From positions 640,001-704,000 of the forward strand of contig CAVWEH010000005.1 of the NCBI GenBank assembly GCA_963753975.1: DNA of 64,000 bases. The letters are read 5' to 3'. Every line of letters begins with the position of its first letter. Position 1 is the stretch's first letter. This DNA comes from an uncultured delta proteobacterium. GTDB lineage: Bacteria; Desulfobacterota; Syntrophia; Syntrophales; Smithellaceae. The translations under genes were made by a program, and so were the position numbers. Below the pieces are notes generated by a model. The model was not told the DNA's origin. It did no database searches and was given only the letters and a program-made list of their open reading frames with translations. Below, one piece after another: positions 1-64,000 of the stretch.

Positions 1-50
1 ACATTATACAAATCTGGAAAAAGCTAAATGTGTAGGAGGAAATAGTAAAA

Positions 51-1343
51 ATGGACGAAGTTATCGATTTCGACAAATTTTATTTGACGGCACAGCGACA
101 CGCCAACGATCCGCACAATCTCGGCGCGCTTACCGATTTTAACGGTAACGCGAAAATCACGGGTCCCTGCGGCGACACGATGGAGTTTTGGCTTGACGTG
201 CAAAACGGAAAAATTAAAAAGGCATGGTTTATCACCGATGGCTGTGCTCCCTCACTGGCCAGCGGCAGTATAGCCACATGTCTGGCCGAAGGGAAGACTA
301 TTCCCGAAGCCAAAGCTGTAAGCCAGCAGGATATTCTCAAGGCGCTGGGCGGCCTACCGAAGGATTCCGAGCATTGCGCGCTGCTAGCTGTGAATACCTT
401 GAAAGCGGCCTGCGAGAATTATGAAAAGGGAGCGCAATCCAAGACAGGAAGCGTCAAGAGTAAAACCTGCGATACTTGTGGTGATTCTAGCTGTTCTGCA
501 TCCAAGCAAAACAAAGACGAATCTCCGGAAGAATTCGCGGATCGTCGCAGACTGCAAGCCAAACTTTGCCGTATCCGCCATAAAATTATCGTGCTTTCCG
601 GCAAAGGCGGCGTCGGCAAAAGCACCGTCGCGGTTAATCTGGCCACCGCGCTGGCGCTGGAAGGCCTGCGCGTGGGACTGCTAGATGTGGATATTCACGG
701 GCCAAGCATTCCCACTATGCTGGGACTCGAAAATGAAACCCTTCAGGGCAGTGACAGTGGATTGCTTCCGGTGGAACTGGGGAATATGAAAATCATGTCG
801 ATTGGCTTTCTACTGAAAAACCCCGACGATGCCATCATCTGGCGTGGTCCGATGAAAATGGGAGTGATCAAACAGTTTCTCACGGATGTGGAATGGGGCG
901 ATCTGGATTATCTTATTGTGGACGCTCCTCCGGGCACTGGCGACGAACCGCTTTCCATATGCCAATTAATTCAGCCATTGGATGGTGCGGTGATCGTCAC
1001 CACACCCCAGAAGGTGGCGGCGGTGGATGTGCGTAAATCCATCAGTTTCTGCAGGCAGGTCAACGTACCCGTGCTGGGCGTTATCGAAAACATGAGCGGT
1101 TTTGTCTGCCCGAAATGCGGCGAAATCACGCAAATATTTCCGGCTGGCAGCGGCAGAATAATAGCGGCGGATATGAAAGTTCCTTTCCTGGGGGCGATTC
1201 CGATGGATCCGAGCATTGCCCAGTCCGGTGATGACGGTCGCGCGTTTATAAATCATTACGCGTCCAGCGCGACGGCAAAGCTTATGCAGGACATCATCGA
1301 TCAGATTACAAACTTGGATAAAACAAATAAACTAAATTCATAA
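51..1343 (+). CDS. NifU/IscU N-terminal-like domain fused to Mrp/NBP35 (ApbC) Fe-S carrier ATPase
   Basis: N-terminal GPCGD...GC...HCA scaffold Cys pattern; SGKGGVGKST deviant Walker A; DAPPGTGD, ENMS and CPKC Mrp motifs; RBS AGGAGG. Confidence 0.9.
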   Translation: MDEVIDFDKFYLTAQRHANDPHNLGALTDFNGNAKITGPCGDTMEFWLDVQNGKIKKAWFITDGCAPSLASGSIATCLAEGKTIPEAKAVSQQDILKALGGLPKDSEHCALLAVNTLKAACENYEKGAQSKTGSVKSKTCDTCGDSSCSASKQNKDESPEEFADRRRLQAKLCRIRHKIIVLSGKGGVGKSTVAVNLATALALEGLRVGLLDVDIHGPSIPTMLGLENETLQGSDSGLLPVELGNMKIMSIGFLLKNPDDAIIWRGPMKMGVIKQFLTDVEWGDLDYLIVDAPPGTGDEPLSICQLIQPLDGAVIVTTPQKVAAVDVRKSISFCRQVNVPVLGVIENMSGFVCPKCGEITQIFPAGSGRIIAADMKVPFLGAIPMDPSIAQSGDDGRAFINHYASSATAKLMQDIIDQITNLDKTNKLNS

Positions 1344-1355
1344 GGAGGAAATACC

Positions 1356-1694
1356 ATGAAAGTTGCAATACCGTTAGCCGAAGGAAAGTTGACCACGCAT
1401 TTTGGACACTGTGCGAGTTTCGCCATCATCGAAGTTGACGACAAAACCAAGAAAATTTTAAAACGCGAAGACATTGCTGCGCCTGAGCATCAGCCCGGTC
1501 TTTTGCCGCCCTGGCTGGCCGAACGCGGCGCAAATGTGATCATTGCCGGCGGCATGGGCAGCCGCGCACAGGAATTGTTCGCCGCACAAGGTATAAAGGT
1601 TCTTGTTGGCGCTGGTGCGGAGACGCCGGAAAAACTGGTCAACGATTACCTGGCTGGCACGCTGCAAGCCGGCGAAAATGTCTGCGATCACTAA
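1356..1694 (+). CDS. NifB/NifX family (FeMo-cofactor-binding domain) protein
   Basis: MKVAIP...HFGHC...IAGGMG...CDH pattern; RBS AAGGAGG. Confidence 0.85.
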   Translation: MKVAIPLAEGKLTTHFGHCASFAIIEVDDKTKKILKREDIAAPEHQPGLLPPWLAERGANVIIAGGMGSRAQELFAAQGIKVLVGAGAETPEKLVNDYLAGTLQAGENVCDH

Positions 1695-1715
1695 GATCAA
1701 AGGAGAATCAACGCT

Positions 1716-2669
1716 ATGGCGAAAACGACATTAAGCGCTGTGGACAAAGTCAAGATTCTGACCTTGCAGGACAACTATATCGAAATGACGGCGATGGACA
1801 ACAGCGCTCTCATTTCGCGCGCCATGCCGCTTAAAGAAGGAGAAATACGTGCCTCCATTTTGGCGGAGCACGGTTTTTCGGCGCTGGTCAAAACCACGGC
1901 GGAGGGCAAAACGCACACGCTGCTTTTTGACTTTGGATTTTCCGAAGACGGGGCAGCCAAAAACGCGGCCACGCTGGGATTCAACATGCATGAGGTTGAA
2001 GCAGCGGCTCTGTCCCACGGACACAGTGATCACACCGGCGGCATGAAAAAACTCACCGGTCTTATCGGTAAAAAAGATATTCCCTTTGTTGCGCATCCAT
2101 CCGCTTTTAAATTTCCCCGTTATTTAAAATTTAGCGAGGAACTCAAAATCAACTTCCCTAAATTGACGCGGGAAATGGTTGAGTCTTTGGGGTATCGTGT
2201 CATCGAATCCGCAAATCCTTATCCGCTTGTCGACAATACAATTCTTTTTTTGGGAGAAATCCCGCGCCAAACGGATTTTGAAAAAGGCTTTCCCATTGCC
2301 CACTGGCAGAAAGACGGAAAAGAACTGTGGGATGCCATTGAAGACGACACGTCTATTGTCATGCATCTGAAAGACAAAGGACTGGTTATTCTTTACGGAT
2401 GCGCGCATGCGGGTATCGTGAACACGGTTCAATACGCGGTGGAGGTCACCGGTATCGACAGGGTTCATGCGGTCATGGGCGGGTTTCACCTCTCCGGATC
2501 GTTTTTTGAACCGATTATTGACCGCACCACCGAGGAGCTTCAGAAATTTCATCCGGCCTATGTGATCCCGATGCACTGCACAGGCCGTAAGGCCATCATG
2601 GCGATGGAAAAACAAATGCCGGACCAATTTATTTTAAATATGGCGGGAACGAAACTCACCTTCACCTGA
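1716..2669 (+). CDS. MBL-fold metallo-hydrolase
   Basis: AEHGFS, LSHGHSDHTGG, GCAHAG, GGFHL and PMHCTG motifs. Confidence 0.9.
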   Translation: MAKTTLSAVDKVKILTLQDNYIEMTAMDNSALISRAMPLKEGEIRASILAEHGFSALVKTTAEGKTHTLLFDFGFSEDGAAKNAATLGFNMHEVEAAALSHGHSDHTGGMKKLTGLIGKKDIPFVAHPSAFKFPRYLKFSEELKINFPKLTREMVESLGYRVIESANPYPLVDNTILFLGEIPRQTDFEKGFPIAHWQKDGKELWDAIEDDTSIVMHLKDKGLVILYGCAHAGIVNTVQYAVEVTGIDRVHAVMGGFHLSGSFFEPIIDRTTEELQKFHPAYVIPMHCTGRKAIMAMEKQMPDQFILNMAGTKLTFT

Positions 2670-2801
2670 AAATTCGTGAAGCGCGCCAGCCCGGCAGGGA
2701 ACCCCGGCGTATGCCTGGGCATGCCCGGTGAAACGTATTTCGTAAAGCGTAAATTGAACGAAACATACTTCCGCTTGAACAATTACAAACAAGGAGATTT
2801 C

Positions 2802-3296
2802 ATGGAGAAAAAAGCGTTTCAGGATTACTACCCAGACCATTTTAGCTATTGTTACGGTTGCGGCCGCCTCAATGAAAATGGCCTTAGAATAAAAAGCTAT
2901 TGGGACGGAGATGAATCCGTTTGCATTTATGAGCCGAAAGATTATCATGCGGCTGTTCCCGGTTACGTGTACGGAGGGCTGATTGCTTCGCTTATCGACT
3001 GCCATAGTATGGGAACTGCCGCAGCCGCGAAATACCGTGCCCAAAACCGCGAGATGGATACACTGCCTGCTTTGCGCTTTCTCACGGCGTCTTTGCATGT
3101 GGACTATCTCCTGCCTACACCGCTGGGCGGGCCTCTGGAGATTCGTGGCCGGGTCAAGGTGATTAAGGGACGCAGGATCATCGTGGAAGCATGGGTGATA
3201 GCGGACGGCAAAATCTGCGCGCGGGGTGAAGTAACCGCCGTTCAAGTACCCGAGCATTTGACACCCGCTGATCGAAAAATGTCCTCATTGATTTAG
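2802..3296 (+). CDS. PaaI/hotdog-fold thioesterase
   Basis: CYGCG, GYVYGGLIASLIDCH, TASLHVDYL; start set at the ATG after AAGGAG. Confidence 0.85.
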   Translation: MEKKAFQDYYPDHFSYCYGCGRLNENGLRIKSYWDGDESVCIYEPKDYHAAVPGYVYGGLIASLIDCHSMGTAAAAKYRAQNREMDTLPALRFLTASLHVDYLLPTPLGGPLEIRGRVKVIKGRRIIVEAWVIADGKICARGEVTAVQVPEHLTPADRKMSSLI

Positions 3297-3396
3297 ATCA
3301 ATGTAATAATATTTGCAGACTGTTATCATTTGAATTTAAAAGACCGAGGTTTTATGAGCGATCTCTAAAATATTTCTAAAAGATAAGGAGAAAAAA

Positions 3397-3882
3397 ATGG
3401 AATACAGCATTATGCTTTTTATGTCGGGACTCATTGCTGGGATATTATTGACAGCCGTTATTGTTTGGCTGTCAATGCCTAAGATGATGTTGGTGACACA
3501 TCAGAGCAGGTATCAGAGTGTTGAGGAGACTTGCCAGCAACTCAAAACCGCTATTGAAGCTAATGGATGGTCGTGTCCTGCAATACGTGACATGAATATG
3601 ACAATGTCCAAACAGGGTGTTCAAATGGACAGACGGGTAATGATCGTAGAGTTATGCAAGGCGGAGTATGCTAAGGATGTTCTGTCCACGAATCCGGAGG
3701 TGTCTACACTCATGCCCTGCGCATGGGGCGTTTATGAAGGAGACGATGGAAACGTTTATATTACGGGAATGAATATGGGCCTTATGGGAAAAATGTTCGG
3801 AGGAAATATAGCCAAAGTTATGGGAGCTTCAGTGGCAAAGGATGAAAAGCGAATGCTTAAGGACATTATTAGAGTAGTATAG
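3397..3882 (+). CDS. DUF302 domain protein with N-terminal membrane anchor
   Basis: IVELC...LMPC motif; hydrophobic N-terminus; RBS AAGGAG. Confidence 0.75.
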   Translation: MEYSIMLFMSGLIAGILLTAVIVWLSMPKMMLVTHQSRYQSVEETCQQLKTAIEANGWSCPAIRDMNMTMSKQGVQMDRRVMIVELCKAEYAKDVLSTNPEVSTLMPCAWGVYEGDDGNVYITGMNMGLMGKMFGGNIAKVMGASVAKDEKRMLKDIIRVV

Positions 3883-4019
3883 CAGCAAATTTGGAGAGGT
3901 GCATAGAACTCTTTACAATAACGCGGTGCCGCACATTATCGGAGAGAATATATATTTGTTGGAAACAATTATTTCTATAAGAAAAGCAACTAAAATGTTT
4001 AAGAACACAGGAGGAACAT

Positions 4020-5725
4020 ATGACAAAAAGAAAAAGAATTGTAGTGATCGGCGGCTCAGCTGCTGGCCCCAAGGCGGCGGCAAAAGCCAGAAGAATCGAC
4101 AACGATGCGGAAGTTGTCATTCTGCAAAAAGATGCGGATCTTTCCATGGCGTCCTGCGGTTATCCTTATTATGTCGGCGGATATTTCAATGACCGCAACA
4201 TGCTTTTGTGCACGCCCACGGGCGTTGTTCGAAATCCGATGTTTTATCTCAACGCCAAGGACATCGACGCACGAGTAAACACGGAAGTCACAGCCATCGA
4301 CCGGAAAAACCATTCCGTTTCGTTTCAAAAATATTGTGACCGGCGAAACCGGCACCATTGACTTATGACAAACTCGTCATCGCCACCGGTTCCGTCCCGC
4401 AAATGCCGCCGGTGCCCGGCGTGGAACTCGAAGGCATTACCACCCTGCAATCCATGAAAGACGCCGACTTTCTGCGCAAAGTCCGCGACGAAGGAAAAAT
4501 CAAAAAAGCCGTCGTCATCGGCGGCGGGCTGATCGGCATCGAAACCTGCGAAGCCCTGCAACTGGCGGGTATCGAAATCACGGTGATTGAACTTTTGCCT
4601 CAGCTGCTCACGTTTCTGGACTGGGAACTGGCCAAACTCGTGGAAAACCATGTCAGGAGCAAAGGCGCCAATGTCATCACGGACAACGGCATTGCCGAAT
4701 TCCTCGGTGAAAACGGCAAACTGACGGCGGTCAAACTGCAAAACGGCACGGAACTGCCCTGTGAACTGGCGGTTGTGGCCATCGGCGTCTATCCCAACGT
4801 CAAACTGGCCAAAGAAGCTGGTCTGAAAATCGGCGAATCTGGGCGGCATTGATGTCAATGAATATATGCAGACTTCCGATCCGGATATCTATGCCGTCGG
4901 CGACTGCGTGGAAACGGTCAACAGAATTACCGGTAAAAAAGTGCTCGCGCCCTACGGCGATCTGGCCAACCTTCAGGGACGTGTGGCGGGAGAAAACGCC
5001 GCTTCGAAAAACTGCGTGACATTTCCCGGAACGATTCAAACCGGCATCTGCAAGGTCTTCGATTATGCGGCAGGCTCCACCGGACTTTCCGAAACAGCGG
5101 CAAAAAGACTCGGATATTCAGATATCATCACGGTCATCAACGCCAGCCCCGACAAGCCGGGGTTTATGGAAGGAAAGCTTCTGGTCACCAAGCTCATTGC
5201 CGATACAGAAAACAGGCAGAGTGTTGGGCGCTCAGTGCATCGGTCCCGGCAATGTCAGCAAGCAAATCGCCCAGTGGGCAATGGCCATCCAGGGAAAACT
5301 GACCGTTGAAGATATCATCAATGCGGATCTGCCCTATGCGCCGCCTTTTTCTCTGGCTATCGATCACTTCATCGCCACGGCGCACATTATGCAGAATAAA
5401 ATGAAAGGCAGGCTGAAGGGCATTAGTTGCAAGGAAGTACAACGAGAAAGTGCTAAACAATGAAAAACCTTTCCTCATCGACACGAGAGGGCCGGAAGAA
5501 TTCGAGGAAATGCGCCTGGGCATCGGCGAGACGCTTATTCCCCTGGGCGCGCTGCGCAAGCGATTGAAGGAACTTCCCGAAGATAAGAACAAGGAAATCA
5601 TCTGCTACTGCAAGATTTCACTGCGCGGCTACGAAGCGGCGCTGGCGCTGGAAGGCAATGGATGGAAAAACGTCAAGGTCATGGAAGGCGGCATCATGGC
5701 CTGGCCGTATCCGAGGGAAAAATAG
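4020..5725 (+). CDS. CoA-disulfide/persulfide reductase-rhodanese fusion (CoADR-RHD/Npsr-like), interrupted by about 5 single-base insertions (sequencing error or pseudogene)
   Basis: Five consecutive ORF fragments carry IVVIGGSAAG, SMASCGYPY, VIGGGLIG, YAVGDC, DLPYAPPFS and a C-terminal rhodanese CYCKISLRG; every junction is a +1 shift (about 4323, 4356, 4843, 5210, 5445). Confidence 0.85.
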
Positions 5726-5766
5726 ATCATGAATGAGATGCCCCTGAAAAGCAAATAGCCAGTTCT

Positions 5767-5967
5767 ATGATTTTGCTGGATGCCATCTCGCGGTGGCCCA
5801 CGACTGAGACGGTCTTTCGCCGGTATGACGAAGCGGCAGGTGTTTGCCTGTGCTGCACCTGCTTCTTCGATACGATCGAAGATATTACCGACAAATATCA
5901 TCTCGACGTTGCCGGGTTTATGCGCGATATCGAGGATGCCGCAGCAGGAAAAAAGCCGTTCGTGTAA
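5767..5967 (+). CDS. small Cys-containing protein (DUF1858-like); true start possibly 5729 across an indel
   Basis: MILLDAISRWPTTETVF...CLCCTCFFDTIE pattern; operonic position. Confidence 0.5.
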   Translation: MILLDAISRWPTTETVFRRYDEAAGVCLCCTCFFDTIEDITDKYHLDVAGFMRDIEDAAAGKKPFV

Positions 5968-6017
5968 CGTCTTTTGATTAAACAGAAATTAAGCCTTTTT
6001 TAAAAGGAGGAAATAAT

Positions 6018-6911
6018 ATGAAAAAAAATATTTTCTCAAAAATCCCTCTGATTATTTTTCTCCTCTTGCTGCCTTGCGCGGGTGGGGCAAGAGAAATCGC
6101 GCCGATTGTCTCCGCCGACTGGCTTCTGACCAATCTCAAAAATCCAAAATTGATTATTCTCGATGTCCGCCGGGTGGAAGACTACCGCGAGGGACACATC
6201 CCGAAAGCGCTCAGTGCCTTTTACGGTGCATGGGCATATAAAAAAGATGGTCTTTTTGCAGAGATCCCTGATCTGGACGACCTCAATGACACCATCGGCT
6301 ACGCAGGCATCAGCCAGGATTCCTGGGTTGTGGTCACAGGCAAAGTGGACACACCCCGGTTGAGCTATCAAAGCGCCCGGGTGGCCTGTACGCTGCAATA
6401 CGCTGGTTTGGTGAATGTGGCGCTCCTCGACGGCGGCATGAACAAGTGGATCGCGGATAAAAAGCCTCTATCCACAGACATTGTCCGCACGAAAGAAACC
6501 CCCTTCCAGGGAAAATATCGAAAGGGGCACTTTGCCGATAAGGATTATATTAAGAGCCGACTGGGCAAGATCGTTCTGCTGGATGTCCGCGAACCCGAAT
6601 ATTTCACCGGCAAGAAGAAGATGGACTGTGTCCCCCAAAGGGGAAGAATTCCGGGTGCCTTTAATCTACCTACCTCCTGCGCCTTTAATAAAGACGGCAC
6701 GTTCAAGACTAAAGAGGGGTTGGCTGTGATTGCTGAGGCCGCTGCGAATAAAGATAGATCAAAGGAAATCGTCACCTACTGTGACATCGGTCAGTGCTGC
6801 CCGGTATGGTCATACCTGCTTGCCGAAGTATTGGGCTACACCAATGTCCGGCTTTATGTCGGTTCCATGCAGGAATGGATGCAGGACCCAAATGCGCCCG
6901 TTACGCGCTGA
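6018..6911 (+). CDS. exported tandem-domain rhodanese/sulfurtransferase
   Basis: Signal peptide; ILDVR...GHIP, LLDGG, GRIPGA, YCDIG active-site Cys and LYVGSMQEW. Confidence 0.9.
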   Translation: MKKNIFSKIPLIIFLLLLPCAGGAREIAPIVSADWLLTNLKNPKLIILDVRRVEDYREGHIPKALSAFYGAWAYKKDGLFAEIPDLDDLNDTIGYAGISQDSWVVVTGKVDTPRLSYQSARVACTLQYAGLVNVALLDGGMNKWIADKKPLSTDIVRTKETPFQGKYRKGHFADKDYIKSRLGKIVLLDVREPEYFTGKKKMDCVPQRGRIPGAFNLPTSCAFNKDGTFKTKEGLAVIAEAAANKDRSKEIVTYCDIGQCCPVWSYLLAEVLGYTNVRLYVGSMQEWMQDPNAPVTR

Positions 6912-7297
6912 ATTTATCAGGTACAATCTGAACCTAATATTCTTCCCATCTGGTGGGCAAGGTCTGGGGGAGTTTGGAAAACAAGCATGGTGTTCGATTA
7001 AATCACGGGTATGACCCCCAAAACAAGCTTTGGAAATCAATTTTGCAACAAGCTGCGGGGTATGATATTCTCTGCTTCGCGGGATTATTCAACTGACCAA
7101 TTCTGACGTGCGACTTTTAGGTTATGCGCTTCGCTTTCGGAATTAGAGTTTCACGAATAAATCCAAAAATAGCCGGCGGGCGGCGGTTAAGTGAACTGCT
7201 TGCCGCTTACAGATGCATTTTATGTAAGCTATTTTTTTGGACACGGAAGAGGTTTTTCTTATCATTTTGAAAATATTTTTTATTAGGAGGTAAGTCC

Positions 7298-8002
7298 ATG
7301 AACATCGGTGACTTGGACAAAACTTTTCATTTCATTATAAAGCGTATGGTGGAAACCGGGCGAGCTCCCCACTACACGGAAATAGCGAAAGAACTGGGCG
7401 TCTCCATGGAGGAGGGGCGGAAGATCATGCAAGAGCTTTTTACCAAGAGGGTGCCGGGATGGCTTGCTCCAAGTACGGATTTCATCGCTTCGTTCGCGCC
7501 ATTTAACAGTCAACCTACTCAGTTTCGCATCACTATCGAAGGCCGGCAGAAATGGTTTGGCCAATGAGCATTCGAATCGCTGGCGGTCTGCTGGCTTTTC
7601 CCGGGTAAAAAGGTAGAAATTGATACCCCTTGTCTTGATTGTGGGGAACCCATTCATGTGGAGATTCGAGATGGGATGATCTTGAAGGCCGAGCCAAAGG
7701 AGATAATCGGATATGTAGCTGTTCCATTTGCCAAGTGGGCTCAAGATACAAGCTATGCCTGAACGACCATGACTTTCTTCCGGTCGGAAGAACATCTTCG
7801 CAACTGGGCGCTCTTTAAGCCCGATACTGAGGAGGGGATTATTCCACTGCCTGACTTACTCAAACTCTTTTCCGGCAAAATGTTTCGCCGGAGAATGGAC
7901 CCCGACTATCTTTCCCGCATGCGGGAATATGGCCTGGATTTTTGGACAACTCTTCAAGAAATCGGCAAGGTCGGCCCTTTCTGGTCGCTGAAGAAATCAT
8001 AA
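7298..8002 (+). CDS. MerB (organomercurial lyase)-like selenoprotein, 234 aa, Sec90 and Sec155
   Basis: ORFs 7298 and 7769 are in the same frame, separated only by TGA 7565-7567 and TGA 7760-7762. Readthrough gives KWFGQ-U-AFE...TPCLDCGEPI...YA-U-TTMTFFRSEE, matching MerB W-C-ALD / C...G / C-xx-vHFF. Both TGAs have SECIS-like hairpins. Confidence 0.88.
7579..7595 (+). other. SECIS-like hairpin (first Sec of the MerB-like gene)
   Basis: GCUGGC-GGUCU-GCUGGC, 11 nt after UGA; resembles the E. coli fdhF SECIS apex. Confidence 0.8.
7775..7792 (+). other. SECIS-like hairpin (second Sec of the MerB-like gene)
   Basis: UUCUUCC-GGUC-GGAAGAA, perfect 7-bp stem 12 nt after UGA. Confidence 0.8.
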
Positions 8003-8074
8003 TCGCCTGCTCGTCCGCCGGTCGGCAATCCGGTCGGCGGATGCAGGGATTGAAAAAATAAATGGAGGTCTTTA

Positions 8075-9106
8075 ATGTATGCCTTGAAATTTAAAGAAAG
8101 AGTTTGCGCTACCTGTCCTTCGGCCGACTGTCTCCTGAAGTGCCAGTACATGTCCTTTAGCGGACATAAAGAAGCGCATAAGGAGATGATGAAGGTTGTT
8201 CGCGGTGAGGATTCCCGCATATTGCGCGAGTGTACGACTTGTTATGCCTGCGAGGAATATTGCAGAAGAAGAAATCATCCCTTTTATCTCATCAGTGAAC
8301 GCCGGGAAGAAAAAGGCATGTTCACCGCGCCCCGCCCCATCACCAATCAGTGGATTAATATGACCAAGATGCAGGGCAAATATATGGTCGGCCAGGTGAA
8401 GGACAAGGTGCTTTCCTGCTGCTACATTCCTGCTCTGGGGATGCTGGGGCAAGGGGAAATTTTCAAGGACGTCGCAACGGCTGCCGCTTTCGGCGCGGAA
8501 TTCATGTGTCCCGCCGTCCACACTCATTTTGCCCGCATGGCGGTTATCAAAGAGCGCCTTCCTGTCGTCATTGAAAATTTTAAGAAATTAGGCGCAAAAG
8601 AGGTTATCTGCCTGCATGATGAATGCTACGGCACCTTTACTTCCATTGCCTCCGCTTACGGAATTCACGTTCCGTTTAAGCCGGTTTATTACATGGATTT
8701 TTTATTGGAAAAAATGAAAGAACTCAAAGGCAGGATCAAGCCGCTTAATATTAAAGCCGCTTATCAACGTCCCTGCTCCAACAGGCTCATTCCGGATAAA
8801 CTGCCCCTGGTGAAAAAAATCCTGAATTTAATCGGGGTCAAACTGCCCAAGAGGATATATCAGGATGAGAATTGTCTTTGCTGCGGAGAAATTATCCGGT
8901 CTGTTTCCGGCTACAAACTGGCGGATGATGTGCAAAAAAGAAATATAGACGATATGCTCGAAAGCGGTGCCGAGTATTGCGTTTTCAACTGTCCGGCTTG
9001 TCAGTCATCGCTGTCGGAGAAGGTTATCAAGAAAGGGTTGAAGCCGATCCATATTATTGATCTGTGCAAGATGGCCATTGGTGAAAAGGAAAGGGAGGTG
9101 AAGTAA
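8075..9106 (+). CDS. (Fe-S)-binding CCG-domain protein (HdrD/GlpC family)
   Basis: CATC...C...C, CTTCYACEEYC, YQRPC, LCCG, NCPAC. Confidence 0.85.
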   Translation: MYALKFKERVCATCPSADCLLKCQYMSFSGHKEAHKEMMKVVRGEDSRILRECTTCYACEEYCRRRNHPFYLISERREEKGMFTAPRPITNQWINMTKMQGKYMVGQVKDKVLSCCYIPALGMLGQGEIFKDVATAAAFGAEFMCPAVHTHFARMAVIKERLPVVIENFKKLGAKEVICLHDECYGTFTSIASAYGIHVPFKPVYYMDFLLEKMKELKGRIKPLNIKAAYQRPCSNRLIPDKLPLVKKILNLIGVKLPKRIYQDENCLCCGEIIRSVSGYKLADDVQKRNIDDMLESGAEYCVFNCPACQSSLSEKVIKKGLKPIHIIDLCKMAIGEKEREVK

Positions 9107-9107
9107 G

Positions 9108-10487
9108 ATGAGCGACATCCTGAAATCGCTAATCGATATCGTTGGAGAAAAAGGTGTTTCCAATACGCCTGAAGAGCTTTGGTTCTACTCGCGTGACCCC
9201 GGAGTTTTGACACCACATCTCCCCGACTACGTAGTGGCGCCTAAAACAACGGAGGAAGTGCAGAAGATCGTTTTGCTTGCCAACAGGGAAAAAATTCCCA
9301 TTGTGCCCATGGGAAACGGCATGTCCCTGACTGGTCTGGTGATCCCGTTGAGGGGCGGCATCGTTCTGGACATGAAGCGGATGAACAAAATTCTGGAGGT
9401 AAATCAAATGGCCCGCTACGCCGTGGTGGAAGGGGGAACATCGCAGGGTGTTCTCAAAGCCTACCTGCAGGATCACCATCCTCAACTACGCCACAGCATA
9501 CCCGACGCGCCGCCGGCGACAACCATCGCCGCAAATGCCGCTCTCCACGGCCAGGGCCGCCTGACCCAGCAATATGGTTTCAACTCCGATATGGTCACGG
9601 GCATGGAGGTTGTCCTGCCCACGGGCGAAGTCTGTTTGATCGGCTCTCCCTCATTGGGCCCTTACTGGTTTTCGAAGGGGCCCACGCTGCCCGACCTTTC
9701 CGGCCTCTTTCTCGGCTGGCTGGGAACGACAGGCATCATCACCAAAATCGGCCTTCGCCTCTACCCGAATAAAAAGATTCGGGACGTAGAGTTATTCGTG
9801 ACCGATCGGGTGGACATGATCCCCGACATCCTTTATAAGCTTACTCACCTGGAAATCCTGGAAGACGTGAACGTCTGGTTTCAGCCCAAACCCCTTGTGT
9901 TTCAGGGCAATTTTCACATCACCATCTTCTTTACGGGAGATACAGATGAGGAGATCGTTTTTAAGCGGCATATGATCTGGGATGCCCTGCAGGAGTATAT
10001 GGATTCCAAAGACGGAGGTTTCATGGGCGTCCAGTACATGAAAAATATGCTATTGGAGATGCCGAGCCGGGGGGTCGCCGATTTTGCCGATGTTCCGAAA
10101 GGCGGCGGATTTGAGTATTCAGGACCGATAACCATCATCGAACACTTCCCTCGCTACGCGGCCAAGGTTGTTGAACTGGCGAAGAAATACGACGTCCTGT
10201 ATGCCAGCGCGGCCCGTCTCATCTCCGGCGGGCATTGTATGATGTTCAGCATCTCTTTTGCCTTCAATCGCAATGACCCGGCTATGATGGAGCGAGTGAA
10301 GCACGCCCTGGACGAGGCCATGGCCTTCGCCTTGGAAATGGGCGGCATTCCCTGGAAACCGAATTTTGTAGAGCAGAAAATGACTCTGGAGAAAATGGAC
10401 CCCACGGCCCGGAAGCTCCTTCATATGATCAAGAAGAACCTGGATCCTCAGGGCATCATGAATCCCGGCAATTGGGAGGTAAACTAA
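9108..10487 (+). CDS. FAD-binding oxidoreductase (GlcD/D-2-hydroxyacid dehydrogenase family)
   Basis: PDYVVAP...GNGMSLTG, GMEVVLPTGE, GTTGIITK, C-terminal DPQGIMNPG. Confidence 0.9.
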   Translation: MSDILKSLIDIVGEKGVSNTPEELWFYSRDPGVLTPHLPDYVVAPKTTEEVQKIVLLANREKIPIVPMGNGMSLTGLVIPLRGGIVLDMKRMNKILEVNQMARYAVVEGGTSQGVLKAYLQDHHPQLRHSIPDAPPATTIAANAALHGQGRLTQQYGFNSDMVTGMEVVLPTGEVCLIGSPSLGPYWFSKGPTLPDLSGLFLGWLGTTGIITKIGLRLYPNKKIRDVELFVTDRVDMIPDILYKLTHLEILEDVNVWFQPKPLVFQGNFHITIFFTGDTDEEIVFKRHMIWDALQEYMDSKDGGFMGVQYMKNMLLEMPSRGVADFADVPKGGGFEYSGPITIIEHFPRYAAKVVELAKKYDVLYASAARLISGGHCMMFSISFAFNRNDPAMMERVKHALDEAMAFALEMGGIPWKPNFVEQKMTLEKMDPTARKLLHMIKKNLDPQGIMNPGNWEVN

Positions 10488-11665
10488 TGGCTGACGTACA
10501 TAATATAGAACATCAAGAGATCGTCCACCGGTGTTTCCGTTGCGGATATTGTAAATTCCCGAGCGACTATGTCGATTTCAACTGCCCGTCTTACAAGGCT
10601 TTCGGATGGGATACCTATTCTGCGGGCGGGAGGATGTGGCTCATCAGAGCCTGGCTGAGTGGCGAAATTAAAACGAGCCCCCATTTTGCCGAAATACTTT
10701 ACTCCTGCGTAGCATGCGATAATTGTAAGAATCAGTGCGTTTTCCCGAAATTCAAAGATTTTCTGCCGGAAATATTCCAGGAAACTAAAGTGGAACTGGT
10801 CAACGAAGGCAGGATTCCGCCGGAGGTTCGGGATTATTTCAAGGCCGTCGCCACCAACGGCAACCCTTACAAACTGCCGCAGTCGGAAAGAGGCAAATGG
10901 ACCGAAGGAACAGAATTAAAAAAATATTCGGGTCAGGAGTATCTCTTTTATGCGGGCTGCGTCGGTTCCTACGACGAAGTGGGACAAAAGATGGCCCGCA
11001 GCGTGGGGAGTCTGCTGGTTGGCGCCGGCGTGTCCCTGGGCATTCTGGGGAGTGAAGAAACCTGTGACGGCAACGAAGTCAAAATTCTCGGAGAGATGGG
11101 TCTTTTTACGCAACTGGCCAATGACAATATCAAGAAATTTAAGTCACAGGGCGTTAAGAATATTATCACCCTTGATCCCCATGCCCTGAACGTCTTCAAG
11201 AAAGATTATCCCAAACTGGGAGGGAGCTTTAAGGTACTTCACTATACGGAAATACTGGCTGGGTTAATCAAGGCAAAAAAAATTCCCCTTTCTAATTATT
11301 CGGCGAAAGTCACCTACCACGACCCCTGCTATTTAGGCAGGCATAATCAGATTTATGGTCCTCCGCGGGAGATACTGAAATCAATTCCCGGCCTCGAATT
11401 GGTCGAAATGCGTCGTAATTCTCTGAACGCGTTTTGCTGCGGAGGGGGAGGAGGAAACTTTTTTACGGACATTTTGGGTACAGGCGTTGACAGTGCGGGC
11501 CGTGTCCGTGTTCGGGAAGCTCTGGAGACAGGCGCCAATATTATCGCTGTAGCTTGTCCGAGCTGTGCCAAAATACTTATGGATGCTGTGAAGATGGAAA
11601 AGCTGGAAGACAAGCTGGAAGTTTTGGGCATCGCCGAAATCGTCGGGAGAGCCCGCAAAAAGTGA
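10487..11665 (+). CDS. (Fe-S)-binding CCG-domain oxidoreductase (GlcF-like)
   Basis: CFRCGYC, CVACDNC...C, YHDPCYLGR, CCGGGGG, ACPSC; TAATG overlap with the upstream gene. Confidence 0.9.
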   Translation: MADVHNIEHQEIVHRCFRCGYCKFPSDYVDFNCPSYKAFGWDTYSAGGRMWLIRAWLSGEIKTSPHFAEILYSCVACDNCKNQCVFPKFKDFLPEIFQETKVELVNEGRIPPEVRDYFKAVATNGNPYKLPQSERGKWTEGTELKKYSGQEYLFYAGCVGSYDEVGQKMARSVGSLLVGAGVSLGILGSEETCDGNEVKILGEMGLFTQLANDNIKKFKSQGVKNIITLDPHALNVFKKDYPKLGGSFKVLHYTEILAGLIKAKKIPLSNYSAKVTYHDPCYLGRHNQIYGPPREILKSIPGLELVEMRRNSLNAFCCGGGGGNFFTDILGTGVDSAGRVRVREALETGANIIAVACPSCAKILMDAVKMEKLEDKLEVLGIAEIVGRARKK

Positions 11666-11679
11666 AGAAAGGAAAGGGT

Positions 11680-12210
11680 ATGGATAAAGAAGATATACTC
11701 AAGGAAGTCTATGATAAAGCGAAGGGATACGAGCTCAAAGGAGGAAACTGCGCGCAGTGCAGTATTGCCGCTATTTTCGAAATAATGGGAGTGGAAGATG
11801 AAGGAGTATTCAGAGCCGCGACAGGTTTGGCCGATGGCGTGGGCTTAAGCGGAGATGGTCATTGCGGAGCACTTTCCGGAGGGACGATGGCCATCAGTTA
11901 CTTTTTCGGCAGAAGTCGAGAAGATATCGGCAGGATGGGCAAACAGATTAAGGCCTTGCTTCTGGCAAAAAAGCTTCATGATGAATTTGTGGAGAAATTT
12001 TCCACGTGCCGGTGTGCCGATATTCAGAAAAAACAGTTTGGCCGTTTCTTTAATCTCTATGATGTGGAAGAGATGAAGGCGGCCTTTAAGGCGGGCATGC
12101 CGGAAAAATGCTCGACGCTGGTAGGAGAGACGGCGCGAATAGCCCTGAAAATTATTCTCGATGAGCAGGAAGCAAGAAAGGCAAAGCAAGATGAACTTCC
12201 TGTTTTATAG
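11680..12210 (+). CDS. C-GCAxxG-C-C family redox protein (Cys form)
   Basis: GNCAQ...HCGALSGG...TCRCAD...KC; start after GGAAAGGG. Confidence 0.85.
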   Translation: MDKEDILKEVYDKAKGYELKGGNCAQCSIAAIFEIMGVEDEGVFRAATGLADGVGLSGDGHCGALSGGTMAISYFFGRSREDIGRMGKQIKALLLAKKLHDEFVEKFSTCRCADIQKKQFGRFFNLYDVEEMKAAFKAGMPEKCSTLVGETARIALKIILDEQEARKAKQDELPVL

Positions 12211-12482
12211 GGACGAATTTTTGCCCGTTGTTACCAAAAACCAGGAGTATTTTATTTATGGCGTAATGAACTGTAAGATTATTCTCCGGTGCGAAACGGC
12301 TTACCGACATCCAACATCCCGAACAATTGCAGCCATTTCTAGAAGCCTTTAAAAAATATACGGACCTTCTGCCAACGGAATATCAAAGCTATTTCCGAGG
12401 CATATAAACGCACCGATTTCATCACTTGCCTGTTTAGGTACAAAATTAAACCGGTATTTTAATTAGCTCTCACTGTTTTTTA

Positions 12483-12686
12483 TCAGGACTTCTTTATCGT
12501 TGAAATTTTAAAAGGTACATATAACGGGCAAAAACCGATCAGGCTCGTTACTATAAACACAACTGCCAGAATGCCCAGAATAATTGCCGCAACGCCCGTA
12601 ATGCTGCCTGTCAGATAAAGGATAATGACAGCTATAGCCAACAATGTTCTAATAATCCGGTCGATAGTCCCCATGTTCTTTTTCAT
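12483..12686 (-). CDS. DUF2892 (YgaP-like) small membrane protein
   Basis: MKKNMGTIDRIIR...GFCPLY; RBS AAGGAG. Confidence 0.85.
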   Translation of the reverse strand: MKKNMGTIDRIIRTLLAIAVIILYLTGSITGVAAIILGILAVVFIVTSLIGFCPLYVPFKISTIKKS

Positions 12687-13021
12687 ATGCTTCTCCTTTC
12701 TTTAGCTCGGTAAATGAGGAAAATAATCATGAACACTTTGCAGGATATCGCTCATATTCCAGCAAATACCTGCCCCGGTTGCAAAATTATACACCGTTCC
12801 TAATGACCGTTTTTTTTGTCACCAATATTTCCCTCAAACACTATAAATTATCATAGTACTACTGGAAACATGATCACGATATTGAAAATGTCAACCGCTT
12901 TTTTGCTTACTTTCCACAGCGGGTTTTTTCTTCCTGTCCTAAACCGACAAACCCGTTCGCTCATGTGGAGAGCGCAGGCATGGCAATAGCCACATCCGTC
13001 TTATATTATTTTATAAAATCC

Positions 13022-13050
13022 TTGACAGAGTGGATCAGTACGTTTAGTAT
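13022..13050 (+). promoter_or_regulatory. sigma70 promoter of the CsoR-family operon
   Basis: TTGACA (13022-13027), 17 bp spacer, TAGTAT (13045-13050). Confidence 0.75.
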
Positions 13051-13065
13051 ACCCCATAGGGTATA
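13048..13065. promoter_or_regulatory. CsoR/CstR-type operator palindrome
   Basis: TATACCC-CATA-GGGTATA, C/G tracts flanked by AT-rich inverted repeat, overlapping the -10/+1 region of the CsoR-family gene. Confidence 0.8.
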
Positions 13066-13066
13066 T

Positions 13067-13330
13067 ATGAATCCAGAAAGAAAAAAGGTTTCCAACCGCC
13101 TACGACGGATTGAAGGGCAAATTCGAGGACTTCAGCGTTTAATTGAGGAAGGAGCGCCCTGTATTGACATTTTAACTCAGGTATCAGCGGTTACATCTGC
13201 CATTAAGAAAACAGGTGGCGCCATATTTTCCAATTACATGAAAACATGTATAGAGGAATCTGCAGGTAATCCAAAAAAAATGCATAAAGATTTTCGTGCT
13301 GCATTATCCATGTTTATTGATTTATCCTGA
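13067..13330 (+). CDS. CsoR/RcnR family repressor, probably a CstR-like persulfide sensor
   Basis: NRLRRIEGQIRG...PCIDILTQVSAV...YMKTC; Tyr where Cu-sensing CsoRs have His. Confidence 0.88.
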   Translation: MNPERKKVSNRLRRIEGQIRGLQRLIEEGAPCIDILTQVSAVTSAIKKTGGAIFSNYMKTCIEESAGNPKKMHKDFRAALSMFIDLS

Positions 13331-13395
13331 GTAGTTAATTTATTGTAGAATTGCTTTATCATTTATCGTCTCGCTAATCGGCGAAAGGATAGGGT

Positions 13396-14658
13396 ATGGC
13401 AGGTTTCACCAAAGCTCTGATGATTCTCAATATCAAATCCGCGTATGAACGCGTTGCATCCGGCGGATGGGTTTATCTTACCTTCGTTTGCATCTTCGGT
13501 CTCCTGTTGCTCATCGGTATTGGGGCTGGAATCCACGCCTTGTTCATCGCCGGCACGCGCCATACTTACGGAACCTATCGCGAAGTTCCTGTGGCTCTCC
13601 TCATTTCCACGTATGTATATTTTGTCGTTGCCTCCACGGGACTTTGCCTCGTTTCGTCAATAGGGCATCTTTTCGGCTTTCGTCAATATGTGCCCATCGC
13701 CAAGCGCGCCATTTATCTGTCAATTATGACTATCTTGGCCGGTTTTCTGGTCATCGGACTGGAAATCGAGCATCCTTTCCGCATGGTCATATATAATATC
13801 CTCTCTCCTAACATGAGTTCCAATATTTGGTGGATGGGAACACTTTATAGTTTTGCCCTGGTTTTTCTGACTATCGAATTTATTTTTCTTTTGCAGGAAA
13901 TAAAAAATAAAAAAGCCATAGTTGTGTGTTTGCTGGGGGTAATTACCGAAGTAGCCGCCAACAGCAATCTGGGAGGCGTTTTTGCCATGATGCACGGCCG
14001 TGAATACTGGTACGGCTCCTATCTGCCCGTCTACTTTGTTGCGTCCGCCATGATGACGGGTTGTGCCTTTATTATATTTTTTTTCGTTCTGTCCTACTGG
14101 ATCAACAGGAAAACCATGGATCAGCCAACCGAAAAAGCGCTCACGTCTGTGGGAAAGCTCGCCATTCTTCTGCTCGTAATAATCATGCTTTTCACTTTCT
14201 GGAAAATGATGATTACATCTGTCGGCGGGTTGACGGAGATTGCAGCTATGAACGCGCTTATCAGCGGTCCTTATGCCTTCCGTTTCTGGGGGGTTGAAGT
14301 GTTCGGAGGGATGATTATCCCGCTTGTTTTATTGCTTATATCCAGGACAAAAAATATGATGATCATGTTTATAGCGTCGGTATTTATGATCTTCAGCATT
14401 TTTTTCATGCGCCTGGATATGGTTGTCGTAGGACTGATTGTGCCTCTATATCTCGATCTTGGCGTTGCTGAATATTCCAAGCTGTATGCGTATACGCCGA
14501 GCGTTCATGAAATTATGGTAGTTCTGGGCGGCGTCGGCTTTTGCGTTTTAGCATTCCTTTTGGGTGAGAAGATTTTTGATGGATTTAAGCATACGGAAAT
14601 CAACCATATGCCTGAGCCGATAGCGATCGATGTTAACAAAACGGAAGAAGTGCCATGA
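13396..14658 (+). CDS. NrfD/PsrC family membrane quinol-interacting subunit
   Basis: About 10 TM helices; VPVALLISTYVYF, EIEHPFR, SSNIWWMG, FFMRLD. Confidence 0.88.
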   Translation: MAGFTKALMILNIKSAYERVASGGWVYLTFVCIFGLLLLIGIGAGIHALFIAGTRHTYGTYREVPVALLISTYVYFVVASTGLCLVSSIGHLFGFRQYVPIAKRAIYLSIMTILAGFLVIGLEIEHPFRMVIYNILSPNMSSNIWWMGTLYSFALVFLTIEFIFLLQEIKNKKAIVVCLLGVITEVAANSNLGGVFAMMHGREYWYGSYLPVYFVASAMMTGCAFIIFFFVLSYWINRKTMDQPTEKALTSVGKLAILLLVIIMLFTFWKMMITSVGGLTEIAAMNALISGPYAFRFWGVEVFGGMIIPLVLLLISRTKNMMIMFIASVFMIFSIFFMRLDMVVVGLIVPLYLDLGVAEYSKLYAYTPSVHEIMVVLGGVGFCVLAFLLGEKIFDGFKHTEINHMPEPIAIDVNKTEEVP

Positions 14659-15407
14659 AAAAAAATCGGTCCCAAGGCGGAGTGAAAGAAAAAGAGCTTC
14701 CGAAATATCCTCTTGATCAGGAACGCAGAAATTTTCTGAAGATGGGTCTTGTGATAACGGGCGTCGTAGCCTCCGGCTCTGTTTTATCTCTGATATCGAA
14801 CGTGGGGAAAGCGTATTCCTTCGATGCGTACCGAAAGAAGTATCCTTACAAGCCGCATTACAGCATGGTCATTAGGCAGGATCGCTGCATCGACTGCAAA
14901 CGATGCATGGAAGCCTGTGTGGCTACTAACCGTGTGCCCGACTATGGATGGAGGACGATGATTCTGGAAAAAAAAGTTCCCGAGTCCATGGATGAAAGAT
15001 GGGACTTTATACCGATACTATGCAACCAGTGCAATGATCCTCCCTGTGTGCGTACTTGTCCGACAATGGCAACTTATAAGGATAAAACCAACGGCATCGT
15101 CATGATGGATAATAAGAAATGTATCGGATGCAAGTCCTGCATGATGGCCTGTCCCTACGATATGCGCTATTATAACGAAGCCAAGAAAGCGATTGATAAA
15201 TGCGACTTCTGTTTTGAAGCGCGGCTTTCCAAAGGCATAAAGAACGTGGCCTGTTCGGAAGCCTGCCCCGCCGATGTCCGTGTATTCGGCGATCTGTCCG
15301 ATCCTGAAAGCAGAGTCTATGAACTTATCCACCAACTGCAAAAGCCGGTTTGGGTGTTGAGGGAAGAAGTAGGCGCCAAACCGAATATTTTTTACATGAA
15401 GGGCTAG
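14655..15407 (+). CDS. NrfC/PsrB family 4Fe-4S protein, Tat-exported
   Basis: ERRNFLK Tat motif; CIDCKRC...C, CNQC..PPCV..CP, CIGCKSCMMACP, KCDFC. Confidence 0.92.
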   Translation: MKKNRSQGGVKEKELPKYPLDQERRNFLKMGLVITGVVASGSVLSLISNVGKAYSFDAYRKKYPYKPHYSMVIRQDRCIDCKRCMEACVATNRVPDYGWRTMILEKKVPESMDERWDFIPILCNQCNDPPCVRTCPTMATYKDKTNGIVMMDNKKCIGCKSCMMACPYDMRYYNEAKKAIDKCDFCFEARLSKGIKNVACSEACPADVRVFGDLSDPESRVYELIHQLQKPVWVLREEVGAKPNIFYMKG

Positions 15408-15418
15408 CTTAGGATAAG

Positions 15419-17239
15419 ATGAAAAAAAGTTATATTTTTCTATTTTTGTTGATATTTTTCTGCACAACGAATGTTTGCATGGCCAAGCAGGAGACTTTCT
15501 CCGACGGAGGGGGTATTCTCTATACGGAACCATTGAAGGCTGTTATTTTCCGGCATCAATACCATGTGGATGTTAAACATATTACCTGCGATAAATGCCA
15601 CAGCGGCCTCTTTGAGATGGAAGCCCTCAAAGTTCAGGGAGAAAATGATTTCACTATGAAGTCCCTGGATGAAGGAAAGTATTGCGGAGCATGTCATAAC
15701 GGGAAGGATGCTTTTGCCTCGAACACCGAGTGCACCAAATGCCACGTTCGTCTGGACGATTGGCAAGGACGAGTGGGGTATCTCAAGGGGAACCCTATGC
15801 CGTATAAAATCCCTGTTTACAATACTTCCATTTCCTTCGGGCAGGGTGAAATGAAAGTCCGCTTCAATCACGAAAAGCATTCATCGCCTTTGAGCTGCCG
15901 GGATTGCCATTCGCAGCTCTTTCGAATCAAAAAAGGTTCAAACAATATAACCCTTCTGAATCACAATCCGCAAAAATACTGTTTTGGCTGTCATGATGGG
16001 AAAGAGACCTTTTCCTGGTATAGCTGCAATAAATGCCACAAAAACTGGACGGAAATTGCCCAGGTCGGCCCCCTGAAAACAAAGGCCGACAAAGGCAGTT
16101 GCTACAAATGTCATACCAGCGCGAGCGAAATGAAAGCCCTGGTAAAACCGCCGTTAATACAGAGCGAGGGAGAGGGGTGAGCAGGACCACCTCCCCCGGT
16201 TCGGGCGGAAGATTATTACAAGGGTTATATGGTAAATCCGGCGTGGATGGGCAAGGATTTTCACCTGGGCATGGAATGCGTTTCCTGCCACAAGGGAGAT
16301 GACAAAAGCCAAACAAAGGAAGCAGCCCACGCGGGATTTGTGCGCCAGCCGTCCGATAATCTGGAAACCTGCGGCATATGTCATAAGAAGACAGCCGCAA
16401 ACTACGCCAAAGCTCTTCATTACACCAGTTTGGGACAGTATGAAGGCGTCAAGCACAGGTTTTCCGCAGAAGAACTGAAAACCTTTGACAGTAAGGTTTT
16501 TAATCAATCGTGCCGGACATGCCATGCATCCTGCGGTGATTGCCATGTCAAATCGCCGCCTGTTTCCGGCATTACCACCGGGCTCTTGCAAGGCCACAAA
16601 TTCGTAAAGAAAAACGAAGGCAAGACCTGCGCTTCCTGTCACGGCGGCCGCGTTTATCCGGAATTTACGGGAGAATACGGTGGCACACCCGATATCCATT
16701 ATCAGAAAGGCATGATTTGTGTGGATTGTCACAAAAAGACCGAAATGCACGGGGACGGCACAATGTATAAATCCAAGCAGGAAGTCAAGGAGCGCCCCCG
16801 CTGTCAGTCTTGCCACAAAGATAAAAAATTTCAGCTCGCCCACGAAATACACAAGGATACGGTTAGCTGTCAGGGCTGCCATTCGTCGGGTCCGTATCGC
16901 CAGTGCTACAGCTGTCATCTGGATACGGGATCTTCATCCAAACCGGGTTTTATTTTGGGTTTAAATCCGCATGACAAGAAGACGTTGACGACGCTGAGGC
17001 TTGTTCCAACTGTAAGGACTACATTTAATCAGGCCGGAATCAAAATGGAAAACTTCGATACCCTGCCGAACTACTGGAATTCGGCGGTGCATAACATCAC
17101 GAAACGGACGGAGCGGACACGATCCTGTGATTCCTGCCATGTGGCAAAAGAAGGATTCCTTAAGCGCGAATCGCTTATTAAGGATGGTTCAAAAGCGAAT
17201 GAGGAGTTAATTTACAACATTAAACCAAGCAGCAAGTAG
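15419..17239 (+). CDS. multiheme c-type cytochrome selenoprotein, 606 aa, 17 CxxCH motifs, Sec254
   Basis: ORFs 15419 (7 CxxCH, signal peptide) and 16229 (10 CxxCH, no signal peptide) are in frame (offset 810 nt) with only TGA 16178-16180 between them: QSEGEG-U-AGPPPPVRAEDYYKGYMVNP; SECIS-like hairpin follows. Confidence 0.82.
16192..16209 (+). other. SECIS-like hairpin (multiheme cytochrome)
   Basis: UCCCCC-GGUUC-GGG(C)GGA, 11 nt after UGA, G-initiated apical loop. Confidence 0.7.
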
Positions 17240-17253
17240 ATTAGGAGGGTTTT

Positions 17254-18147
17254 ATGAGAAAAACAAGATGGTTAAAAGCAGTACTGATTTTCACTTTGTT
17301 ACTTTTGCCGCTCGCGGCGATGGCCAGAAGCATCGATCCCATTGTTTCCACGGACTGGCTGCAAAAGAATCTGAAAAACGCAAAAATAGTCATCGTGGAT
17401 GTGCGCAAGGTGGAAGACTACAAGGCGGGCCACATTCCGGGTGCGGTCAACGTATTTTACGGCTCCTGGGCAATTAAAAAAGGCGACTTGCTCAACGAAC
17501 TGCCGCCGATTGACGACCTGGCCGATGTCATCGGAGGAGCGGGAATAGACAAAAATTCTCTGGTCGTAATTGTCGGGAAAACGGAAAAAGTTCCCGATCA
17601 GTTTGATATGACCCGCGTTACCTGGACATTGAAATATGTCGGCGTTCCCAATGTAGCCATTCTCAACGGCGGGGAGGATCAGTGGGCAAAAGAAAATAAA
17701 CCCCTATCCGAGGATATGGTAAAGGCTAAGGCAAAACCATTCAAGGCTTCTGTCAATAAAAATCTGTACGTGGATAAAGCTTTTGTGCTGGCCAAAGTCG
17801 GCAAAGTAATTATTGTGGATGCCCGTGGCCCCGCTTTCTTTGAAGGGAAAGAAAAGCTCCCTTTCGTGCCCAAAGTAGGACGAATCAAAGGAGCAGTTAA
17901 CCTCCCCGTGGGACAATTGTATACGCCGGAAGGTTTGTATAAAGCCAAGGCGGAGCTTGCTGCACTGGCCGAAAAAGCGGTGGGCAAGGATATGAAAAAA
18001 GAAATCATCGTCTATTGCGATACCGGAAAGACGTGTACTTCGTGGGCCTTTATTATGACCGATATGCTCGGTTACAAAGATGTGGGAGTCTACGACGGAT
18101 CATTTATGGAATGGGCGGCTGATCCGAGCGCACCAATCGAACCATAA
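17254..18147 (+). CDS. exported tandem-domain rhodanese/sulfurtransferase (paralog of 6018-6911)
   Basis: Signal peptide; VDVR...GHIPGA, GRIKGA, YCDTG, VYDGSFMEW. Confidence 0.9.
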   Translation: MRKTRWLKAVLIFTLLLLPLAAMARSIDPIVSTDWLQKNLKNAKIVIVDVRKVEDYKAGHIPGAVNVFYGSWAIKKGDLLNELPPIDDLADVIGGAGIDKNSLVVIVGKTEKVPDQFDMTRVTWTLKYVGVPNVAILNGGEDQWAKENKPLSEDMVKAKAKPFKASVNKNLYVDKAFVLAKVGKVIIVDARGPAFFEGKEKLPFVPKVGRIKGAVNLPVGQLYTPEGLYKAKAELAALAEKAVGKDMKKEIIVYCDTGKTCTSWAFIMTDMLGYKDVGVYDGSFMEWAADPSAPIEP

Positions 18148-18174
18148 CAAAGAAAACAAAGAAGTTGTGTTCAA

Positions 18175-18211
18175 GAAGAAGCCCGATGGAATTTTTCCAC
18201 CGGGCTTCTTT
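18175..18211. terminator. bidirectional intrinsic terminator / palindromic repeat between convergent operons
   Basis: AAGAAGCCCGATGGAA-TTT-TTCCACCGGGCTTCTT; near-identical inverted copy at 26360-26400. Confidence 0.75.
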
Positions 18212-18233
18212 GTATATTATATGTGCTTAAGGA

Positions 18234-18593
18234 TTACTTCTTAGTTCCCGGCAGCGTTAAAGAGTACTCATAGATAAGTTTCATGTCCTCATCGGAGATT
18301 TTATCTTTAGGAAAAGGAGGCATCACGCCTTTTGATCCATCGGCTTTTAAGGGATTTCTATTATAAGCGGTGAAGACGGCAAGACTTTTCATTTTGGCCG
18401 AACCTATAAGCGGTATAGCTGGATTGATTTTGTTTCCACCATTGGGATGACAGGCGCCGCAACGGAGGGCATAAAGTTTCGCTCCGTCCGGCTCGGCTAA
18501 GGCCGTGCTAACGGGGGGAATCATTGTTTCTCCGAAGACTACCCCCCCGGCGATGGTGAAAATAAACAAAAACCAGATTGTTGATTTTTTCAT
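18234..18593 (-). CDS. monoheme class I c-type cytochrome (c6/c553-like)
   Basis: Signal peptide; GAKLY...CGACH; distal Met in GVMPPF. Confidence 0.85.
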   Translation of the reverse strand: MKKSTIWFLFIFTIAGGVVFGETMIPPVSTALAEPDGAKLYALRCGACHPNGGNKINPAIPLIGSAKMKSLAVFTAYNRNPLKADGSKGVMPPFPKDKISDEDMKLIYEYSLTLPGTKK

Positions 18594-18760
18594 AATACCT
18601 CCAGATTTTTATTCAGATGGTGGCTGCTTTTTCGTCTAGTAGCCTGGTTTATTAGGTTATTTCTACACTAGCCTCCCGGTAATGATCTGTAAAGTTAAAT
18701 TTTTGCAAGTCAACGAACCGGGAAGATATTATCATAAAAATTGTTTGTCTCTACATTTTT

Positions 18761-20013
18761 TTAATCATTTCCTTTTGTCTGCAGCACGGGGAAAATCTTA
18801 TTGAGAATCCAGAAGAAGATAAACGGCAGCACCGCGACGAGCAGGGCGCCGGCCAGCCCTTCTTTAAAAGTATCAAGGCTGCGAGGAATGATGGGCATCT
18901 GGTAATCCATATACCCGGAGAAAGTCAGCGAAAAAGACTGGCCGCCGATGACCACGTTCCATCTCATCATGAAGACCCCGAAAAGCACCAGCAAAAGCGC
19001 CGGGATTATTCTGCGGACTGTCAGACCGGGGAGCAAAAGAAGGATGAAGGGGACCAGGTTTCCCAAAAAATATTGGAGCACAAAAATATTTATAAAATCT
19101 TTTCCATAGATGACATTCCTCAGGATGTCCCATGATTTTACCGCTGTGTAGCCGCGAAAGACCAGGTCCAAGAGCTCCAGGCTGATCGAGAAGATCATAA
19201 AGAAAATGAGATATTTCACAGTTGCCTGCATCGTGTTCATTTCCACGCCTTTAATCTCTTTGAATGTATTGCCTGCGTCATTAGCTTTTTCCCGGGAAGC
19301 GACAAATTTTTTAATTTCCATAATGATGATGTAGATCAGCAGGCAGAGGGCGACGCCGGAAACAATGGCCGACATGATAAAAATAACCGGCATGAGAGGG
19401 GTCATCCACAGGGCGTTGGCTTTTACCGAACCGAAGATGAAGCCGGCATACCCGTGAAGAAAACAGGCAATCGGCACACCGACTCCCGCCAGTATCTTGA
19501 TGGCTTTGGCGTCCAGCTTCAGGCTGGCAGCGCTTATGTCCAAGGCGCCGAGGGTAAGGATTGTGTGTACCATGTATTTTATTTTTTCGGCCAAACTCTT
19601 ATTCGCCTTGTCTTTGAGTCTTAATGATACTTCCACCAGATGTTTCCGGAAAAGAAACCACAGTTCGGAGGCTACTACCGATGCATAAGCAAACAGGACG
19701 ACGCCAAAAGCAGCGATCGCCGAAGTGAAGTGCGGTGTAAAAACCACATATAAACTTCTTTCGGGGTGCGTCCTAGGTGTAATAGCAGAGGCAGTGGTGC
19801 AACGATTAGCAGGGCGAAAGAAAAGACCAGGGAGAATCCGGCAATTTCTTTCAGCGGTTTTATATCGAAGAGATGATACAGAGAGGAAAGGACAAAAGCA
19901 CCGGCCACGAGTCCCGTCATGAACGGATACATGACTATCTGAATGGCCCAATAAATGTACTCATTGGGATAAACAAAAAGTTCTTTGATTGTCCATAATT
20001 CTTCCAGAACCAT
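18761..20013 (-). CDS. NrfD/PsrC family membrane subunit (one +1 frameshift near 19770)
   Basis: YIYWAIQIVMYPFMTGL...LLHLG joins HPER...TPHFTSAIAAFG, LHGYAGFIFG, MMRWNVVIGGQ. Confidence 0.85.
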
Positions 20014-20016
20014 TTC

Positions 20017-20791
20017 TTACCTCACTTCATCGCCAAGCCCGATATAGTAAACTTTGGGATCTGTTCCGTATTCCGGTTTGTGGATTGCTACCTGCTGCGT
20101 ACGGATGATGTTTGTCACGGGATCTCCGGCATCTTTGATATTGCCGATCTGCCTTGCCCCCGTCGGGCACGCCTGAACACAGGCCGGCTGCATGCCGTTG
20201 TTAATCCGGTGATAACAGAAATTACATTTATCCGCCACGTGGTGGACTGGATGAAAAAATCTCATACCGTAGGGACAGGCCATGATACAGTAACCGCAAG
20301 CCAATACACCACTTCCGGTCTATCAGCACCACACCGTCGGCATTCTGGTAAGTCGCGCCTACCGGACATACCTGGACACATGAAGGCTTTTCGCATTGGT
20401 TGCAGAGTTTGGGAACGAAAAATGCCTTTTTAATTTTCCCCTGCGGAATATCTTTAAACTTACCGCGTCCCAGATCGATCCGACCGGTAGTGAATCCGTA
20501 CCGCGCCTCTTTGGGAGTATCGGCGAATACTTCTCCTTCTCCGGTTACGACATATCGTTCAACCCAGGTTCGCGAGACATCGGCATCAAAGGGGATTTCG
20601 TTTTCCAGCTTACAGGCCTTTACACAGAAACCGCAGCCGATGCATTTATAGGTATCGACGAGAAATACAAAGCGAAGGGGCGAGGTCCAGGCATGAACAT
20701 CGGGGGGCCGGAAAATTCCGTCCAGTCCTTTGACCAGCACCATGGCGGCGGTTCCTTTTATGGCCAATATTATAAAATCTCTCCTGTTCAC
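20017..20791 (-). CDS. NrfC family 4Fe-4S protein, Tat-exported (one +1 frameshift near 20300)
   Basis: MNRRDF Tat motif; CIGCGFCVKAC, CNQCEKPSCVQVCP, WCIG/CGYCIMACPY, KCNFC, PACVQACP. Confidence 0.88.
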
Positions 20792-20800
20792 CGGTACCTC

Positions 20801-21262
20801 CTAATGGGGTTTGGATGCCTCATGTGGTTCGTGGCAGAGCACACATTCTAACCCGGGATTGTGCTGATCCGGGTTAATGCCTTTGATCTGTGACCTTAGG
20901 CTGTTGGGATAGACAAGACGGGTATGGCACCTAAGGCAGAGCTCCCGGCTTCGGTCCAGGGCAAGTTTCAGCGGATCAGCTGGATGGGAAAATGCCGGAC
21001 CATGGCAGTTTTCACATTCAATATTTTTATGCTTTGAGGAAGAAAGCTTTTGCGCCTGCCCTGCGTGACAGGCACTGCAGAATTCTCGGCCTTGATATTT
21101 TACCGTAAAATTTTTCCATTCCTCAATATTGGATTGCCGGTACCAGCCATACGTATACCCTTGCTCATGAGTTCCAAAATCATTGGGCACCCAGAAGCTT
21201 CTGGCGATTAAAATGATTGCCGCAAGAGCCAAAACCACATACAGAGGCCGCAGTACATGCAT
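20801..21262 (-). CDS. membrane-anchored tetraheme c-type cytochrome
   Basis: N-terminal TM; CSACH, CENCH, CLRCH, CVLCH. Confidence 0.85.
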   Translation of the reverse strand: MHVLRPLYVVLALAAIILIARSFWVPNDFGTHEQGYTYGWYRQSNIEEWKNFTVKYQGREFCSACHAGQAQKLSSSKHKNIECENCHGPAFSHPADPLKLALDRSRELCLRCHTRLVYPNSLRSQIKGINPDQHNPGLECVLCHEPHEASKPH

Positions 21263-21336
21263 AAGCTAAAATTCTCCAAGATTGCCGGCGATAATCATAT
21301 TCTCCTGCTCAAGGAATGTGTGATTCACTCCCGTAT

Positions 21337-23412
21337 TTAAAAACGGTAAGAAAGCGTCACAAATCCCACGTGGGACTCGTAAGAAGGATTATTATAAGCT
21401 CCCGTCAGGTATGCCCCGCTCGTGACATACTGATACCCGTCATACTGCGCATCATTATAATCATATTTTTCATAGGCATAACCTGCCGCAACGGATAGCG
21501 ATTTCGTCACATTATAGGAAAGTCTGATGAAAAAACAGGAAAGCTTGTAGCCATCCCAGTTGGAAAGATCGATATTGTCCTGAGTTCTGCCCGCCGGAAG
21601 AGGATTTGCACCCAAGAGATAGGTGTAATCGACGGAACCATCGGCCTGCAGATAGCTGTATTCGAGCAATAGAGTAAGTTTTTCCGGAACAATAAATATT
21701 TCGGCGCCCGCCGAGTAACTGTAGTTTTCGTCCTTCTGCGCTGCCGTCCAATTAAAGTTTGTCGGTGTCGGCGGCAGTGACGGGTCAACTGCGCCTGTTG
21801 TCTGCCGCTGGAACTGGTCCTGCCGGATGCGTTCATAATCGAAAGAGCCGAATAGCCTGATTCGCTTGTTGATCAGATAATCAACATCGATCAGGAATTC
21901 ATCACCCCTGTCACCGGTCAATCCTAAAATAGTATCGGGATAATTCGTTTCCCTGTGCTTGTAACTTAGGCTGATGCTGAAGTTGTCGGTGGGGAAAAAG
22001 TCCAGGCTGGCCTTATAGGTATCCCGAGTTTTTCCGGCAGCGTCGAAACGTCTGATGAAGGTTTCAATATCGGTCGGGTCAGTAATCTGGAATTCCGCTC
22101 TTCTGTCCAGCCTTTCGTATCCGATACGGGCGGTCAAAAAATCAAATCCCTTCCATCTAAGTTCGCCGCTGAAGAGATCATCCCTGTTATCGGGGATGTC
22201 TTCTCTCTCTCTGCTGATTGTTGAATGATTGTAAGCGCCAAGGAAATAAAATTTTGCCGGTAGCTGAAAACCAAGTTCCGTGCCGTATTTTACTCTCCGG
22301 TAGCTAAATAGGGTGTTGGTGAATGTTGCGGGTGTCTGGGTTGTATCCGTTATTGTAATAACATCCGATTTATTTTCCCGGTCGTCATATTTAAAGAAAA
22401 ATTTGGCATCTAGGAAAGGCAGCGGCTTCGATGTGACTGAAGTAGCGATGCTGTTTGTGTCGACCTGGCCGTTAAAGAGCGGAGTGCTCAAAGTGATGTT
22501 GTTCAGTCCTGTGGCGACAACATATGAATTACTCAACAGGGCATCCGATTTGGCGCTGGCCGTAGCCAGATCAACATTGAACTTGCTGTTTAAAGGCAAT
22601 TTAAGCGCGCCCTTGAGGTTAACTTTGTAGTAGTTGTTATCCGGCGGCATCGAATATGTATCTGTCACCGACGCCGTAGTACCATTAGAGGGGTTGCGGA
22701 AATAAAGGTTTGTGTTGGAGTCGGTGAAGCTGCTGTAAAAGTAGCCCAGGGAAATGTATAAGGGATTGTGGACATATCCAGCCAGCAAATTAATGCTGTT
22801 TGTTTTGTAATCAATCGGTGCCGGAAGCTCTATAGCAATCCCGCCAGGCGTTGTTCCCGCGGCACCGAGGGGATAAATGCCCGCTCGTTCATCTGCAGCC
22901 ACGGAGAAATCCACGAAAAAGGGCTTCAAGACATCGAGCTTGAATCCAGCACCGTAATCTTTCCGTTTTGTCGAGTAATCGAATGTATTCCAGGTACTGG
23001 TATTAGTGCTGGGCGGATGGGTGGGGTAGGTCAGATTGTTAGTCCCCGCGCCTGAATACAACGTTAGCGCATCATAGGTGAAATTGTGGGGAATTTCATC
23101 GTAGTTAACGTTGAACTTGAAGGCTCCCCATTTCCCGCCTTCCAGGTTATAACTCTGAGTATCGTAGAACATGTTACGGCTGTAGAAATCCACATAATAT
23201 TTATCGTCATCATATTTGATTTTAACGTCGCCGTAGAGGCCATCCTGGATGTCTCCGTATTCGTTAAATTTAGCTTTATTGCCGTTGATGTGGGTGAGAG
23301 TGCCCTGCGCGCTGATTTCACCGGAAAATTTATCCTCCTGCTCTTCGGCAAAGGCCGGACTCAAGGAGAACAAACCGAGTAAAAGAACTGATAAAAATAT
23401 TTGTCTTTTCAT
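21337..23412 (-). CDS. mtrB: MtrB/PioB family outer-membrane beta-barrel
   Basis: Signal peptide, KAKFNEYGD, PAPIDYKT, aromatic-rich strands, terminal LSYRF; directly downstream of a decaheme cytochrome. Confidence 0.88.
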   Translation of the reverse strand: MKRQIFLSVLLLGLFSLSPAFAEEQEDKFSGEISAQGTLTHINGNKAKFNEYGDIQDGLYGDVKIKYDDDKYYVDFYSRNMFYDTQSYNLEGGKWGAFKFNVNYDEIPHNFTYDALTLYSGAGTNNLTYPTHPPSTNTSTWNTFDYSTKRKDYGAGFKLDVLKPFFVDFSVAADERAGIYPLGAAGTTPGGIAIELPAPIDYKTNSINLLAGYVHNPLYISLGYFYSSFTDSNTNLYFRNPSNGTTASVTDTYSMPPDNNYYKVNLKGALKLPLNSKFNVDLATASAKSDALLSNSYVVATGLNNITLSTPLFNGQVDTNSIATSVTSKPLPFLDAKFFFKYDDRENKSDVITITDTTQTPATFTNTLFSYRRVKYGTELGFQLPAKFYFLGAYNHSTISREREDIPDNRDDLFSGELRWKGFDFLTARIGYERLDRRAEFQITDPTDIETFIRRFDAAGKTRDTYKASLDFFPTDNFSISLSYKHRETNYPDTILGLTGDRGDEFLIDVDYLINKRIRLFGSFDYERIRQDQFQRQTTGAVDPSLPPTPTNFNWTAAQKDENYSYSAGAEIFIVPEKLTLLLEYSYLQADGSVDYTYLLGANPLPAGRTQDNIDLSNWDGYKLSCFFIRLSYNVTKSLSVAAGYAYEKYDYNDAQYDGYQYVTSGAYLTGAYNNPSYESHVGFVTLSYRF

Positions 23413-23423
23413 CGTTATACCTT

Positions 23424-24347
23424 TTACCGGAGAAAGTATTGTCCCCTCACCGAAGGCCCCATGCTTCCATGAATGTTGGTATGGCAATTCAGGCAACCGC
23501 GGGCAATCATCCTGTTGGATGCAGAACCCTGGAATGTTTCAAACCTGGTGTAAATTGTTCCGGGATGGCGAGTGGCGTCGTGGCAGCTCTGACAGAGCAA
23601 TGGCGGCTTCGAGATTAGAAGTTTCCCGTGATTGCTGCCGTGGGGCACGTGGCAGGTCAGACAATTTTCGGCAACCGGCGGATGTTCCCACAGGAATGGC
23701 CCACGCTTTTCGGCATGACACTGGAAACAGAGTTCATTTACCGTGTCCGCCTTTATCATATTCGGCCCTGATGAGCCGTGCTGGTCATGACACTGGGTGC
23801 ATTTTACGAGGCCTTCCTTCACCGGATGATGCGATTGTTTATTGACTTGAGCTCGAATATCGGCATGGCAGGTGAAGCAAAGAGCCGGTTCACTGGTCTT
23901 TAAATTGTATTTCGTTCCGGAGTGTCCGCTGTGGCAATCACTGCAGGAAACCCCGTTGACTTTATGTCTGCTCAGATCCCAAAAAGGTACGGCTCTCGAA
24001 TCCTGATGACAGGAGAGGCATTTGGCCTGCTTTATTTCCGGAGCATCATTCTTCGCGAAGGCAATCAAGCCGGCTCTCTGAGTGCCGCCTGTCTGTACAT
24101 GCGCAAGCCCCGGACCGTGACATGCTTCACAACCATAGCTGTTGGCTGGATTTCCGGGAATTGCCGTCTTGGAGTGTGTTGATTTCAAATAACTATCATA
24201 ATTTTTTTGGTGACAGGCCCGGCAGACGTCGATACCGGCATAATCATCAGCGGCAGCCGCGGATTGTTGAAAACCTACTGTTATTATGATCAGAAGGGAA
24301 AAGATAAAAAGAGAAAACAGCAAACTTTTGATTTTTTTTATCTTCAT
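23424..24347 (-). CDS. mtrA: DmsE/MtrA family decaheme c-type cytochrome
   Basis: Exactly 10 CxxCH; KQSHHPVKEG, EKRGPFLWEHPPV, CLNCHTNIHGS motifs. Confidence 0.92.
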   Translation of the reverse strand: MKIKKIKSLLFSLFIFSLLIIITVGFQQSAAAADDYAGIDVCRACHQKNYDSYLKSTHSKTAIPGNPANSYGCEACHGPGLAHVQTGGTQRAGLIAFAKNDAPEIKQAKCLSCHQDSRAVPFWDLSRHKVNGVSCSDCHSGHSGTKYNLKTSEPALCFTCHADIRAQVNKQSHHPVKEGLVKCTQCHDQHGSSGPNMIKADTVNELCFQCHAEKRGPFLWEHPPVAENCLTCHVPHGSNHGKLLISKPPLLCQSCHDATRHPGTIYTRFETFQGSASNRMIARGCLNCHTNIHGSMGPSVRGQYFLR

Positions 24348-24637
24348 AAAATAATCTTAAATTACTTGTTTTCCTCAAACCGGCAAGGATTCAAAATCAA
24401 TTTTTAAAAGATAGCTATTATATTAGTTGTGATTTTCATGATGTCAAGAAGATTTTGGCCGTAAAATCTGAGGTGTAGTGTCGATGTTGCTCAGCGGGTG
24501 TAAATTCGGCAGCAGTTGCATTCTCCCGGACTTTTTCATATCATATGCTGACTTTAAATATCAGTACGTAAAAAGAGCATCACGCAAATGTTCAGTTGCT
24601 TGTTGGCTTTGTTCTATTTCACTGGCAAGCCTTCAGC

Positions 24638-26191
24638 TTACGCCCGTGGTTTATCGGTTCTTGCGGTCAATAACAGCAGGATGCTGGATAGCGCAAGATA
24701 GGCCAGAGCGAGCATGTAGTGTGCCGGGGAGTGAACCCGCCAGGGCAGATAAAGTTCACCGCTGGGTAGCACGGAATGGATAATGCCGAAGAGCGTCAGC
24801 ACGGCGCAAATAGCAGCACATAGAGCCGCCAGGCGCGCTTTATGATCGATGAGAAAGGCCAGCATGCTGCCCCAGAGAAGTCCCGTAAGAATAAATCCGT
24901 TACTGAGCATCGTCAGTGTTTGATGCAGGAGCTGCAGATGCAGCGGCAGTTTGGCCGGCGTGGCACCCATTGCACTCAGAAACTGGCCCAGAATTATAAG
25001 TACCAGGCTGGCAATGACCGGCAGAAAACTTAAGCTTACCGCCGGAGAATGGGATGGCGGCGAATCCTTGTAGGCCTGACGGATAATTTCGAAACCGATA
25101 AAAATAAAAATGGGTGCAATAACCGCTCGCGGGATGAGGCTGACAAAAAGGTAAAGCAGTCCAACCGCAGAGCCGATACCGATGAGCAGTCCGGTGAGTA
25201 GCGTATACCACCAGGTCGCGCCCATTTTTTTGTATGCCGGATGGCCGATATAGGGCGTGGTCTGCGCCACACCGCCGAAGAAAGAAGCGATGAGCGACGT
25301 AAATGCCTCAGTGAGCAGGATGTCTCTGGCGCGGTAGTCGTCGCCTGCCAGACGAGCGCTTTCCGTGTTATTAATGCCGCCGATAATTGTGATGATGCCG
25401 AAGGGGATAGCAAGGGGCAGATACTGGATACTCCGCGGCAGAGTTTGGAGAAAGTCGATGGAAAATGCAGGTAGAGAAAAATTCATCTCCAAAGACGGCG
25501 CGGTAAATTCCGGCAGGTATCCACCGTAGCCCAGGGCAAAATGAATCCCCGTGCCCAGAAGTACGGCCACCAGAACGCCGGGCAACTTTCCGGGCAAGTG
25601 CATCTTGCTCAAAAGCGCGGTAAAGATAAGTCCCAGAGCCACCATGCCGACGACGGCCTCATTGAATATTTCAATCATCGGCAGAAATCCGAGCAGCAGA
25701 AGCCCGATTCCGGCGATCGGTCCCAAGAGTCCCGCTGTGGGAATAATGCGCTGAACCCAGCCGCCGAAAAAAGAGGTGAAGATTTTAACAACGCCGATCA
25801 TGAAGAGGGTGGCCATGCCGATATGCCAGGTGAGCTGAGCGTCATGGGTGGCGATATAAGCCGGGCCCAGAACGGCGTAAGCAATGCCGATAGTTGAAGG
25901 CGTATCTATACCCAGAGGCATCGCCGTGACATCGGCGCGCCCCGTTTTTTGTCTCAAACGGATGGCGAGCCACGTGTAAACAAGATCGCCTGCGAAAATC
26001 CCGACGGCCGTGCCCGGGATCATGCGAGTCAGGATCATGTCCGCCGGATAGTTGAAAGTGAAGACTAGGATCGCGCTAAAAAATATCAGCACCCCGACAT
26101 TGTCGAGAAACAGGGCAAGAAAGGCGGTTGTTTCTCCCCAGAAACTATGTTGATTGTCGGTATTTTCAACATTCATAGTAACGCTCCGCAT
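24638..26191 (-). CDS. NCS2/xanthine-uracil-like permease
   Basis: More than 12 TM helices; DVTAMPLGIDTPST, NNTESARLAGD, TTPYIGHPAYKKMGA. Confidence 0.8.
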   Translation of the reverse strand: MRSVTMNVENTDNQHSFWGETTAFLALFLDNVGVLIFFSAILVFTFNYPADMILTRMIPGTAVGIFAGDLVYTWLAIRLRQKTGRADVTAMPLGIDTPSTIGIAYAVLGPAYIATHDAQLTWHIGMATLFMIGVVKIFTSFFGGWVQRIIPTAGLLGPIAGIGLLLLGFLPMIEIFNEAVVGMVALGLIFTALLSKMHLPGKLPGVLVAVLLGTGIHFALGYGGYLPEFTAPSLEMNFSLPAFSIDFLQTLPRSIQYLPLAIPFGIITIIGGINNTESARLAGDDYRARDILLTEAFTSLIASFFGGVAQTTPYIGHPAYKKMGATWWYTLLTGLLIGIGSAVGLLYLFVSLIPRAVIAPIFIFIGFEIIRQAYKDSPPSHSPAVSLSFLPVIASLVLIILGQFLSAMGATPAKLPLHLQLLHQTLTMLSNGFILTGLLWGSMLAFLIDHKARLAALCAAICAVLTLFGIIHSVLPSGELYLPWRVHSPAHYMLALAYLALSSILLLLTARTDKPRA

Positions 26192-26359
26192 TTCATATCC
26201 TGAAAAATAAACCTCTTAAACCCGCCCCTTATAACACAGCTATATAGCTAAAACAGCACTGTTTGACAATTCAATTTATCAATCAACGCGTGATTTAGGG
26301 AATGGACGACGGATGCCAGCGCTCCAATAGGACCGTAACGAAAAAGTATTTCAACTAAC

Positions 26360-26400
26360 ATGAAGAAGCCCGGTGGAAAAATTCCACCGGGCTTCTTCAT
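26360..26400. terminator. perfect 19-bp hairpin; inverted copy of the 18175 element
   Basis: ATGAAGAAGCCCGGTGGAA-AAA-TTCCACCGGGCTTCTTCAT. Confidence 0.7.
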
Positions 26401-26498
26401 TATCACTTAGATTTATTTGTTCTGTCAAATCATTTCCTATTGCAAGCCAATATGTGTTTGCAATGTTTTCATGAAAGAAGAGTGGCCGTTGAGTTCAC

Positions 26499-27410
26499 TT
26501 ACAACTGTTCAGCTTTCCTATTTTTCCAATGATTAGGAAGATCTGGAGGCTGACCTTTGAAATCTGGATTTATAATACAAATTCTGTCTGGTGATTGACT
26601 TTTGTCACTTAAAGTTGCCGGTACCTTCATGCGGATAATCTGATTTTCCAAAAACAGTTTTCTTTTCTTAATAGGAATATGATTACAAAAATTAAGCTCC
26701 CAACCATATTGGCTATATAACATTCCCTCTACATGAAAAAAATATTTCTCCTGGGAAATATTTATTGCATGGTTCCGACATTGTTTGTTTTTACAAGAAC
26801 GCTGAAGTCGTTCAAGCACATCACTTCGTCCCGTCGAAAAGTGCATTGCTACCTCCTTTTTTCCATTCCATGGCAGATCAAGGGCAAAATGACGAAATGC
26901 ATCAATTGACGGCTGCGTAAATAATTGCCTGATTGTTAGATTATCCACGCCTTGATTTTTCAGAAGGTAAGCTAATGCCCCAATAGATATTTTTGCAATC
27001 CCTCGACTATACTTTACCTGCTCATAGGGATTAAATAAACCAACCGGAAATGCGATTGCAAAGACATTTTCGCGAGGTATATGTGTATCTGTTTCTATGT
27101 CATATATATATTGGAATCCAGTGCTCACCTCTGGATCCAAATCTTCACGATAAGAAAACCTGAATAACTTGATAGATCCGTCGGCTAGGAGAGCTTCCCC
27201 TGATCGTTTGAGTGCCTTAGTTTCATGGTATCTCACCCAGTAAAGGATATCTCTTGCATCATTATCAAATATCAAATTAGATCGTTTATTACTGTCTGCG
27301 CATACTGGTAGCCATTGGCTTTCTGGGCCATCAATAGATTTTGGGATGAAATGTTCTTGAGTCGGAACATCGTTATGGTTATCATTACAAAGGAAACAAT
27401 AATAAGTCAT
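26499..27410 (-). CDS. HNH endonuclease-like protein, AT-rich
   Basis: YCFLC...QEHFIPKSIDG...PVCADSN N-terminal HNH-type motif. Confidence 0.6.
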   Translation of the reverse strand: MTYYCFLCNDNHNDVPTQEHFIPKSIDGPESQWLPVCADSNKRSNLIFDNDARDILYWVRYHETKALKRSGEALLADGSIKLFRFSYREDLDPEVSTGFQYIYDIETDTHIPRENVFAIAFPVGLFNPYEQVKYSRGIAKISIGALAYLLKNQGVDNLTIRQLFTQPSIDAFRHFALDLPWNGKKEVAMHFSTGRSDVLERLQRSCKNKQCRNHAINISQEKYFFHVEGMLYSQYGWELNFCNHIPIKKRKLFLENQIIRMKVPATLSDKSQSPDRICIINPDFKGQPPDLPNHWKNRKAEQL

Positions 27411-27537
27411 GTACCATCATCCATTGCTTCGAATTGATCTGCTAAATAAAAATAATAGGGAGATTCTATTTTTTGCGTTTATAAACTAACAACTCAATTT
27501 ACCATAACCCAATAACCTGACCACCTGAAGGTGGCGC

Positions 27538-27608
27538 GAGGTCACGCGTATCATAAATTCCGGATGTTCAACACAAAAAACCACGGGATATTTCGTCAGA
27601 AAATCATT
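27538..27608 (+). repeat. degenerate direct repeat, copy 1
   Basis: GAGGTCA...TATCATAAATTCCGgaTGTTCAACACAAAAAaCCAC...aatcat, shared with 28262-28339. Confidence 0.75.
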
Positions 27609-27690
27609 CTATACGAGCTATAAAGTTATCGATTTTCCGGTGGAATTATATGGGATCAGCATATAAGGCCTGCACTGCTGATCGAATTCC

Positions 27691-28197
27691 TTACGATTTG
27701 TTTTGTGACGCCAATGTTTTGAGATAATCGATCAGCATTAGCGCGTCTGCGGCCACTAAACGGCCGATTGGTCCAGTGCTATAAACGGCGCCTTCGATGG
27801 TGCCATCCGGTCTGATAATGAAGCCGGTTGCATGGAGGAACAATTTCTTATCGTCGTAAAAGGCCCCGGTCATGCCGGCAAAGTTCTTTGCATCCATACC
27901 GTATGCCAACGGGAAGGTCAGTTTACGGCGTTCAACCATCTTTTGGGCTTCTTCCAGGTTATCGATAGAAGCGCCGATAATTTTGATGCCCTTTTCACTG
28001 AATTCATTAAGACGTCCCTGAAAATCAGCTAACTGCTGATTGCAGAATGGTCACCAGCGTCCCCTGTAAACGAGCAAGACCCACCAGTTTCCGCTCTCTT
28101 TCTCGGGCAGGGTCAACGTTGTGCCGTCGATAAGCTTGAATTCCATCTTGGGGAAAAGATCGCCACCGTCAAGTTTCTTCATTTCTGTCTGAGCCAT
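27691..28197 (-). CDS. AhpC/TSA (peroxiredoxin-like) selenoprotein, 168 aa, UxxC with Sec49
   Basis: ATG 28197 after AAGGAGG; VLLVYRGRW-U-PFCNQQL with TGA at 28051-28053, in frame with ORF 27691-27939. Confidence 0.9.
28023..28041 (-). other. SECIS-like hairpin (peroxiredoxin-like gene)
   Basis: AAUCAGC-AGUUA-GCUGAUU, perfect stem 9 nt after UGA. Confidence 0.75.
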
Positions 28198-28261
28198 AAT
28201 TTCCCTCCTTTTATTATTTTCTAATAATTAATATCTGAACTTCGCTTTTTCCGACAACCTA

Positions 28262-28339
28262 GAGGTCATACGTAACCCAATATCATAAATTCCGCGTGTT
28301 CAACACAAAAATCCACAAAATATTTTTTCAAGGAATCAT
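28262..28339 (+). repeat. degenerate direct repeat, copy 2
   Basis: Matches 27538-27608. Confidence 0.75.
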
Positions 28340-28573
28340 CGATAAACGGCGGATATTCTTCCGTAACCTTTGTTAAATTATGCACGGACATTTGTTTGTC
28401 GTAATATGAGGCATCCCTGCTTGCGGTTCGAAGAATATCTCCTTGACTACTGAAATAGTTGCCCTTATCTTGGTATATAGTTTATGGATTCCCATGAGGC
28501 GCTGATTGCTTGGCTCGTTTTAAGATAGTCAAGCGTAATCCGGTAACACGATTAAAAGGACGGGAGAATTTTA

Positions 28574-29815
28574 ATGAGTGAGAAAGAGGACCGACTCAGT
28601 ACTGCTCAGGGCATCCAGCTCTGTCGATTGCGCGATGAATATGCCCGGCCGCGGTCTTATATGGCGGTGGCCCTGGCTTCTTTCGCGCTTCTGGCGGCGG
28701 CCACTATCCCCACGCCTCTCTATCAGCTCTATCGCGAAGCTTTTCACTTCTCGGATTTTACGTTAACCCTCATCTTCGGCATTTATTCTTTCGGTGTCAT
28801 CCCGGCACTCCTGGTCTTCGGTCCTCTGGGTGATGCCATCTGCCGACGCCGCGTCCTGCTTGTCGCCATCTGCACGGCGGGCGCGGGCATTGCCATCTTG
28901 GCGGCCGCCCAAGGAGTAGCCTTGCTTCTGGCTGGACGCGTACTCGTCGGGGTGGCTATTGGCGCAATGCAGGGCAATTCGAGTGCGGCCCTGGTCGAAA
29001 TGCAGCCGCGAGGAGATCGGCGGCGAGCGGGGGTTATGACTGTGATGAGCACGATCGGCGGGGCGGCCGCCGGCACCCTCGTCAGCGGTTTTATGGCCCA
29101 GTATCTGCCCGATCCGTTTTTGCTTGCCTATATTCTGGAACTGGGTCTCCTGGCGATAGCGTTTGTGCTGGTGGCGACTATTCAAGAGGCCGCAAGCCCT
29201 GTTTTCTCTTTCGTCAGCTTTCATCGTCCTCATGTTCCCCGGCGTATTGCCGCCGGGTTTATGGTAGCGAGTCTTTCAGGAGGCTTGATATGGTCCATCG
29301 CCGGGCTCTTCGTAGCTTTGGTGCCGAGTTATGTTTCCAATCTGCTGCACACGCAGAATCTTGCGCTGGGAGGCTCTCTGGTGGCCGTGATGTTAGGCTC
29401 AAGTATTCTAGTGCAGGTGATTATGAGTAACCTGTCGAGCTTTCGTCTCCAGGTGTTCGGCCTGGGATGCGCCGTCATCGGAATGGCCTCAATCGTCGCG
29501 GCCTGGCATTTTTCGTCCCTGGTGTTGATGATTTCGGGTTCGATTGTTTGCGGCGCCGCAATCGGCATGGCCTATCTTGGATCGATTTCCGAAATCAACC
29601 GGCTGGCGGCGCCGGAAGAGCGCGGCAGCGTGAACTCTCTCTACTTCGTAATCGTCTATCTGTTCTTCTCCCTTCCGACGATTGTCCTGGGATTTGTCGC
29701 TACCCATCTGGGCCTGTATGGTGCGATCTTTACCTTTTCCGGCACCGTCATAGTTTTGACACTTGCTGAGATAGTCTGGCTCACGATCCGGCAAAAATCG
29801 GCTGCTCCCGGATGA
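28574..29815 (+). CDS. MFS transporter
   Basis: 12 TM; IPTPLYQLY, GPLGDAICRR motif A. Confidence 0.9.
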   Translation: MSEKEDRLSTAQGIQLCRLRDEYARPRSYMAVALASFALLAAATIPTPLYQLYREAFHFSDFTLTLIFGIYSFGVIPALLVFGPLGDAICRRRVLLVAICTAGAGIAILAAAQGVALLLAGRVLVGVAIGAMQGNSSAALVEMQPRGDRRRAGVMTVMSTIGGAAAGTLVSGFMAQYLPDPFLLAYILELGLLAIAFVLVATIQEAASPVFSFVSFHRPHVPRRIAAGFMVASLSGGLIWSIAGLFVALVPSYVSNLLHTQNLALGGSLVAVMLGSSILVQVIMSNLSSFRLQVFGLGCAVIGMASIVAAWHFSSLVLMISGSIVCGAAIGMAYLGSISEINRLAAPEERGSVNSLYFVIVYLFFSLPTIVLGFVATHLGLYGAIFTFSGTVIVLTLAEIVWLTIRQKSAAPG

Positions 29816-29968
29816 TTTTTGCCGGCCAAACATTTTTTTGATAGTTTTCAACTGCCATTCTGCTACTGATTATTCGTTATTGTATATTCAGATCACTGGA
29901 TCTAGGCTGGAAGCATTGAAGAAGTACCGTACAAAAAAATAAAATGTTTAACAGCAAAAAAGGAGAAG

Positions 29969-30412
29969 ATGATGAAGACACTCACTGCCTTAGTTATGAT
30001 ACTGGCTTTTGCGGTGCCGGCCTTGGGAGGAACGTTGGAAGAGAAAAACAAGAAAATCGTCCGCGAATTTTATGAAATGGCCTTTAATCAGCACAAACCG
30101 ACGGAAGCTGCTAAAAAATACATCGGCAACAAGTATATTCAGCACAACCCCAATGTTCCCAATGGGGCGGCGGCATTTTACGGATATTTTGAAGGATTTT
30201 TCAAAGAGCATCCCCAATCCCGTGTGGAAATCAAAAGAATTATCGGCGAAGGAGATCTTGTAGTTCTGCACCTGAATTCCAAACTGGACGATAAAGATCG
30301 AGGCAGAGCCATCGTCGATATCTTCCGCATTGAAGATGGGAAAATTGTTGAGCATTGGGATGTGATTCAAGATGTTCCGGAAAAATCGGCCAACAACAAC
30401 ACCATGTTTTAG
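29969..30412 (+). CDS. exported SnoaL/NTF2-like protein
   Basis: Signal peptide; NKKIVREFY, YIQHNP, DIFRIEDGKIVEHWD. Confidence 0.85.
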   Translation: MMKTLTALVMILAFAVPALGGTLEEKNKKIVREFYEMAFNQHKPTEAAKKYIGNKYIQHNPNVPNGAAAFYGYFEGFFKEHPQSRVEIKRIIGEGDLVVLHLNSKLDDKDRGRAIVDIFRIEDGKIVEHWDVIQDVPEKSANNNTMF

Positions 30413-30535
30413 AAATACATAAAAGAATTTTTCCAAGGAAGCGTTGGCTGGAGCTCCTTTATTTTCATGGTTTGCATTAAAACCAAACGCGGGAGCATGA
30501 TCGCGATTGCGTGCCTGCTCTTATCAGAGAGATCA

Positions 30536-31138
30536 TCATTTGCGATATTTCTCGATTATCTCTCTTCTCCTGAAACAATCAAGAGCGTGGTCGTTTACTA
30601 AGCCGGTAGCCTGCATGTGCGCATAGCAAATGGTTGAACCCAAAAATTTAAAACCTCTCTTCTTCAAATCTTTGCTTAACGCATCGGACTCATAGCTCGT
30701 CGCGGGATAATCCGATAATTTACGCATCTTATTTACTTTTGGTTTTCCGCCGACAAAACTCCATATATACTTGGAAAACTTTCCAAACTCTTTCTGAACT
30801 TCGAGAAATTTATGCGCATTATTTACTGTAGATTCAATTTTCAATCTATTTCTGATGATGCCGGGATTTTGCAGCAGCTCTTCAATCTTTGCCCGATTAA
30901 ATCCGACAATCTTTTCCGGTTCAAAATTTTTAAACGCAATGCGGTAATTTTCTCTTTTTTTTAGAACTATGTACCAGCTCAAACCTGCTTGAAAAGCTTC
31001 CAAAGACAGAAATTCGAATATCAACCTATCGTCATAAACCGGAACACCCCATTCTTTATCGTGGTATTCAACATAATCGACTTTACTTAAATCAACCCAG
31101 GGACAACGGCACATATCTTCTTTACTCTTTGTTTTCAT
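30536..31138 (-). CDS. tag: DNA-3-methyladenine glycosylase I
   Basis: RCPW...YHDKEWG, LEAFQAGLSW, IIRNRLKI, GLVNDH...C. Confidence 0.93.
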   Translation of the reverse strand: MKTKSKEDMCRCPWVDLSKVDYVEYHDKEWGVPVYDDRLIFEFLSLEAFQAGLSWYIVLKKRENYRIAFKNFEPEKIVGFNRAKIEELLQNPGIIRNRLKIESTVNNAHKFLEVQKEFGKFSKYIWSFVGGKPKVNKMRKLSDYPATSYESDALSKDLKKRGFKFLGSTICYAHMQATGLVNDHALDCFRRREIIEKYRK

Positions 31139-31329
31139 TTGCCACCAAACTCGCATCAAGGATTTATATAATAATTTCTTTTTTTCGCTAATTTGAACAT
31201 CCTAGTAGCGGGTATCCTTTTTTTCAAGAGGAAATCGTTACATAATGAATTGAATATCTGCGTACTTCATTTGATGTTGCAGTAATAAAGACTAAGAAGG
31301 TTCGACAATTTGCGTATTGATATAGTGCG

Positions 31330-31370
31330 GGCATCAGCGAATCGTCTTTGCTGATGATTCGCTGATGCCG
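31330..31370. other. long intergenic hairpin (terminator or REP-like)
   Basis: GGCATCAGCGAATCGTC-TTTGCT-GATGATTCGCTGATGCC. Confidence 0.55.
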
Positions 31371-31443
31371 TGGTTAAGATGTTTCAATGCTGTGTCCGGA
31401 AATGATTCATAATCGGGGTAGAACCACGAATCGCAGTCTTCAG

Positions 31444-32118
31444 TTACTTCACGGTATATCCCCGGGCATCGAGACAGGCACCCATCGCACGATCATATTC
31501 TGCGCGCTTCTGGTTCGGATGAGCTTCGGGCGCACTGCCGGGCGGCTGGGTCGGGTCATAATGTGTCTGATCTACAGCCCAGCGGTGACACTCATAACGA
31601 TCATTTGATTGTTGCTTTTCGCTCTGGCCTTTGCGGGGATAGATGAACAACCGTTCTTCCGTTGCCGGGGCCTCAACAACTTCACCCTTCGGCGGCTCAA
31701 CAACCTGATAGCCGCCCGTGGTTTGAGTATAATATACTTCATTGGCATAGTAGTAAGGTAAACCACCTACCCAAAGCGTCGTGTAGTACAGTGGTAAAAA
31801 GGGAACTACAAGACCGAAGGGCGGTGCAACGACAATGAAGCGTGGACCGTATGGGCGGTACCAGACACCTCCGTAGAAGAAATATCGTGAGCGGCCATAA
31901 GGCACCGCTCGGTAGCCGCTGGGCAGACTTCTAAAGTACTGACCGCGTGCCGGGTAGGCATGATTATGGTGATAACGTGAATCCATGAACTCATGACGGC
32001 CGGATCCGCGCCCTTCCGCATTTGCCGGTTGCGTAAACGCAAACAGTATAATCCCCGACAACACTACCAGCATAAGCCCGATCACAAGGTACCAACTTTT
32101 ATTGCGAGTATTTGACAT
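31444..32118 (-). CDS. exported Pro/Tyr-rich (DUF6515-like) protein with a C-terminal YPxxGQS...EC..WA...ACL domain
   Basis: Signal peptide; YFFYGGVWY, YYYANEVYY; C-terminal domain shared with the neighbouring gene. Confidence 0.7.
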   Translation of the reverse strand: MSNTRNKSWYLVIGLMLVVLSGIILFAFTQPANAEGRGSGRHEFMDSRYHHNHAYPARGQYFRSLPSGYRAVPYGRSRYFFYGGVWYRPYGPRFIVVAPPFGLVVPFLPLYYTTLWVGGLPYYYANEVYYTQTTGGYQVVEPPKGEVVEAPATEERLFIYPRKGQSEKQQSNDRYECHRWAVDQTHYDPTQPPGSAPEAHPNQKRAEYDRAMGACLDARGYTVK

Positions 32119-32162
32119 AGTGTTATTACCTCCGTTAAATCAAATATAGATATTAGTCTCTC

Positions 32163-32771
32163 TTACTTCACAGTATAGCCGCGGCCTTCGAGGCAAGCGG
32201 ACATCGCCCGACGGAATTCGCCTGCCTTCCCCTCGTAGCGGGCGTCCAGCGCCTGATCGCGATTGACATAAGCTTCTTCCATTTGCTGGGCATACTGCTG
32301 CCTGGATATATCTGATGCAGCACCAGCAACAGCCCCGCTTCCTGCACCAATCAATGCGCCAGCCCCGGCGTGCCTCGGTCCGGCTATTAACGCACCCAGT
32401 ACCGCACCGGCGATTGCCAGAACGGCGGTATCATGACCGGGTGGAGGCATCGGGACCACTTTGACGCGACGCTCAGGCGGAATCGATGACTGACTCGGAT
32501 CGAAACCGGTCTGTTGTACTGCCCAGTTGTAACATTCATAGTGGTCTCGTGACTGCTGTTCGGTCGTCTGTCCCTCTTTCGGGTAAAAATAGACCTGCGT
32601 AAGCGGGGGCTTGGGGGCTGGACTTGCGATTGGAACCTCGCGATAAGTAGCAGGATAACACGCAGTAAGCGTTAGGATTAATAAGAAAAGCAAAAGCCGA
32701 AAGCCAGCTCTTGATAACCACCGTTTCGGTGTATGTTTTCCTGGTGTCATCTTCCAGATTGACATCATCAT
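32163..32771 (-). CDS. glycine-zipper lipoprotein
   Basis: Lipobox LTAC; AGAVLGALIAG...GALIGAGSGAVAG. Confidence 0.75.
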   Translation of the reverse strand: MMMSIWKMTPGKHTPKRWLSRAGFRLLLFLLILTLTACYPATYREVPIASPAPKPPLTQVYFYPKEGQTTEQQSRDHYECYNWAVQQTGFDPSQSSIPPERRVKVVPMPPPGHDTAVLAIAGAVLGALIAGPRHAGAGALIGAGSGAVAGAASDISRQQYAQQMEEAYVNRDQALDARYEGKAGEFRRAMSACLEGRGYTVK

Positions 32772-32896
32772 TTATGTCCTCCTTGCGTAGCTAAAAACCA
32801 GAGAAATGATCGTCACAAAAGGATGCCTTTTTCCCGTTGTGGATTATTATTTCTCTTTTTTTATAAGTTTTAGATATATTTTGGGTAATAATTAAA

Positions 32897-32912
32897 AGCA
32901 ATGGCTGTGCCA
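32897..32912 (-). promoter_or_regulatory. sigma54 (-24/-12) promoter
   Basis: Minus strand reads TGGCAC-AGCCA-TTGCT, a consensus match about 125 bp upstream of 32771. Confidence 0.8.
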
Positions 32913-33089
32913 GTCTTATTATTTTAAAGTGCAGCATATTGAATTATTATTGATATTATAGCTTTATAAAGATTAGTGAACTTCCCTTGAAGATATAAAT
33001 ATGGATAATAAGTATCCGATTTCAGTATCCACTTGTAGACAAAATACCCACCCACCAGTGGAAAGTCAATGGTCTTAAATTTGAATTCT

Positions 33090-33170
33090 GCTACGAAACG
33101 AAAGACTTAATCGACAGCGCTCATTACATCGAAAGCTTTTATAACCGCATATGCTGCCCTACTGGATTTC
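33090..33170 (+). pseudogene. possible IS3-family transposase C-terminal remnant
   Basis: Translates to YIESFYNR at 33125-33148, resembling the IS3 YIExFYN motif; no intact ORF. Confidence 0.35.
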
Positions 33171-33379
33171 AAATTGAGCTTTGTTACGGATTCTTTGGGT
33201 ACAAGAAGAAAAATTCGTTTACCTCATCCACTATGATCGGAGATTGATGCAAGTATAAGACAAAATGAGGCCGGGACTTTTCCCGCTGAAGGGCCGTCAT
33301 GAAGATTGAGGTACTTCCTCTCCATTTCTGCTGAGTTTAAATACCGGCGTGGTTGAAACACATGGTTTGGCGACCTGTT

Positions 33380-33947
33380 TCAGCCGTAGAGCTTCTTCAG
33401 TATCCAGGCGATCTTTTGCCCCAGAGTTCGCGCACTCTGGACGCCTTCCTCATCTTTTTCCACCTCTCCCTTGTCTCTGGCAACACTCAATGCCCGGCCG
33501 GCGATGATCAGCTCGTTGCCGAAGAAGAAATGGTTCATGGTTTCGATGGTATGCATTCCTCCAGTGCGACGAAAACAGGACGAGGGATGCCCCGACTTTG
33601 TTCTTGTACATCTTCCCATTGGCCAATCCGACGAATCCCGCCCGGTCGATCAAAGCCTTCATCTCCGCCGTTACATCCTGAAAATAGGAAGGAGATCCCA
33701 AAACGATACCCTGAGCCGTTGTCATCTTTTCGATATATTCGTTCGCCGCATCGTTCTTAACGGCGCACCGCTGGTCCTGATTCTCGAAACACTTGTAGCA
33801 GGCAATACACCCGTGAATCGCCTTTGCCGAGAGCTGAACGAGTTCCGTTTCAATGCCTTCTTTCTCGATCTCCCGGAAGAGATAGCCCATCAACGTCGTG
33901 GTGTTGCCGTCTTTCCTTGGACTGCCGTTGAAGCCGATAACCTTCAT
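33380..33947 (-). CDS. flavodoxin / NADPH-dependent FMN reductase (iron-sulfur flavoprotein) family, one +1 frameshift near 33578
   Basis: GSPRKDGNT, CIACYKC...C, LGSPSYF...MKALIDR, then CFRRTGG...DEEGVQSARTLG in the next frame. Confidence 0.85.
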
Positions 33948-34172
33948 ATCCGTCCTCCTTTCCGTTAAGAGGTATTGTCAAAACTTCCTCAAGAAGAGCG
34001 TGATCTGCTACTGAGACTTGTATCACACGTTAAGTTAGAGTTCAGCCGTTTTTTATTTCTCGAGTCAGGTCACAAACGGTCCCAAGTGGGAATTGCACAA
34101 AAAAATAATTTGCTGCCTTTATTTGATTGACATAAAAGGCTGTTTTGCTTATACTTCTGCCCATCAGATGAT

Positions 34173-34823
34173 ATGAGAAAAATATTAAACAATCAGGAAC
34201 GAAGCCGGTTGGATAAGCGCATAGCGGAAGCGGAAAGGCGTACAGGCGCTCAGATTGTAGTTGCTGTTGTCCACCGCAGCGACTCTTACTCTGAGTTGCC
34301 TTGGAAAGCCTTCGCGTTGGGAGTGTCCGTTGCCGGCCTTTTGGTTTCTATTTTTAATCTGCTTTCACCTGGATGGGATGCGCAAACCGCTGTGCTGATC
34401 TCTGCCGCGGCTATACTGATGATCGGCATCATAAGTGCTCTTTTATCCCTTTACATACCTAAGTTCGCGCGGCTTTTTCTTGCCCCTCACCGTGCCGAAG
34501 CGGAAGTGCGGCAATACGCCGAATCCCTTTTTCTTTCACACGAATTGTTCGCCACCAAGCGCAGGACCGGCATTTTGCTGCTGGTAAGCCTGTTCGAAAG
34601 GCAGGTTATCTTACTTCCCGATAAAGGATTCAGCAAACCGTTGAAACAAAAGGCCATGCAAAAAATTATTGAGCAGATGACACCGTCTCTTGCTTTGGGG
34701 CAGGTGACCCGCGCCCTGGAAAATGGGCTGATAAAACTTACGGAAATTCTGGCCGTTAAGAAGCGCGGAAAATCCCGCAGAAATGAACTTCGCAACGAAG
34801 TTCTCGAGGAGAAGGGTGTATGA
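34173..34823 (+). CDS. TPM domain membrane protein
   Basis: IAEAERRTGAQIV, TGILLLVSLFER...DKG, NEL. Confidence 0.85.
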   Translation: MRKILNNQERSRLDKRIAEAERRTGAQIVVAVVHRSDSYSELPWKAFALGVSVAGLLVSIFNLLSPGWDAQTAVLISAAAILMIGIISALLSLYIPKFARLFLAPHRAEAEVRQYAESLFLSHELFATKRRTGILLLVSLFERQVILLPDKGFSKPLKQKAMQKIIEQMTPSLALGQVTRALENGLIKLTEILAVKKRGKSRRNELRNEVLEEKGV

Positions 34824-35776
34824 AAATAGTGCTGCGTCTTGCAGTTATCACAGCTATGCTCTCGGCGGCGGCAATCGCCGCCGGAACGGATATACCGTAT
34901 CTCACCGGCCGCGTAACCGATAACGCTCAAATCCTGCGAGCTGATACGATCCGAACACTTACCGAAACTATGAAGGCGCATGAGGAAAGAACCGGCAATC
35001 AGATTGCAGTTCTCACCGCCCCCACCCTTGAAGGCGAGAGCATCGAGGACTACGCCGTTGCGGTTTTCAAAGAATGGAAACTCGGCCAGAAGGGGAAGGA
35101 TAACGGAATTTTGGTCGTCGTCGCGCCAAAGGACCGGCGTATGCGCATCGAAGTTGGCTACGGGCTGGAAGGGACTCTCCCCGATGGTTTGGCCGGGAGC
35201 ATCATCCGCAATGTAATGACACCCCCGTTTAAGAACGGGGACTATAACCGCGGCATAAGTGACGGTGTAAAAGCTATCATCGATGTTCTGGAGGGGGGCA
35301 AACTACCCGATACGGAGAGCAACGCAAACAGCAAGTCACAGGTCTCATCCGGTTTGAATATCAGCGCGCCGGATATGCCGATTATCGAGAGGATTCTCAT
35401 CGGCGCTTTTATTTTCGGCATTATCGGGCTTTTCACTGTGTTCGGCATTCTAACACCCGGAGTCGGATGGTTTCTCTATTTCTTTCTCATTCCTTTCTGG
35501 GCCATGTTCCCTACTATAATTGTCGGCACCACAGGCGCTCTCTACTGTCTTGTAACCTACCTGATAGTTTTTCCGATTGCCAAGCTGTTTATCAAAAATA
35601 CCGATTGGTACGTTAAGGCAAGAAAGGATCTCCAAACGAAGGGTCGTGCCTCTATCGGCGGATTCATGATTTCCGGTGGTTCCGGGAGATCCTGGAGCTC
35701 GGGCAGTTCCGGTGGCTCGAGTTTTTCCGGAGGCGGCGGATCATCCGGTGGCGGCGGCGCTTCCGGGAGCTGGTAA
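34820..35776 (+). CDS. TPM domain protein (YgcG-like)
   Basis: GRVTDNA, WKLGQKGKDNG, RIEVGYGLEG, Gly/Ser tail GGGGASGSW. Confidence 0.92.
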   Translation: MKIVLRLAVITAMLSAAAIAAGTDIPYLTGRVTDNAQILRADTIRTLTETMKAHEERTGNQIAVLTAPTLEGESIEDYAVAVFKEWKLGQKGKDNGILVVVAPKDRRMRIEVGYGLEGTLPDGLAGSIIRNVMTPPFKNGDYNRGISDGVKAIIDVLEGGKLPDTESNANSKSQVSSGLNISAPDMPIIERILIGAFIFGIIGLFTVFGILTPGVGWFLYFFLIPFWAMFPTIIVGTTGALYCLVTYLIVFPIAKLFIKNTDWYVKARKDLQTKGRASIGGFMISGGSGRSWSSGSSGGSSFSGGGGSSGGGGASGSW

Positions 35777-35801
35777 GGGAAATTGCTGTATCCGCGGATC
35801 A

Positions 35802-37016
35802 TTAATCTTTGGCAAGGAGAATTACGCCTTTTTCGCTCAGAGCCTTGATCTCCTTTTGTTTGTACCCGATTTCTTTCATAATGGCTGCCGTATCTTTTCC
35901 CAGAACGGGGGCAGGCCAGGAAGGCTCAGCGGGTGTCTCAGAAAATTTTAAGGGAACGCCGATGCCTTGAATTTTCCCGCATACAGGATGGGTTTGCTCG
36001 ATAATCATGTTGCGCGCCTGCACGTGAGCGTCTTTTTCGACCTCGCCGATCTCCAGAACCGGCGTGAGGCAGGTATCGCAGTTGTTTGCGGCGGAAATCC
36101 ATTCGTCTCTTGACCTTGTTTGGAAAAGGGCGGCAATTTCGGCTTGCAGTTTTTCCGCTTCTTCACCAATAACGAATTGCAATCCTGACCATTCGGGGCG
36201 CCCCATCAATTCGCAAAAAGATTTCCAAAACTTCTCCTCCAGTATGCCCAGTGCGATATATTTTCCATCGGCACACTTATAAACCCCATAGCAGGCCAGG
36301 CCGCCAGTAAGCACTGCTTCTCCCGGAGCAGGCGCCAGCCCGGCAGCATGGTAATGAGCCATCTGCAAAGTCATCAAGGGAAGTATGGCATCGAGCATGG
36401 AAACGTCAACTTTTTGTCCCTTGCCGGTCTTTTCTCTCGCCCAGAGTGCGGAGAGGCAGGCGATTATTGTCATGTACGCGCCTCCGGCCACATCCGCGAT
36501 TTGCGGTCCGGGAATTGCGGGACCAGTCTTTTTTGAACCTGTCGTCGCCAGAATTCCGGAGTAGCCGATATAGTTGATATCGTGCCCCGCATCCGCGGTG
36601 TAAGGTCCATTCTGACCATACCCGGTGAGGGAAACATAAATAATATTTTTCTTCACGCGCCGGGCAGTTTCATAACCCAGGCCGATCTCGTCCATAACTC
36701 CCGGCCGGAATTGTTCGACAACGATGTCCGCTGTCGGGAGAAGCGAGAGAAATATATCCACACCTTTTTTATGCTTAAGATTCAGGGCGATGCTTCTTTT
36801 GGAGCGGTTTACGGCCAAAAAACCCGCTGATTCCGAGGCAATGTAAGGCGGATAAAAACGCATATAATCCGGAGCATTCATATCCTCAATTTTAATTACT
36901 TCGGCGCCCATGTCGGCAAGCATCATCGTGCCCAGCGGACCGGGATAAAGTCTCGTAAGATCCAGCAGGCGAATGCCTTTCAGGGGACCTGCTGCTTGTT
37001 TCCTTTGCTTTTTCAC
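35802..37016 (-). CDS. CaiB/BaiF family III CoA-transferase / acyl-CoA racemase
   Basis: PLKGIRLLDLTRLYPGP, NRSKRSI, GHDINY, DVAGG, APVLG. Confidence 0.92.
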   Translation of the reverse strand: MKKQRKQAAGPLKGIRLLDLTRLYPGPLGTMMLADMGAEVIKIEDMNAPDYMRFYPPYIASESAGFLAVNRSKRSIALNLKHKKGVDIFLSLLPTADIVVEQFRPGVMDEIGLGYETARRVKKNIIYVSLTGYGQNGPYTADAGHDINYIGYSGILATTGSKKTGPAIPGPQIADVAGGAYMTIIACLSALWAREKTGKGQKVDVSMLDAILPLMTLQMAHYHAAGLAPAPGEAVLTGGLACYGVYKCADGKYIALGILEEKFWKSFCELMGRPEWSGLQFVIGEEAEKLQAEIAALFQTRSRDEWISAANNCDTCLTPVLEIGEVEKDAHVQARNMIIEQTHPVCGKIQGIGVPLKFSETPAEPSWPAPVLGKDTAAIMKEIGYKQKEIKALSEKGVILLAKD

Positions 37017-37431
37017 GATTCAGACCTTCCGAGGTTATTTTCACACTATTATTACCGGCGGTAATATGCCCAAATATTGGGCAATTTGCTATATTTCTTT
37101 TTAGGACAAAGTATTAGATAAATCAAGAATATCAGAAAAGGCTAGTTATTAACAAAAACTGTTGATAAATAATAATAAGAAGGATGGAAGCTGGGAAACC
37201 TACGGTATTGACGAAACCGATAGCGCCACGGATAAATATTACGATATATTTCACGCCACATGGGTTGCCTCCGGTATGATAGTCGAACCGTTGAGCCTGG
37301 GCTGCGCCTTTTTATAAACCCTTAATTAAATCATTGGAAAATTATGCAAACGCGTATAAAGTCAAACAGGGTGTAGAAGAAAGAGACAAAGTTGGAAACT
37401 GCCCACAACAAGAGAAAGGGAATAAGAAAGC

Positions 37432-38034
37432 ATGATCAACCTTAAAATATTTTCCGATTATATCTGACCGTTCTGCTATATCGGCAAAGGAATTGTCGAC
37501 AGGTTAAAGAAAGAATACAGCATCGAAGATGAATGGGTGAGCTATGAGCTCCATCCGGAAACGCCGGCCCACGGCATACTGCTATCCGAAAGATTTAAAG
37601 GCCGGGATATGTCCGGGTTTTACGACCAACTGCGCCGGCGTGGCAAAAAAGCCGGCATCGTCTTCGGCAATCGCGCTATCCTTTCTAATTCCAGATTGGC
37701 CTTAGAAGCCAGTGAATATGCGCGTGATATGGGCAAGTATGATGCTTTTCACGAAAACATATTCCACGCATATTTTACTGAAGCTTTGGATATCGGCATC
37801 CTTGATGTCCTGGCCGCTCTCGCCAAAAAAAGCGGTCTTGATGATACTGATATGCGCAAATCCCTGCAAGATGGCCGCTATAGAAAGAGATTAGAGCAAG
37901 CCCGAAAAGAAGCGCAGGCAATCAATCTGACCGGCGTGCCGACTTTCATCATCAATGCCAAACAAAAAATCGTGGGTGCCCAACCGATCGATGTTTTCCG
38001 TGATCTTTTCCAGGAGATCGGCGAAGGCAAATAG
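37432..38034 (+). CDS. DsbA/FrnE-like selenoprotein, 200 aa, UxxC with Sec12
   Basis: MINLKIFSDYI-U-PFCYIG (TGA 37465-37467) in frame with ORF 37537; ELHPE, GVPTFII, GAQP. Confidence 0.9.
37481..37499 (+). other. SECIS-like hairpin (DsbA-like gene)
   Basis: UCGGCAA-AGGAA-UUGUCGA, 13 nt after UGA. Confidence 0.7.
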
Positions 38035-38099
38035 TATAAATACTCATTCAGCAGTAAGATATTATTAACACAAAACTACTCAAGGAGGATAGGAATCGA

Positions 38100-38262
38100 A
38101 TGATGGTAATGAATATTGGCCGGTTGGCGAGCGGCAAGCCAAGATGACCTTATAAATTTTTGTAAAGAGAATTTACCCGCCTATAAAAGACCTAAATCAG
38201 ATTCATTGCCCAAGAGCACACTCGGCAAAATTTCCAGGAGAGAACTGAGAAATATCGGCTAA
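38100..38262 (+). pseudogene. remnant of an acyl-CoA synthetase (AMP-binding) gene
   Basis: 38143-38262 translates DDLINFCKENLPAYKRPKSDSLPKSTLGKISRRELRNIG*, the AMP-binding C-terminal motif; preceded by an RBS and MNIGRL. Confidence 0.65.
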
Positions 38263-38576
38263 AACAGAAGAAAGGCAAGGACTCACACAAGATTAATCAT
38301 ATTGAATCTATAAAATGTCCATGATATCTTAACAGTACTTAAATCAAGTAAAGAGGTTAGTAATTACTTATGCGCAGCCGGTGCGGCAAAGAAGATAAGG
38401 TATCTAAAGGAAGAGCTTTGGACGAAAGGGCAGCTGCGGGCGCCTATGAAAAACTGGCTTTCGATTGCGATCATGATTCAATTTTAAGCTATCGTAAAGT
38501 TTTTATAAAGTTCAACGAGATTTTAGAAAAAGAATTATTCCTTTCAAGACAATAACGCCAGGTGAGGAATCTATTT

Positions 38577-39974
38577 ATGGAAAAAGGAAGCAAGAAAACA
38601 GTTTTAACTAAGACGGAGACGCTATTTACGAACGGTTTCAGGTTCAGCTTAACGAAAGCACAATCAATGTTCATGGAAACTTTCGGGTTAAGTCCAGCAG
38701 CAGCGCTGAGCGCGATCATTTTTGTCAGTATCGTGATTATCGTTGCCGGTTTCTGGTTCTTTCGTTCAGCACCGCCAGATACCATTATCATTACGACCGG
38801 TGACACAGACACTCGTTTCTACAGGAATGCCGGAAAATATGCGAAAATATTGGAGCGTAACGGGGTGAAACTGAAAATCCTTCCCTCCGCAGGCTCGCTG
38901 GAAAATCTGGAAAGGCTGGGAAATAGATCGTTCCCAGTTGATATAGGCTTCGTGCAAACCGGCGTAGCCAAGGGGCAAAATACCGATAAGCTGGTATCCC
39001 TGGGAAGTACTTCTTACGAACCGCTCTTTATTTTCTACCGGGGCAATAAACCCTTCAGCATTCTTTCCCAGTTCACCGGTAAAAGATTGGCTATCGGCGA
39101 AGACGGCACCGGAACACAGGTCTTGGCGCTGGAGCTTCTGGCGATTAACGGCATTAAGCCCGGTGGTTCTACCACGCTACTGGAGATGGATGACGAGGAT
39201 GCGGGAAAGGCGTTGCTCAAAGGGAAAATCGACGCCGCATTCATGATGGGCGATTCCGCGTCGTCCAAGACACTGCACAGTCTCATGCGGGAACCGGGTA
39301 TCAAGCTTTTCGATTTTGCCCAGGCTGATGCCTACACTCGACGCATCGCCTATTTAAGCAAGATTATCCTTCCCCAGGGATCTCTCGACTTTGGAAAGAA
39401 CATCCCCGATCATGATGTAAACCTGATCAGCCCCACTGTCGAACTAATTGCCCGGTCTGATTTGCATCCCGCACTTTCCGATCTTTTATTGGAGGCGGCG
39501 ACTGAAGTACATTCGCGGGCTTCGATATTTCAGCACCGGGGTGAATTCCCCATGCCGCTGGAGCATGAATACCGCATCAGCTCCGATGCCAGCCGTTACT
39601 ATAAATCGGGCAAGAGCTTCCTTTATCGTTATCTTCCCTTCTGGATGGCCAGTATGGTAAACCGTATTTTAGTGGTGTTTGTGCCGATGGTTTTAATCCT
39701 GATACCCGGACTAAAAAGCATCCCGGCTATTTTTCGATGGCGAATGAAGCTGCGCATCTATCGCTGGTATCGTTTATTGCTGGTAGTCGAACAAGATATG
39801 ATTGCGCACCTGACTCCTGAAAAGAGCGCAGAATTGTTAGGAAGGCTGGATCACATAGAGGAAGAGGTTAACAAAATGAAAGTGCCGGCATCCTTTGCCG
39901 ACCAATTCTATGTACTTCGCGGGCATATTAGTTTTGTTCGCGAAAGACTAACGAGCAGTATGCATTCTATCTGA
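38577..39974 (+). CDS. TAXI family TRAP solute-binding protein with membrane anchor and C-terminal TM
   Basis: SAGSLENL, DIGFVQTG, YEPLFIFYR, RLAIGEDGTGT, DLHPAL. Confidence 0.85.
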   Translation: MEKGSKKTVLTKTETLFTNGFRFSLTKAQSMFMETFGLSPAAALSAIIFVSIVIIVAGFWFFRSAPPDTIIITTGDTDTRFYRNAGKYAKILERNGVKLKILPSAGSLENLERLGNRSFPVDIGFVQTGVAKGQNTDKLVSLGSTSYEPLFIFYRGNKPFSILSQFTGKRLAIGEDGTGTQVLALELLAINGIKPGGSTTLLEMDDEDAGKALLKGKIDAAFMMGDSASSKTLHSLMREPGIKLFDFAQADAYTRRIAYLSKIILPQGSLDFGKNIPDHDVNLISPTVELIARSDLHPALSDLLLEAATEVHSRASIFQHRGEFPMPLEHEYRISSDASRYYKSGKSFLYRYLPFWMASMVNRILVVFVPMVLILIPGLKSIPAIFRWRMKLRIYRWYRLLLVVEQDMIAHLTPEKSAELLGRLDHIEEEVNKMKVPASFADQFYVLRGHISFVRERLTSSMHSI

Positions 39975-40043
39975 AATGAACGGAAAAGGTGCATTGCGAC
40001 AGATCATGAAATTATGTAAGTAGAGCGCATTTTTGCTGCTTAA

Positions 40044-40487
40044 TTAAATTTCACCTTCGATAATGGACATGGCTATTCTTGTTGCTTCTTCAGTGAAATT
40101 TCTACACTGCTCAACTTTGTTTTCTGAAAAAAACTTTTTTAACCCTTCTTCAGTTCCTAAATCCAGGCCGATCAGCTCTTTACAATTTGTTGAACCAAAT
40201 TTATTCTCAAAGGTGTTGATCATTTTTCGCACAGGGATGTAACTCTTATCCAGCGGCTCATTGGGCGTGCTTCTGCCGTAAAATAAGTTTAACGCCATAA
40301 TAGCGCCGCTGACTGCTCCGCAAATTCCACCTGTTCTCGCCAGCCCACCACAAAAACCGCTGCTGATTTTTGGAATTATTTCGGAGTGAATCTTTTTGCT
40401 TTCAGCCACGGAAAGCAAAACGCTTTCCGCTCAACGATAGCCGGACCGGAAAAGTTCCCCGCTGTGTTTTGATGTTTTATCAATCAT
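40044..40487 (-). CDS. C-GCAxxG-C-C family selenoprotein, 147 aa, Sec19
   Basis: ATG 40487 after GGAAGGGG; ELFRSGYR-U-AESVL (TGA 40431-40433) at the G-x-x-C-A-E/Q position; ICGAVSG, TNC, QC. Confidence 0.88.
40394..40420 (-). other. SECIS-like hairpin (C-GCAxxG-C-C gene)
   Basis: UUUUGCUUUC-CGUGGCU-GAAAGCAAAA, 10 nt after UGA. Confidence 0.65.
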
Positions 40488-40622
40488 CTGTTCCCCTTCC
40501 TGGTCAACTTAAATTATCATTTTGGAATTATACAGCTATGCCGAAGCCCAATATTACTTGAACAAATGTACGGCAAATTTATTAATTTTTTTTGTTAATA
40601 AGTGTCCAGTAAATTACTGTAT

Positions 40623-40994
40623 TTATTTCTTCCGAAAATAAGCATCGCACTGCGGAGATAACTCGGCCTCATGCGACTTCAAACAACTGATGATACGGCC
40701 ATGTCCCGGTCTTATACCCTTGCAAAATTTATCGGCGTCCGGTTTGCAAGCTTTCGTAAACTCTTGAGCTTTTTCTTTTTTCGCGGCAATTTGATCCCTG
40801 CATGCCGGCGACAATTCATTTTCATGTGCTTGCATACATCTCACTATTCTGCCCTGTCCCGGTTTTACATTTTTGCAAAATCTCTCAACATCAGCTTTGC
40901 ATGCCCCTGTTCTGTGTATTTGTTCGGATTGAGCCATTAAGGGAAGCAGTAAAAACAGCGCCGCAACAATCGACGCAATAATTGATTTTCTCAT
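40623..40994 (-). CDS. exported cysteine-rich repeat protein
   Basis: Signal peptide; two ACKxDxxxFC...PGxGRIxxC...ELSPxC repeats. Confidence 0.8.
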   Translation of the reverse strand: MRKSIIASIVAALFLLLPLMAQSEQIHRTGACKADVERFCKNVKPGQGRIVRCMQAHENELSPACRDQIAAKKEKAQEFTKACKPDADKFCKGIRPGHGRIISCLKSHEAELSPQCDAYFRKK

Positions 40995-41241
40995 AAAGCC
41001 TCCTTCTTGGGTTTAATTGTCTTCTGCCATCTAATAATTTCTTAACACATTTAAAAGCGGATTTCTTCTGCTTTTTACACAAAAATCTTCATCAACAGAA
41101 TTATTATATCGGATTACTATATTTTTTTGATGAGTGGGAAATTCGATAAAGAGGATAATCAGAGGATAATCAATTGCGAGATATGGCATCCTAGCTATGG
41201 TTGATGACGAAATAAATCAGGAGTTGAGCCCATAATTCTTA

Positions 41242-41961
41242 TCATTTATGACAATTCGGATAATATTTCTTCATACATTCGGGGCAAATGCCGTGACTGA
41301 AATCAGCGAGCGACCTTTTTTTTATATAGCCTTCGATTTGTTCCCAGTAACCGTGGTCATTGCGTATTTTCTTGCAATATGCGCAAATCGGCAATAGTCC
41401 GCTCAACGTCTTGATTTCCGAAAGCGCTTTTTTAAGTTCCAGGATGAGGTTCTCCCGCTTGGCTTCCACCAGTGTGCGCGGGGTGATGTCGCGTATGTTG
41501 CATTGAATTATTTTTGTGTGCTTAACATGACAGACATTGCTGATAAACTCCACGTTGATTCTGCGCCCGTCTTTAGTTTCCAGCGGCAAATTATCGTAAC
41601 GAATATATCCCTTCTTCTGCAATTCGGCGAAGGCCGCCTTGCTTTTCTCTATATCGTTAAGACTTCCAATCTCCCAGAGTTTCTTTTCTGCAAATTCCTG
41701 GAAAGAATAATTCAGCATATTCATCAAAAAAGGATTAACATCAACTATTTTTCCTGTTTTCTCATCGAGTATCAATATCCCGTCCTGGGCCGTTTCAAAT
41801 AGCCAGCGGTAACGAATCTCGGAGGCCTGAAGTTTTTCCTCTGTTCGTTTGCGCTCGGATACCACTTTCCCCGTTTCGGCAATCCGTTGCCGAAGTTGCG
41901 CCATTCCGTTTATGTTTTGCTCTTTTGTTTTCTTTTCTTCCTTCATGAGTAAAAAACTCAC
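41242..41961 (-). CDS. PAS domain protein with C-terminal CxxC...HxxCxxC domain
   Basis: RYRWLFETAQDGIL, QCNIRDIT, LSGLLPICAYCKKIR, FSHGICPEC. Confidence 0.85.
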   Translation of the reverse strand: MSFLLMKEEKKTKEQNINGMAQLRQRIAETGKVVSERKRTEEKLQASEIRYRWLFETAQDGILILDEKTGKIVDVNPFLMNMLNYSFQEFAEKKLWEIGSLNDIEKSKAAFAELQKKGYIRYDNLPLETKDGRRINVEFISNVCHVKHTKIIQCNIRDITPRTLVEAKRENLILELKKALSEIKTLSGLLPICAYCKKIRNDHGYWEQIEGYIKKRSLADFSHGICPECMKKYYPNCHK

Positions 41962-42232
41962 ATAACAATCATTTTTTTATTTATGATTTTGTTTACTAAA
42001 ATATATTCTTGTTTTATTTGAGAATAGCCATTGAAACGCCTCACAAATTAAGTTATAAGTGGGCACCATGAAGACGCGATTATTCCATCCTAAGAAATTG
42101 CTTATGCCGTGGTTGGGTTCCAATGAAATGAACTTATTCCCGGATGCCCCTGGCCGGAAGTTAAAACAGCAACTGCAATTGGATGCCCGGGCAATAATAC
42201 CTCCTATATATAAAAACAGAATTTACTTGTTT

Positions 42233-42526
42233 TTACACAGCCTTTCTCGGTCCGTTGCAAACAGGCCTTCCGGCCTTGCGTGGTCCGCCGTAATAGAGAT
42301 ACGGGTCCGGCCAGATACGTTTGATATCGATGCCGATCCTGGCGGCAATGTGTCTGCGCACACGGTCGGAAACCGTGTTGCCCTGGATAACGTGGTAAAC
42401 GAGTTGTTGAGTCGCACCGAGTTCACGGGCAAGTTGAGATTGCGTAAGACCCGCTCTCATCATGGCAATCCGTATTTCAACGGGTTCCATGTTTTGTGGT
42501 CGCGTGACCTTCAGGTTATTGGACAT
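42233..42526 (-). CDS. Ner/Cro-like HTH DNA-binding protein
   Basis: GLTQSQLARELG...IAARIG....IWPDPY, resembling the Mu Ner C-terminal IWPSRY; RBS GAGG. Confidence 0.7.
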   Translation of the reverse strand: MSNNLKVTRPQNMEPVEIRIAMMRAGLTQSQLARELGATQQLVYHVIQGNTVSDRVRRHIAARIGIDIKRIWPDPYLYYGGPRKAGRPVCNGPRKAV

Positions 42527-42734
42527 TAATTAACCTCTTTTTTTTGAAAGGCTATTTTACTTTTTGATTAGTCCAATAAACCAATAATTAGCTCGTGTCA
42601 AGCGATAATTTGGTCTAGCTGTATTTTTTTATCAAACTTGAGTTATTTGTATATATAACATATTAATTATATTGATAAATATCATATTCTCGATAACGAC
42701 AAACAATAGACAGCGGATATGAAATTGGTGTATA

Positions 42735-43355
42735 ATGAGCGTTAATACTTTAAAAGAACGCGCAAATTGGGCGATAAATTATATTGTCGCGAAAGAACAC
42801 CTCTCTAATATTAAGCTTGGCAGACAAATGGGATTTGCGGCAGGCACAATAAATAGTTACCGGCGGATGACAACAGATCCAAGCATCGAGTTTATTCTGA
42901 AATTTTGTCAGTTATTTAAATTTAATGTTTTATGGTTTGTTTTGGGAGAAGGTTATCCTTTTCTCGGGGCGCGCGAAGCATTTCCTGAATCCAAAGGCCC
43001 CAATCCGATATCACCGCCGTCTCCCGACATTTTTGATGATCAACGTTTTACATTGAGAGAGCCAAAAACAGACTACGGCGCACCAGCCACAGAGCAAAAA
43101 ATCAGTATTGAGGAGGCTGTGGGAAAGGCATTCAAGATTCTATCGTCCGGCACGGCTCTTTCCAACACTCTTTACTTAATTATCCAGCAGTTTGCAGATG
43201 CCCTGGACGGAAGCCGGGAACTCAACGCCTGCCGGGATGAAATCAGCGAGCTAAAAGCGCAAATGCTTGAATCGCGCGGAAAGGGGGAGCGCCTCACTAC
43301 CGCTCCGTCTATAGCCACAGAGCAAATCAAGCCTTCGAGTAAAAAGACAAAGTAG
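42735..43355 (+). CDS. XRE-family (CI-like) HTH regulator with C-terminal coiled coil
   Basis: N-terminal HTH ...DPSIEFI...FNVLWFVLGEG; divergent from the Ner-like gene. Confidence 0.7.
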   Translation: MSVNTLKERANWAINYIVAKEHLSNIKLGRQMGFAAGTINSYRRMTTDPSIEFILKFCQLFKFNVLWFVLGEGYPFLGAREAFPESKGPNPISPPSPDIFDDQRFTLREPKTDYGAPATEQKISIEEAVGKAFKILSSGTALSNTLYLIIQQFADALDGSRELNACRDEISELKAQMLESRGKGERLTTAPSIATEQIKPSSKKTK

Positions 43356-43436
43356 TTTATCTCTGTCATCAAATCAGCATAATATATTACTCAGTTAAAC
43401 CCCTGTAATCCCGCGACATATAATAGCTTAAACATC

Positions 43437-44402
43437 TTGACAGGCAAATGGTTCGTTTTTATATTTAGATATAAAGTGACTGACGATCAAAATAATCATG
43501 CATGTATAGCCCTACATTATGAAAGTGAAATGCGCAAAGTGAAAATCAATTTCGTTTTCCTTCATATGTTGAATAAATCTTTTATTGATACATACCGGAG
43601 AACAGTCAGCCGCCGGTCAAAAGGTTACCGACGGCGAATTACATCCAAAACTATATCTATTATTCTTGTCCTGGGTTTTATTTCCGCTTTTGCACCAAAG
43701 ATTGCTCCGGCTGGTCCGCCATTTCTCACCGATGACCCGGAACCGGTGGAATACCAGCACTGGGAAATATATGTTGCCACACAGTACATCCATTATCGAG
43801 ACCAGGATTCCGCTACGCTGCCTCACCTCGAGATAAATTACGGCCTGATTCCGAATGTGCAAATTCATTTAATTGCCCCTCTTGTATATGTAAAACCGGA
43901 AGGGGCTTCTTCGCAATACGGCTACGGAGACACGGAGGTGGGCATCAAATACCGTTTTATTCAGGAAACCGATTACATTCCGCAAGTGGGAATATTTCCC
44001 CTGGTAGAATTTCCCACCGGTGATTCCGAAAAGAGCTTAGGAAGCGGCAGAACTCAATATTTCCTTCCCGTCTGGCTGCAGAAAAGCTGGGGGCCGTGGA
44101 CAACCTATGGCGGAGGGGGATACTGGATTAATCCCGGTCCCGGAAACAAAGACTGGTGGCAGTTCGGGTGGCTGATTCAGAGAGATATCAATAAAACATT
44201 AACCCTGGGAACGGAACTCTATTACAAAACAGCGAGCACTTCCGACGGCAACGATACCACCGGATATACGGTGGGTGCGATCATCAATATTACCGAAAAC
44301 CATCATATCCTGCTTTCTGCAGGACAGGACATCAACGGCCCCAATTACCTCTCCGCTTACATTGGCTATCAATTAACATTTGGTCCGCTGAAGAAGGAAT
44401 AG
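43437..44402 (+). CDS. putative outer-membrane beta-barrel (MetA-phenol pathway-like transporter); true start probably further downstream
   Basis: AGPPFLTDDPEP, GYGDTEVGIKYRF, FPTGD, C-terminal YIGYQLTF. Confidence 0.75.
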   Translation: MTGKWFVFIFRYKVTDDQNNHACIALHYESEMRKVKINFVFLHMLNKSFIDTYRRTVSRRSKGYRRRITSKTISIILVLGFISAFAPKIAPAGPPFLTDDPEPVEYQHWEIYVATQYIHYRDQDSATLPHLEINYGLIPNVQIHLIAPLVYVKPEGASSQYGYGDTEVGIKYRFIQETDYIPQVGIFPLVEFPTGDSEKSLGSGRTQYFLPVWLQKSWGPWTTYGGGGYWINPGPGNKDWWQFGWLIQRDINKTLTLGTELYYKTASTSDGNDTTGYTVGAIINITENHHILLSAGQDINGPNYLSAYIGYQLTFGPLKKE

Positions 44403-44528
44403 TATCACATAGGATAGATTTATTAAGGTAAACGTCCACCAAAAAATTAACATCTTTAGGTATTAAAGAAAGAAACAAAAAAATGTTAAACTAAGGCTCC
44501 ATGATGTCTCATGCGCCTTTGCTGAAAA

Positions 44529-45761
44529 TTATTTCAGTTTGGGCAAGGAATTCATCGGATTACCCGATGCCGAGGAAATCAGGTCTCCCCCGAATATCCA
44601 GAAGTAAATAGTTCCTATAAGCCCGCAAGCAAAGGCAGTAAAGAAGTTTACCTCTGGCGATATTTGCCAGAGGAAAGCTCCGCCAAAAGCGCCGATGGAA
44701 ACAATGATATCCCGAATCAAATAGTATAGTCCAAACATTCCGGCCTTTTTGTATTTCGGCGCCAGATCCATAATCAATGCTTTGCGTGTCGGCTCGCCAA
44801 ATTCCTTCAACCCCCGGATAACGAAGGCTATCACCATCATCCAGAAGGAGTGCGCAAAAAAGATGACCAGTGGGAAAAGAGTAAAGTTAAAAAACGTGAT
44901 CACGACGAAAGGTTTCTTCGTGGAACGGTCGGCCAGATAGGCTACCGGCAGATAAATTAACAACGCGGTGGTCATTTCAATAGCGGTAAGAATTCCAAAC
45001 CCAGTTGCAGTGATACCATTATATTTTATGCACCAGACAACCACAAAAGCATAAGGAATCTGCTCGGCAAAACGGATAAGAATATCGGAAACAAGCAGGT
45101 TACGCAGTGGCTGATTCATAAACCGCCAGAGGCGCGAAGGACGCTTCTCCGCTTTTTCCCGCTCACTTTTATCATCCTTAATCATAATTTGCTGCAGGAG
45201 AAGGGCAATGATACCCAGAATAAAAGCCCCCACAAAAGCCAGCCGCACGCCCGATTTTTCTCCATAGACGCTGATTAAAACTCCGCCGATGATTGGCCCC
45301 AGAGCCATTGGTAGCCGTCGGACAAGCGAATGCAGCGAAACCCCCATGGTACGTTTATCCGGCGGCAACACGCGGGAAACAAGGCTCATGGTTGCCGGAA
45401 GCGATATCGCCGACCAAGAAAGGAAAAATATTGCGCCGATGAGGACAGCCTGCCAGTAGGGGAAAATAATGACAATGGCGTAGCCCAACAGGGCAATCAG
45501 GTTGAAAACCAACAGCGCTTTTTTGTAGCCTAGACGGTCACTCAAATAGCCGCCGGGGAAGGAATAGAGAGCGGAAAGAAGATTAGTCATGCCGTTGAGC
45601 AGGCCGATGGTAATTGCGCCGCCACCCAATGCTATAAGATAAATCGGCAAAAAACGTTCGGCCATTTTCTCCCCCAGGCCGACCAGGACGACCATAGCGA
45701 GTAAGGCCACCATACTTTTTCTCAGGCCGAAAAATTCAGCGATTTTTTCCCGTAAGCGCAT
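44529..45761 (-). CDS. MFS transporter
   Basis: GGYLSDRLGYKK motif A; 12 TM. Confidence 0.9.
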   Translation of the reverse strand: MRLREKIAEFFGLRKSMVALLAMVVLVGLGEKMAERFLPIYLIALGGGAITIGLLNGMTNLLSALYSFPGGYLSDRLGYKKALLVFNLIALLGYAIVIIFPYWQAVLIGAIFFLSWSAISLPATMSLVSRVLPPDKRTMGVSLHSLVRRLPMALGPIIGGVLISVYGEKSGVRLAFVGAFILGIIALLLQQIMIKDDKSEREKAEKRPSRLWRFMNQPLRNLLVSDILIRFAEQIPYAFVVVWCIKYNGITATGFGILTAIEMTTALLIYLPVAYLADRSTKKPFVVITFFNFTLFPLVIFFAHSFWMMVIAFVIRGLKEFGEPTRKALIMDLAPKYKKAGMFGLYYLIRDIIVSIGAFGGAFLWQISPEVNFFTAFACGLIGTIYFWIFGGDLISSASGNPMNSLPKLK

Positions 45762-45809
45762 TTCACTATGTCCTTTTCGGCAATGCCACTCCCAACTTTT
45801 CTTGTTTGA

Positions 45810-45974
45810 TGTGCATGCCAGGGCGATAAGATCAGCCTACAGTAGTTCTTTTCCCCGGTCGATATCGATATTGAAGTCGGGGTATTGTTCATACAAGTCA
45901 TTTAAAGTGACTCTCTCGAGCCTTCCGATATTTTTATGCGGGGCGCGGTTTATTTTTGATTTTTCAAAACGTGG
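45810..45974 (-). pseudogene. truncated duplicate of the 5' part of kefF
   Basis: PRFEKSKINRAPHKNIGRLERVTLNDLYEQYPDFNIDIDRGKELL* versus kefF PRFEKSKTNRALLKNIGRLEGVTLNDLYEQYPDFNIDIEREKELLL. Confidence 0.85.
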
Positions 45975-45996
45975 TGTTTATGCTGGCTAAACACGA

Positions 45997-47880
45997 TTAT
46001 TTCTCCGATTTTTTATCGGAGAATTTTTCCTCAAACAAATCGCTGTCCCAGGCATGATCATTGATTGTGGGATTTAATTCCCGGTCGTTTAACAACAGCT
46101 GTTCCTGAATCTCGATTTGCTCGCGCACTTTCAAAATATATGCGCCCTGATCGTGCCGGTGTTCGGCTAATTTGCGCATCGCCACTTCATCATATTTGAT
46201 AAAGTTTTGAGCGGCTCGTGTAGCGGTGTATCTGCGAACGCCCAGCTTGACGAGCACATCGATTCCCAGACGCACTGAGGTATCCAGTGATTCACGGTAA
46301 ACGTTCTCAACGCCTTCATCGACCAGCTCATAGGCATCGACGCGATTTTTCGCGCGCACCATTATCGTGAGATGCGGAAATAGTTTCTTGATTTTATCCA
46401 CTAAATCGTGATTGATCGCGGGCGAATCAATAGCGGCAATCAGGATTTTGGCTTCATCGGCTCCGGCCGATTTTAAAATATCGATTCGCGTCGCATCGCC
46501 GTAGAAAACCTTGAAGCCCATCTTTCTTAAGAGATCAACACGGTCCGAATCGTTATCCAGAATTGTCGCATTGATTCCATTGGCCCTCAAAAACCTGCCC
46601 ACAGTGCTTCCGAAATGACCGAATCCCGCGATGATAACCGAATAGTGAGCATCGATTTCGTCGGCTTCTTTTTCTTCGGGAACTTCCGGTACGCCAAAGT
46701 AGGGATCAATGATGCGCTCGTTAATGAGCAAAAGCAAAGGAGTGACGGTCATGCTTATTGCCGTCACTCCCATCATCAGATCCGTCCATTCGTCGGAGAG
46801 GAGATTGATTCGGTGAATTAAAGGAAAGAGAACGAAGGCAAATTCTCCGACCTGTGCAAGGCCTAGGGTAAATAAAAGATTTTGATCAAAACTTAGGCCC
46901 GAAAACTTCCCGGTGAGGTAAAGAAGACACGCTTTGACAAAAATGACGCCAAAAACCAGCGCAGCTACTCTCACCGGGTTCTGGATAATCATATTGAAGT
47001 TTATCGAAGCGCCGACGGCAATAAAGAATAACCCGAGCAATATCCCTTTAAACGGTTCAATGTCGCTTTCCAGTTCATGGCGAAATTCGCTGTTGGCTAA
47101 AACCACTCCAGCCAAAAATGTTCCCAGCGCAGGACTCAGTCCCACGAGCCCCGTACCGTACGCAGTACCCACAACGATCAAAAGCGCTGATGCAGTAAAA
47201 AGTTCGCGCAAATGGATACGGGCAATAAACCGCAGGAAAGGAACCATCACGAACCGGCCGCTTAACATGATAAGACCGATAGCGGCAAGAAACGTCAACG
47301 TCTGCGCCCATCCCGGCAGTCCGGAAAACATTGTACGGTGGTCCGGCGGGGCATTGACTACGTAGAGAGCCAGGAGAGGCAAAAGCGCCAGAAGAGGAAT
47401 CACCGCAATATCCTGAAAAAGAAGAACGGCAAAGGAGCTTCCGCCGGATTCTGTTTGAGTGATCCCCTTCTCCCGCAACGTCTGCATCGCGATAGCGGTG
47501 GAAGACATGGAAAGGGTAAGACCACAGGCAAGCGCTGCCTGCCAGCTAAATCCTATAAAAAATAAAACGGCAAATAAAACGATGGTCGTCGTGCCCATCT
47601 GCAGCGAGCCCGAGCCCACGATCAGATTGCGCATGCGCCAGAAATTTGCGGGCTCCAACTCCAGCCCGACAAGAAAGAGCATCATCACCACGCCGAACTC
47701 GGCAAAGTGCATGATGTCCGTTCCTTCCTGGCCGATAAAGCCCAGAAAAAAAGGACCGATGATTATTCCGCCCAGAAGGTAGCCCAGCACCGAGCCCATA
47801 CCCAATTTTTTGGTAATGGGTACAAAGATAATCGCCGCGGCCAGATAAATTAGGGCGTCATGTAAAAAAGTGCCGCTCAT
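45997..47880 (-). CDS. kefC: KefB/KefC-type K+ efflux antiporter (CPA2)
   Basis: GSVLGYL, AEFGVVMMLF, HELESDIEPFKG, KTN GFGHFG, FYGDATR. Confidence 0.92.
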   Translation of the reverse strand: MSGTFLHDALIYLAAAIIFVPITKKLGMGSVLGYLLGGIIIGPFFLGFIGQEGTDIMHFAEFGVVMMLFLVGLELEPANFWRMRNLIVGSGSLQMGTTTIVLFAVLFFIGFSWQAALACGLTLSMSSTAIAMQTLREKGITQTESGGSSFAVLLFQDIAVIPLLALLPLLALYVVNAPPDHRTMFSGLPGWAQTLTFLAAIGLIMLSGRFVMVPFLRFIARIHLRELFTASALLIVVGTAYGTGLVGLSPALGTFLAGVVLANSEFRHELESDIEPFKGILLGLFFIAVGASINFNMIIQNPVRVAALVFGVIFVKACLLYLTGKFSGLSFDQNLLFTLGLAQVGEFAFVLFPLIHRINLLSDEWTDLMMGVTAISMTVTPLLLLINERIIDPYFGVPEVPEEKEADEIDAHYSVIIAGFGHFGSTVGRFLRANGINATILDNDSDRVDLLRKMGFKVFYGDATRIDILKSAGADEAKILIAAIDSPAINHDLVDKIKKLFPHLTIMVRAKNRVDAYELVDEGVENVYRESLDTSVRLGIDVLVKLGVRRYTATRAAQNFIKYDEVAMRKLAEHRHDQGAYILKVREQIEIQEQLLLNDRELNPTINDHAWDSDLFEEKFSDKKSEK

Positions 47881-47885
47881 GGTTT

Positions 47886-48488
47886 CTACAGCCCCATTTC
47901 TTTAGAGAGCCAATCATTGAGATATTCAAATTGTTTTATGGCTTTTACATCAAATTCGCCTTTAGTGAGCCGCTCCAAAAGCATGCGATAAGAGCGCACA
48001 TAATTTTCCAAATCCGCGTCACTCAAAAGATGCGTGCCGTGAACAACGAAAGGCGGAAGATAAATCATTTTGCACAAAGTTGCCGTTTGCTCAAAAGGCA
48101 CAAGGAATTGACGAACAGTAAAATTATTAAGCATCCCCGGCGTATACGCCCCCTTTTTCCCTCCGGCAGTAACCGCATTAAAAATGATCTTACCTTTTAA
48201 ATTTACGCCTTCCCGCCCGTGAGCCCAGCCGTGTTCTAGCACCAAATCTATCCATTGTTTGAGCATCGGCGGAGCGCTGTACATGTATATCGGATGATGC
48301 CAGACGATAATTTCGTGCACCAGCAGCAATTCTTTTTCGCGTTCGATATCGATATTGAAGTCGGGATATTGTTCATACAAATCATTTAAAGTGACGCCCT
48401 CGAGCCTTCCGATATTTTTGAGCAACGCACGGTTTGTTTTCGATTTTTCAAAACGCGGGTGAGCAAAAAGGATAAGAATTTTGTTCAT
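47886..48488 (-). CDS. kefF: KefF/KefG-like NAD(P)H-dependent oxidoreductase
   Basis: ILILFAHP, DLYEQYPDF, HPIYMYSAPPMLKQWID; directly upstream of kefC. Confidence 0.88.
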   Translation of the reverse strand: MNKILILFAHPRFEKSKTNRALLKNIGRLEGVTLNDLYEQYPDFNIDIEREKELLLVHEIIVWHHPIYMYSAPPMLKQWIDLVLEHGWAHGREGVNLKGKIIFNAVTAGGKKGAYTPGMLNNFTVRQFLVPFEQTATLCKMIYLPPFVVHGTHLLSDADLENYVRSYRMLLERLTKGEFDVKAIKQFEYLNDWLSKEMGL

Positions 48489-48519
48489 GAAATGTCACCG
48501 ACTTCGGCCCTCAGCCTTT

Positions 48520-51165
48520 TTAGTGTGCTTCGTCCCAGTTCTTCCCTGCGGCAATTTCCACTTTTAAAGGCACTTTGAGTTTGATGACTTCTTCCATTTC
48601 TTTTTTAACGAGTTGCATGACTTCATCTTTTTCTTTTATCGGTGCTTCGAGAACAAGTTCATCATGCACCTGCATAATCAGGCGGGCGGCAAGATTTTTC
48701 TTTGTTAATAAATGAGCAATGTTGACCATAGCCACTTTAATCAAATCGGCGGCCGTGCCCTGAATTGGAGTGTTTATCGCCATGCGCTCGGCAAACTGGC
48801 GCACGGAAGCTACGGGGCTTTTTAATTCCGGCAAATAGCGGCGGCGGTTTAAGAGCGTGCAAACAAAGCCATCACGCCGCGCATTTTCCAAGATGCCGTC
48901 CAGATACTCGCGCACTTTTTTATAACGCTCAAAATATCCGTCAATGTAGGCCTGAGCTATTTTCTGGGGAACCCCCAGTTCTTTGGCCAGACCAAAGGCG
49001 CTCATGCCGTAAAGAATGCCGAAGTTGATGACTTTGGCCTGACGGCGCATATCGGCATTGACCATCTGTGGAAAGACGCCGAAAATATCGGAAGCCGTGC
49101 GGCTGTGAATATCTTCATCTGAGGAAAAAGCATCAATGAGAGCTTTATCTTCGGAGAGATGCGCAAGCACTCGCAGTTCGATTTGCGAATAATCAGCGGA
49201 GATGAGCAGGCAATTGGGCGCAGCAATAAACGCCTGGCGAATTCGTTTACCTTCCAAAGTTCTGATGGGAATATTTTGCAAATTCGGATTGCTGCTGGAG
49301 AGCCTTCCTGTCGCCGTCACTGTCTGGTTGTAGGAGGTATGAATCCGACCGGATTTAGGATCGATGAGAGCGGGCAGGGCGTCCACGTAAGTGGATTTGA
49401 GTTTGGCCAAACTGCGGTAGGCGAGAATCTCCGCAGGCAGTTCATGGTTTTTCGCCAGTTCCGTAAGAACGTCCACGTCGGTGGAAAAGCCTTCCTTCGT
49501 TTTCCTTCCCGTGGGGAGCTTGAGCTTGTCAAAAAGAACGATCTGTAATTGCTTGGGGGAATTTATATTGAATTTCTCCCCGGACAAGCGAGATATTTTC
49601 TCTTGGGAAATAGACAATAATTGTCCCAACTCTTCCGACATTTGTTTTAAAAGGGATGTATCTACCAGAACGCCCTTTTTCTCCATATCGGCCAGCACAT
49701 ACAGAAGCGGCATTTCCACTTTATGGAAAAGCTCGGCGGCCTTAATTTCTTTTAACTTCCCGGTAAGAAGCGGAAATAAAGAAAAAACAGCGGTGGCGCG
49801 TTGCCCTCCGTAGGCCGCCATTTTTTCCGCAGGCACGTCAGCCAGCAGATAAGTCTTCCCTTTGCCGCCGGCTACATCGGCAGGCGAGGGAATCTGTTCA
49901 TGCAAATATTCCCAGGCTACTTCGGAAAGCTCGTAAGAATTTTTCGCGGGATTGAGCAGGTAAGCCATAAGTCCGGTATCTTCTCCTGAGAGCACATCCA
50001 GACTGGGCATAGCCACAAGAGTTGTTTTTAAATCATGAAAATATTTTTTAATATTGCTGTTGGATAAAATCGGGGCCAGCGCGGCTAAAACTTCTTTTAC
50101 CTTCAACTGCTCTTTAGTAAGAGGTATATAAAAAGATTCACTGCCGGTGCTGAAAGCTATTCCGATCAAATCCGTTGATGGATTTTTCTCCCCAATAAAT
50201 TCACAGGAAACTTCACGGCATGCCTGTAGTTGCGTGATGAAATCCTGAAGCTTTTTGCTGTTGGTGATAATTATGCAGTCCACAACCTGCCGGGGAGCGT
50301 CCTGTTTAATTTCCTGCAAAAGAGAGGAGAATTCAAATTCACTGAAGAGTTGGGCAAGGAGCTCTTTGTCCGGTTCTTTACGTGCCGCATCCTGAATGTC
50401 AAAATCAAATTCGATATCTTTTCTAATGAGAGCCAATTGGCGGCTTAGTCTCGCCTGTTCGGCATATTTACGAAAACTTTCGCGCAGTTTAACGTTCTTT
50501 AAGTTTTCGGCATTTTGCAAAATAGCTTCTACCGAACCATATTCCTCAATAAGGCGTTGCGCCGTTTTCGGACCGATCCCCGGCACTCCCGGAATGTTGT
50601 CGGACGTATCGCCCACCAAGCCTAAAATCTCCACTACTTTGTCCGGCCCCACCCCAAAGCGCTCTTTCACCGCCGCGACATCATACGTTTTATCTTTCAT
50701 CGTGTCGATCATAGTGACGTTTTCGTCCACCAGCTGCATCAAATCCTTATCCCCGGATACGATGACTGTCCGCCAGCCTTGCTTACTCACCCGCTTGGCT
50801 AAAGTGCCGATGATATCATCGGCTTCGATCCCCTGTTTTTCCAAAACAGGAATGGAAAAGCCGCGGACTATGTCCTTGATAAAGGGTATCTGCGGTCTGA
50901 GATCATCGGGCATGGGTTTGCGCGTGGCTTTATAATCGGTAAATTCCTCGTGACGAGTGGTGGGACCTTTGACATCAAAAGAGACAACGATATAATCAGG
51001 CATAAGCTCACGCAAAAGCTTTAAGAGCATATTGGTAAAGCCGTAAATGGCGTTGGTGGGGAAACCTTTGGAGTTCGTGAGCATCGGTATAGCGTAAAAA
51101 GCACGGTAAAGATAATTACTGCCGTCAACGAGAACTACCAGGGGAATTTCATTTTTTTCTGCCAT
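48520..51165 (-). CDS. polA: DNA polymerase I
   Basis: LVDGSNYLYRAF, EADD, TGRLSSSNPNLQNIP, DYSQIELR, QVHDEL. Confidence 0.98.
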   Translation of the reverse strand: MAEKNEIPLVVLVDGSNYLYRAFYAIPMLTNSKGFPTNAIYGFTNMLLKLLRELMPDYIVVSFDVKGPTTRHEEFTDYKATRKPMPDDLRPQIPFIKDIVRGFSIPVLEKQGIEADDIIGTLAKRVSKQGWRTVIVSGDKDLMQLVDENVTMIDTMKDKTYDVAAVKERFGVGPDKVVEILGLVGDTSDNIPGVPGIGPKTAQRLIEEYGSVEAILQNAENLKNVKLRESFRKYAEQARLSRQLALIRKDIEFDFDIQDAARKEPDKELLAQLFSEFEFSSLLQEIKQDAPRQVVDCIIITNSKKLQDFITQLQACREVSCEFIGEKNPSTDLIGIAFSTGSESFYIPLTKEQLKVKEVLAALAPILSNSNIKKYFHDLKTTLVAMPSLDVLSGEDTGLMAYLLNPAKNSYELSEVAWEYLHEQIPSPADVAGGKGKTYLLADVPAEKMAAYGGQRATAVFSLFPLLTGKLKEIKAAELFHKVEMPLLYVLADMEKKGVLVDTSLLKQMSEELGQLLSISQEKISRLSGEKFNINSPKQLQIVLFDKLKLPTGRKTKEGFSTDVDVLTELAKNHELPAEILAYRSLAKLKSTYVDALPALIDPKSGRIHTSYNQTVTATGRLSSSNPNLQNIPIRTLEGKRIRQAFIAAPNCLLISADYSQIELRVLAHLSEDKALIDAFSSDEDIHSRTASDIFGVFPQMVNADMRRQAKVINFGILYGMSAFGLAKELGVPQKIAQAYIDGYFERYKKVREYLDGILENARRDGFVCTLLNRRRYLPELKSPVASVRQFAERMAINTPIQGTAADLIKVAMVNIAHLLTKKNLAARLIMQVHDELVLEAPIKEKDEVMQLVKKEMEEVIKLKVPLKVEIAAGKNWDEAH

Positions 51166-51261
51166 GAACTATCACTTTAATGAATAAGCCCACCCATACT
51201 GCTAATGGCAGCGATATAGGTGGGCCAATGATAAAAAAATAATTCAGCTCAATTATTAAAC

Positions 51262-51918
51262 CTACCTGTTGCGTTCGGCTTGCTTTCTTGCTTCTTCAAT
51301 TTGCTTTAAGTATTGCCTATTTATTTCTTCAGCCGTCCTCCTATATTGCTCGGCGGTTGGCGCCATGCTCCGGGCTTTGTATTGCATGGTGATTATGATC
51401 AACGTCAAAACAGCACCGATGATTCCAAATACCAGCCATGCTTTTTCTGAGGGAATATTGTGTACCTGCGCGCTGGCAATGACCAGAAAGTAGACGTAAA
51501 TCGCCATATAGAGGATGATGCCGGCGTAAGGAATGATGTTTATTATCACGACAATAGGCGCTAAAGCCATCAAGTAAGCCGCGCAGCGATAGGAAGTTTC
51601 ATAGTTTTCCCGAGAGCCGATCAGTTTCCAAATTACATAAATTATAGCGGCGCCGATAAAACTGCTGATAACGGAAAAAAGCGGAACAAAAATAATCATT
51701 CCCAGACTTTCCGCAAATCCTACGTACGCATAACTTAAGCCAAGAATGTCGATAAGGGCTTGAATAATACCGGCGATAACGCTCATTATTGCCGCAAAGA
51801 TTAGAGGTTCAACAAATCCGCCTGTTTTCGGCATTTTTTTAAAAAATTCTGCCGGCGCTGTTATAACTCGCACCGCCGTTTGCGGCATCGCTGCAAAATT
51901 AATGTCTTTTACTTCCAT
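51262..51918 (-). CDS. YIP1 family membrane protein
   Basis: PAEFFKKMP...GG...PL, five TM helices. Confidence 0.75.
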   Translation of the reverse strand: MEVKDINFAAMPQTAVRVITAPAEFFKKMPKTGGFVEPLIFAAIMSVIAGIIQALIDILGLSYAYVGFAESLGMIIFVPLFSVISSFIGAAIIYVIWKLIGSRENYETSYRCAAYLMALAPIVVIINIIPYAGIILYMAIYVYFLVIASAQVHNIPSEKAWLVFGIIGAVLTLIIITMQYKARSMAPTAEQYRRTAEEINRQYLKQIEEARKQAERNR

Positions 51919-52026
51919 TCTTACCCTCCTCTTTTATGGTTTTAAGAACAGCTGAATAATGGGGTTTTGGGTATCTCTCATGAATTAAGTTTATCGTCAA
52001 TCTATTGTTTTTGTATAGAAACATCT

Positions 52027-52122
52027 TGTTATTTCGAGGAGCGACAGCAACGAAAAATCTTTATTTTACGCTACTCATGATTCAAAGATTACTCACCCGC
52101 AATAGCGGGATTCGGAATGACA
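52027..52122. repeat. degenerate REP-like intergenic inverted-repeat element
   Basis: tgttatttcgaggagcgacagcaacgaaaaatct ... agattactcacccgc...gcgggattcggaatgaca; the ends are complementary. Confidence 0.45.
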
Positions 52123-52174
52123 ATTTTTACGATCATGGAGCAGCCTCACGAGAGACCTCATGACACTGTCGCCA

Positions 52175-52621
52175 CTACACATCAAAGGAAGCATTAATTT
52201 TAAACGTCTTGACCGCCCTCATGTCCAGAATATCCGTAACACCTGTTTTTTCTATTAAGCGAGCCAGAAACAATTCTATCTCTTGCGGATCTGCCGCGTT
52301 CACAGTAAACCAGACGTTGTATTCATTATCCCTCAAGTAATTGTGCGTCACTCCCTTATATGCGTTTACAGTGTCAACAAATCTTTCGAGTTTATCTTGA
52401 GGCACACGCGCGGCGCAGAGCGTGCTGATGCGTCCTAATTTCGTACCATCAAATATCGCTCCGATCCGGCGAATAATGCCCTCATCTTTCATTTTTTGAA
52501 TACGGCTGAGTGCTTCTTCTTCGGTGATGCCGCACTTTTCGGCAACTATCTGAAACGGCTGTTCCGTGAACGGAAATTCCTTTTGCAGAATATTTAATAT
52601 TTTTTTATCGATTTCGTCCAT
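52175..52621 (-). CDS. ahbA: siroheme decarboxylase alpha subunit (Lrp/AsnC-like)
   Basis: MDEIDKKILNILQ..FP, IIRRIGA, GVTHNYLR..EYNVWFT; located in the heme operon. Confidence 0.88.
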   Translation of the reverse strand: MDEIDKKILNILQKEFPFTEQPFQIVAEKCGITEEEALSRIQKMKDEGIIRRIGAIFDGTKLGRISTLCAARVPQDKLERFVDTVNAYKGVTHNYLRDNEYNVWFTVNAADPQEIELFLARLIEKTGVTDILDMRAVKTFKINASFDV

Positions 52622-52670
52622 AATGCGTAAATAATTTCCAAATTCCCGTTTTGAGGGTATGCGCCCCCAG

Positions 52671-53741
52671 TCAACAGCCCTTTGGCTGATACAAGCACAA
52701 CGGCTCCTCCGCCAGGTAATCGCCCGTTGCTTCATAGGCGCGCGCGCGGCAGCCGCCGCATACCTTGATAAATTCACAGCGGCCGCACTTGCCGCCATAC
52801 TTACCGAGGTCTCGCAAATTTCTAAACACTTCCGAATTTTCCCAAACCAGATCAAACCTCTGCTTTTGAATATTACCGCAATCTAATTCCAGATAACCGC
52901 AGGGCTGAACCTGGCCAATGTGTGAAATAAAGCAAAAGGAGATGCCACCGAGGCACCCTCTGGTCATTTCATGAAACTGTCCTGCAGCCGGCTTGTTCTT
53001 CTGGCCTTTGTCTTTTTGCTGGTGAAGAATGCGGAAGTAATGAGGGGCGCACGTGGCTTTGAGCTGAATGGAACAATCCAGACTTTGCTTGTGAAACCAC
53101 ATAAGCATTTCTTCATAATCCGTCGCGGTTATTGCTTGATCTACCAAATCTCTGCCCCGTCCTGTGGGAACAAGCAAAAAGATATGATGCGCCGCGGCTC
53201 CCAGTTTTTTGGCTAATTCCAAAATATCTTTAATTTGACGGAGATTCGCGGTTGTAACTGTTGTATTGATTTGAAATTCCATACCGGCTCTTTTCATTGC
53301 ATCTATACCGTTCAGGGCTCCTCTAAAAGCGCCGCTCTCGCCACGAAAAGCATCATGGCTTGGCGCATCCTTACCATCAAGGCTTACGCTTACCCTTTTA
53401 ATACCGCTTTTAATCATTTTTTTCGCCGCGGCCTCATCAACAAGCATGCCGTTTGTTGCTATAACCATGCGCAAACCTTTTCCCGTTCCGTAGGCGGCTA
53501 TATCAAAAATATCGGGACGCAATAACGGCTCGCCCCCGGTCAGAATAATTACAGGTGAAGACATGGCGGTAATTTCATCGATAAGTTGAAAGCACTTTTC
53601 GGTAGAAAGCTCGCCCGCATAAGGGCCGCGGCTTGCCGCCGCCCGGCAATGGATGCAATTCAGATTACAGCTACGCGTAACCTCCCAAGCCACCATTTGT
53701 AAATTATTTTTTAATAACTTCGACGAAAGTTCCAACTTCAT
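52671..53741 (-). CDS. ahbD: radical SAM heme b synthase
   Basis: VAWEVTRSCNLNCIHC, KATCAPH, RGCLGG, SPASM Cys cluster. Confidence 0.9.
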   Translation of the reverse strand: MKLELSSKLLKNNLQMVAWEVTRSCNLNCIHCRAAASRGPYAGELSTEKCFQLIDEITAMSSPVIILTGGEPLLRPDIFDIAAYGTGKGLRMVIATNGMLVDEAAAKKMIKSGIKRVSVSLDGKDAPSHDAFRGESGAFRGALNGIDAMKRAGMEFQINTTVTTANLRQIKDILELAKKLGAAAHHIFLLVPTGRGRDLVDQAITATDYEEMLMWFHKQSLDCSIQLKATCAPHYFRILHQQKDKGQKNKPAAGQFHEMTRGCLGGISFCFISHIGQVQPCGYLELDCGNIQKQRFDLVWENSEVFRNLRDLGKYGGKCGRCEFIKVCGGCRARAYEATGDYLAEEPLCLYQPKGC

Positions 53742-53787
53742 CTCCCCTTGGGGTTTTGCAATTATTATTTATATGCCTTTGCCTGGC

Positions 53788-53882
53788 TGAAAAATGGACT
53801 CATGAAGAGCGAATCGGAGATTTTTTCAGGCACCATGCCCTTGCAGCTTTTGCGCCCGGAAACGCAATGAGCCTATTTTTCA
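53788..53882. repeat. MITE-like intergenic element with terminal inverted repeats
   Basis: TGAAAAATGGACTCAT ... ATGAGCCTATTTTTCA (16 bp, 2 mismatches). Confidence 0.4.
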
Positions 53883-53888
53883 AAGCTC

Positions 53889-54863
53889 TCATTTGTTCAA
53901 GAATGCTGCTGCCTGCGGGGCAAAATAGGTTATAATAATATCCGCGCCAGCCCTTTTTATTGCTGTCAGTGTTTCCATCATCACTTTTTCTTCATCCAGC
54001 CAGCCCATCTGCGCCGCTGCTTTGATCATCGCGAATTCGCCGCTGACACTGTAGGCCGCGAGGGGCAAATCAAACTCTTGTTTGGCGCGATAAATTACAT
54101 CCAGGTAAGCCAGCGCCGGTTTCACCATGATGATATCCGCGCCTTCCGTAACATCAAGCCCGATTTCCCGAATCGCCTCATCTACATTGGCCGGATCCAT
54201 CTGATACGATTTCCTGTCGCCGAATTGCGGGGCGCTTTCGGCCGCTTCGCGAAAAGGGCCGTAGAAAGAGGAGGAATACTTGGCCGCGTAAGCCATAATC
54301 GGCGTATCTTCCAAATTGTTTTCATCGAGAGCTTCACGAATAGCCGCGACTTGTCCATCCATCATTGCCGAAGGGGCAACCATATCCGCACCCGCTTGCG
54401 CGTGCGATACTGCCGTTTCGGCCAGCACTTCCAGCGTGGCATCATTTTGCACCTGATCTTTCTCCAGAATGCCGCAATGGCCGTGGCTGGTGTATTCGCA
54501 CAGACAGACATCGGTAATCACCAGTATGTCCGGCACCTCACTTTTTATCCGCTTTATTGCCTGCTGGACAATACCGTCTTTCGCAAACGCTCCCGTGGCC
54601 ATTTCATCTTTTTTCTCGGGAATGCCGAAGAGGAAAACAGCGGGGATAGAAAGCTCCTGCGCTTTTTTCACTTCCTTGACTACGTTATCCATAGACATCT
54701 GAAAACTGCCCGGCATGGATTGAATAGGTTTTTTGAAATTCTTCCCACCAACGACAAAGAGCGGATAGAGCAGATCGTCAGCGCTTAGTTTTGTCTCACG
54801 AATCAAACGCCGGAAGTTTTCATTTTTTCTCAACCTTCTGGCGCGATATTCTGGAAATTGCAT
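53889..54863 (-). CDS. hemB: porphobilinogen synthase
   Basis: [32 protein letters not shown]. Confidence 0.98.
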
Positions 54864-54866
54864 GTT

Positions 54867-56054
54867 TTAATCCTCCTTAGTGCCTATCTCTTTATCGGTA
54901 AGATAACAGGCGGGATCGGGCCCCCAGATATCTCCCGCCGCTTCGGCCCTGGCCCGGAAATTTCCGGCGCAGATGTCCAACCAGCAGCACTGAGCGCAGC
55001 GTCCTTTTACATATTTCCTTTTTTGTTTTAATTTTGCCAAAAACTCATTAGCTGTATCAAGCCAGATCTCACTAAAAGGCTTTTGGCGGATATTGCCGAC
55101 AGGCCTGTTGCGCCAGAATTGATCGGCATAAACTTCGCCGTCCCAGCTCACACAGCCGATACCGAGTCCCGAACTATTACCCTCATTCATTTGCAGAAGC
55201 TCCAACACTTCTTTGGCGCGTTCAGGATTTTCTTCTTTCATCTTTAAATAAAGATACGGACCGTCGGCATGATTATCCACGGTGAGAATTTCCGGCTTTC
55301 CGCCCGCATCGAACATTTGCCGGGTTCGCTGCATGATTAAATCAAGAAGTCTCCTCGTTTCCTGATGAGTTAAGTCTTCTTTTCTCAGTTTGGAACCACG
55401 GCCGGTGTAAACAAGATGATAGAAACACAATCTTTCTATTTTTTCTGTTTCCAGCAAATCGAACATCGCCGGCACATCCGGCAGATTATGTTTGTTTACG
55501 GTAAAGCGGATACCGACTTTAATTCCGGCATCGCGGCAATTTCTTATTCCTTCCATGGCCGCGGCAAACGCGCCCTTCTTACCCCGGAAGCGGTCATGTG
55601 TTTTTTCCAAACCGTCCAGGCTTACACCCACATAGGAAAGACCGATCTTCTGAAGTTTGGATGCCATTTCTTTAGTGATCAGCGTCCCGTTGGTGGAAAT
55701 GACAGCCCGCATCGCTTTACCGACAGCGTATTGCGCGAGCTCCAATAAATCCGGGCGCAAAAGCGGTTCGCCGCCGGAAAAAAGAATTACCGGCGAGCCG
55801 AACGCTGCCAGATCGTCAATGAGTTTTTTACCCTCTTGTGTTGTCAATTCATCGGGTGCAAAAGTATTGTCCGAGCTGGAATAGCAATGGACGCACTTCA
55901 AATTACAGCGGCGCGTCATATTCCAGACGACAACGGGGCGTTTATCGGCAGAAAATTGTAACAAATGCGAGGGAAGCGCTCTGGAATGCCTGCCGTAGCG
56001 CAGCACATCGGATGGTTCCACCGCGCCGCAATATAATTTGGATATGCCGATCAT
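54867..56054 (-). CDS. ahbC: radical SAM Fe-coproporphyrin synthase (12,18-didecarboxysiroheme deacetylase)
   Basis: MIGISKLYCG, VVWNMTRRCNLKCVHCY, TVDNHADG, DPACYL. Confidence 0.92.
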   Translation of the reverse strand: MIGISKLYCGAVEPSDVLRYGRHSRALPSHLLQFSADKRPVVVWNMTRRCNLKCVHCYSSSDNTFAPDELTTQEGKKLIDDLAAFGSPVILFSGGEPLLRPDLLELAQYAVGKAMRAVISTNGTLITKEMASKLQKIGLSYVGVSLDGLEKTHDRFRGKKGAFAAAMEGIRNCRDAGIKVGIRFTVNKHNLPDVPAMFDLLETEKIERLCFYHLVYTGRGSKLRKEDLTHQETRRLLDLIMQRTRQMFDAGGKPEILTVDNHADGPYLYLKMKEENPERAKEVLELLQMNEGNSSGLGIGCVSWDGEVYADQFWRNRPVGNIRQKPFSEIWLDTANEFLAKLKQKRKYVKGRCAQCCWLDICAGNFRARAEAAGDIWGPDPACYLTDKEIGTKED

Positions 56055-57610
56055 TTTTTCTGTCCCTCAAACCTGCCGCGAGCAATTTTCTTTTCAAAAT
56101 AATCAATCAAAGCCCGAACCAGCCCCTCCATAGTATATTCTTCCTGATGGATGTCCACGGAAAATCCCGCTTTTTTCGCGGCGGCAGCGGTAACGGGTCC
56201 GATGCAGGCAATTTTGGCCTGCGGCGGATAGGAAAAATCTTTACCCATAATTTCCACGAAATTATTGACTGTTGAAGAGCTGGTAAACGTAATCACATCC
56301 ACTCGATTTTCATCAAACAATTTTTCGAGCTCTTTCTTTTTCTTTCCCGAACTTACTGTTTGGTAAACTGTAACCATATCAACCTTGGCACCGAGTTTTT
56401 TCAAACCCTCGGGAAGAATATCGCGCGCGCTGTATGCCCGTGGAATAAGTATTTTCTTTCTCCGCAAATCGACGCCGGCAAATGATTTAAGAATTCCTTC
56501 GGAGATGAAGTAATCGGGAACCAGATCGACTTTCATGCCTCGCTTTTCGATTTGCCGGGCAGTAGCCGGACCGATACAGCAAATTTTAATTCCTTTCAGA
56601 TCACGAACATCTCTTCCTTTTTCCAGGAGTCTTTCCAAAAAGAATTGAACGCCGTTGGCGCTGGTAAAGATCAGCCAGTCATAATTTTCCAGATTTTTTA
56701 TTGCCGCATCAAGTTTACGCCAATCCGTCGGAGGAACAATTTTGATCGTCGGAAAGCGAATGGGATTCGCTCCTTCTCTTTCCAAGAGCTCTGCCAACTC
56801 GTCGGCTTGCGTCTCCGGTCGAGTTATAACAATGCCTTTGCTGAAAAGCGGTTTTTCATCGAACCACTGCAACTTGTCGCGCAGATCAACGACCGGACCG
56901 ACAACCAGGATAGCCGGAGGGTCGAATTGATTGGCATGAGCCAGGATGACGATGTCTGCCAGCGTGCCCGTAAGAATTTCCTGCTGCGGCGTCGTGCCGC
57001 GGCGGATAAGCGCTGCCGGTGTGTCTGGCGGTTTGCCGCGCCCAATTAGTTCTTTTGTAATCTGGCCCAAATTTTTCACGCCCATCAAAAAAACCAGCGT
57101 GCCGATACCGGCCAGTGCTTGCCAGTCAATGTCGCTTTTTTCTTTAGACGGGTCTTCATGGCCGGTGATAAAGGCAATAGTGGAAGTGAGCCCGCGATGA
57201 GTGAGCGGAATTCCCGCATAAGCGGGAACAGCGATTGCGGAAGTAACTCCCGGGACTATTTCAAAAGGGATGCCTTTTGACACGAGTATTTCTGCCTCTT
57301 CTCCGCCGCGGCCGAAAATAAAGGGATCGCCGCCTTTCAGCCGCGCCACCATATTTCCCGCCGCAGCTTCTTTAATCAATAGGTTGTTGATTGTTTCCTG
57401 CGATAAAGTATGATCGCCGCCTTTTTTCCCCGCGTAAATAAGGCGGGCATCACTCCTGGCGTATTTTAATAACTTTTCATTTACCAGATTGTCGTAAACA
57501 ACTACATCGGCCAGACGCAGACAATCAACACCTTTGATGGTAATCAAACCAGCGTCACCCGGACCAGCACCGATGATATAAACTTTACCTACTTTAGATT
57601 TTTGTCCCAT
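56051..57610 (-). CDS. cobA: fused uroporphyrinogen-III C-methyltransferase / uroporphyrinogen-III synthase
   Basis: GAGPGD, RLKGGDPFIFGRGGEE; C-terminal HemD with FTSANGV and FTSSST. Confidence 0.95.
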   Translation of the reverse strand: MGQKSKVGKVYIIGAGPGDAGLITIKGVDCLRLADVVVYDNLVNEKLLKYARSDARLIYAGKKGGDHTLSQETINNLLIKEAAAGNMVARLKGGDPFIFGRGGEEAEILVSKGIPFEIVPGVTSAIAVPAYAGIPLTHRGLTSTIAFITGHEDPSKEKSDIDWQALAGIGTLVFLMGVKNLGQITKELIGRGKPPDTPAALIRRGTTPQQEILTGTLADIVILAHANQFDPPAILVVGPVVDLRDKLQWFDEKPLFSKGIVITRPETQADELAELLEREGANPIRFPTIKIVPPTDWRKLDAAIKNLENYDWLIFTSANGVQFFLERLLEKGRDVRDLKGIKICCIGPATARQIEKRGMKVDLVPDYFISEGILKSFAGVDLRRKKILIPRAYSARDILPEGLKKLGAKVDMVTVYQTVSSGKKKKELEKLFDENRVDVITFTSSSTVNNFVEIMGKDFSYPPQAKIACIGPVTAAAAKKAGFSVDIHQEEYTMEGLVRALIDYFEKKIARGRFEGQKK

Positions 57611-57616
57611 AGCTTT

Positions 57617-58531
57617 TCAATGAACCAAATCCAAAAACTTTTTGCCGCCGCGCGCCAGAATCATTTCGGCCAGTTTTTTGCCCAGTTCTTCCGCTTCAAA
57701 AATAGTTCCTTTCACTTTATCCCTGATTATGCCCGTGCCTTGAGGCGAAGCCACAAGCCCTTCCAGCGAAAGTTTATCCCCTTCCAGTTTGGCTAACGCG
57801 GCAATAGGCAAAAGGCAGCCGCCGCCTAAGCAACGCAAAAAGTAACGCTCCGCCGTCACTTCGGTATAGGTCGGCGCATGATTAATTTTCGCCAGAATTT
57901 TTTTGAGTTCATTATCGCTTGTTCTTACTTCCAGCCCCAAAGCCCCCTGTCCGACTGCGGGCAGCATCAATTCCACCGGCAGGAACTGCGAAATTCTCTG
58001 AACAAATCCCATGCGCTTCATCCCCGCTGCGGCGACAATAATGGCGTCGAGGTTTTCCGTTTCTATTTTTTTCAGTCTCGTATCCAAATTCCCCCGCAGG
58101 GGAAGAATTACCGCGTCAGGCAATATGTCCAGAAGCTGGGCGGCGCGGCGCAACGATCCCGTACCGATTCTCGCTCCTTTGGGCATCTGTTCGATCTTCC
58201 TTCCATCCCGGGATGCCAGGATATCCCTGGCGTCTTCCCGCTCCAGGATCGCGGCAAATTCCAAACCGTCGGGAATTTCCGTAGGTACATCTTTCATGCT
58301 GTGTACGGCTAAATCAACATTTTTCGCAAGAAGGGCGTTTTCAATCTCTTTGACAAACACGCCTTTGCCGCCAATTTTCAACAAAGATATATCCTGCATG
58401 ATATCGCCGGCGGTCTTAATGATGCGGATTTCGATTGCGGCTTCCGGCATTATTTTTTTTATTTTTTCGGCAACCAGATTAGTCTGGGCTAAAGCCAGCC
58501 TGCTGCCGCGGGTGCCTATTTTTAAATTCAT
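57617..58531 (-). CDS. hemC: hydroxymethylbilane synthase
   Basis: IGTRGSRLALAQ, AVHSMKDVP, RGNLDTRL, GGGC. Confidence 0.97.
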   Translation of the reverse strand: MNLKIGTRGSRLALAQTNLVAEKIKKIMPEAAIEIRIIKTAGDIMQDISLLKIGGKGVFVKEIENALLAKNVDLAVHSMKDVPTEIPDGLEFAAILEREDARDILASRDGRKIEQMPKGARIGTGSLRRAAQLLDILPDAVILPLRGNLDTRLKKIETENLDAIIVAAAGMKRMGFVQRISQFLPVELMLPAVGQGALGLEVRTSDNELKKILAKINHAPTYTEVTAERYFLRCLGGGCLLPIAALAKLEGDKLSLEGLVASPQGTGIIRDKVKGTIFEAEELGKKLAEMILARGGKKFLDLVH

Positions 58532-58610
58532 ATAACCCTGCATTAATTTTTTAGACTTTGACCTCGGACCACTTAAATAGCTACGTGCAAGAACATCGCC
58601 GCGTTTTATC

Positions 58611-59873
58611 TTATTCATCCAAACGAAAGATTTGCCTCACGGTAGCCACGATATCGGCGGAACCGACTGCGGAGCTTTCTTCTTTTAAAACACTCACTGG
58701 AGTATGCAGTATCTTGTTGACGATGGAATTGACCAGAATTTTTATTTTTTCTTGTTGCTCCTGATCAAATTTTTGCATCCAGCTTACCGCCTTCTCCATT
58801 TCCGCCTGCGTAATTTCTTCGGCCTTGGTCCGCAGGGACACTATTGTCGGTACAGCCTCCAATTCTTTCAACCAGTCAGTGTAATGCATTATTTCCTCTT
58901 CCACGATCGCTTCAGCTTTAATTGCTTCTCTTTTACGGCTATTCATGTTTTCATCGACAATATCCTGAAGATTGTCAATGTTATAAAGATAAACATTTTC
59001 AATAGAATCAACCGCGGGATCAATGTCGCGCGGGACGGCTATGTCAATCAAAAACAGCAGGCGATTTTTGCGCTTATGATGAATCCTCCGGATCAAATCC
59101 GCAGTAACGATATAGTCAGGTGCATCCGTGGAGCTAATTACAATGTCGGCTTCGATCAGTTTTTCACCTAAAGCGTCGAGCGTTACCGCTTCTCCATGAA
59201 ATTTCTCCGCGAGCGTCACCGCCTGCGATGGCGATCTGTTGGCGATCACTATATCCTCCGCCCCGCTGCTGATCAGATGTGTGCCGGTCAATTCCGCCAT
59301 CTCGCCGGCCCCGATCAATAAAATTTTCCTGCTTGCAAGCGTTCCGAATATTTTCTTGGCCAACTCCACCGCGGCAAAACTCACGGAAACCGGATTGACC
59401 GCTATCGTCGTTTCCGACCGAACGCGTTTGGCAGTGCGAAAAGCGCGGTGCATCAAGCGGTTAAGAACAGTCCCTATTGCATTTCGTTCCAAAGCCCGGC
59501 GGTACGCGTCTTTCACCTGCCCGAGAATTTGTGTTTCGCCCATCACCAGTGAATCCAGGCTGGATGCCACTCTAAAAATATGGCGGACCGCTTCCTCATC
59601 GCAATATTTGTAGAGACATTTTTCCGCTTCCACCCGTGTCAAATTTCCATTTCGCGCCAAAAGATCAAAGAGGCTACGGATGGTTTCCTCCTCCCCTTCG
59701 ATACTGGCGATAATTTCAATCCGGTTGCAGGTCGAAATATATAAAACTTCCTGCACGCCTTTTAAGGAAAGAAGCCGAGAAAAGAGGTCGTTTCCTTTTC
59801 CACAACCGGCAAATATTTTCTCCCGAACAGCAAGCGGCGCTGTTTTATGATTTACGCCAATTAATACAATCAT
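58611..59873 (-). CDS. hemA: glutamyl-tRNA reductase
   Basis: GVNHKTAP, STCNRIE, GETQILGQ, IGAGEM, DIAVPRD. Confidence 0.97.
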   Translation of the reverse strand: MIVLIGVNHKTAPLAVREKIFAGCGKGNDLFSRLLSLKGVQEVLYISTCNRIEIIASIEGEEETIRSLFDLLARNGNLTRVEAEKCLYKYCDEEAVRHIFRVASSLDSLVMGETQILGQVKDAYRRALERNAIGTVLNRLMHRAFRTAKRVRSETTIAVNPVSVSFAAVELAKKIFGTLASRKILLIGAGEMAELTGTHLISSGAEDIVIANRSPSQAVTLAEKFHGEAVTLDALGEKLIEADIVISSTDAPDYIVTADLIRRIHHKRKNRLLFLIDIAVPRDIDPAVDSIENVYLYNIDNLQDIVDENMNSRKREAIKAEAIVEEEIMHYTDWLKELEAVPTIVSLRTKAEEITQAEMEKAVSWMQKFDQEQQEKIKILVNSIVNKILHTPVSVLKEESSAVGSADIVATVRQIFRLDE

Positions 59874-59876
59874 GTC

Positions 59877-60713
59877 TTAAATAAAATCATGCAAAGTTGT
59901 AAAACAAAATCTCACGCCAATATAAGATAACAAGAAGAGAATAAAAACGGCGCAGGAAACTACAGCCATTCGGAAACCTTTCCAACCTATGGCGAGCCGC
60001 TGATGCAGAAGAAATCCGTAAATAATCCAGGCGCTGAATGTCCAAATAATTTTTGGGTCTGCCGGCCAACCTCTCTCCCAGGCAAATCCCGCAAAAACCG
60101 CTCCGGCAACAATACCTACGGTCAAAACGGGGAACCCCCAGAGCAGGCAAATATGATTAATCTTGTCCAGATCGCTAAGCGAAGGCAATAACCTGCTCAT
60201 CGAGCTCAGTTTCTTATGCTTCAAGAGACCATTTTGAATTATGAACATTGCTCCCGCGCAGGAGGCAAGAACAAATAAAACTCCCCCGACGATCGTTAAA
60301 GCCAGATGAGCCATAGTCAGCCAGTTTCGTAACCCTTCCGGCAGCAGAGATTTGCCCGTTTGGTATCCGGCAGCTGCAATAATAAAAAACAAAATGAAAG
60401 GAGAAATAAAGGCGCCCAACGATCTTGTTTTGGTTCTAAATTGCAGGGCAAGATAAACTCCACTTGCCGACCAGGCGCAAAAAGAGAAGAAAGCGCGCGA
60501 ACCGAGGTTATGAAATCCGGCTGAACTGATGACCGCGAAGAATAAATAGAAGGTGATAAAGCCGAAAGCAATGGCCAAAATCCAGGTGGAAATTTTGGCC
60601 AGCATAATTCTTTTTACAAGCAATGAAAGCGAATATCCGGCAACGGACAGAGCACACAGGACAAAGGCAATTTTAAATAAAATAAGCTCTGTGTTAATTA
60701 AACTCAATTTCAA
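59877..60713 (-). CDS. CcsA/HemX-like cytochrome c assembly membrane protein
   Basis: Multiple TM; LPSL..LD, W..DPK...W; located between sirC and hemA. Confidence 0.85.
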   Translation of the reverse strand: MKLSLINTELILFKIAFVLCALSVAGYSLSLLVKRIMLAKISTWILAIAFGFITFYLFFAVISSAGFHNLGSRAFFSFCAWSASGVYLALQFRTKTRSLGAFISPFILFFIIAAAGYQTGKSLLPEGLRNWLTMAHLALTIVGGVLFVLASCAGAMFIIQNGLLKHKKLSSMSRLLPSLSDLDKINHICLLWGFPVLTVGIVAGAVFAGFAWERGWPADPKIIWTFSAWIIYGFLLHQRLAIGWKGFRMAVVSCAVFILFLLSYIGVRFCFTTLHDFI

Positions 60714-61335
60714 CCTCCGTGCCCGTGATTTTCTTTACAAGCATCTTCACCTTCTTCCATTTTTTTCCCTTTATAATGTCAAGTATCCCCGCAGCCAATA
60801 AGGATGTAAACCAATCTTTCCCCACACCGGAATTTTTTGCCATTTTGGTTCTCAGGCTCCCTAAAATGTTGAGAAAAATTTCATATTCTTTTCCATATTG
60901 GGATTCGAGCTCTTCGCGTAGATGCTTCGCCAGTGCCGGACTTTTGCCGCCGGTTCCTATAGCGATTGTCAGATCTCCTCGCTCCACAACGGAGGGCAAA
61001 ATAAAATCGCTTTTTTGCGGATCGTCAACAATATTTACGGGGATGCCTTTATTGCCGGCATCGCCGCATATTGCGGCATTAGTTTTTTCATCATCAGTCG
61101 CCCCCACAACCAAAGCGGCCCCATAAATATATTCACTGGAGTAATCCTTAGCAATGTGGCTAATCACATTTTCGTGGGCGAGCCGGGTAAGCTCTGGTGT
61201 CAGTCGGGAGCTGATGATAAATACTTTAGCACCGCTCTCCAAAAGCCTTTTTACTTTTCTTTCCGCAACTTCACCGCCGCCGACGACGATGCATTTCTTG
61301 CCGGCAACATTCCAAAAGACAGGGTAATATTTCAA
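60694..61335 (-). CDS. precorrin-2 dehydrogenase / sirohydrochlorin ferrochelatase (CysG N-terminal/SirC)
   Basis: YYPVF, VVGGGEVAERK, ATDD, NIVDDP, GTGGKSPALA; TTG start inferred. Confidence 0.92.
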   Translation of the reverse strand: MKYYPVFWNVAGKKCIVVGGGEVAERKVKRLLESGAKVFIISSRLTPELTRLAHENVISHIAKDYSSEYIYGAALVVGATDDEKTNAAICGDAGNKGIPVNIVDDPQKSDFILPSVVERGDLTIAIGTGGKSPALAKHLREELESQYGKEYEIFLNILGSLRTKMAKNSGVGKDWFTSLLAAGILDIIKGKKWKKVKMLVKKITGTEVEIEFN

Positions 61336-61524
61336 TGTTTTCCTTTCTGTTGCTGTTGGGATACGCTTATCAGCCCGGTTCGGCGAAACTACCACGAAGG
61401 GGGGTAAAATACAAGCCGGGGGATTTGTACAAAAGTGTCGAGCGAGACATGCTTAAGTATCAGCCCGCTTGAATTATTGCCCGAAACAAGCTATATGATT
61501 TTTACGAGAAGCAAAGGATTTTTC

Positions 61525-62466
61525 ATGGCAAGAAAAGAACCGGAAAAATGGCTGAAAATGGAAATATCTGCACCCGTGGAACTCATGGATGCTCTCGGAA
61601 ATTTTCTTACCGAAACAGGTGCCCAGGGCGTATTTCAAGAAACACTGGAGCCTCAAACCGCTGGTGACTTTCCCGAATCGACGGACCAGGAAATACTCCA
61701 AGCCTATTTTCCTCAAGATGCGCGCTCTGAAAAAAGAATCATCGCTGTGCAAAAATATATGGAAAGCGTGCGCGAAATATTTCCCGGTATAAGAAGACCG
61801 TCCCTGAAAACGGAAGTCATCAGCGATCCGGATTGGGGCGAACAATGGAAAAAATATTTCAAGCCGATAAGGGTAAGCAACAATATAATCGTTAAACCGA
61901 CATGGGAAAGATATTCTCCTTCGAGCCGCGATATTGTAATTGAAATTGATCCGGGCATGGCCTTCGGCACCGGTCAGCATGCTTCCACCAGAATGTGCAT
62001 AGAAGCCCTCGAAGATATAATCATGAAAGATCGTTCCGTCGAATCATGGAAAGTGCTGGATGTCGGCTGCGGCACAGGAATACTGGGTATTACCGCCGCC
62101 AAACTTGGAGCACAGGACGTTATCAGCGTGGATATCGATAAAAAAGCCGTGGAAATCGCCCGCGAAAACGCCGCAATCAATCAGGTGAACGACCGCTTAA
62201 GATTTTTCAACCGTGATGTTACAACCATCAACGAACCGCGCAATTTAATTATCGCCAACCTTACTGCTAAATTGCTCTTAATCTTGAGAGAGCATTTGAC
62301 AAATTTACTTCTCGCGGACGGTTACTTGATCATCTCCGGCATTATTGAACAGGATACTAAAAGCATCGAAGAGAATTTTTCTGTCGCATCGTTCAGCCAA
62401 AGCAAAGTAATCACGGAAAAAGAATGGGTTTGCTATGTGCTCAGAAAAAAATCAGCAACTGTTTAA
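61525..62466 (+). CDS. prmA: ribosomal protein L11 methyltransferase
   Basis: DWGEQWKKYF, IDPGMAFGTGQHASTRMC, LDVGCGTGIL. Confidence 0.95.
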   Translation: MARKEPEKWLKMEISAPVELMDALGNFLTETGAQGVFQETLEPQTAGDFPESTDQEILQAYFPQDARSEKRIIAVQKYMESVREIFPGIRRPSLKTEVISDPDWGEQWKKYFKPIRVSNNIIVKPTWERYSPSSRDIVIEIDPGMAFGTGQHASTRMCIEALEDIIMKDRSVESWKVLDVGCGTGILGITAAKLGAQDVISVDIDKKAVEIARENAAINQVNDRLRFFNRDVTTINEPRNLIIANLTAKLLLILREHLTNLLLADGYLIISGIIEQDTKSIEENFSVASFSQSKVITEKEWVCYVLRKKSATV

Positions 62467-62518
62467 TTGCGAAACTTTTTAAACTTAAACGCTTCTATTA
62501 AGCAAAGGAAAGCCGGCT

Positions 62519-63292
62519 TTGACCATTACCAGAATTTATTGTCCTGATGCCATAAAAAGTAAAAAAATTTGCGAACTGGGACCGGACAATTATAAATATT
62601 TGAAACAAGTATTGCGCTTAAAGCCGGGCAATAAAATAAATGTATTTGACGGCTGCGGTCATGAGTTCGCTGCAGTAATTAAAAGTTTTTCCCCCGGTGG
62701 AGTTTGCGTAGAGTTGGGGGAAAAAATTTCAGCCCCCGGTAAAGGAATCCGGATCTCTTTGGCGCAAGCCATACCCAAAGCAAATAAAATGGATTTGATC
62801 GCGAAGAGTGCTGCCGAATTGGGCGCGGACGTAATAATTCCTTTTACGGCGGCGCGCTCAGTTAGCCGCATTGCCGGCGACAAGGAGCTGGCCAAAATCG
62901 CACGCTGGCAAAAGATTGTGCGGGAAGCGGCACGCTGCTGTCGCAGCAGTCAAATGACGGAAGTTTATCCTCTTAAGTCATTCGTATCCATGATTAAGGA
63001 TGCAGATGGACCTTTTCTCAAAATGATTTTTTGGGAAGAAGAATCGCAAAAAAGCATCAAGGACGTGCTTACCGATAAAAAAATAAATTCCATAAGAGAT
63101 TTTTTTATTGTTGTCGGACCGGAAGGCGGCTTTTCCAAAGACGAAGTAATCCTCGCAAAAGGGGCCGGTTTTATTTCTGTTTCGTTAGGCAGGCAAATTC
63201 TAAAAGTCGAAACAGCGGCAGCGGCAATAATTTCCATTATCCAATATGAAAAAGGAATCTTTAGTAATAGATCAAAGGAGGTTAATAAATGA
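62519..63292 (+). CDS. rsmE: 16S rRNA m3U1498 methyltransferase
   Basis: VLRL, ELGA, VGPEGGFS, LGRQILKVETAA. Confidence 0.93.
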   Translation: MTITRIYCPDAIKSKKICELGPDNYKYLKQVLRLKPGNKINVFDGCGHEFAAVIKSFSPGGVCVELGEKISAPGKGIRISLAQAIPKANKMDLIAKSAAELGADVIIPFTAARSVSRIAGDKELAKIARWQKIVREAARCCRSSQMTEVYPLKSFVSMIKDADGPFLKMIFWEEESQKSIKDVLTDKKINSIRDFFIVVGPEGGFSKDEVILAKGAGFISVSLGRQILKVETAAAAIISIIQYEKGIFSNRSKEVNK

Positions 63293-63897
63293 CCATTTAT
63301 AAATTTGCCGGTTTTTGGCGGCGGTTCGTAGCCTACCTAATCGACAGCACTATTATCGCCATTGTTTTCTTTGTTCTATTTACGATCGCTATGGTGGCCT
63401 TTTTATTTGGCGTCATGTCCGTTGATAGCAGCGAATGGCTTGCTGATTTGGCGGATCCCACAAAATTATTTTCCATGTCCATTCTTATTTTGATGCTTTT
63501 AATCGCTCTAATGATTGCCTATTTTACTTATTTTCACGGCACTACCGGACGCACACCGGGCAAGATGCTCCTCGGCTTGCAGGTAATTTCCGTTGATGGA
63601 GCGCCGATAACTTATGGTATCGCTTTTTTAAGAGCGGTAGGCTATCTGGTTTCTAGTTTATTATTTACGATTCCGGTTGGCTTTATCTGGGCTGCTTTCG
63701 ACAAGAAAAAACAAGGCTGGCATGACAAGATTGCCGATACGGTCGTAATCATCAGGGAACAGGAAAATCAAAGTGCCGGCATATCCATTCCCGATCAACC
63801 GGCAATTCTACCAGCGCCGCAACATGATGACATAAGACCTGAAGACATTAAAGAGCAAACGAACGGGCCGGGTCAAATGCCGGGAAACAATAGCTAA
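63289..63897 (+). CDS. RDD family protein
   Basis: AGFWRRFVAYLID, GRTPGKM, QGWHDKIADT. Confidence 0.92.
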   Translation: MTIYKFAGFWRRFVAYLIDSTIIAIVFFVLFTIAMVAFLFGVMSVDSSEWLADLADPTKLFSMSILILMLLIALMIAYFTYFHGTTGRTPGKMLLGLQVISVDGAPITYGIAFLRAVGYLVSSLLFTIPVGFIWAAFDKKKQGWHDKIADTVVIIREQENQSAGISIPDQPAILPAPQHDDIRPEDIKEQTNGPGQMPGNNS

Positions 63898-64000
63898 CCG
63901 AGAGGCAAGCACGCGTAAGCAGCAAAAAGACCTTGACAAAGAAAGTCATATTTTATAGACGATTGCAGCCTTTGCCAGGTTAAATAAATCCGGCGGGTCG

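Follow-up and report, generated by a model that had tools for sequence, protein, structure and literature searches.

A predicted selenocysteine-containing multiheme cytochrome family paired with a secreted rhodanese

The locus

The window analysed here is a 64,000-nt stretch of contig CAVWEH010000005.1 from an uncultured delta proteobacterium of the Smithellaceae. Two cytochrome ORFs follow each other on its plus strand. ORF A (15419-16180; 253 aa) has a hydrophobic N-terminus and seven CxxCH motifs and terminates at the TGA at 16178-16180; ORF B (16229-17239; 336 aa) has ten CxxCH motifs and an N-terminus without a hydrophobic stretch. Between them lie 16 codons (16181-16228) that contain no stop and share the frame of ORF B. 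From this arrangement, including the lack of a signal peptide in ORF B, the original prediction had read the two ORFs as one 17-heme selenoprotein, and each element of it can be seen directly, the N-terminus of ORF B being judged by eye. Read through the UGA, the gene at 15419-17239 (plus strand) encodes 606 aa with 17 CxxCH motifs and a putative selenocysteine (Sec) at codon 254 (16178-16180, plus strand), in the motif GEG-U-AG. Its product is, as predicted from the sequence, a periplasmic 17-heme c-type cytochrome with one Sec. It would begin with a signal peptide of 22 aa (15419-15484, plus strand; a by-eye reading) that ends in CMA.

On the same strand, the cytochrome gene is preceded by genes for an integral membrane quinol-interacting subunit of the NrfD/PsrC type (13396-14658; Pfam NrfD 78 bits, cut-off 25.8) and a four-cluster ferredoxin subunit resembling NrfC, DsrO and TtrB (14655-15407; Pfam Fer4_11 83.6 bits). 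The latter scored 168-176 bits with the NCBIfam models for TtrB, NrfC and DsrO, in all cases under the cut-off. Downstream lies a gene for a periplasmic two-domain rhodanese (17254-18147, plus strand; Pfam Rhodanese 119 bits, in two stretches) with a YCDxG active-site loop. A second cluster with NrfCD, a c7 cytochrome and an MtrB/PioB porin is found next door on the other strand (18234-23496).

A repressor of the CsoR/RcnR/CstR family (13068-13330, plus strand; Pfam Trns_repr_metal, PF02583, 89 bits) is encoded ahead of the NrfD-type gene, probably from the ATG at 13068 (the listed ORF starts at a GTG at 12965). It has two Cys and lacks His at the metal-ligand position, which we take to be a CstR-like signature. 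Just upstream, a promoter-like site (13022-13050, plus strand; TTGACA, 17 nt, TAGTAT) agrees with the consensus at 10 of 12 positions; this is a consensus match only, and promoter-like sites are no commoner in the region as a whole than in its shuffles. Overlapping the -10 hexamer is a perfect palindrome, ATACCC-N4-GGGTAT (13049-13064), which matches once in the window against 0.10 expected by chance. By analogy to the operators of CsoR and CstR, it is a candidate CsoR-family operator for this repressor.

The recoded site in relatives

Comparison with relatives bears directly on how the UGA is read. In 41 related genomes, each of the 19 matches that extend across residue 254 carries one in-frame TGA. 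Across 401 genomes of the phylum there were 46 matches, of which 45 have it too and one does not reach the site. The codon at the site is TGA in 79 of 80 contig loci and CGA in the remaining one. Wherever the flanks were read (43 of 43 loci), Gly stands before the site and Ala or Gly after it. Furthermore, sequence conservation extends to either side of the in-frame TGA in proteins as distant as 33% identity. The original prediction had named halves lying out of frame or apart as a pattern that would count against it; they are contiguous and in frame in 43/43 and 80/80 loci, and no locus was seen in which each half was a gene by itself with a signal peptide of its own.

It had also anticipated that homologs would have TGA or Cys at codon 254, and tabulating that residue gave TGA, or Cys in a sister clade. 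The first Cys forms were among the 11 matches obtained when protein representatives were searched with an 85-aa piece around the site, a search that is not a census. Cys occupies the aligned site in all 120 of the best Cys-type proteins of the sister clade, and P0127, P0129 and P0132 are Cys forms that align with the Sec-type sequences. In a few relatives (P0016, P0028, P0059, P0122, P0022 and P0032) the residue is Ala, Tyr or Arg; because such proteins exist, Sec or Cys would seem to be dispensable for folding and perhaps for some functions. Two database proteins, P0012 and P0077, known as protein records only, have W at this position, which may stand for TGG or for a TGA read under another code.

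The hairpin downstream of the UGA

A SECIS-type hairpin (16192-16209, plus strand) starts 11 nt after the UGA and has seven pairs, one bulged C and a GUU apex. The loop reads GGUUC when the closing G-C pair is left unpaired, so the GC-rich hairpin with a GGUUC loop that had been claimed at this distance is located as described. Folded by itself it is unremarkable: the window hairpin gave -9.3 kcal/mol and z +1.4, with 191 of 200 shuffles at least as good. Its reality rests on the comparison with relatives and not on the single-sequence fold. In 31 relatives, the hairpin pairing holds in 87.6% of cells, compared with 36-60% when the 3' partner is slid. The third codon positions tell the same story: in the stem, codons +4, +5, +8 and +9 have third-position entropies of 0.44, 0.76, 0.00 and 0.08 bits; the values are 1.4-2.0 bits for codons +1 to +3, outside the stem, and 1.4 for the loop. 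At codon +8 the third base is G in 94 of 94 sequences despite a varying amino acid. The alignment of the 31 clade-1 relatives holds no double compensatory change. In a distant clade (clade 2), a 7-bp hairpin is 100% paired with two compensatory pairs, and none of 500 shuffles reaches its score. A search of the whole window against Rfam at the gathering threshold gave no match. The fixed distance, the near-invariant wobble positions of the stem and the compensatory pairs of clade 2 indicate that the hairpin is kept by selection on the RNA.

The hairpin had been described as having the same geometry as five other Sec sites of the window. This stood in part, for the two sites compared. At the Prx-like site on the minus strand (TGA 28051-28053), a hairpin of 7 bp with an AGUUA loop follows the UGA at an equal distance; at the DsbA-like site (TGA 37465-37467) the hairpin loop differs. 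A screen of the window for TGA codons with hairpins was too unspecific to bear out the number five.

The genome also has the means for such decoding. The selA, selB, selC and selD genes that the prediction presupposed are there: profile searches detected selB (364 bits), selA (597 bits) and selD (383 bits), each above its cut-off, and ARAGORN detected a tRNA-Sec. The selD gene itself contains a TGA. The UGA of the cytochrome gene would be decoded by the SelB pathway, directed by the hairpin 11 nt downstream.

One gene or two

In public records the TGA is a true stop between two separate genes, and the gene calls indeed give the downstream half by itself. Among the best 120 database matches, 113 consist of the downstream half only, starting just past the site and bearing ten or nine CxxCH motifs, while six full-length proteins span the site, as does P0059, which is without its N-terminus. 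Sec-type members are split at the TGA by the public gene calls. As an account of the biology, two genes are nevertheless extremely improbable, and the comparative data have, in our reading, already refuted them. Sequence is conserved straight across the in-frame TGA to the low identity given above, the start codons picked for the downstream half differ in position, and the hairpin is constrained at the RNA level. Each Cys homolog is a single ORF. A signal peptide is missing from the downstream half, yet c-type hemes are attached outside the cytoplasm. With TGA in 19/19, 45/45 and 79/80 cases and Cys in 120/120 sister-clade proteins, the proposal of one 17-heme selenoprotein has held up, and 15419-17239 is almost certainly a single gene whose UGA at 16178-16180 is decoded as Sec.

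The 11-heme core and its c7 extension

The original prediction placed the Sec in a flexible linker between two modules, one of c7-like repeats plus a heme and one of ten hemes. The family alignments do not bear this out. What sequence comparison shows to be conserved is a Sec/Cys cytochrome of 11 hemes and about 390 aa, in which heme 1, the Gly-rich Sec loop and ten further hemes belong together. Core heme 1 is heme 7 of the present protein (CYKCH, 16100-16114, plus strand; C14, C17 and H18 are invariant in alignment A3), and the ten-heme part (16181-17236, plus strand) is predicted to have a fold distantly like that of octaheme tetrathionate reductase (OTR).

The family is large. At least 593 related stretches were found in a collection with one genome per species, and members occur in 44 of the 401 sampled genomes of the phylum. 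Anaerobes of the Desulfobacterota and Nitrospirota carry it, and its Cys versions occur in Bacteroidota, Ignavibacteria and Calditrichota. The family is without an NCBIfam model, searches of the literature on Sec-containing cytochromes found no description of it, and the ESM Atlas gave generic cytochrome clusters only.

Ahead of the core, the present protein has two c7-type triheme domains (15527-16039, plus strand; residues about 37-207, six hemes), a lineage-specific N-terminal addition. This region scored 144 bits with TIGR04257 (cut-off 40) and 140 bits with PF14522 (cut-off 24.8), and it matches the GSU1996 'nanowire' (PDB 3ov0) at E 2.3e-39; unlike in the c7 repeat cytochromes of the GSU1996 type, the repeats are fused here ahead of a catalytic-looking Sec module. 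The 17-heme form accounts for 13 of 80 loci, and the c7 domains are absent from the 11-heme form. NrfCD genes precede the cytochrome gene in 7 of 7 17-heme loci and in 0 of 36 others; the c7 domains and this upstream module are thus confined to a Smithella-like lineage, in which the core would have gained its two triheme domains.

The two forms also bear on the idea that in the 17-heme lineage the UGA doubles as a selenium-dependent switch, with termination releasing a secreted 7-heme electron carrier when selenium is scarce. Such a truncated product would bear the signal peptide and complete c7 domains, and related c7-repeat genes do stand alone elsewhere (N-terminal matches of 49-54% identity in G015, G016, G018, G023, G032 and G036). 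In the common 11-heme form, termination leaves merely a short mono-heme peptide. Because of this, the UGA is presumably not selected for release of a short form, and a 7-heme short form, judged from these sequences, cannot be general to the family. We consider a switch in the 17-heme lineage very unlikely. The reading that we retain is that of a UGA translated as Sec in a conserved 11-heme core.

Relation to known multiheme enzymes

Structure models of the core point to OTR of Shewanella oneidensis (PDB 1sp3), which was the best solved-structure match to each of two independent predicted models. With VIA-align, the Sec-type core model matched 1sp3_A with Z 7.3 (rmsd 4.9 A over 233 residues) and the Cys-type model matched 1sp3 with Z 8.3 (4.4 A over 251 residues; Foldseek probability 0.96); these Z values lie in the tool's middling range, and the next structures followed at Z 2.6 and 3.8. 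The Cys-type profile A5 detected 1sp3 at E 4.8e-7 with collinear heme motifs. A Foldseek search of both models against the PDB returned nothing at E<=0.001. Several differences set the two apart: OTR has eight hemes where the core has eleven, and the N-terminal heme and the Sec loop fall outside the aligned region. TIGR04315 (cut-off 375 bits) gave no match to the protein at E<=1 and none in the genome at E<=0.01. Together, the models and the profile suggest that the core is a distant relative of OTR and not a member of that family. Some members of the OTR family are annotated as selenoproteins, according to a table in PMC13188914. The Sec loop itself is modelled with low confidence in the Sec-type core (pLDDT <50 at residues 33-46) and with moderate confidence in the Cys-type protein (mean of 64 for block 71-80).

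The only multiheme selenoenzyme characterised so far is MccSep (Mihara et al. 2026, PMC13510729; August 2026), a Sec-containing polysulfide reductase of Geobacter sulfurreducens whose gene cluster includes a rhodanese. Its five hemes are followed by a C-terminal Ig-like domain with Sec at residue 325 in the motif DGUP; the Sec is a nucleophile beside a heme, a separate Cys is the heme ligand, and the enzyme reduces both polysulfide and selenite (PMC13510729). The parallels with MccSep/ExtKL (NF040886, PDB 9wt8) are considerable: both are periplasmic multiheme c-type cytochromes with one UGA-encoded Sec, both genes are split in public annotation, each has relatives of the Cys type, and each is encoded in a cluster with a rhodanese-family gene. 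The architecture differs. Here there are 11 or 17 hemes, and the Sec comes after the first core heme in the motif G-x-G-U-A/G-G, so that it precedes ten of the eleven core hemes. Assignment to MccSep/ExtKL was rejected on the profile and NCBIfam tests: NF040886 (cut-off 250 bits) gave no match to the protein at E<=1 and none in the genome at E<=0.01, and against PDB 9wt8 profile A3 reached E 0.34 and profile A5 had no match at E<=10. On these tests the present family is a second, larger multiheme selenoenzyme family, predicted from sequence and unrelated in sequence to MccSep.

The rhodanese partner

The rhodanese adjoins the cytochrome in 27 of 31 clade-1 loci, and it was found directly downstream in all six Cys-type loci scanned with Pfam. 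Searching with the window rhodanese by tblastn, we found a neighbour in 9 of 60 Cys-clade loci and in at least 4 of 12 clade-2 loci; the clade-2 count is a lower bound because Pfam found 6/6 where tblastn missed most of the Cys-clade partners. The active site Y-C-D-x-G is invariant in the 17 sequences of alignment A4, and no NCBIfam equivalog reaches its cut-off with the rhodanese. By these counts, a predicted secreted two-domain rhodanese is a near-constant partner of the family, almost always downstream.

Genes for a quinol module are also found near the core outside the 17-heme loci: two operons of the short form encode a c7 cytochrome fused to cytochrome b. Orthology of short-form operon neighbours to the ext operons was considered and rejected, as no NCBIfam Ext model reaches its cut-off.

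Proposed function and its alternatives

The comparisons show a recoded gene, the family to which it belongs, its pairing with a rhodanese gene and a resemblance in fold; from these we infer an electron path, a substrate class and a role for the Sec. The protein is probably a quinol-fed periplasmic reductase of sulfane-sulfur compounds that uses Sec as a nucleophile. The NrfD/NrfC-like module would oxidise menaquinol, and electrons would travel by way of the c7 domains and the chain of hemes until they reach an active-site heme. The Sec (or Cys), flanked by Gly on a short exposed loop between core heme 1 and the ten hemes, would attack as selenolate the S-S (chalcogen-chalcogen) bond of a sulfane-sulfur substrate, with polysulfide, thiosulfate, tetrathionate and the persulfide of the rhodanese as candidates. 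Reduction of the Se-S adduct would then release sulfide.

Parts of this scheme have parallels at the domain level. As in PsrABC/Sud, an NrfD/PsrC-type quinol subunit and a four-cluster ferredoxin would deliver electrons to a catalytic subunit in the periplasm, where a rhodanese-type protein would present sulfane sulfur; unlike in PsrABC, there is no molybdopterin subunit here, and a multiheme Sec cytochrome takes the catalytic position. The placing of a Cys or Sec near a heme for S-S chemistry recalls, again at the domain level, the His/Cys-heme enzymes TsdA and SoxAX, both as these are generally understood and as discussed in PMC13510729. Taken as a whole, the explanation that joins a recoded gene, a Sec/Cys core family, a rhodanese partner and a sulfane-sulfur reductase seems to us likely; the sulfur-reductase mechanism, considered by itself, is evenly balanced.

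Instead of being a free nucleophile, the Sec (or Cys) could be an axial ligand of a c-type heme (His/Sec), with catalysis taking place on the ligated chalcogen. The invariant residues lend this some weight. Outside the 11 heme motifs, the Sec-type (44 sequences) and Cys-type (126 sequences) alignments have only nine invariant histidines, so at least two hemes would have no conserved distal His, and the Sec/Cys is the sole other invariant potential ligand near heme 1. Moreover, in the Cys-type model the stretch around the Cys is not fully disordered: the residue forms the tip of a short beta-hairpin. Comparison can be made with the His/Cys hemes of TsdA, SoxAX, DsrJ and heme 2 of MccSep, and such hemes are typical of sulfur-converting multiheme enzymes (PMC13510729). 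MccSep itself points the other way, as its Sec is not the ligand and a separate Cys is (PMC13510729). In addition, the natural Ala, Arg and Tyr variants retain all 11 heme motifs and all nine histidines, and the loop is rich in Gly and has little order in the models. Ligation of a heme by the Sec seems to us somewhat unlikely, and we think it rather unlikely that catalysis in a quinol-linked reductase free of molybdenum, acting on thiosulfate, polysulfide or rhodanese persulfide, is centred on a His/Sec heme. If true, His/Sec ligation would be the first natural case of a selenium-ligated heme.

The direction of electron flow could also be the reverse of that in the reductase scheme. The cytochrome might oxidise thiosulfate or sulfide in the manner of TsdA, together with the rhodanese, or serve in electron transfer only, to or from the cell surface, while NrfCD reduces the quinone pool. 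Tetrathionate reductase and TsdA-type enzymes act on a reversible thiosulfate/tetrathionate couple, as generally known and as treated in PMC13510729. The neighbouring cluster with NrfCD, c7 cytochrome and porin (18234-23496) also speaks for this reading, and, going by record titles, the carriers are mostly syntrophs and not known sulfur respirers. Against a relay stands the fact that the Sec/Cys site is kept in all but few relatives and that the rhodanese is nearly constant; because of these two regularities, chemistry on a sulfur substrate is to be preferred to pure relay. We judge the oxidising or relay alternatives unlikely, and keep to a reductase of sulfane-sulfur compounds.

The near-constant secreted rhodanese leads to a testable hypothesis, namely that proteins of this family reduce sulfur compounds in syntrophs and other anaerobes without obvious molybdenum enzymes for the task. 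The split of the family into Sec and Cys forms is furthermore a natural experiment that could show why selenium is employed beside hemes. Finally, a literature search on multiheme cytochromes with rhodanese yielded a single lead, the Dethiobacter cytochrome DealDRAFT_1917, which, according to PMC10376724, adjoins a rhodanese, is induced by thiosulfate and was once misnamed a sulfurtransferase.

Two cytochrome ORFs joined by an in-frame UGA

Two multiheme cytochrome ORFs lie on the forward strand of the window. ORF A (15419–16180; 253 aa, seven CxxCH motifs) begins with a hydrophobic N-terminus and stops at a TGA (16178–16180), and ORF B (16229–17239; 336 aa, ten CxxCH motifs) follows in frame, with 16 open codons bridging the two, just as the original prediction had it. 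The predicted lack of a signal peptide in ORF B agrees with its N-terminus, which shows no hydrophobic stretch. Translation of the joined ORFs with the TGA read as Sec gives a 606-aa product with 17 heme motifs and Sec at residue 254 (U254).

TGA or Cys was expected at codon 254 of homologs, and both were found. In a six-frame search of 41 related genomes with the joined protein, all 19 matches covering residue 254 had TGA. When the 11-heme core (residues 215–606) was searched against 401 genomes of the phylum (E<=1e-30), 46 matches were obtained in 44 genomes: 45 contain exactly one TGA, at identities down to 33%, and the remaining one is a contig-end fragment that stops short of the Sec site. 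Gly precedes and Ala or Gly follows the TGA codon in 43/43 loci read, and the protein is conserved on both sides. A one-genome-per-species collection held at least 593 related stretches, the best 80 of which have TGA in 79 cases and CGA in one (all counts here apply to the loci examined, not to whole groups, and relatives are non-independent samples); the titles of the stretches listed name Smithella, Syntrophaceae, Syntrophales, Syntrophus, Syntrophorhabdaceae and a few Nitrospirota. One 17-heme relative (L018, G013:C1:47188-49003) is broken, with a TAA downstream of the TGA and a C-terminal part that matches as a separate piece; the gene is a frameshifted pseudogene, or else the assembly is wrong there.

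Using an 85-aa piece around the Sec site as query for Cys homologs, we found three proteins (P0127, P0129 and the full-length P0132) whose Gly-rich loop carries a Cys at the Sec-aligned position. At E<=1e-20 the relatives of P0132 number 963 and, where named, belong to Bacteroidota, Ignavibacteria, Melioribacteraceae and Calditrichota. The best 120 of these Cys-type proteins all have Cys at the Sec-aligned site (111 by pattern, 9 by eye) and eleven heme motifs, the last of which is CxxxCH. Within the Sec clade, the site is more rarely occupied by Ala in P0016, P0028, P0059 and P0122, by Tyr in P0022, and by Arg in P0032, whose DNA (L128) has CGA; the Trp in database proteins P0012 and P0077 may be a TGA read under another code. 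No heme motif and no invariant histidine is lost in any of these variants.

The sequence downstream of the UGA is constrained as RNA

The GC-rich hairpin predicted 11 nt after the UGA was located at 16192–16209; its seven-bp stem contains a single bulged C and is capped by a GUU apex. Since its fold, taken alone, is no better than that of shuffled sequence (-9.3 kcal/mol, z +1.4) and Rfam gave no match anywhere in the window, the single sequence leaves the matter undecided. We therefore rely on relatives, separated by the sequence after the Sec into clade 1 (at least 51% identity to the window, reading U-AGAPPPV) and clade 2 (33–41% identity, reading U-GGxVAPLEPY). Among 31 aligned clade-1 sequences the hairpin columns are paired in 87.6% of cells, versus 36–60% with the 3' partner slid by 1–3 columns, and no pair is altered on both sides. 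Third-codon-position entropy was calculated for the 94 distinct sequences among 109 clade-1 loci. Four-fold degenerate codons +1 to +3 are free (1.40, 1.98 and 1.84 bits) and loop codons +6 and +7 vary rather freely (1.43 and 1.36 bits). The stem codons hardly vary: the third base is T in 88/94 sequences at +4 (0.44 bits), has an entropy of 0.76 bits at +5, and is G in 93/94 at +9 and in 94/94 at +8, the latter despite a varying residue (Arg 45, Lys 26, others 23). Conservation is thus higher for the nucleotide than for the encoded residue, indicating that selection acts on the RNA. The clade-2 hairpin has seven pairs below its GUU apex and is paired in 100% of cells; two compensatory changes occur in it (C-G to A-U; U-A to G-C), and its covariation score was reached by 0/500 shuffles. 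The GUU apex starts 18–19 nt past the UGA in both clades. Where a C stands at alignment column 18, as in the window and other relatives, the stem register moves by one and the C bulges.

The genome carries the Sec machinery

As the original prediction called for, Sec genes are present in the genome: selA (597 bits), selB (364 bits) and selD (383 bits), each above cut-off, together with a tRNA-Sec with anticodon TCA. The conserved TGA, the Cys homologs, the constrained hairpin and this machinery bear out Sec at the internal UGA, and at the level of sequence they support the central claim that 15419–17239 is one gene for a 17-heme selenoprotein, its TGA recoded as Sec.

Other candidates were noted. 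The selD gene (G000:C5:32823-33752, outside the window) has one in-frame TGA, and its product is probably a Sec-containing selenophosphate synthetase. A peroxiredoxin-like ORF (27691–28197, reverse strand) is probably another selenoprotein: its in-frame TGA (28051–28053) would place Sec at the peroxidatic position of a W-U-P-F-C motif, and its UGA is followed, with the spacing of the cytochrome site, by a 7-bp hairpin whose loop is AGUUA. A DsbA/thioredoxin-like ORF (37432–38034, forward strand) with weak NCBIfam matches has an in-frame TGA (37465–37467) within a Y-I-U-P-F-C motif (UxxC) and a differing post-UGA hairpin loop. Upstream of the operon lies a C_GCAxxG_C_C family protein (11554–12210, forward strand), of a family labelled '(seleno)protein' by NCBIfam TIGR01909; its upstream extension, which contains an in-frame TGA, appears to be open by chance rather than through a Sec codon.

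Sec lies within a conserved 11-heme unit

The Sec had been placed in a linker between two modules, which did not hold up: signal peptide, one CxxCH, about 22–40 residues, Sec and ten CxxCH form one conserved unit. The six extra N-terminal hemes, found only in the window's genus and close kin, make up two c7-type triheme domains (TIGR04257, 144 bits; PDB 3ov0, E 2.3e-39), and this 17-heme form accounts for 7/43 loci read and 13 of the best 80 of at least 593 stretches. A 7-heme short form produced by termination at the UGA would at most be limited to the window's lineage.

The Sec-type core model (44 sequences) had a mean pLDDT of 73, with the Sec loop below 50, and the Cys-type model (126 sequences) a mean pLDDT of 88.9 and a pTM of 0.82, with the Cys at the tip of a short beta-hairpin (block mean pLDDT 64). 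Foldseek gave no match at E<=0.001 for either model. The top VIA-align chain for both was 1sp3, the Shewanella octaheme tetrathionate reductase (Sec-type core: Z 7.3, 233 residues, 4.9 A, next row 2.6; Cys-type: Z 8.3, 251 residues, 4.4 A, next row 3.8); because Z of 7–8 is in the middling range, we read the relationship as distant and confined to the ten-heme part, the first heme and Sec loop lying outside the aligned region. The Cys-type profile also matched 1sp3 (E 4.8e-7) with collinear heme motifs. The models thus suggest a distant resemblance in fold between the ten-heme part and octaheme tetrathionate reductase.

A rhodanese is a nearly constant partner

NrfD- and NrfC-like genes lie directly upstream (within 1.5 kb) in 7/7 17-heme loci versus 0/36 11-heme loci. 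In two short-form operons the Sec cytochrome, a two-domain rhodanese and a small ORF are followed by a 609–756-aa multiheme cytochrome, a second rhodanese and a c7-type cytochrome fused to cytochrome b. With either NrfCD or this fusion nearby, both arrangements would therefore provide a membrane quinol-interacting module. The nearly constant partner of the Sec/Cys cytochrome is a rhodanese that has a signal peptide and in which the Y-C-D-x-G loop is invariant: it adjoins the cytochrome in 27/31 clade-1 loci (25 immediately downstream) and is immediately downstream in 6/6 Cys-type metagenome loci scanned with Pfam. A tblastn search with the window's rhodanese placed it beside at least 4/12 clade-2 loci, a lower bound because the same search found the partner in only 9/60 Cys-type loci.

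A CsoR-family repressor gene precedes the operon in the window, and a perfect palindrome (13049–13064) shares bases with the -10 hexamer of a promoter-like site. With two Cys and no His ligand, the repressor would fit the pattern of CstR, a persulfide sensor. The regulatory setting differs in Cys-type loci L152, L167 and L198, where the cytochrome and rhodanese genes come directly after one for a PAS-domain sigma-54 activator and directly before one for a small TPR protein.

A second respiratory cluster (18234–23496, reverse strand) has genes for a mono-heme cytochrome c, a 4Fe-4S protein and a c7-type cytochrome, besides an NrfD-like gene. It also encodes an outer-membrane porin of the MtrB/PioB type (TIGR03509, 272 bits), and may cooperate with the Sec cytochrome operon as a conduit through the outer membrane. 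A further region (3899–7001, forward strand) holds a second secreted two-domain rhodanese (6018–6911) near a DUF302 gene, and pyridine nucleotide-disulfide oxidoreductase fragments (3899–5309) interrupted by several TGAs; in another genome (L059), an oxidoreductase of the same class is encoded close to the Sec cytochrome.

Relation to known cytochromes and proposed mechanism

The sole characterised multiheme selenoenzyme that we found in the literature searched is MccSep (ExtKL) of Geobacter sulfurreducens, a five-heme protein with Sec 325 in a C-terminal Ig-like domain, adjoining a heme with His/Cys ligation; it acts as a reductase of polysulfide and selenite, and sulfur respiration cannot proceed without it (Sci Adv 2026, PMC13510729). 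Membership in its family is ruled out: the MccSep model NF040886 has no match to the Sec cytochrome or elsewhere in the genome, MccSep PDB chains score E 0.34 against the Sec-type profile and are absent among matches of the Cys-type profile at E<=10, and the order of parts differs (hemes then Sec domain in MccSep; one heme, Sec and ten hemes here). The cytochrome-type selenoproteins named in the accessible part of a 2026 review are ExtKL, the GSU2204 porin-type protein and the tetrathionate reductase family (PMC13188914). TIGR04315 (octaheme tetrathionate reductase) matched neither the Sec cytochrome nor the genome, and no NCBIfam model reached its cut-off for the Sec/Cys family. The full-text literature searched on Sec-containing cytochromes, which covers few subscription journals, gave no description of the family. 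The cytochrome represents a second family of multiheme selenoproteins, widespread, unrelated in sequence to MccSep and cut into two genes in public annotation.

Following the logic shown for MccSep, we propose a quinol-fed attack on a sulfane S-S bond. The NrfD/NrfC-like pair would oxidise menaquinol, and electrons would travel via the c7 domains and along the chain of hemes. The selenolate on the Gly-rich loop could then attack the S-S bond of free polysulfide, thiosulfate, tetrathionate or a rhodanese-bound persulfide, after which a nearby heme would reduce the Se-S adduct and sulfide would be released. Polysulfide reductase with its Sud carrier follows the same mechanistic logic. In the chief alternative, a heme takes the Sec or Cys as its axial ligand, an arrangement for which there would be room, as eleven heme motifs versus nine invariant non-motif histidines, in Sec-type and Cys-type alignments alike, leave two hemes without a conserved distal His; the natural Ala, Arg and Tyr variants, however, speak against such ligation.

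A literature search for multiheme cytochromes with rhodanese yielded a single lead: a Dethiobacter alkaliphilus multiheme cytochrome, formerly misnamed thiosulfate sulfurtransferase, has its gene clustered with rhodanese genes and is up-regulated on thiosulfate versus ferrihydrite (PMC10376724). A matching misnaming affects several of the Sec/Cys cytochromes, with P0011, P0020, P0033, P0159, P0178, P0183, P0200, P0231 and P0241 labelled 'thiosulfate/3-mercaptopyruvate sulfurtransferase' by JGI despite the absence of a rhodanese domain.
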